The translations under genes were made by a program, and so were the position numbers. Below, piece by piece: positions 1 through 27,798 of a stretch of 27,798 bases of DNA. Source of the stretch: Thermoproteota archaeon (lineage in GTDB: Archaea; Korarchaeota; Korarchaeia; Korarchaeales; Korarchaeaceae); assembly GCA_026986575.1 (NCBI GenBank), contig JALSOH010000010.1:1-27798 (forward strand). Reading direction: 5' to 3'. The notes under the pieces were generated by a model that did no database searches, was not told the origin of the DNA, and saw only the letters and a program-made list of their open reading frames with translations. The stretch's first letter is position 1. Each line of letters opens with the position of its first letter.

Positions 1-1441
1 CCATGGCTTGATCGCTGTCGCCCTGGTATGCCCTCCTAATGATGCTCCAGTACCCGATTTTCTCCCCCCTATCGAGCTTGAACCACTTCCTCTTGGTGAT
101 CCTGGGGCGCAATGTGAACGATCTCCTAAATGTATCGAAATTCACGGTGTCCCCCAAAGTCCTGGAGAGGAGGGCCTCTAGCCCATCATGGTATGATCCC
201 CTGAGCTTATCCTCGATCTCGTCCTCGTGGGAGACCCATGCTAGGAAGTTACCCGGGATCTCAGGTCTGAAAGCATCGGATAGGAGCTCCCTTCCCATAT
301 TCATGGCATCCAATTTAATGGACACTTGGGTTCTACCGTCAGGTAAATCCACGTCATCCTCCGATGATCCATAATAACCTCTCTCCTCAGCAATCATATA
401 AAAATAGTCAACTGAATTCCTTCTTTCATCCTTGTGGGCGAGGTTAGCTAGATAGAGGTCCATCCAGACGGACCCCCTCTGAGCAGGATACACGATGTTG
501 GCGGGGGTGTATTTGAGGGATCCCCCTTCATCTATCCGGAGGAGCCCCTTGATGGCAGACCAAGTAAGCGCACTAACTATCAGGGAAGAGGCCCAGAAAT
601 CGGCGGTGGTCCTCGACTCGGAAAGGAACTCCTCTATACCATCAATGGAGAAGTGCAATACCGAGAGATCCTCTCCGGAGCGAAATATCGTGGAGAGAGC
701 CAGGGTGGACTCGAGATGATCCATCAGCGGATTGTAAGGGGTGCGAGTGTCGGCGGGGAGGGCCTTGTCAAGGGTGAACAGGAGAAGCCCCCTCAAATCT
801 CTATCAGGGAGTTCCTTCGAAAAAGTAGAGTAAAGGCCACTCTCTAGGAAAGCGTAGTAGTACATGAGGTGGAGCCATCTCCACATATAAACGACCGTGA
901 GAACGTCGTAATCCCCAGAGTTTCCAGGAAAGAGGAGATTTGCAAGGGATCTGGATCTTCCCTTATCTTCACATCCTAGAAACCCCCTCAAGGTCGATCT
1001 GAGCTTGGATGGAATGATCACAGAGTAGAACTTGGTCAAACCTACCCTGCTACCGTTGTCCAGAACCATCTGTCCTCCCGAGAAGGACATGAGATCAATC
1101 AAGAGTCTCAAATCTCGAATGATACCCATAACATCCCCGGAGGGTTCGGCTCCGCATCTCAACATCTCATCTAGAGACCTGTTGGAGATCGGATGCTTGA
1201 CAATCCTGCTCTCTTCCCTACCCCATTTCACCTTGAGCTCTCGGAAGTAGAGGACCCTGTCTGCGTGGGAGCTCAGCTGATCGGCCATCCCGACCTTACT
1301 GACCGGTGGCCTCCCACCACAGAGCAGAAGGGAGTAGATCTTATTGCTCAACTCCTTATGACCTATACGGTTAATTATGACAGCCTTGATGAGGGGGTCG
1401 TGAAGGAGTGCCCAAATTCCAATGTGCGAAGAATCACTCAT
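1..1441 (-). CDS. cmr2: Second Cas10/Cmr2 paralog, N-terminal 480 codons, truncated by the window edge
   Basis: Manual translation from ATG 1441 is open to base 1: MSDSSHIGIWALLHDPLIK...MADQLSSHADR...KHPIS...YMWRWL...LPADTRTPYNPLMDHLESTLAL...FSIDGIEEFLSESRTTADFWASS...IVYPAQRGSVWMDLYL. These motifs are colinear with the Cmr2 at 14323-17667 (LLHDPLDK, ADVIASASDR, YLWRTL, LPADSRIPDHGIVDHL, SRKVRDIWASS, LMDLYL). Probably absent from the ORF track because it has no stop in the window. Confidence 0.92.
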   Translation of the reverse strand, partial: MSDSSHIGIWALLHDPLIKAVIINRIGHKELSNKIYSLLLCGGRPPVSKVGMADQLSSHADRVLYFRELKVKWGREESRIVKHPISNRSLDEMLRCGAEPSGDVMGIIRDLRLLIDLMSFSGGQMVLDNGSRVGLTKFYSVIIPSKLRSTLRGFLGCEDKGRSRSLANLLFPGNSGDYDVLTVVYMWRWLHLMYYYAFLESGLYSTFSKELPDRDLRGLLLFTLDKALPADTRTPYNPLMDHLESTLALSTIFRSGEDLSVLHFSIDGIEEFLSESRTTADFWASSLIVSALTWSAIKGLLRIDEGGSLKYTPANIVYPAQRGSVWMDLYLANLAHKDERRNSVDYFYMIAEERGYYGSSEDDVDLPDGRTQVSIKLDAMNMGRELLSDAFRPEIPGNFLAWVSHEDEIEDKLRGSYHDGLEALLSRTLGDTVNFDTFRRSFTLRPRITKRKWFKLDRGEKIGYWSIIRRAYQGDSDQAM

Positions 1442-1462
1442 CAGGGCAGCACCTATTTACAT

Positions 1463-2038
1463 TTACTCAACGGATCCGGAGGAGGAGCGGAGAGGCAGTA
1501 GGAAGAGCTTCGCAACCATCTGGATGTCCTCACTCCCTCCCTTATCTCTCTTCATGTTCTCCTCCTCACCGGATGGATACTCATCGACCTTCAGAGAGAG
1601 GTTGATAAATCCGGAGACGCTTCCGCACGGATCAAGCAGGGTTGAGTATCCTTCTATCTCGAGTGTACCATCCCTATAAGAGATCTCGCCTGGACTGATT
1701 ACCAGACTCCCCCTGATGCCATTATACTCGTCACTTCTTATTCTACCGACCTTCTTCCTCCCTTGCTCTAGCCTGAAGGAGATGACTTTCAAGTTGTTCA
1801 AAGGGTATCTGGATACGAGCAGGCCCACGAAAGGGATCTTATCCTCTGGGATATTCCCGCTCTCGATCCTGTAGAAGTATTTTCGACTACTTCCAGCTCC
1901 TTTCCCCTTGCTCTTTTTGAAATATATCTCGATGGCTGATACGTTTTCCTTAATCTCGGCAGTCGAATCATAGAGCATCCTCAGCAGGGTGAGCATGGAA
2001 TTAATCAGCTCCTCAGCATTCTCTTTATCCCTCGGCAT
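1463..2038 (-). CDS. Hypothetical protein (191 aa) directly upstream of the second cas10
   Basis: Open frame with host-like codon usage. Ends 21 nt before the cas10 ATG. No family motif recognised. Confidence 0.7.
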   Translation of the reverse strand: MPRDKENAEELINSMLTLLRMLYDSTAEIKENVSAIEIYFKKSKGKGAGSSRKYFYRIESGNIPEDKIPFVGLLVSRYPLNNLKVISFRLEQGRKKVGRIRSDEYNGIRGSLVISPGEISYRDGTLEIEGYSTLLDPCGSVSGFINLSLKVDEYPSGEEENMKRDKGGSEDIQMVAKLFLLPLRSSSGSVE

Positions 2039-2461
2039 GCTAACGCACCCGAAATTATCAATTCTTCGCTAGGGCTTGTATGTTCTATACCTTTTTATTA
2101 ACCATGACTGATGATAGTAATCTTCACACCCTAGGGATCATGCTTGAAGTTCCCTCGAGGCATCGTTCTGTCCACATCTTCAGAGAAGCGCATTTTAAGT
2201 CATCAGTTAACTAATAGAGAATGATAAAGCGATGATAAAGCGCTAAGGGATTGTGCGGATGATAGTAGGAAATCTAATCTAAAAATGTTAAAAATATTGA
2301 ACTGCTCTAAAGTAACCATTGCTCCCTTACGCGCCTGGCTAGAAGATCATAATAGCCATGAAGTGCCATTAGATAGAGCTAAGCTACTAACACTCTAAAG
2401 CTCCTTACTACTTATTGATGAAGGGGATTCTATGACAATAAGTTCAGGAGGCAGCTCGTCG

Positions 2462-2660
2462 ATTTAAACCCACGCTCCCTTGGAGCCCTTATTGCTTCGA
2501 GGGTCAAGGCCCTAGTGGAGGAGGTTATAGAGAACCCGAACCCGTTTGAACCCACGCTCCCTTGGAGCCCTTATTGCTTCATCCCGGGAGGGGGAGCGTG
2601 CAGAAGTTCATGAGGACCATAATGTTTGAACCCACGCTCCCTTGGAGCCCTTATTGCTTC
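2462..2660 (-). CRISPR. Mini CRISPR array: 3 x 37-nt repeats (GAAGCAATAAGGGCTCCAAGGGAGCGTGGGTTCAAAC), 2 spacers (45 and 43 nt)
   Basis: Repeats at 2462-2498 (2 mismatches, trailer), 2544-2580 and 2624-2660. Orientation taken from the degenerate terminal repeat and leader homology to the main array. Confidence 0.93.
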
Positions 2661-2802
2661 CGGGTCTTTTATTCCGAACTATCGGGTGAAAGTATTTCTC
2701 TAGCGTCTCAGAGGATGTTTCATGACTATGATATATTCTCTTAGGATTTCAGTATTTAAAATTTAAGTCATTAATCTAAAAACTGCACTAGACCCCTCGA
2801 AC
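2661..2802 (-). promoter_or_regulatory. Leader/promoter of the mini-array
   Basis: AT-rich. TTTAAATA starts 100 nt before the first repeat, TAGTCATGAAAC at 2728-2717, GTTCGAGG at 2802-2795. All three match the main-array leader in position. Confidence 0.8.
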
Positions 2803-3091
2803 TCAGTTTCGGCGTCGCCTAACGAATAAATTACCCGGTGTTCACCTCCTTCAACAGGTCTCGGATACGCAGTAACGCTCACCATAATAGGGAATGGACG
2901 GAAGGTGAAACAAAAAGATATTAATGTATCTCGCTTAGATGATATCATACCACAACTTCGGATATCCTGTGAAGATAATCGTTAAAACTGAGACCGGTTT
3001 ATCTATAATGCATGTGCAGATGAGGGTTGCGCGCGATACTTCCCCCGCACAAGACGGTTCGCCGAATTCGGGTGCGATATCCACGGGTGGT

Positions 3092-5386
3092 ATGGTGCTG
3101 GATGTGGTGATCTCGGTCGCTGGAAGGGGCCTACTTGATCAGAGTTGGGCGAAATACAGGATGGGAGCCTTCTCCATCTGCGCCACGACGCCAGCAATAC
3201 CAATCCTCGCCGATGTGCTTGCTAGGAAACCCGTCAGGAGTGACGATGAGGGAGGGAGCTGCGCACCCCATCCCTACTTGATCATACTCCTCCCCTACTC
3301 ATTAATAGCGGCTTTCGATGATCTCACGTGGGATAGGCTCGAGGACTACTTACGGCTGGGACGTACGGAGGAAGTGGAGGGTCGTCTGAATGCGAGCCTC
3401 CAGAGGGTGCTGGAAAGGGTTCAAGAGTCCTTCAAAGAGCCGAGGGTATTCAGCGAAATATTCGACCCTAGCAGAAGCGAAATGGACGAAGAGCTGCTCG
3501 GGGATTTGAAGACTGCCTTGGAGGCCCTTAACCCTGGTAAATCTCTCGATGACGGAGGGAGGCTCATCCTGGTGCCCGTTCAGGTCTCGGGCACTTTTCC
3601 CCTCAGGTATGAGAAGAGATCCAGCTCAAGTGAGAGGAAGGTAACTTACATGCCCCTGTCGCTAGAGGGCAGTCTCTTGGATCCCTTCGTTAGGGTTTAC
3701 GTGGCCCTCAAGGAGATATGGGCGAGGAATCGGGAGCATGGCATGGATCCGATCATGAGCGTGCACTTCGATTCGTCCTCCGGGATGAACGCGGTCACCC
3801 TCTCGGCTCTCCTCGGAACCCGCTCCTTCACCGAGGTGTACGGCCAAGACCTGCGACTCTACAACACCGACCCGTACTCGGTCGAACTGACCCATCACTG
3901 CGGGAAGATCCCTTCCCGGAGCCGTGGAGAGTGGGAAACCTCGGGTCCATCCGTGGGAATACCGCTCAGGGTATCTGATGCTGAGAGTTTGCTGAGCACC
4001 TTCGAACTGGTGGATGACATGTCCTCCCTGACGGGTATGATCGTGGGGGGATCGATGGCCAGAAGCTTGGACAGACTCTCATCCATGATCGACAGCGTCA
4101 GAAATGACCTCCACTACTTGGAGAAAATATCTGGAGTTATCAGGTCGGATCATGATGCCAGACTGCTGAGCGGATTTCTGGGTTCGCTGAGGAGGATCTC
4201 CTGTGCCCTCAACGAGGTGATCGTGAGCTACGCTCACAAGGAGCTGGCCGGAATCCCGGAGATGGTTCGTAGAATCTATGGCAGGGGAGGCATCTACGAC
4301 CTCCTGAGAAATGAACTCAAGGCCAGGCTTTTCCCCGCCCCGGAAGGACAGGACGGCGGGGTGAGGGACATGGTCGTCATGAGCTGGGACGACGAGGGAG
4401 CGAGGATTGGCTTCAGCTGGACGACCGGCCCCACGTTCGTGTTCCTAGATGCAGCAGCATCTCTCCTCTCCAGAATGTTCGGGGATCTGGATGCGATAGA
4501 GGACGTCGCGGACTTCAATCCCGACGGCCCCTTTAGCGTCGGGCAACTCGCCGGAGGACTGAAAGCGGACTTCCTCCTTTCCCTAGCCATCTACTTCGAC
4601 AGACAGGGTCTGTCCTCTAACCTGTCCTTCCTGCTGGGGGAGCTCGGGCTGAAGGAAGAAGGCATAGAGTTGCTGGCTGGACTAAATGAGAGCGATGAAT
4701 CTGGCGTGAAAGAAGCCATAGGAAAATTTGATGAAGCCCTGAGGGATTTCGTCAGGAACTTCAGGAAGAGGAACAAAACAGATCTGCTCGAGGACCTTCG
4801 GTCCCTTGCTGGGAGGGTTGGATCCCTCCTAGGTGCTCAGGATTCTAGCATAGATCTTTTCAGGGTGTACTACCTGCCCTTATGGTTTCGAAACCTCAAG
4901 AGGGAAAAAATCGATGTCCTCGTAGGTAAAGACGGCAAATGCGATGGAGACATCATGATTAGAGATATACTGAACACTCTACATTCGGGGAATGCAGAGG
5001 AGTTTGTTGAAAGATATGGAGCGAACTTAGAGGAAACCCTTGATTGCCTCATCAGGTTCTTGACGAGGAGGGATGTCTACATCGAGCTGAGCGGAATGGA
5101 AGTTAGCCCTCGTTTCAAGAACTTCTTGGGTGCCATGGCGATCCTCATGAAAGATCGCCCGGAGGAAGTGATCGGAGAAGATGGCGTTATGGAAATAATG
5201 CGACACCTCAGGGCCCATCTCGGACTCACCCACTTCACCATCGTCAACATCCTCTCTCACCCGGATAACATCGAGATAGTCTATGACAGGAGACTTTTTG
5301 AGAGGTTGAACGAACTGGGACGAGAGATGATCGGATCCAAGGATATGGGCAGTCTGTGCGACATCAGGATCCGCCGGCAGCGGTGA
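3092..5386 (+). CDS. csx1: Csx1-family CARF-HEPN ribonuclease, extended (764 aa from likely ATG 3092; the track starts at 2939)
   Basis: IILLPYSL, VPVQVSGTF, HFDSSSGMN (DxTHGxN position) and LYNTDP motifs. C-terminal HEPN R-X4-H motif RHLRAHLG at 5201-5218. GGTGG SD-like sequence before ATG 3092. Confidence 0.82.
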   Translation: MVLDVVISVAGRGLLDQSWAKYRMGAFSICATTPAIPILADVLARKPVRSDDEGGSCAPHPYLIILLPYSLIAAFDDLTWDRLEDYLRLGRTEEVEGRLNASLQRVLERVQESFKEPRVFSEIFDPSRSEMDEELLGDLKTALEALNPGKSLDDGGRLILVPVQVSGTFPLRYEKRSSSSERKVTYMPLSLEGSLLDPFVRVYVALKEIWARNREHGMDPIMSVHFDSSSGMNAVTLSALLGTRSFTEVYGQDLRLYNTDPYSVELTHHCGKIPSRSRGEWETSGPSVGIPLRVSDAESLLSTFELVDDMSSLTGMIVGGSMARSLDRLSSMIDSVRNDLHYLEKISGVIRSDHDARLLSGFLGSLRRISCALNEVIVSYAHKELAGIPEMVRRIYGRGGIYDLLRNELKARLFPAPEGQDGGVRDMVVMSWDDEGARIGFSWTTGPTFVFLDAAASLLSRMFGDLDAIEDVADFNPDGPFSVGQLAGGLKADFLLSLAIYFDRQGLSSNLSFLLGELGLKEEGIELLAGLNESDESGVKEAIGKFDEALRDFVRNFRKRNKTDLLEDLRSLAGRVGSLLGAQDSSIDLFRVYYLPLWFRNLKREKIDVLVGKDGKCDGDIMIRDILNTLHSGNAEEFVERYGANLEETLDCLIRFLTRRDVYIELSGMEVSPRFKNFLGAMAILMKDRPEEVIGEDGVMEIMRHLRAHLGLTHFTIVNILSHPDNIEIVYDRRLFERLNELGREMIGSKDMGSLCDIRIRRQR

Positions 5387-5391
5387 GAGCG

Positions 5392-7080
5392 ATGGATCTG
5401 TTGGGCGTCACCTTCTCCCTCGGAGCGGTCTTCTTCAGGAGAGGTAAGGTGGAGTTCGGCACGAGGGGTTACAGACCCCTGAGGATCCTGAAACCCATCA
5501 GGGAGAGGTGCTCTAAAGTGATTTCAGCCGTGAAGTCCAGTAGGAGCTCTATAGACTATTTGGACATCTGTGGCAGCCTGTTTAAGGCCTTTAGAAAGGT
5601 GAGGGGACTTGACCCCTGCGCATCTGCGCGGATCAGGGAGTCGTGGGATTGGAGGGGAGAGGGTATAGTCTTCCACAGGGCATTCCAGTTGACTAGGACC
5701 GACTATCTCTTCGGCCTGTCCTCCCTGAGGGTACAGGCACCCACCTTGATGAGAAATGACGGCAGCACGGGAAGGCTGCCGGATTGGTCTGACATGGCCC
5801 TAGCTTTCAGGGAGGTGCTGGAGAGGGAACTGAAGGGGGAGATGCCCGACGACAGCTGGAGGTCGAGGTTCTTCGCGGAGGTCTATCTACTCTACAGGAG
5901 CGAGGTCCCGTTCAGGTACCTGAGGAACTTCGGTCCCCTGAACAAGCGGCTCGGATTGACGGATGATATGATAAAGGTCACAATTTCCCCTCTCAGGGGT
6001 GGGTCCCCCGATCTCCTCCCGGACTACAGGAGGATAGCCGCTTATCCAGAGGCTTACATTTCAAAGGATGGGATAATGATCCCCTTCCTGAGATCAGACG
6101 ACAGGAAGGTCAGGACATTTCACGCCTTCGCGAGAAGGGTCAGACGACAGACTGAGCTGGCGGTTGACCTTGCCCTTGCTCTGGATGTGTTCCTGAGATC
6201 GGAGATATCGATCAAGGACGATGATCCGCACTTGGACTTTCTGGTCGGGAAGGTCGCCCTCTCCCCCCGGGTCCTGACTAACCTGTCGAGGCCGGTCAGA
6301 GGGTTGGGCTTCATGAGGAAGGTGCACTCCGAACTGATAGATATCTTGGATCTTGAACGGAGGTACGGGAACTTCGAGGAACAGGTGGTCATGCCGTACG
6401 ACGCCGAGGAGGATGTCGACTATGTGAACGAGTGTCTCCGTCTCCTAGGTAGCGGAACAGTCAGGAGGGGGAGGAGGGCCCTCCTAGTCGGGGACAGGGC
6501 TAGGATCCTGAGAATCTCCGTGCTGAAGTCTAAGGGAGATCACATATTCCCACGGACGAATGAAGCGGCTCTCAGGGTTTTGGGGGCGTTGATAGTAGTT
6601 TACCTCACTAGAGGGCGTTTTAGTGATCTAGAGGAGCTGAAAAGAGCCCTGCAGCCCCTTATAATCTCCAAGGAAATTGAAGAGTTTGCCAAGAGGGTGG
6701 CGTGCAGAGATCCGGGGCTGGGTTTGACTGTCTACGAGATGGAGGTGCTCTTAACGAAGATACTTGAGCTCAGGGAGAAGGTCCCTTATTGGCAAACAAC
6801 GAGGTTGAGGTGGCATCTCGACGATTCCCTGCAGAGGGGTGGTGGAGGGAACCTGCTGAAGCCCCTCTTAGCTGCAGGTTATCTCAGGGAAGGGGTGGCT
6901 CACAGGAGGGGGAAGTGTGAGGGGATGTCCAGCGTGGGGAGGAGAAGGGTGAGGTATTACGTTCCGAACTATGATGAGGAGGTTGTACGGAGGATCGAGA
7001 GGGAGATGGGGGAATTTATATCGATGATGAGGAATGTGGCTAGGGATTACGGGTTCAATCCCGATGCTACTTCTCTATAA
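5392..7080 (+). CDS. Uncharacterised CRISPR-linked protein (562 aa) with probable C-terminal winged HTH
   Basis: Long ORF starting 5 nt after the csx1 stop with a GGTGA SD. The C-terminal LLKPLLAAGYLRE...GRRRVRYY resembles a wHTH wing. Confidence refers to it being a gene; the function is inferred. Confidence 0.75.
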   Translation: MDLLGVTFSLGAVFFRRGKVEFGTRGYRPLRILKPIRERCSKVISAVKSSRSSIDYLDICGSLFKAFRKVRGLDPCASARIRESWDWRGEGIVFHRAFQLTRTDYLFGLSSLRVQAPTLMRNDGSTGRLPDWSDMALAFREVLERELKGEMPDDSWRSRFFAEVYLLYRSEVPFRYLRNFGPLNKRLGLTDDMIKVTISPLRGGSPDLLPDYRRIAAYPEAYISKDGIMIPFLRSDDRKVRTFHAFARRVRRQTELAVDLALALDVFLRSEISIKDDDPHLDFLVGKVALSPRVLTNLSRPVRGLGFMRKVHSELIDILDLERRYGNFEEQVVMPYDAEEDVDYVNECLRLLGSGTVRRGRRALLVGDRARILRISVLKSKGDHIFPRTNEAALRVLGALIVVYLTRGRFSDLEELKRALQPLIISKEIEEFAKRVACRDPGLGLTVYEMEVLLTKILELREKVPYWQTTRLRWHLDDSLQRGGGGNLLKPLLAAGYLREGVAHRRGKCEGMSSVGRRRVRYYVPNYDEEVVRRIEREMGEFISMMRNVARDYGFNPDATSL

Positions 7081-7141
7081 ATTTAAATAGCTAACGAGAA
7101 AACCCTATACTCCTTTTGGCCTACTTAGATTATTAAAGTAG

Positions 7142-7350
7142 CTGAAATAATTCAGGAGAAATTCCCGCGGAGAATGCACCACTATCCCTCACCTCCCGAT
7201 AACTCGGGAGGTGAGAAAGTGGGACCGATATGGCCCCCTTGCCCCGTTGAGTAGCCCTCACGTTGCCTGAGCTAGGAGAGGGATCATCCCCTCCTTCTTT
7301 TTTGTGGGGGGAGGGGCTCCCGGTTTGAGTTACACAGACCCCTTTTTTAT
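7142..7350 (+). ncRNA. Candidate structured non-coding element (run of hairpins ending in a T-tract)
   Basis: Perfect 12-bp stem 7188-7215 extended by CCACT/AGTGG. Further stems CCCCTCC/GGAGGGG and GGTTTG/CAGACC, followed by TTTTTT. Confidence 0.35.
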
Positions 7351-7366
7351 TCAACCACCCTAGATA

Positions 7367-7484
7367 TAGGGGTGCGCAGGACGGAGGCCCGTGTGGCCCG
7401 CCCGCCCCACCCAGGAAGGTGAGGGGGTGTGGCTGCTGCCCTCCTTCCGATGACTCCCGAGGTCGGGGCGCCCGCGCACCCTTA
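7367..7484 (+). ncRNA. Candidate ~115-nt structured RNA of unknown family
   Basis: GC-rich island closed by TAGGGGTGCGC/GCGCACCCTTA. Inner stem GGAcGGAGG (7379-7387)/CCTCCtTCC (7440-7448) and internal hairpins with G-U pairs on the + strand. TTTTAT box about 20-25 nt upstream. Confidence 0.5.
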
Positions 7485-9029
7485 ACTCTTATCCCCCAAG
7501 TTTTCACTTTCCATCATGAAATTGGAAATCCTAGACAGCAAGTCGGAGAAAGGAGACTCCCATTCGAACCTCTGTAATCTCTCGTTCCACAGCTCATCCG
7601 GAATCAACCAGAGGGGGTTTACGTGTATTACATCCGTCGCAACAAGCAAGCGTCTCCCTAGGATCGTGTACAGGGTGGAGATGAAATCTCCCTTCTCGTC
7701 CTTCCCAACGAACACCATACCTGCGCAACCCCTGAACCCCGGACCCTCCATGTAGTGCAAGGTGCATGCAGATATCGGGGTGAAAATCCTGGCTACTTTA
7801 GGGAACTCTTCCTCTTCACACCATATTTTCACGTATATGAGATCCAATCCCTTGGGGACCTCCACCATGTACTTGCGCATTATGAACTTATACTCCCTGA
7901 GCCTGGAGAGCCTGTACCTTGGGGAGCTAACTCCCATCGCCTCAACATCCCTTATAGTCACCCTTCCACTTACCATTACGTGATTGAGGATTCTGAGGTC
8001 GTCCCTCAAGAGCCTGAATCTCTCCCTCTCCCCATCTCGTCCCTCGCAGAAACGGCCCTGCCTCTGGATGTTCCCTTGCAGAGCCCGACCGATCACCTCC
8101 CACAGATGCGCTTTGGAGCCGATTCGAAAGCCGTGATAGGAGAGCTTCGACTTGAACACCCCGAATCCGAGGGATCTAAATTCTCTAATCAGGTGAGGAA
8201 GGGATTCTTGGGGCATCAAGAGCAGGGCCAAGGCATCGACTTCGGAGGATGCGGGCACCACTTGGGTGTAGGTGAAGGGAAAGTCCCAGAACGCGTTTCT
8301 GAGTTCTCTCACGTTAGGATACTCGATAGAGATTGTAGATAGACCTAACTTTCTCGTGTTGACGTTCTCAGGTCCGAAAATAAATCCCAAGAGCCTGAGT
8401 TTCCTTAACGCTCTAGATATGGTCGGCTCACTGAGCCCGTACTTCTCCTTTATCCCCTTGGGCTTGATCGTGGGATCATCGGTCAGGGCCCTCAGGACGG
8501 TCATCTCGGATTGGTTAAACTCCACCTCCTCTACCACTGCCCTTCTGAGCAGGGAGAAGTAGATGAAGAAATCGGGGTTCCCTAGCTCGGAGGACTCGTT
8601 CATTATGGAGATCAGGGAACCGACAAGAGTAAGCAGGGTTCCTCGGCTCAGAGCCTCAAGCATATAAGGGTCGTAATTGGAGAACTTAGGGTGGGGAGGA
8701 AGCCTCGCTCTCTCCCATAATTTTCTGCTCAGCCCCGAGGCCACCCAAGCCAAGTCGTGGACTTGGGGAACCAATTCGTCCAACTCTGAGGATATCATCA
8801 TGGAGAGAACCTCCTTTCTCACGATCCTCCTCCCAGCATCCAGTCCCCCACCCTCGAATACCTCGGCCGATATGCGCAGAGTGTCGTTCTTAAGGGAGGA
8901 GGTCCTGTGAATCCTCAGGGGCTCTTCCACCACTTCAACTTTAGCAGGGGGACCCCTCTTCAGGGGCAGCATGAGCGCTCTCTTCAGATGTTCGATCTCA
9001 GAGCTCAAAATGCTAGCTAAGTTGTACAC
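7482..9029 (-). CDS. Transcriptional regulator-like protein with two tandem Lrp/AsnC-type wHTH units
   Basis: First HTH: SEMTVLRALTDDP...YGLSEPTISRALRKLRLLGFI plus the linker NTRKLGL. Second unit: DDLRILNHV...RYRLSRLREYKFI. TTTTAT box about 25 nt upstream of the GTG start. Confidence 0.75.
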   Translation of the reverse strand: MYNLASILSSEIEHLKRALMLPLKRGPPAKVEVVEEPLRIHRTSSLKNDTLRISAEVFEGGGLDAGRRIVRKEVLSMMISSELDELVPQVHDLAWVASGLSRKLWERARLPPHPKFSNYDPYMLEALSRGTLLTLVGSLISIMNESSELGNPDFFIYFSLLRRAVVEEVEFNQSEMTVLRALTDDPTIKPKGIKEKYGLSEPTISRALRKLRLLGFIFGPENVNTRKLGLSTISIEYPNVRELRNAFWDFPFTYTQVVPASSEVDALALLLMPQESLPHLIREFRSLGFGVFKSKLSYHGFRIGSKAHLWEVIGRALQGNIQRQGRFCEGRDGERERFRLLRDDLRILNHVMVSGRVTIRDVEAMGVSSPRYRLSRLREYKFIMRKYMVEVPKGLDLIYVKIWCEEEEFPKVARIFTPISACTLHYMEGPGFRGCAGMVFVGKDEKGDFISTLYTILGRRLLVATDVIHVNPLWLIPDELWNERLQRFEWESPFSDLLSRISNFMMESENLGDKS

Positions 9030-9091
9030 AAGATTGAGAAGGCATGGGAAAAATAAAAGGATGATCGAGATTCGAGTAACGGGTTATACGA

Positions 9092-10429
9092 TCAACGTTC
9101 TCCCCAAACACCCCTCAGGTAGGAGAGGAAATCCTCCAGCTTCTTCATGCTAGGTACCGGGGCGTGGTAACTGCTGACCCTCTTCCGCCCTCCACGCTTC
9201 CCACCTCTCCACTCGACGGTGACAGCCAACTCAGAGCCTTCAGGCAAGTAATCAGAGGTTATGACGAAGACCATAGGACTGTACAACTGATCTGCCACGG
9301 AAACTACCTTTGCAAATACCGGGGAGGCCCTTCTACCTCTCTGAACGCTTAGCCTCCCGCTCCTCCATGTGATGAAGGCCTTGGCTTTTCTCCCCCCCTT
9401 CCTCCTGCTGTAGTAGTTGTGGGGGAGGCCGAACACGGACCACTCCAAGGAGAGCGCCCCCTCACCCCAGGTCCCCCACATGATCCTACTCACGACATTA
9501 AGATACTGTAAGGTCCTCTGACGGATGGGCCTTCTCTCTTCCTCTTTGTCACGCATCTCCATGCATCTCGACTTGTCATTTGGGTTCTCCCTGAACCTCC
9601 TGAACCTGAGGGCCAGTTCCTTCAATGCCTCCACTGAATCATCGTAAGAAGGCCCTATCACCGGATGGAATGACTCAGCATGCAGCTCGCCGAAGTTATC
9701 CACATCTCCCCCTTCAGGCAGGCTGTCGCATCCGGCCTCACGGGAATAACCCAAGACGAGACTCCCAAGCTCCTCTAGAAGCGACCTCACATTATCGTCG
9801 TTGAAGGGATGGGAGGTCAGCTTTACCCCCTCGACCTCCGGGGCATCAATCAGCGACACGCTGCCCATCCCTCTCCTCTGCCTCCTACCTATTCCACCTA
9901 GGGCGCCCCATACCCCTATAACAGTTCTCAGTATGTCCCTCTCTAACTTGCTGGATCTCCAGTCAAAATAAACCAGCAGATCGAACTCGCCCTTGAGACC
10001 TGCAGCATCCGCCGGAATTCCATATCCGAGGTAATTCACGCAGTATCTGGCTACCCTTCTATCACCACGGGAGGATTCTTTTTCCTTGCTCGAGCTCACC
10101 TCTATCTCGCAGCACCTTCCGAAGATCTCGGAAGCCTTGACCCTTCCTAGGCCGTCGTCTTCAATCCTTAACTTGGCAAGGGAAGCTCTGCTGGTACTGC
10201 CTAAGATCCTAGCCTCCATTCTACTCACGCATTTCAGCGATCTACTGCTCGACATGCCCAGATTCCTCAGGATACCATTTGCTGTAACTCTGAACCACCA
10301 CCTGATGATACCCCTCAGGCTTGAAACCCTTATCTCCGGGCTTGGGTTCTCTCCCTCATCCCCAGCCCCGTAGGCGAAGGCGGGGGTGATCAGCCTCACC
10401 CGGAACCTGTCCCCTCTATTTGCTCCCAT
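9092..10429 (-). CDS. cmr1: Type III-B RAMP Cmr1 (likely ATG 10429; the track starts at 10501)
   Basis: LITPAFAYGA, IRVSSLRGIIRWWFR, LGGIGRRQRRGMGS, FGLP and RRASPV motifs. Confidence 0.93.
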   Translation of the reverse strand: MGANRGDRFRVRLITPAFAYGAGDEGENPSPEIRVSSLRGIIRWWFRVTANGILRNLGMSSSRSLKCVSRMEARILGSTSRASLAKLRIEDDGLGRVKASEIFGRCCEIEVSSSKEKESSRGDRRVARYCVNYLGYGIPADAAGLKGEFDLLVYFDWRSSKLERDILRTVIGVWGALGGIGRRQRRGMGSVSLIDAPEVEGVKLTSHPFNDDNVRSLLEELGSLVLGYSREAGCDSLPEGGDVDNFGELHAESFHPVIGPSYDDSVEALKELALRFRRFRENPNDKSRCMEMRDKEEERRPIRQRTLQYLNVVSRIMWGTWGEGALSLEWSVFGLPHNYYSRRKGGRKAKAFITWRSGRLSVQRGRRASPVFAKVVSVADQLYSPMVFVITSDYLPEGSELAVTVEWRGGKRGGRKRVSSYHAPVPSMKKLEDFLSYLRGVWGER

Positions 10430-10442
10430 GGTCAATTCTCCA

Positions 10443-11558
10443 TCATCTCCCGGCGTTCCTCTGCTTGAAGATCCCATAGTCAGAGCTGGTCTTGGCCCCA
10501 AGTCCGGTGAAGGTCAATACATCGTTCAGTAACCTCTCCACTACATCCCTATAATCAGCATCCCGTAGGACCAGCAGGAACTTGAAGGTAACGCCTTTCT
10601 CCACCACGGGAAGGAAGAAAGGCTTAGGCTCGCCCCAATCACCAGGTGGTTGAGGATTATCCGGCCTGCTGTAGTAGTGGAGGTAGTGGGGATTCACGAC
10701 ATCGACCCCCAAAATGGGGCTACCTTCAGGAGCCACCGGGAATCCCCCAATAGATATCAGCTTTCCCATGGACTTTTTACTCCCGAAAAGATCAAATAAT
10801 GCCCTGATACGATTTAAGACATCTTCTTGAACTTTCTTCTCCCTAAAACTAGCGAGGATCTCATCGAGCTCTTTCTTGGATAGATCCTCCAATTTGGAGG
10901 TCTTGCGTGAGCGCTGACCTGCTTCCTCACCATCGACCTCCACATCCAAAAGGGACAGCAGCTCCGAATCGCTGCCCCGCTTTACAAGATCTTCCACTAT
11001 ATCTGAAAGCAGTCTGCTCCTCATCGCTCCCTTGAGCGTGGATCCCGGTATCCACGGGACCCCGAAAGGTGCCAGAGAGGCTATCCCCGATTCCCAGGCA
11101 CTCAAGCCCCCGATCCCCACGTAAAATCTCTTCTCCGTCGTATACTCTTTCTGAATTATATTGTCGCGCCCGTAAATGTCCTCCAGCGCTCGGGTCAGTT
11201 CATTTACATAATTTATGGAGGACTGGGGCAGGATCGCTTTTCCCGAAACGTAGTGCCAGTGTGCCTTCTGTATGCTATCCTTCTTAATACCGACGAACAT
11301 GTAGAGATAATCCTTGATAGGATCCCCCTTCCCTGACCCCGACCCATCCCCGGTTTTACTGTATCTCCGTTTACCCTTATCACCCCCTTGACCGCCCGCC
11401 TTATTTTTGCCGTCTACCCCGAGGGAGGCAGGGGGCGGTAATACGTAGGAAATGATCCAAGGGTTCAGCTCCCCTCCTCCTTGGCTCTTGGACACCTCAG
11501 ATACTATACTCAGCAGCCTATACAGCGAAACCGATTCGTCGTTCTTTTCTGACCTCAA
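10443..11558 (-). CDS. cmr6: Type III-B RAMP Cmr6
   Basis: GVPWIPGSTLKGAMR, DVVNPHY, PGDWGEPKP and GLGAKTSSDYG motifs. Confidence 0.94.
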   Translation of the reverse strand: MRSEKNDESVSLYRLLSIVSEVSKSQGGGELNPWIISYVLPPPASLGVDGKNKAGGQGGDKGKRRYSKTGDGSGSGKGDPIKDYLYMFVGIKKDSIQKAHWHYVSGKAILPQSSINYVNELTRALEDIYGRDNIIQKEYTTEKRFYVGIGGLSAWESGIASLAPFGVPWIPGSTLKGAMRSRLLSDIVEDLVKRGSDSELLSLLDVEVDGEEAGQRSRKTSKLEDLSKKELDEILASFREKKVQEDVLNRIRALFDLFGSKKSMGKLISIGGFPVAPEGSPILGVDVVNPHYLHYYSRPDNPQPPGDWGEPKPFFLPVVEKGVTFKFLLVLRDADYRDVVERLLNDVLTFTGLGAKTSSDYGIFKQRNAGR

Positions 11559-12073
11559 CCTGCTATTTCGCCTCCCTCCCCTATCCTTGCATGTGCCAGC
11601 ACTTTCAGTGCCTCTGAGTATCTGAGAATCTCGTCACTTATCCAAGAGATCTCCTTCATGTCCTTCTCTAGCAACTCATCCAGTATTTCCTTAGATAGCC
11701 TCTCGTCGCACTTCTTCTTATGTACCTCAGATCTATCACTTTCACTATCTCGTTTTTCCCCCTCCAGTTTTATCAGATTTCTTCCCTTCAGCCACTTCAT
11801 AATGGATTCTACCAGCATTAGAGCAGCTTCGGTCTTCTTGCTTTCCTTACCCATACATCTCTTCAACAGGTAAGCCACGGTCATCAGAGCCCCGCTATTC
11901 AGAATCATGCCCGGAAGCCTCTGAGCCAGGTTTTTGAGCTCCTCCTTGCCCTCATCTCCCAGCCTTGAAATAACTCCATCGATCAAATCATTAACAATCT
12001 TGAACAATTCTTTCTCTCCCAGCAGCATCTCTAACTCCTGTCTCTCATTTCCCTGCATCTCCATCCCCCTCAC
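11555..12073 (-). CDS. cmr5: Type III-B small subunit Cmr5 (Cas11)
   Basis: Helical protein with LPGMILNSGALMTVAYL, located between cmr4 and cmr6. Confidence 0.9.
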   Translation of the reverse strand: MRGMEMQGNERQELEMLLGEKELFKIVNDLIDGVISRLGDEGKEELKNLAQRLPGMILNSGALMTVAYLLKRCMGKESKKTEAALMLVESIMKWLKGRNLIKLEGEKRDSESDRSEVHKKKCDERLSKEILDELLEKDMKEISWISDEILRYSEALKVLAHARIGEGGEIAG

Positions 12074-12076
12074 CCC

Positions 12077-13120
12077 TCAAGATTCCTCCGAACCTCCACC
12101 CTGCACCTCCCCCTTTGCCGTCTTGCACCAGCAGGATTCCCCGTTCCCAGGTGCCAGGATCTCCGCTATACCTAGGCCTGTCGTCGTATCGCCCCCGAAC
12201 TGCAAGTATCCCCTCACTATCTTACAGATGTTTTCCCTAACTCCCCCCTCATTTCGGGCGAAGACGAAAGAGTAGAGGAAGGTCTCGGGCGGCAGGTTCT
12301 CCTGATACCAGAGGCCTCCTTCCTTCACAGTGTTGGTGCTGGGATCTATGCGTATGTGAGGCACTACCTCTATCCCCCTCGAGAGGAGATGCTTGAACAT
12401 CTGATCGTGAACTATAACGAGCCTCCCTCTGATCTGCGAGGGGAGATTTTCCTCGAATATTCCCAGGAACTCAAGGAAGTTGTTGAGGTCAGTGTCGGCC
12501 CTCGTTATTCTCAGGCCGACATCTTCCAAGACAACGAACCTGCCGGAATTATCGGAACCTTTATTCAAGCTTATCACTACTTCGTTCTCCGATGAAGATC
12601 CCTGAACATCCTTACCCCCAGTTCCCTCCTTACCGGGTACGATGGCATCTCCCACGCTCAAATTCACTGCTAGGTTATTTAAATTGAGTCCACAGCTTAC
12701 ACCATCGCTCTCACCTTTGAGGAGTTCCGTCATCATTTTAACGTCCCTTATGAACCTGTTTATAAGGAAGGGCGAGGTTATCCAGGCGTAAATTCCCCTC
12801 AGGCTCTTTACTGGAAAGAACAGGAGTTTGGCGTCGGTGAACACAGCCATACCCATTGCCTCACTTCCCTTCTCTGGTTCGGGACCGAAGATCTTTTCTA
12901 TTACCTCGTCTACATCATTCACTCTGCTTTTCTCGAGCTTCACCTTGGCCCAAGACCTCAATGCTCCCTTGATGCTGCTGCCGTAGATGACGGGTAATCC
13001 AGTATGAGCCTCCCTCTGAATGGGGAGGTCCACTATACCGGACACTCTCGCCCCACTACCCGCGTGGAGCGGGGTGAGGGATCTTATCAGGTAGGGGATT
13101 CCCAGCTCGTACACCCTCAA
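12077..13120 (-). CDS. cmr4: Type III-B RAMP Cmr4 (likely TTG 13120 after a GGAGGTGA SD; the track starts at 13228)
   Basis: TPLHAGSG...VDLPIQRE (catalytic Asp position present), GSSIKGALR, GGLWYQENLP and QFGGDTTTGLG motifs. Confidence 0.95.
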   Translation of the reverse strand: MRVYELGIPYLIRSLTPLHAGSGARVSGIVDLPIQREAHTGLPVIYGSSIKGALRSWAKVKLEKSRVNDVDEVIEKIFGPEPEKGSEAMGMAVFTDAKLLFFPVKSLRGIYAWITSPFLINRFIRDVKMMTELLKGESDGVSCGLNLNNLAVNLSVGDAIVPGKEGTGGKDVQGSSSENEVVISLNKGSDNSGRFVVLEDVGLRITRADTDLNNFLEFLGIFEENLPSQIRGRLVIVHDQMFKHLLSRGIEVVPHIRIDPSTNTVKEGGLWYQENLPPETFLYSFVFARNEGGVRENICKIVRGYLQFGGDTTTGLGIAEILAPGNGESCWCKTAKGEVQGGGSEES

Positions 13121-13124
13121 GACA

Positions 13125-14330
13125 TCACCTCCTGAGTTTGACCACCACGGGGGAACCGAACCCCCTGTCCCAGTAAAGGGACAGCCTCCAAAATTCGAGC
13201 AAAAACTCCATCTTATCGGCCCCTTCACTCATACGAAGGAAGTAGACCGTGCCAGGAGGAACGGCGGAGTACATCTTCCTAGCTCTGCCCAATGGGATGC
13301 TCCATCCGCTCAACCTTCGAGGGGCCGAAGTCACCACTCGGGGTCCTATCCATTCCGGCCTTCCGGGAAGCCCGCTGATATCCGGGAGTGTCGTGGTCCT
13401 CCACTTATCTCTCATGTATATGGCCGGGGATACCAGGACCACCTTCAGCACCTCCCCTGGCTGCAGTTCTTCTCCCCCTCTGAACTGCTGGATGTGCCTC
13501 CCACTGTCAGTGAATATCCCCGCTGGCCTGCCCTCTCCTCCCAATCTCTCGATCCCGTGAACGTCAGGAATGACCTCCTTATCGGCCATACCTATGGAGA
13601 TCATCGCATACCCCATTCTCCTATACCTGAGATCTCTCTCCCCTTCTTGCACCCTGATGTGGACCGTGCGATAAAGCATGCCCTCCTCGACGCTGCCCCT
13701 CTCTTCATCCATCTTTATCCCCAGCCTCTCCTCGGGGTATATCTTGGGAGCGCCCCTCAGTAGCAGGATACCCAAGCTGTCTCCGTAGTCATCTATGTCT
13801 CTCAGCCTGATCAGCGGTAACTCAAAGTGATCGTAGAGATAGATGCTGTCCGGGGAGAGTACTATTGGAGGTAGATCGTTCCTGTAGCTCTCACCGACAA
13901 GCATTTCATGAGGTGTGGCTGACTGACCATCATCTCCTTCCCTTACCCTCCCGCTCATCGATTTATCCCAAGCCTCAGCCTTCAAGGCTCTGAGCTTCAT
14001 CTCATCCTCCCTTGCCCACACCACCTCCAGATCCCTTGGAGCAGGCACCCACAACTCCTCACTGAAGTAGATGAGGGGGCCGTAAAACGCGTACTTTATG
14101 TATCTCCCCTTCTCCTCCTCGGACTCCACATCACCCCCACCGCTGCTATTAAGAACGGAGTCCAGACCATGCTTCCTGACGAGAAGGGAGAGAACGGCTC
14201 CGGAGACTGTCCAAGGTGTGGGATGCGGCATGGATCTGGAGCTCCCTCCAAGCGGGACCCCTATCCCTCCCCCGAAAAAGAGGGAGTCGAAGGGCTCAAT
14301 CAACACGACCTTAGTCTCGATCTTAACCAC
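13125..14330 (-). CDS. cmr3: Type III-B Cmr3 (Cas5-like)
   Basis: IEPFDSLFFG, PWTVSGA, RLGGEGR, AVPPGTVY and RGFG motifs. Confidence 0.94.
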   Translation of the reverse strand: MVKIETKVVLIEPFDSLFFGGGIGVPLGGSSRSMPHPTPWTVSGAVLSLLVRKHGLDSVLNSSGGGDVESEEEKGRYIKYAFYGPLIYFSEELWVPAPRDLEVVWAREDEMKLRALKAEAWDKSMSGRVREGDDGQSATPHEMLVGESYRNDLPPIVLSPDSIYLYDHFELPLIRLRDIDDYGDSLGILLLRGAPKIYPEERLGIKMDEERGSVEEGMLYRTVHIRVQEGERDLRYRRMGYAMISIGMADKEVIPDVHGIERLGGEGRPAGIFTDSGRHIQQFRGGEELQPGEVLKVVLVSPAIYMRDKWRTTTLPDISGLPGRPEWIGPRVVTSAPRRLSGWSIPLGRARKMYSAVPPGTVYFLRMSEGADKMEFLLEFWRLSLYWDRGFGSPVVVKLRR

Positions 14331-17300
14331 GGATCAGCACCTCCCCAATGAAGAGATCTAAGAGACGGTGAATATGAATCATCTGAGTTCTCTCCAATTC
14401 TACTGGCATCTTATACAGCATGAGATCCTTCTCGAAACCGAGATGCCATTCTTCATACTCTTTCTCCTCTTTAGAAAGTAAATCTATGTACATCTTCACG
14501 AACTCTTCCTCCACCTCGGAGTTCCTCTCCTCCGTGCCATGGAGGTTCCTCCTGATGGAGAGTCTCACGAGAGGCTCAATGCTTTCTGGTTTGTCTGGCT
14601 CGTATGCCTTGGCACCGAATCTCTCCATATACTCCAGAAAGTCCTTCACGAAACTCCTGCTCAGAATCTCTTCGGCCTGTATGACATCCCTTACCTTAAG
14701 GAGCAGGGAAGATGCCACACCTCTTAGTAGGAGATCCCCTGATATGACTGCCCTTTGATAGTGGCCGCCTCTAGTCATCTTAGCGAAAGAAACTCTGTTT
14801 CTACTTCCCGGCGGAGAATCGGGAGACCCATCCTTAGCTACAGCCAACTCCTCAGAAACGGCGCGCAGCATCTCACTCATGGGAATAAGCCTGTGGGCAA
14901 CGACCACCCCGCCACTGACCGTGGCCTTCTCTCCCATGCCCAGGTGTAGCCTTCCTCTAACCCTGAGGAGATGTCCCCTGTAAGCCCGGATCACCCTCTC
15001 AACGAAGTCAACCGCTTTTGAAGCCGGTACCGCAGCGAGAAGCTCGTCTCCAGCCGAGTAGAGGGTTATCCCGCCCACCTCCTCCACTATGTCCGGGTAT
15101 ATTAGGGAGAGATCCCTTAGAATGGAGCTCATATTCCTGTGAAGGGAGGGGGTCACCAGCCTGTAGAGCCCCTCCAACTTCGAACCAACCTCTTTGAGGA
15201 GTTCCGTCATTAGCGCTTTCGCATTCGATCTGAACTTACATTGAGGTTCCCTGAGTTCTGCGGGATCCCCACTTGTCGTCCTCAGGCAGTACACCCTGTC
15301 GACTAGCTTTGCATTTGTTTCCACGAACATCATACCGGATATCCACTTGCCGACTAAGTCTCCGTCCAACTGGACTATGGCAACGTAGTTGGAGAGTTTC
15401 TCCTCTAAACCTCTGTCGATGAGGAACTTGATGAGCTCATCAACAGAATTAGTTCCACATCCCAGCTTCTCCATGGCTGTCCTGACGTTCTTCCAGGTGC
15501 TTGGGAAGAGCAACGTCCCGGGTATCTCCTCCACTCCTTCCAGCCTGCTTGCAAGCTTCATCCCCAGCATTTCCCTTTCTCTCATGGTTATAAGGGCCTC
15601 CGAGATTTCTATGTATTTCCTCCCGAGTTCGGCTATCAGATCCTCGAGCGTTGAGAGCCTCCTGTCCTGTGTGCTCTTCCTTTTGGACCTACACTCCGCT
15701 GCATCAACTAGGGCGTTGGCCATAAGGACCGTCAGTCTCCTCCCGGAATTCTCCTCAGGATCCGAATTAGACTCCTGAACTATCTCCTCCCTCTTGGGGG
15801 CCACAGCCACGTCATCTAGGGTGGGTATCTTACCTATCGCTTCCTTCAGGGGGGCTGATAGTTTTTCCCCCTCACTGACAATCTCCTCAAGTTTGTTCCG
15901 CTCTATGCCTAACGCAACGGACCAGGCGGCGATAAGGCTATCTCTCCTCATTAAGAGCCTCTTCAGCACACCAACAGCACAAAGGGGCTCCCTACCACTG
16001 AAAAGCCATCTCTCTCCTATCCCCATACCCTTCTCCATCGCCTCCACGAGGTTCCTCCATCCTTCCTGCGACCACCCACCCTCTCCTACAAACAAAGGGT
16101 TTCTGGAACCGCAGAGCATGCACCTCCTGCTTACTTTCCCCCCTCCCTCACTTCCTGGCTCAACCTCATGCTCGAACACCTCACTCAGCTTAGCGTACCT
16201 CATCCTCGACTGGAGGACCAGGAAGGCGATTGGATAGAAGGTGGTCACCTCAATGTTGTATTTCAAGCGGCCTTTCTCCCCTAGGTATTCGTTTATCGCA
16301 ATCATATCAGCAAACTTCTCGATGAGAGAGGCTATCTTTTTCACTCCTTTGACCTCGTATCTCCAAGTAGCTATTTCACTTGGGATGAATTCGTTCAGTT
16401 GTTCCTTCAGTACTTCGGAGCGACCCTCCACGTTCCCGCTACTTTGTCTGAAGAGAGGGTACCTAAAGATAATGTGGCCCATCCTGAGGGACAGTGGATA
16501 TGGAAGACCTCTGAGCTGCCTCTCCACCACTTCCCTCAACTCATTGCTGAGATCCAGCTTGCTTAGAAGCCCCTCCAGTATGATGAGCTTCCCCAACTCC
16601 TGGAAGAAGGACTCAACCGCACGGCGTATTCTCCCTTCCAGCTCCTCTATCATTCCTTCCGGTGCGAAGAAGAGGACATGATCCGGTAGAGATGGAACTA
16701 AGAGCTTCCTGAAGAAGTTTCCCGGGGATTCGGCACCTTCCCCCTTCCCATCACCCCAGAGCCCGAGCACCTCATCCCACGACAGGACCCCTTGGGTGAG
16801 GAGGTAGAGGTCCATGAGCGGGTTTCCCCTCACATCGGGGAATATGAGGGAGTCAGGTCCGAGCTCCTCAGCGACTATCCTAGTAACAAGGAGGGTAAGG
16901 AGGCTTATCAAGTAACTTGAGGCCCATATGTCCCTCACCTTCCTACTATGGGAAAGGAACTTGCCGACGCCTCCTATGTCAATGCTCACCAAGGAAATCC
17001 TCTCATTCCTCAGGAGGGCTGGGACGAGCGCCGTCGATGTGACTAGGTGATCCACGATCCCATGATCCGGGATCCTAGAATCAGCAGGTAGGAAGGAAAC
17101 AACGTGGGTCAGGTTCCTCTCGTCACCGAGGACAAGGGAAGTGTCAAGGGTCCTCCAGAGATAGAGGAACTGCTTTCTCCTAAAATCTTCACCATGGAAC
17201 CTCCCCCGAAGTTCCTCAAGCTTCCTCCTAACCGCTACTGAAATGGGACAGTTCTCGAGGACGCCGTTTTTCAAGATGCAAGGGGTCTTTGAAAGCCTGA

Positions 17301-17667
17301 CTATCTCCTCCCCTATTTTCCCTCCCGGCAGCTCTCTATATGGCTCATCGTCGCATTCTCGGGGTTTTCCTCCTCTCAAGATCACCAAGGGCGTAGAGGA
17401 GAGTAGATCGACACCATCTAGGGGGTGATAAAACTCGGGTTTACCAACCCAGTCCGCCACAAAGGAGGAGATCAGGGGATTCCTGTCGGAGGCGGATGCA
17501 ATTACATCGGCCTGCTTAGGCAAGTCAAGGTGATTTAGGGACAATCCAAGGGCAGATCTCAGGTTACCAGATATCTCCTCATGTTCCTTTAGTTGGAAAA
17601 TTTTGTCTAAAGGATCGTGGAGGAGCACGTAAAGCTTGGCTTCCCACATATTGTTCGCTTCAGGCAT
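14323..17667 (-). CDS. cmr2: Cas10/Cmr2 (1114 aa) with HD domain and a variant palm motif AGDE
   Basis: LLHDP, PADSRIPDH, SRKVRDIWASS and QLDGDLVG motifs. YSAGDELLA sits at the position of canonical YAGGDD. Confidence 0.96.
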   Translation of the reverse strand: MPEANNMWEAKLYVLLHDPLDKIFQLKEHEEISGNLRSALGLSLNHLDLPKQADVIASASDRNPLISSFVADWVGKPEFYHPLDGVDLLSSTPLVILRGGKPRECDDEPYRELPGGKIGEEIVRLSKTPCILKNGVLENCPISVAVRRKLEELRGRFHGEDFRRKQFLYLWRTLDTSLVLGDERNLTHVVSFLPADSRIPDHGIVDHLVTSTALVPALLRNERISLVSIDIGGVGKFLSHSRKVRDIWASSYLISLLTLLVTRIVAEELGPDSLIFPDVRGNPLMDLYLLTQGVLSWDEVLGLWGDGKGEGAESPGNFFRKLLVPSLPDHVLFFAPEGMIEELEGRIRRAVESFFQELGKLIILEGLLSKLDLSNELREVVERQLRGLPYPLSLRMGHIIFRYPLFRQSSGNVEGRSEVLKEQLNEFIPSEIATWRYEVKGVKKIASLIEKFADMIAINEYLGEKGRLKYNIEVTTFYPIAFLVLQSRMRYAKLSEVFEHEVEPGSEGGGKVSRRCMLCGSRNPLFVGEGGWSQEGWRNLVEAMEKGMGIGERWLFSGREPLCAVGVLKRLLMRRDSLIAAWSVALGIERNKLEEIVSEGEKLSAPLKEAIGKIPTLDDVAVAPKREEIVQESNSDPEENSGRRLTVLMANALVDAAECRSKRKSTQDRRLSTLEDLIAELGRKYIEISEALITMREREMLGMKLASRLEGVEEIPGTLLFPSTWKNVRTAMEKLGCGTNSVDELIKFLIDRGLEEKLSNYVAIVQLDGDLVGKWISGMMFVETNAKLVDRVYCLRTTSGDPAELREPQCKFRSNAKALMTELLKEVGSKLEGLYRLVTPSLHRNMSSILRDLSLIYPDIVEEVGGITLYSAGDELLAAVPASKAVDFVERVIRAYRGHLLRVRGRLHLGMGEKATVSGGVVVAHRLIPMSEMLRAVSEELAVAKDGSPDSPPGSRNRVSFAKMTRGGHYQRAVISGDLLLRGVASSLLLKVRDVIQAEEILSRSFVKDFLEYMERFGAKAYEPDKPESIEPLVRLSIRRNLHGTEERNSEVEEEFVKMYIDLLSKEEKEYEEWHLGFEKDLMLYKMPVELERTQMIHIHRLLDLFIGEVLIRG

Positions 17668-17789
17668 CGAACCGATATACCTCCATTACTAAAATCATAA
17701 CTGTTCAATCTTTTCATTTCCATGTGCTTTTATGAAATGAACTGCATCACGGTTGACCCGAAGGCCCATGTTAGATGCTGATTGATCCG

Positions 17790-17932
17790 GTTCGAGGTCG
17801 ACAGCGATTTTTGAACTTTGGTAACGGAATGCTTTATATAGAGCTGTGTGAAGAAGATATTTATTAGTCATGAAACTAAGTATCTCTCGAGGGAGATAGC
17901 CGACTTTGGTTAAGTGGGGGATCTCCACATCG
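17790..17932 (+). promoter_or_regulatory. Leader/promoter of the main CRISPR array, divergent from cmr2
   Basis: GTTCGAGG at 17790, TTTATATA at 17833-17840 (100 nt before repeat 1) and TAGTCATGAAAC at 17865-17876. Confidence 0.8.
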
Positions 17933-18610
17933 GTTGCAATAAGGCCCTTGAATGGGGTAGGGTTCAAACGCCTGCTGAGATTGAGAAGGCTGAGGTTCCT
18001 AAGCCTGCCACTGTTGCAATAAGGCCCTTGAATGGGGTAGGGTTCAAACATCGTCCCGACTAAGCCGAGGAGTAAGGAGCCCTACACCCAACTCGTTGCA
18101 ATAAGGCCCTTGAATGGGGTAGGGTTCAAACGGTTCGGCATTCACGATGCGTATACTAGCAATGTGGACTCGTGTTGCAATAAGGCCCTTGAATGGGGTA
18201 GGGTTCAAACCGGTATCAGCGTTGAGGGATACCAATTGCAGTGGTAAGTTCATGTTGCAATAAGGCCCTTGAATGGGGTAGGGTTCAAACAACTATGTGT
18301 AATTATGACCAACCATCCCCTTTCAATGTCCAGCAGGTTGCAATAAGGCCCTTGAATGGGGTAGGGTTCAAACCGCTTGCTTCCACGTACTTGTGATGAA
18401 AGAGCAGGTTTGTGACCTCGTTGCAATAAGGCCCTTGAATGGGGTAGGGTTCAAACCATTCTTCCCTTTTTCAGCTTTAACTCACTAGCTCTAACTTCGG
18501 AGTTGCAATAAGGCCCTTGAATGGGGTAGGGTTCAAACTTCCCAAAGACAGCCCCGAAGACGGTGTTTCCCGCCGTGGTCGTTGCAATAAGGCCCTTGAA
18601 TGGGGTAGGG
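17933..18610 (+). CRISPR. CRISPR array: 8 full 37-nt repeats (GTTGCAATAAGGCCCTTGAATGGGGTAGGGTTCAAAC) plus one 3'-degenerate trailer repeat; 8 spacers of 42-46 nt
   Basis: Repeats start at 17933, 18013, 18095, 18174, 18254, 18337, 18420, 18502 and 18581. The last matches only the first 30 nt. Confidence 0.98.
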
Positions 18611-18805
18611 GGAAATTACTACAATATTCTCTATATTACTTAATTTCATTTCTTCCTTTACTGATTAAGGTGTCGTGAGAGATCCAGATTTGCCCTTATT
18701 AGCGACAAGGTACCGGAAGGAGGAAGTTTACTCAACAGTTTTATTGCTCCCGTAAATTTTCTCATACTTCTCATATTATACATTTTAATTAGATTAGCGA
18801 TCACC

Positions 18806-19723
18806 TTGTTAGGGGGTAGCGTCACGCAGGGCATTGAGATGGAGTTTCGTGCCATCACACCCCTATTGGTGGGTGACTGGTGCGGGAAGGCTAGATGTTC
18901 CCGGAAAGGAAGGAATACTCCAAGCTCTGAGGGTATTGTACTGAGGGCCTCGGAGATAAAGGCCTCATCCCGAGAACTCTTCAGGAACGCGGCCTACCAG
19001 CTCTTGGGTGGTTGGAGGAGCGTCTTGAAGAGAGAGCTGATCCTCTTCGGAGGAGTGGACATCGCTTCCCCTTTCAAGATAAGGATTCAGGCATTAGACT
19101 ATGGGGAGGACCAGAGTTTCCATGACGAGTGGAAGAAAGCCTACGGCTTATTCATCGAGAAAGTAAAGTTCAACTGTGGAAAGAGGGGGAAACACGTGAC
19201 GAGAATGTTCTCCCACTTGGAAACGGGAAAGTACGATAAGTACGTGCTCAGGAACTCGCATTTTTCGGTGAAACTTATTCCAAGGCCGCTGGTCCTGCGC
19301 AGGATTTCCCGAGAGCTGAATGTGGATGAGAACAGCATTCTAGATGTGTATGAAAAGTCGATCACCTACTCCTTGATGCTACTCGGCATCGGGAAGAGAA
19401 GGAGCAGGGGAATGGGCAGGCTTATACGGTCGGATGACGGGGAGGGGATGGGGGATCCGAGTGATCTCTTGGATGAATACCTTAGATCTCTGGGGAAGGT
19501 CCTAGGGATTGGCACCCGACCCTCCTCTAGATTGAGGATCAAGGTACTGATTAGAACTATGGAAAGGTCGGAGGTTCTCTTCACGATATACGCATGCGCC
19601 AAAAGATGCAGACGGTTCAGTGACTGCCCGAGGAATTGCTTCCTCTTCGTGACTAGGGATTCCCAGTACTTGGTAGGCATGCCCCTTAACTTCCATCTTT
19701 TCAAGAAAGGGGTACCTGACTGA
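18806..19723 (+). CDS. cmr1: Second, shorter Cmr1-like RAMP protein
   Basis: FRAITPLLVG, LRASEIKASSRELFR, LFGG...ASPFKIRI and LGIGKRRSRGMG motifs. Confidence 0.78.
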   Translation: MLGGSVTQGIEMEFRAITPLLVGDWCGKARCSRKGRNTPSSEGIVLRASEIKASSRELFRNAAYQLLGGWRSVLKRELILFGGVDIASPFKIRIQALDYGEDQSFHDEWKKAYGLFIEKVKFNCGKRGKHVTRMFSHLETGKYDKYVLRNSHFSVKLIPRPLVLRRISRELNVDENSILDVYEKSITYSLMLLGIGKRRSRGMGRLIRSDDGEGMGDPSDLLDEYLRSLGKVLGIGTRPSSRLRIKVLIRTMERSEVLFTIYACAKRCRRFSDCPRNCFLFVTRDSQYLVGMPLNFHLFKKGVPD

Positions 19724-20250
19724 TTACCTTACAGGATAAAGGAGATTAGCCTTATCTTGAACGGATTTTCCCCTCCTCTCCTCTACTGGAAAGTAAGGCA
19801 ACGTTCTATTGGTGGCGAACTGAAGTATCATCCTGAAAGCCGACGCGGGACCATCGAGTGTGGACAAGACACCCTGTAGGAGGGGCAGCAGGAGTAGAGG
19901 AGCCCTCATAATGATCCCCTCCCCCTCCTGTACTTTCCCGAGATGGATAGAGGGGCATCAAGCAAAGGGGTAGCGGGACCACCTGGTCCATGAACCTCCC
20001 GGTCAGTATGAAATGGGAGAAGGAGATGTATGCAGCCAACATCGAGTTGCTAGCTAGGATCACATAGAGGGCTAGGCGTATTCCCTTCTTGTAGAGGAAG
20101 ATGAGAAAAAGGCAGAGAAGAATACTACATTGTTAACGTCAATGACCCAGATCTCCTCTAGGGAGAGGCTCCAGATATTTACGTTGGTCGGAAAGGGGAT
20201 AATCCGAGAGAGCACCATGCCAAGTAGAACACCCGCGATTGGAAGAACTT
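19724..20250 (-). pseudogene. Probable frameshifted membrane-protein remnant
   Basis: Hydrophobic segments continue across different frames: VLPIAGVLLGMVL..., FLIFLYKKGIRLALYVILASNSML..., RAPLLLLPLLQGVL. Boundaries are approximate. Confidence 0.35.
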
Positions 20251-20533
20251 CTCAGGATATGTCGCGCGTGAGTCTCTGTCAATGCCCGATCCTGCATAAA
20301 AGTGTAAGAGTCTGAGAGGACCGGGAGGTTATGCTCCCACGCAAAGCGACGAGCTGGCTAGGTGGTATCAACCGGCTGCAATACCATCTCCCATTATATT
20401 ATGAACTGGTTTGGTGAAGTATTCCGGTACGGTCGAATCCAACGTTAGATGGAGCCCAGATTTTCTCAGAGATAAATTTCGCGAGTCTTTCATCGAGGAA
20501 AAGTTAATTAGTCCTGATTTCAGCTATCCACTG

Positions 20534-21253
20534 ATGTCCCTGATAGACAAGCTCACAAAAGAGTTAGAGAAGAGTCCAGAGAAGGCCATGAGGTTAGCTA
20601 GGAAACTGATCGAATACATAGAGCCCGAGCTATCGGTATCCGTTCAGATCAGCAGGCTCGCTGAACACATGGAAAGACTTGCGGAGGAGCAGACCAAGAT
20701 ATGGCAGGAGATCAAGGCCATAAAGGCCGACATAAAGAAGATCTGGCAGGAAATAGCAGCCCTTAAGGAGGAGCAGGTGAGGCTGAGGGAGGACTTCAAT
20801 GAGATGCTCGAGGAGATAAGGGGGATCAAGGTCAGGCAGGACAGGTTCGAGAGGGAGCTCACTAGGGTCAGGGAATCCCTCTTCTATGGGTTCGCCCAGC
20901 TCAGTAAGTTCGCGGGCGTGACCTTCGAGCAGTTCGTGAGGATGCTCCTCACGGACCTCTTCAGGAAGTTCGGGGAGATACCGGAGGAGGCCGAGCTGAC
21001 ATCCAAGGTTCTGGACGGGGAGGAGATAGATATATTCTTGGAGGATCCCCTCATAGTGGGTGAGGTCACCGCCTATGCGGAGCCTGACGAGCTGGACAAG
21101 CTATTGAGGAAGGCCAGGAAGGCTGAGGATATTTACGGGAGGAAGGCAAGGCTCATACTGATAGTCGAGACCGCCGACGCGGAGATCGCCAGGGAGCTGA
21201 GGAGGAAGGCCAAGGAGGAAGGGGTGGATCTGATCATAGGTAAGGAGATCTGA
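20534..21253 (+). CDS. Archaeal coiled-coil protein with a C-terminal PD-(D/E)XK-like domain (likely ATG 20534)
   Basis: Heptad repeats (KIWQEIKAIKADIKKIWQEIAAL), then FEQFVR...EIDIF...VGEVT. A GAAAAGTTAATTA BRE/TATA-like element lies about 25 nt upstream. Confidence 0.8.
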   Translation: MSLIDKLTKELEKSPEKAMRLARKLIEYIEPELSVSVQISRLAEHMERLAEEQTKIWQEIKAIKADIKKIWQEIAALKEEQVRLREDFNEMLEEIRGIKVRQDRFERELTRVRESLFYGFAQLSKFAGVTFEQFVRMLLTDLFRKFGEIPEEAELTSKVLDGEEIDIFLEDPLIVGEVTAYAEPDELDKLLRKARKAEDIYGRKARLILIVETADAEIARELRRKAKEEGVDLIIGKEI

Positions 21254-21480
21254 TCTGGTTAGCTTCACACAGTCAGGTCGGGCCTCCCGCTACATCCCGA
21301 TATATGCTGCCGGAAGCCAGACTAGATATCCTTCATTTCCTCCGATCTTCATCCCATCTTGAGAGGATCGAATAGATACTCTACATCCTCCCCTTCCCAC
21401 GACGCTGGAAGCTGTGGCTAATGCATTTTTCCTGAGACTACCAGTGTTAGGAGGATCAACGATCGAGCGCCGGGACTTGG

Positions 21481-21768
21481 TCAGCCTCCCCCCACCGGCG
21501 GGAAGAGGGAGAACTCGTCCCCATCCTCGAGCTTGTCCTCGGGATCAGGCCACCTCCCTCCCCTCATCAGGATGAAGTTCCTCTGCTCCCTACTCCTCTC
21601 AGTAAACCTGCCCCTCAGCTTGGGGAACCTCTCCTCTAAGGTCTTCAGCATGTCCATCACCGTGGCACCATCCGAGAGCTCCAACTCTACCTCCTTCTGG
21701 CCTGTGAGCTCTCTGTAGAGGGCGAAGAGCTTGATCTTCACCCTGATTCCTCTGCCATCCTCCGACAT
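21481..21768 (-). CDS. MoaD/ThiS/SAMP ubiquitin-like sulfur carrier
   Basis: VKIKLFALYRELTG near the N-terminus and LEDGDEFSLFPPVGGG di-glycine C-terminus. Confidence 0.92.
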   Translation of the reverse strand: MSEDGRGIRVKIKLFALYRELTGQKEVELELSDGATVMDMLKTLEERFPKLRGRFTERSREQRNFILMRGGRWPDPEDKLEDGDEFSLFPPVGGG

Positions 21769-21834
21769 CAGTTCCCCCTTTACATCCAACGGTGATGTTA
21801 TTTAGATTGCTCTTCCCCTATAAGAGGTGATAAT

Positions 21835-22712
21835 ATGATCCTCTTTGACTGGGGAACATACAACGGTTTGACCAAGCTTCCCACGCCGCCACTCTGGGCA
21901 TGAAGCTAACTGAGATGCCTCCCCACGATCTCTCGAGGAGGAAGCCCGATGAGTACTTTGAGGGCTACAGGCAGCTCGCCAGAGAGGCCTTCACCACCGT
22001 CACTGCTCATGGACCCTACTACAACGTGGTCTCCACCAGTAAAGCTGTTCAGGAGACCACTACTAGGGCCTTCCTGATCGCGGTGCAGAGGGCGAAGCTT
22101 GCCGGGGCTCAGATATTCAATCTGCACTTGGGCTGGCGCGCCTACATGGATCGCAGGGACATAGAGGTGGCGGGGGAGGTCCTGAAGAAGCTGGCGGAGG
22201 AGGCCGGACCTGACATGGTGATCAGCGTCGAAGTTCCCTACACCAGGAGGATGCACGGCCTCTGGGACGAGATAAGGGAGCTCAGGAGCATTGTAGGAGA
22301 GGACAGACTGATAGCATCTGTACAACTGGAAAACGCGTGGATGCTCGAGACCGGGGCCAGCGAGACCGGGGACTTCGAGGGAGCCAACTCGCAGGCGACG
22401 ACAGACTTCTGGAAGGACGTTCTCAGGCGCACCATGGGAGCTTAGCAGCGGCTACCTCTCCCTCAAGTTCAGCCAAGTTATAGGGTTCGCCCTCGGCAGG
22501 AGGATCCTCAAGAAGAGGGTGCCCTTGGGCAAGGGCTACCCCGACTTGGAACCGCTAGCTCAGGCCCTGGCGAATTCATGGTGAAGGAGGTGAGGGAGAA
22601 GCAGGTTCCCCTGAAGATGCACCTCATATACACGCGCCCCACCGAATCCAAGTACAGAGACACGATAACCCTCTATGCGGAGGTGATGAAGCAGGCAGTG
22701 AAGCACCTATGA
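21835..22712 (+). pseudogene. AP-endonuclease-2/xylose-isomerase-like TIM-barrel gene with three frameshifts
   Basis: ATG 21835 follows a GAGGTGA SD. TAHGPYYN, FNLHLG and ISVE motifs. The reading frame shifts near 21875, 22437 and 22572. The final TGA overlaps the helicase ATG. Confidence 0.7.
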
Positions 22713-24265
22713 GGCTCAAACCTAGGGACTACCAGAAAGAGGCAGCTGAGTGGGCCCTCTGCAGGAAGAGGGCCGTCATCCAGATGCCCACAGGTAGTGG
22801 GAAGACCCTCATAGCTGTGATGTGGATAGAGGGGCTCAAGAGGGAGGGCAGGGCTAGGAGGTTCCTCGTCCTCGAACCGACACGCTTTCTTGTGGAGCAG
22901 AACGCACGCTTCATGAGATCTCAGGGATTGGAAGCCTCTCCGGTCCACGGAAGCCTCCCTAAGAGACTCAGGGACTCGGGTTGGAGGAGCGAGATTGAGA
23001 GACTGATTGGGGAAATCAGGGAATGGGGCTGGGAGGATCCGAGGATAGCTAAGTACCTCCCTGACTGGGAAGCGGAGGTCTACGAGGCCCCCCTGAACGA
23101 TGCCGAGACCGAACTCTACAAGCAGCTAGAAGATATATGGGAGGAGGTAAGCGGAGGCGAGAGGGCCTTGATCGGCAACGCTATTAGGTGGTTCGTCAGG
23201 GACGGGGCTGCAGCACTGAGGGAGTCTGTTGAGAGGGGAGAGAGGTTGAGGGACCTAATCCCAGAGGACGTGATGGCCAATATCTTCAGCAGGGAGGTGA
23301 GGCCAGCTCACAAACTCGAAGCCCTGAGGAGAGCTCTGGCGGATCATGAAGGATTCGAGAAGGCAATTATCTTCGTGGAAAGGGTTGGGATAGCGGAGCT
23401 ACTTCACAGGGAGCTCTCCAGCTTAAACCCCGTCCTCATACTGGGAAGGCGTAGGATCGATCCTGAAGAGGCTCTTAGAAGGGCTAGGCAGAGGGGGAGC
23501 AGAATCCTCGTGTCCACGAGCGCGGGGGAGGAGGGAATAGACCTCCCGGAGGCGGACCTACTAGTCGTGTGGAGCAATATAGCGAGCCCCCTCAGGTTCA
23601 TACAGAGGCTGGGCAGGGTTCTCAGGGCTGCGACCGGGCAGAAGTGGAGGCCGAGGTGGGTGATATACCTCGTAACCCCCGATACGGTGGATGTGGATAG
23701 CCTGCTGGATGGGCTCATGGAGGCCAAGAGGGCCGGGGTGGCCCTGAATGTCGACCCCAAGGTGGTGGAATACCTCTGGAGCCTGAGCAGGAGGAGGCGC
23801 TACTTGGAGCTGCTGGAGGAGCCCATGCCCCTTGATGTGCTGACGAGGGCCTCAGGCGCTCCGAAGGAAAGGGTGAGGGAGGCTCTGAGGTGGCTTGGGG
23901 AGAGGGGCCTCGTTATATACATTCACACTCCCATGGGGAGGATGTACTCCTCGAGAGGTTCCCTAGACAGGCTTCGTGAGAGGTTCGGGAGGTTTTTGAA
24001 ACCTGACTACGAGCTGGAGGGTAAGGCCACCGCAATTCTAGGGGAATCGGCAATATCAGCTAGGGGAGGGTTGGAAAGGATATATAAAAGGCTCTTCAGG
24101 CATCTCAGGAGGTGGGGAAGGTTCGACAGGTTGAGGGTGAGCGTCAGGGTGAGGGAGGGCGGGGTTGAGAGGCTGGTGAACCTCTCTTACTCCTTCAGGA
24201 TCGAGGATCCCCAAGTCCTGAGGCTCATCCTGGACAATGCTTTCTGCAGGGAAGTCCATGGGTGA
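22709..24265 (+). CDS. SF2 helicase-like protein (Hef/XPB-like) lacking motifs II and III
   Basis: Q-motif PRDYQ, motif I PTGSGKT, Ia EPTRFLVEQ, V STSAGEEGIDL and VI QRLGR are present. No DExH box. Confidence 0.75.
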   Translation: MRLKPRDYQKEAAEWALCRKRAVIQMPTGSGKTLIAVMWIEGLKREGRARRFLVLEPTRFLVEQNARFMRSQGLEASPVHGSLPKRLRDSGWRSEIERLIGEIREWGWEDPRIAKYLPDWEAEVYEAPLNDAETELYKQLEDIWEEVSGGERALIGNAIRWFVRDGAAALRESVERGERLRDLIPEDVMANIFSREVRPAHKLEALRRALADHEGFEKAIIFVERVGIAELLHRELSSLNPVLILGRRRIDPEEALRRARQRGSRILVSTSAGEEGIDLPEADLLVVWSNIASPLRFIQRLGRVLRAATGQKWRPRWVIYLVTPDTVDVDSLLDGLMEAKRAGVALNVDPKVVEYLWSLSRRRRYLELLEEPMPLDVLTRASGAPKERVREALRWLGERGLVIYIHTPMGRMYSSRGSLDRLRERFGRFLKPDYELEGKATAILGESAISARGGLERIYKRLFRHLRRWGRFDRLRVSVRVREGGVERLVNLSYSFRIEDPQVLRLILDNAFCREVHG

Positions 24266-24401
24266 CTTTGGACCCCGAACTGCCACGGATCTCATGGAGT
24301 GATATGTAATCTGCGGTTCGTGACGCGAAGGAAGCCTGTCATCCTTCGGTGATGAGCTGAAGTACCGGGGGAGGGGTTAAGAAAACTCGCTGGCTCATCC
24401 C

Positions 24402-25223
24402 TCAGTCTTGGTACTCATCTCCCCTGACCTTCACTAGGAAGTAGTAGGAGCACACTACCAGCAGGGGTACATGCAGTACCGCGTTCCACACCAGCGGTAC
24501 CCAATCGCTCGAGGACAGGCTTCCTCTCACTATCCCGTGGATCGCGCTCCCGATTATTATCGAGGAGAAGGCGATCCCGGGCATAGAGGTCATCCTAAGG
24601 GTTATGGGCCTCAAAGCTCCGGCCTTGCCGGCTACCGTCAGGGCCAATGGTGTGAAAAGGCAGAACGCAACAGAGCCGAATCCGGCCAGGGCGTCCGCCA
24701 CTACCGCGGGGATGGCGAGCACGGGTTGTTTGACTATGGCCTCCCACATCCAGAACCAAGGAGGCTTGTGAGTTGCGGTGGCTGAGAAGGGGGAGATGAA
24801 CGCGAACAATGCCAAGGGGAAGAACCACTTCGGGCCCAGTCCCTCGTATCTCACAGGTTCAAGCAGGTCCTTGAGCCATAAGAGTCCCACCACCACTATC
24901 AGCACCATGTTGGAGAGTATGAAGGCTGCTCTTCCCTCAACGATGGCAGTCGACTGACCCACGCCTATGAGCAGGTAAGCAGCCGCTGCATAGGCGAGGA
25001 AGGACCTCGCTTTCCCCTTTAAGGCCCTGTAAGCTGAGAGGTAGGCGAGGAGGTGCATGATAAAGGAGGGCCAGATGGCCGTCACAAAGCCGTAAATCAG
25101 GGCTGAGCTCAAGATCCTGAACACTAGGTGGTAAGAGGAGTAGGTAAGGCCCTCTCCCTCCACGTAGAGGGGGAGCATGAACGCGAGGAACCAGACCCCT
25201 AAGGCCAGAAGCCTATCTCGCAA
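24402..25223 (-). CDS. Multi-pass membrane protein, unknown function
   Basis: 273-aa ORF with many hydrophobic segments. TTTAAA box about 30 nt upstream. Confidence 0.8.
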   Translation of the reverse strand: MRDRLLALGVWFLAFMLPLYVEGEGLTYSSYHLVFRILSSALIYGFVTAIWPSFIMHLLAYLSAYRALKGKARSFLAYAAAAYLLIGVGQSTAIVEGRAAFILSNMVLIVVVGLLWLKDLLEPVRYEGLGPKWFFPLALFAFISPFSATATHKPPWFWMWEAIVKQPVLAIPAVVADALAGFGSVAFCLFTPLALTVAGKAGALRPITLRMTSMPGIAFSSIIIGSAIHGIVRGSLSSSDWVPLVWNAVLHVPLLVVCSYYFLVKVRGDEYQD

Positions 25224-25890
25224 GTTAACCCCTCTAAATCAAGCGAGAGAGGATTTAAAGGGATCCGTTCCTCTGGATTTCAGAGTCACTCATGGATGCC
25301 CTGAATCGCTTCCGTGCCGTACTTTAGCCCCTTAACGGCCTGAGCGGGAAACGTTCTGGGCGCGTGAGTCAGACCACGTCCGCTTGAACGACCTCAGGGT
25401 TCTCGAAGCCGTCTGTGGGCGGTGAGAGACCGCTCGTTGGGATCATACTGCTGCTGGAGACTCCGCTGCTTGACCCGCAAAAGCCTTAGGTATGTAGGGA
25501 CTGCGGGACCGCACCGGTGGTACTTCAGCGCGCGATTACATAGAGGATAGAGGATGGGACCCAGCGCCCTGAAGGGCTCCTACCTCCGAGATATGGAGGA
25601 CCCTCCTTTAGGAGGGAGAGGGCGGGCTCGGAAGCTGCTGGAGGGGATCAACCTGCCGGAGCTAAGCCCTTGTGAGCATGACTTCCTCAACGAGACGGCC
25701 GATGGCTGGCTTAGGGAAATGCTCAACAATTACTTGAGGAAAATCTGCTTCTTTGTATGGAATGAGGGATCGGCAAGGGAGATCCTGAGGAGGAAGGGAT
25801 GAAGAAGCCCTCTCAGCACAGTGATGCCCGCCGCATTAATAATATTTCAATTCCCAAATATTTTTATATATTTTGATAATTTAAATCCCA

Positions 25891-27099
25891 ATGAATACAG
25901 AGGAGATCCTCGTGCTCCTCAACCCTTGGTGGGAGGGGAAGGGGAGCCCTATAGTTGAGGAATGGCGTAGCAAAAGGGTTAGATGGAGGCCTGGCTGGCT
26001 CAACAGGCTGAGCCTCACCCCTTTCTCCCTGAACATAGTGATCGGACCCAGACTCGTGGGGAAGACCACAGGTCTTCACCTCCTCATAGAGGAGCAGCTT
26101 TCCGCTAGGGATCCGCTCTCCATCCTCTACCTGAACTTAGACTTAGCTCCAAATCTGGATACGTTCAAGTCCCTTCTGGATGCCTACCTAAGGATGAGGG
26201 ATGGGAGGGGTGTGAGGAGCAGTCTGATAATCCTCGACGAGGTGACCAGCGTCCCGGGATGGTGGAGGCTGGTGAAAGGGTACGTAGATGCGGGGGTCTT
26301 CAGGAGGGACTCGCTCATAGTGACTGGTTCGTCCTCCCTCAGGTTGAAGGGTGAGGTGGAACTCTTTCCAGGTAGAATGGGCGGAGGAAGGGAGATAGAG
26401 GCCCTTCCACTCTCATTCAGGGAGTATCTCGCGGTCAGAGGGATCTCGATTGAACAGTCCGAGGAGCCGATCTCGGACATGAGTTCGATCTTCCCGGAGG
26501 CTCCGAAGATAAGAATGCTCTTCAACGATTATCTGAGGACCGGGGGATTTCCCCTTCCCATCAACGAGGATCCCAGAGCCGAGGAACAGCTCATCAGGTC
26601 TCTCGAGGGCGAGATACTGAGGGCTGGGAGGGGCCCTGACATAGCCATGGGGATCATATCACAGCTGCTCAAGGCAGCTCCCTCACCCATATCCTTCAAC
26701 TCGATAGCTTCTAGCCTCTTCATATCTCACAGGACTGTGAGAGAATACGTCGATCTCATGACAGGGCTCATGATCCTTGGACAGGCCCTATTCTTCGATG
26801 GGTCCCCCAAGTTCAGGAAGGAGAGGAAGGTGTTCTTCAGGGATCCTTTCCTAGCCAGGATAATGTCCATCTGGACCGTTTCCGAGTTTCTGGAATCGGC
26901 CCTCTACGAATGGGTGGTCCAGGAGCACCTGCTCAGGAGGTTCGGCTCCGTCTACTACTGGAGGGACTCCTGCGAGGTGGATGTCTTAGCGGATGGGCTC
27001 AAAATCGAGGTAAAGGCAGGGAAACCTCACAGGAGGTATCCTAAAGGAGTGACGGTGCTGGATAAGGAAGAGATACCTCTCTTTTTAGCCCTCATGTGA
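25891..27099 (+). CDS. AAA_14/DUF4143-type ATP-binding protein
   Basis: NPWW, GPRLVGKTT, ILDEV, TGSS, YLRTGGFP, KVFFRDP and EVD...IEVK motifs. Confidence 0.9.
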   Translation: MNTEEILVLLNPWWEGKGSPIVEEWRSKRVRWRPGWLNRLSLTPFSLNIVIGPRLVGKTTGLHLLIEEQLSARDPLSILYLNLDLAPNLDTFKSLLDAYLRMRDGRGVRSSLIILDEVTSVPGWWRLVKGYVDAGVFRRDSLIVTGSSSLRLKGEVELFPGRMGGGREIEALPLSFREYLAVRGISIEQSEEPISDMSSIFPEAPKIRMLFNDYLRTGGFPLPINEDPRAEEQLIRSLEGEILRAGRGPDIAMGIISQLLKAAPSPISFNSIASSLFISHRTVREYVDLMTGLMILGQALFFDGSPKFRKERKVFFRDPFLARIMSIWTVSEFLESALYEWVVQEHLLRRFGSVYYWRDSCEVDVLADGLKIEVKAGKPHRRYPKGVTVLDKEEIPLFLALM

Positions 27100-27288
27100 T
27101 CCCTCGTGAGAAGCGAAGCCGGCTTTCAAGGAAGATTTGGGCGGCAGGTCCATCTCGGGCAGTTTGTCATCTGCTGCGGCGACGTTCAAGCTCTAATTTC
27201 ACGATGCACCTCCACATTCCCCATGTGTATCGACCCTGTCGCCTCGGACCGGTCTCAAGAGATATCGTTCTTCACTGAGAATCCGGAT

Positions 27289-27669
27289 TCAACCGGTAAG
27301 AAGATCTCCCTTCTCGGTTAGGCACTCAACTATCTCTCTTCTCAGGGATTCGGAGATCTCTAGGATCCTCCGCGCCTCTTCTTTAGTGAAGAGGTGAGGC
27401 CTGTGATCGGCTTTCTTCCTCTCGTTATAAAGGAAGAGGTAAGTCTCCTTTACTCTCTTAGCCCTCTCCTCACCGCACTTCCTCTTCATCTCTCTGTAGA
27501 GGGCGTTAGCTATCTTATCGTCCTTGGTGGTCATGAGACCCCTTATCAGGTGCTCGACGGTCAGGCGGAGGGAGAAGTAGGATGCAGACACGGCCTTGTT
27601 GTAGGAGCCATGCTCCACATCCATCCTCGCCTCTTCTAGAAGGACCTCAGCCTTCAGTAACTTTGACAT
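27289..27669 (-). CDS. HEPN-domain protein (HEPN/MNT toxin-antitoxin type)
   Basis: YNKAVSASYF and ERKKADH motifs. Overlaps the upstream partner gene. Confidence 0.85.
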   Translation of the reverse strand: MSKLLKAEVLLEEARMDVEHGSYNKAVSASYFSLRLTVEHLIRGLMTTKDDKIANALYREMKRKCGEERAKRVKETYLFLYNERKKADHRPHLFTKEEARRILEISESLRREIVECLTEKGDLLTG

Positions 27670-27798
27670 CACGGCCACCTGCCCTCAGGAACATCCTCAC
27701 GGCCTCCTCGTCCCCCTCATCCACGACCAACGGATTCAGCCTCTCGTCCACGCCGACTGCGACCTCCATGACCCTCATCACATCCTCCTGATCCGCCC
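27647..27798 (-). CDS. C-terminus of a probable minimal nucleotidyltransferase, truncated by the window edge
   Basis: Manual translation ADQEDVMRVMEVAVGVDERLNPLVVDEG...VTEG*. Overlaps the HEPN start, as in typical MNT-HEPN pairs. Confidence 0.55.
   Translation of the reverse strand, partial: ADQEDVMRVMEVAVGVDERLNPLVVDEGDEEAVRMFLRAGGRDVKVTEG

Follow-up and report, generated by a model that had tools for sequence, protein, structure and literature searches.

Control of archaeal CRISPR-Cas operons is, to our knowledge, understood in very few lineages, mainly through the Csa3 factors of Sulfolobales. One of these, Csa3a, is described as a MarR-like factor, encoded next to csa1, that activates the adaptation genes (PMC4333418). 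Described here is a Csa3-unrelated pair of genes, X and Y, that accompanies type I-A, type III, and adaptation modules in an archaeal phylum that is hyperthermophile-like and poorly studied. By analogy, the pair may be comparable in function to the Csa3a and Csa3b factors of Sulfolobales type I-A systems, with no relation to them in sequence (PMC4333418). Like those factors, as far as that paper describes them, X lies at the edge of cas modules, occurs as separate paralogues for separate modules, and carries a C-terminal winged helix (PMC4333418). Unlike them, it possesses no CARF domain, its N-terminal domain is an antiparallel α+β fold without a good match, and it has an obligate partner of ~510 amino acids (aa).

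A second point of comparison is provided by the type III-linked CorA proteins (cluster 29 in PMC6546367), which, to the extent that the survey describes them, resemble X in an accessory-like position and, by eye, in a long helix that comes after a strand/helix domain. They differ in that X has no transmembrane (TM) helices, no GMN motif, and no Pfam CorA domain, and no CorA chain was among its listed fold-search matches. The partner, Y, invites comparison with the Lrp/AsnC (FFRP) regulators, whose classical members are ~150 aa in length. LrpA and PH1519/PH0140 are matched by Y over the helix-turn-helix (HTH) and into the effector-binding domain, and this occurs twice; in contrast to Lrp/AsnC proteins, however, Y is ~510 aa long, with a 165-aa N-terminal domain, tandem modules in one chain, and a W-x-IP-x-LWDE tail. 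Finally, the BrxR/CapW-type wHTH-WYL proteins are DNA-binding regulators that accompany different defence systems. X-Y, for which DNA-binding regulation is proposed here, is likewise found with various systems rather than one, but it contains no WYL domain, has no sequence relation to BrxR/CapW, and forms a two-protein unit in a single archaeal phylum.

To this picture X-Y would add a cas-linked, winged-helix candidate regulator that is an obligate unit of two proteins and includes two orphan domains, i.e., domains without recognisable fold or family. Should the pair prove to be a regulator, it would give access to cas control in these archaea and to a new domain for ligand or signal input. 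Otherwise, X-Y remains strongly linked to CRISPR, and a term search in the main text of the accessory-gene survey does not find the pair (PMC6546367). Full-text literature searches likewise turned up no published name or description of X, Y, or the X-Y pair.

The X gene and its predicted fold

The window, i.e., the whole stretch of 27,798 nucleotides (nt) that was analysed, holds the following features around X:

5392..7080, forward strand: X, an open reading frame (ORF) with translation; ATG at 5392, stop codon at 7078-7080, 562 aa
2939..5386, forward strand: Csx1-like, putative CARF/HEPN gene, an 815-aa ORF upstream of X with weak CARF matches
7482..9029, reverse strand: Y, 515 aa; predicted to comprise an N-terminal domain without family match and two Lrp/AsnC-like (wHTH plus RAM-like) modules
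9092..17667, reverse strand: type III-B cmr operon (cmr2, cmr3, cmr4, cmr5, and two RAMP genes), recognised by Pfam Cmr2_N, Cas10 palm2, Cas_Cmr3, RAMPs, and Cas_Cmr5
14323-17667, reverse strand: cmr2/cas10
9092-14330, reverse strand: cmr3, cmr4, cmr5, and the two RAMP genes of this operon
17930..18622: CRISPR array, 9 repeats of ~37 nt
2462..2660: mini CRISPR array, 3 repeats, upstream of the csx1-X operon

X begins after a gap of 5 nt from the end of the csx1-like ORF (5386), and a GGTGA Shine-Dalgarno-like motif at 5382-5386 overlaps the stop codon of that ORF, which bears out the coupling of X to csx1 proposed in an earlier note on this DNA; the four peptides quoted in that note were also all located in X, at residues 94, 220, 253, and 309. 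The same gene order is kept in a second species (locus L037), where the gap is 15 nt. As for the csx1-like protein itself, its PADLOC matches to CARF proteins are weak (Csm6, E 0.004; Csx1, E 0.0044), and its orthologue matches Pfam Csx1_CARF at E 5.6e-4 with 20.7 bits, under the family cut-off of 24.7. Csx1/Csm6 proteins combine a CARF domain with a HEPN R-x4-6-H motif, and both orthologues share a C-terminal R-x4-H motif (RHLRAH / RNLVAH), as read by eye. The true start of the gene is probably the ATG at 3092, since the N-terminus of the orthologue aligns from residue 54 of the window ORF. A promoter footprint comparison of the regions upstream of the two orthologous csx1-like genes found no clear shared block.

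The structure of X was predicted with AlphaFold2 (mean pLDDT 84.0, pTM 0.73) from alignment A1, which comprises 15 representatives of the X family and one paralogue. The model divides the protein as follows:

5392..6096, forward strand: N-terminal α+β domain of orphan fold, residues 1-235
6109..6198, forward strand: long basic helix, residues 240-269, consensus RRKxRR...AVDLALGLKVF
6226..6702, forward strand: helical middle, residues 279-437, helices in the model
6730..7047, forward strand: C-terminal winged helix, residues ~447-552; an earlier helix, 368-385, also aligns

In the model, the N-terminal domain has a mainly antiparallel sheet, in which strands 99-105/109-120 and 221-223/227-235 form hairpins, and the helix at 240-269 is seen in both models. 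The tail (447-552) is modelled as two helices and a two-strand wing, and structure comparison identified it as a winged helix-turn-helix, i.e., a three-helix bundle with a recognition helix followed by a β-hairpin wing. X thus has a winged-helix fold, yet stands outside any named HTH family. Over its whole length, the highest 19-residue Kyte-Doolittle mean is 1.47, and the C-terminus has no TM-like stretch. Much of the architecture described by the earlier note therefore holds, including alternating strands and helices (to residue 235) followed by long helices (from 240), a wHTH-like tail in place of a TM hairpin, and a soluble protein overall.

Conservation is distributed unevenly along the chain. 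Invariant columns of A1 fall at residues 60-292, i.e., in the N-terminal domain, in the basic helix, and where the helical middle begins; beyond residue 292 only L352, K379, and D383, all nearly invariant, are conserved, and the winged helix itself has no conserved column. The N-terminal domain is the best-conserved part of X in this alignment. Within the basic helix, R248 is invariant and R251 and D259 are nearly so in A1, while the wider alignment, A2, has R251, D259, and L262 as invariant positions. Moreover, the first 240 residues of X carry a net charge of +13.

By sequence and by family profile, X had no match in Pfam, NCBIfam, PADLOC, or the PDB; the Pfam scans, run at E ≤ 0.01 for X and at E ≤ 1 for 16 family members, returned neither CorA (PF01544) nor any other relevant family for X or 15 of its relatives. 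HMMER over 1.84 billion representative proteins retrieved 15 sequences of 279-583 aa at E ≤ 0.001, the query included. The ESM Atlas gave no usable match for whole X or for residues 1-285, its own model having a pLDDT of 0.34, and Foldseek returned nothing at E ≤ 0.001 from the PDB, with the whole model or with the N-terminal domain, or from the BFVD viral models. Similarly, no Pfam, NCBIfam, or PADLOC match to CARF or SAVED was obtained, and of the Csa3-type layout (N-terminal CARF plus C-terminal wHTH) X accordingly has the wHTH, without the CARF.

The likeness to CorA that the earlier note had seen by eye was not supported by these comparisons. In CorA, the GMN motif sits after TM1. This motif is absent from the X sequence, the two C-terminal TM helices of CorA are replaced by the modelled winged helix, and no CorA chain was among the 50 matches listed for each fold search, either with the N-terminal domain alone or with the whole model. 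On three defining features (family HMM, GMN motif, and C-terminal TM helices), X is not a member of the CorA family. With the CorA reading corrected, the locus is therefore not to be counted among the CorA/SAM-AMP systems.

The same evidence bears on the idea that X, as a soluble protein resembling CorA, senses a type III messenger (cOA or SAM-AMP) and acts through its winged helix on transcription. CARF genes among the neighbours and the extra N-terminal domain speak weakly for such a sensor, but it is quite improbable given the lack of any CorA, CARF, or SAVED sequence match, of a GMN motif or TM segment, and of a CorA chain among the listed matches; moreover, candidate ligand-contact residues such as E163, D226, and R113 vary in A2. 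The expectation that homologues be linked to type III systems stood only in part, as some relatives lie at type III loci while others lie at Cas6/adaptation genes or, as full-length forms, beside type I-A operons and in loci without any cas or CARF gene. A sensor dedicated to a type III messenger is unlikely because of these latter relatives.

The partner Y and the strictness of the pairing

In the window, Y has the same strand as the cmr operon and follows its last gene at a distance of 62 nt, and X and Y converge. Pfam HTH_24 is matched at residues 174-217 (E 5.2e-6, above the cut-off), and some Y members score above the cut-off for HTH_AsnC-type families. A profile built from 20 Y proteins (alignment A3; Y ~510 aa) matches archaeal LrpA (1i1g, residues 3-103) at positions 177-273 with E 3.9e-7 and PH0140 (9w4v, residues 26-120) at positions 336-424 with E 1.6e-4, where Lrp is matched as well. 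An HTH_AsnC-type domain followed by a RAM/ACT-like effector domain, the arrangement characteristic of Lrp/AsnC proteins, is thus found in Y at two places. Because the profile matches LrpA and PH0140/Lrp separately, Y can be read at the sequence level as an N-terminal domain plus two tandem Lrp/AsnC-like modules. The 165-aa N-terminal domain belongs to no recognised family, and the W-x-IP-x-LWDE tail is conserved. Weak PADLOC matches to Csa3/CasR are confined to the HTH stretch of Y. No homology between X and Y was found with hhalign (probability 0.15%).

X and Y adjoin one another in all 21 loci compared, i.e., the window and 20 larger fetched regions in which ORFs were called, clustered, and then scanned with Pfam and PADLOC. 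The two genes are arranged convergently (their 3' ends often overlap), divergently, or in tandem, and never with more than two ORFs in between. An HMM scan of 30 short loci placed Y within 1.5 kb of X in 27, a count that is not independent, the short loci being largely the same places as the 21. Two of the three exceptions are cut by a contig or flank end, and in both a cas6 gene would stand between X and Y, as in L034; the third is a weak, remote match to X.

When whole genomes were searched with the X profile, 26 of the 40 from the class had a match, as did 26 of the 43 from the phylum, and as far as sequence searches reach, the X family is restricted to this one small archaeal phylum. All 26 X-bearing genomes encode a full-length Y, and two further genomes among the 40 of the class have Y with X undetected. 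Several paralogues per genome are typical, and the window genome (G000) has three intact full-length X genes, one pseudogene, and one short form. Pairwise divergence of X follows that of its own Y closely (18 pairs; Mantel r 0.90, reached by 0 of 2000 permutations), a figure inflated by the relatedness of the sequences. Diverging in step, both genes have therefore evidently been duplicated and have diverged as a unit. The strict pairing and the CRISPR linkage of X-Y are solidly grounded and apparently new, in a family that is narrow and for which we infer the function.

The 400-nt spacer at which X and Y converge in the window (7081-7481) is ~72-74% identical over ~220 nt to that of L037, and it contains five terminator-like hairpins against a mean of 0.8 in shuffled controls. 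A third conserved gene between X and Y was considered and rejected; the candidate, a 124-aa ORF at 7133-7507, had a weak partial match in L037 and none in L039.

Neighbourhoods and paralogue clades

Core cas genes occur within the fetched flanks of 11 of the 21 X-Y loci; among the others, three have CARF genes only, six are cas-free, and one is uninformative:

L034, L035, L042: X-Y with a type I-A operon, X after cas3
The window, L037, L046, L048: X-Y with type III-B or III-D
L038, L041, L051: X-Y with Cas6, adaptation genes, and an unrecognised four-gene module
L040: X-Y in a decaying locus with split cas1, both X and Y fragmented
L045, L047, L053: X-Y beside a lone CARF5-type gene
L036, L039, L043, L044, L049, L050: X-Y in loci without a cas gene
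L052: uninformative contig of 3.4 kb

The X paralogues are very divergent, with 20-30% identity in A1 and A2. In a quick maximum-likelihood tree, each X clade retains one kind of neighbour across species (III-B with csx1, I-A, Cas6 with f14-f17, CARF5, or f23/f24), and SH-aLRT values of 98-100 were obtained for the III-B/csx1, I-A (two of three), Cas6 module, CARF5, and f23/f24 clades as well as for the short form.

This short paralogue (~315-350 aa) matches only profile positions ~279-520, and the N-terminal domain is absent. Most genomes of the genus carry it together with its own Y, at a conserved, non-CRISPR place by thioredoxin-like and dehydrogenase genes, and in two of the loci the divergent pair was delimited:

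L049, 8457-11421: short X divergently paired with its own Y
L050, 8346-11252: short X divergently paired with its own Y

Because the short form has the helical/winged-helix half and a Y of its own, this half plus Y is the common core of the family, and the N-terminal domain is specific to the long, mostly cas-linked copies.

The position after cas3 might suggest that X is a subunit of a Cas effector complex, e.g., the missing large subunit of type I-A. The gene order in L034, L035, and L042 is a small gene, cas7, cas5, an unrecognised gene of 350-380 aa, cas3, and X; in model I-A operons, cas8a occupies that place. Such a role is hardly credible, however, as the 350-380-aa gene (f11) already serves as a candidate for the large subunit, and the X family, also present at III-B/III-D loci and without cas genes, travels with Y and not with a given effector.

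Cbp1 in Sulfolobales and IHF in bacteria are architectural CRISPR-DNA factors, and X-Y could conceivably be another, binding leaders or repeats and aiding spacer integration or pre-crRNA transcription. This would suit the winged helices in both X and Y, the pairs that adjoin cas6 and adaptation genes (L034, L038, L041, L042, L051), and the CRISPR arrays, which in the fetched flanks occur exclusively in cas-linked X-Y loci (the window, L035, L038, L046). An architectural role is nonetheless unlikely, as six X-Y loci have neither arrays nor cas genes, and as the paralogues are only 20-30% identical while the repeats of the window, L038, and L046 have sequence words in common.

A further alternative is that X-Y functions on its own as a defence or toxin-antitoxin-like module and gathers with CRISPR-Cas in defence islands, the N-terminal domain of X being the effector and Y its controller. 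Several divergent copies per genome, the patchy presence (26/43 genomes), one pseudogenised copy, the strong conservation of the N-terminal domain, and PIN, VapB-like, BrxD-like, and DUF4143 ATPase genes among the neighbours all fit such a module. Set against these, X has no PADLOC match, catalytic-looking residues vary across the wider family, the clades keep specific neighbours across species, and the short form is itself conserved in the manner of a core gene; on balance, a defence module of this kind is improbable.

Several gene groups recur beside X-Y. The four-gene module (~660, 175-190, 440, and 280-310 aa) is found at L038 1457-6258, L041 9457-14128, and L048 11612-16357, where it adjoins X-Y, Cas6, and Cas1-Cas2-Cas4, with a Cas3-like helicase after it in L041. 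It had no match in Pfam or PADLOC and may be a divergent effector module missed by current models. The f24/f23 pair (~400 and 440-470 aa) stands by X-Y at L044 (10065-12624 and 14633-17105) and L046 (5493-8055), i.e., twice in a locus without recognisable cas genes and once beside a Cmr operon, possibly as another accessory pair of type III systems. In L039 (5797-8870) and L043 (8219-11292), one X is accompanied by two tandem Y paralogues with a small conserved ORF (91-135 aa) between; no cas genes are near, and a VWA-domain gene and an unrecognised 700-aa gene are adjacent. Finally, at G000:C4 ~875900-878910 (L002, L040), X and Y fragments with in-frame stops lie by cas2, cas4, and a cas1 split into two ORFs, and the whole CRISPR locus seems to be undergoing decay along with X-Y.

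A two-protein candidate regulator and other genes of the window

The reading that we prefer, at a probability of roughly 0.45, is a DNA-binding regulator that consists of two proteins, X and Y, and is dedicated to the gene module beside them. DNA binding, contact between X and Y, and regulation are each things that we infer. The reading is put forward because X has a winged helix by structure and Y has two Lrp/AsnC-like modules; because the first 240 residues of X are basic (net +13) and the basic helix is conserved; and because X and Y are neighbours in 21/21 loci, Y is present in 26/26 X genomes, and the two co-diverge (r 0.90). Moreover, each X clade keeps its own kind of neighbour, X, Y, and cas1 appear to have decayed together at G000:C4, and the position at the edge of cas operons and the module-specific paralogues resemble those of Csa3a. 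The strongest clue to the function of X is its obligate Lrp-like neighbour, which the earlier note had not picked out.

As a regulator, X and Y would act jointly on DNA to control transcription of the adjoining module, and in the window the proposed targets would be the csx1-X operon and, convergent with it, the cmr operon with Y at its end. The N-terminal domain would represent an input or effector domain added in cas-linked copies to the common core of helical/winged-helix half and Y. A more far-reaching version of this reading is intriguing but doubtful: X-Y would be an undescribed class of CRISPR-linked control module confined to the one phylum, in which an orphan N-terminal domain, as a new sensor or effector fold, was placed on an older, short X'-Y' housekeeping wHTH pair and couples a signal, for instance infection or a small molecule, to the expression or DNA targeting of the cas module that adjoins the pair, in a hetero-complex with Y, which might itself bind a ligand.

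The remainder of the window holds several further observations. The two arrays have related repeats in opposite orientation, and the mini-array is flanked by an AT-rich stretch on one side and by the csx1-like gene on the other. ORFs 17695-18051 and 18044-18292 are probably not genes, because they overlap the 9-repeat array (repeats from 17930). An Rfam scan of the window returned no family. A second Cmr2_N ORF (2-1441, reverse strand; Pfam E 3.3e-14) runs off the window start, and a second type III locus therefore abuts the first. At 20411-21253 (forward strand), a 280-aa coiled-coil protein matches PADLOC C3a181 (E 1.1e-24), for which the library description is 'Diadenylate cyclase', and its Pfam matches are weak and to coiled coils only. 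Finally, an AAA_14 plus DUF4143 ATPase gene lies at 25891-27099 (forward strand), and a relative of it (cluster f27) flanks the I-A/X-Y locus L034.
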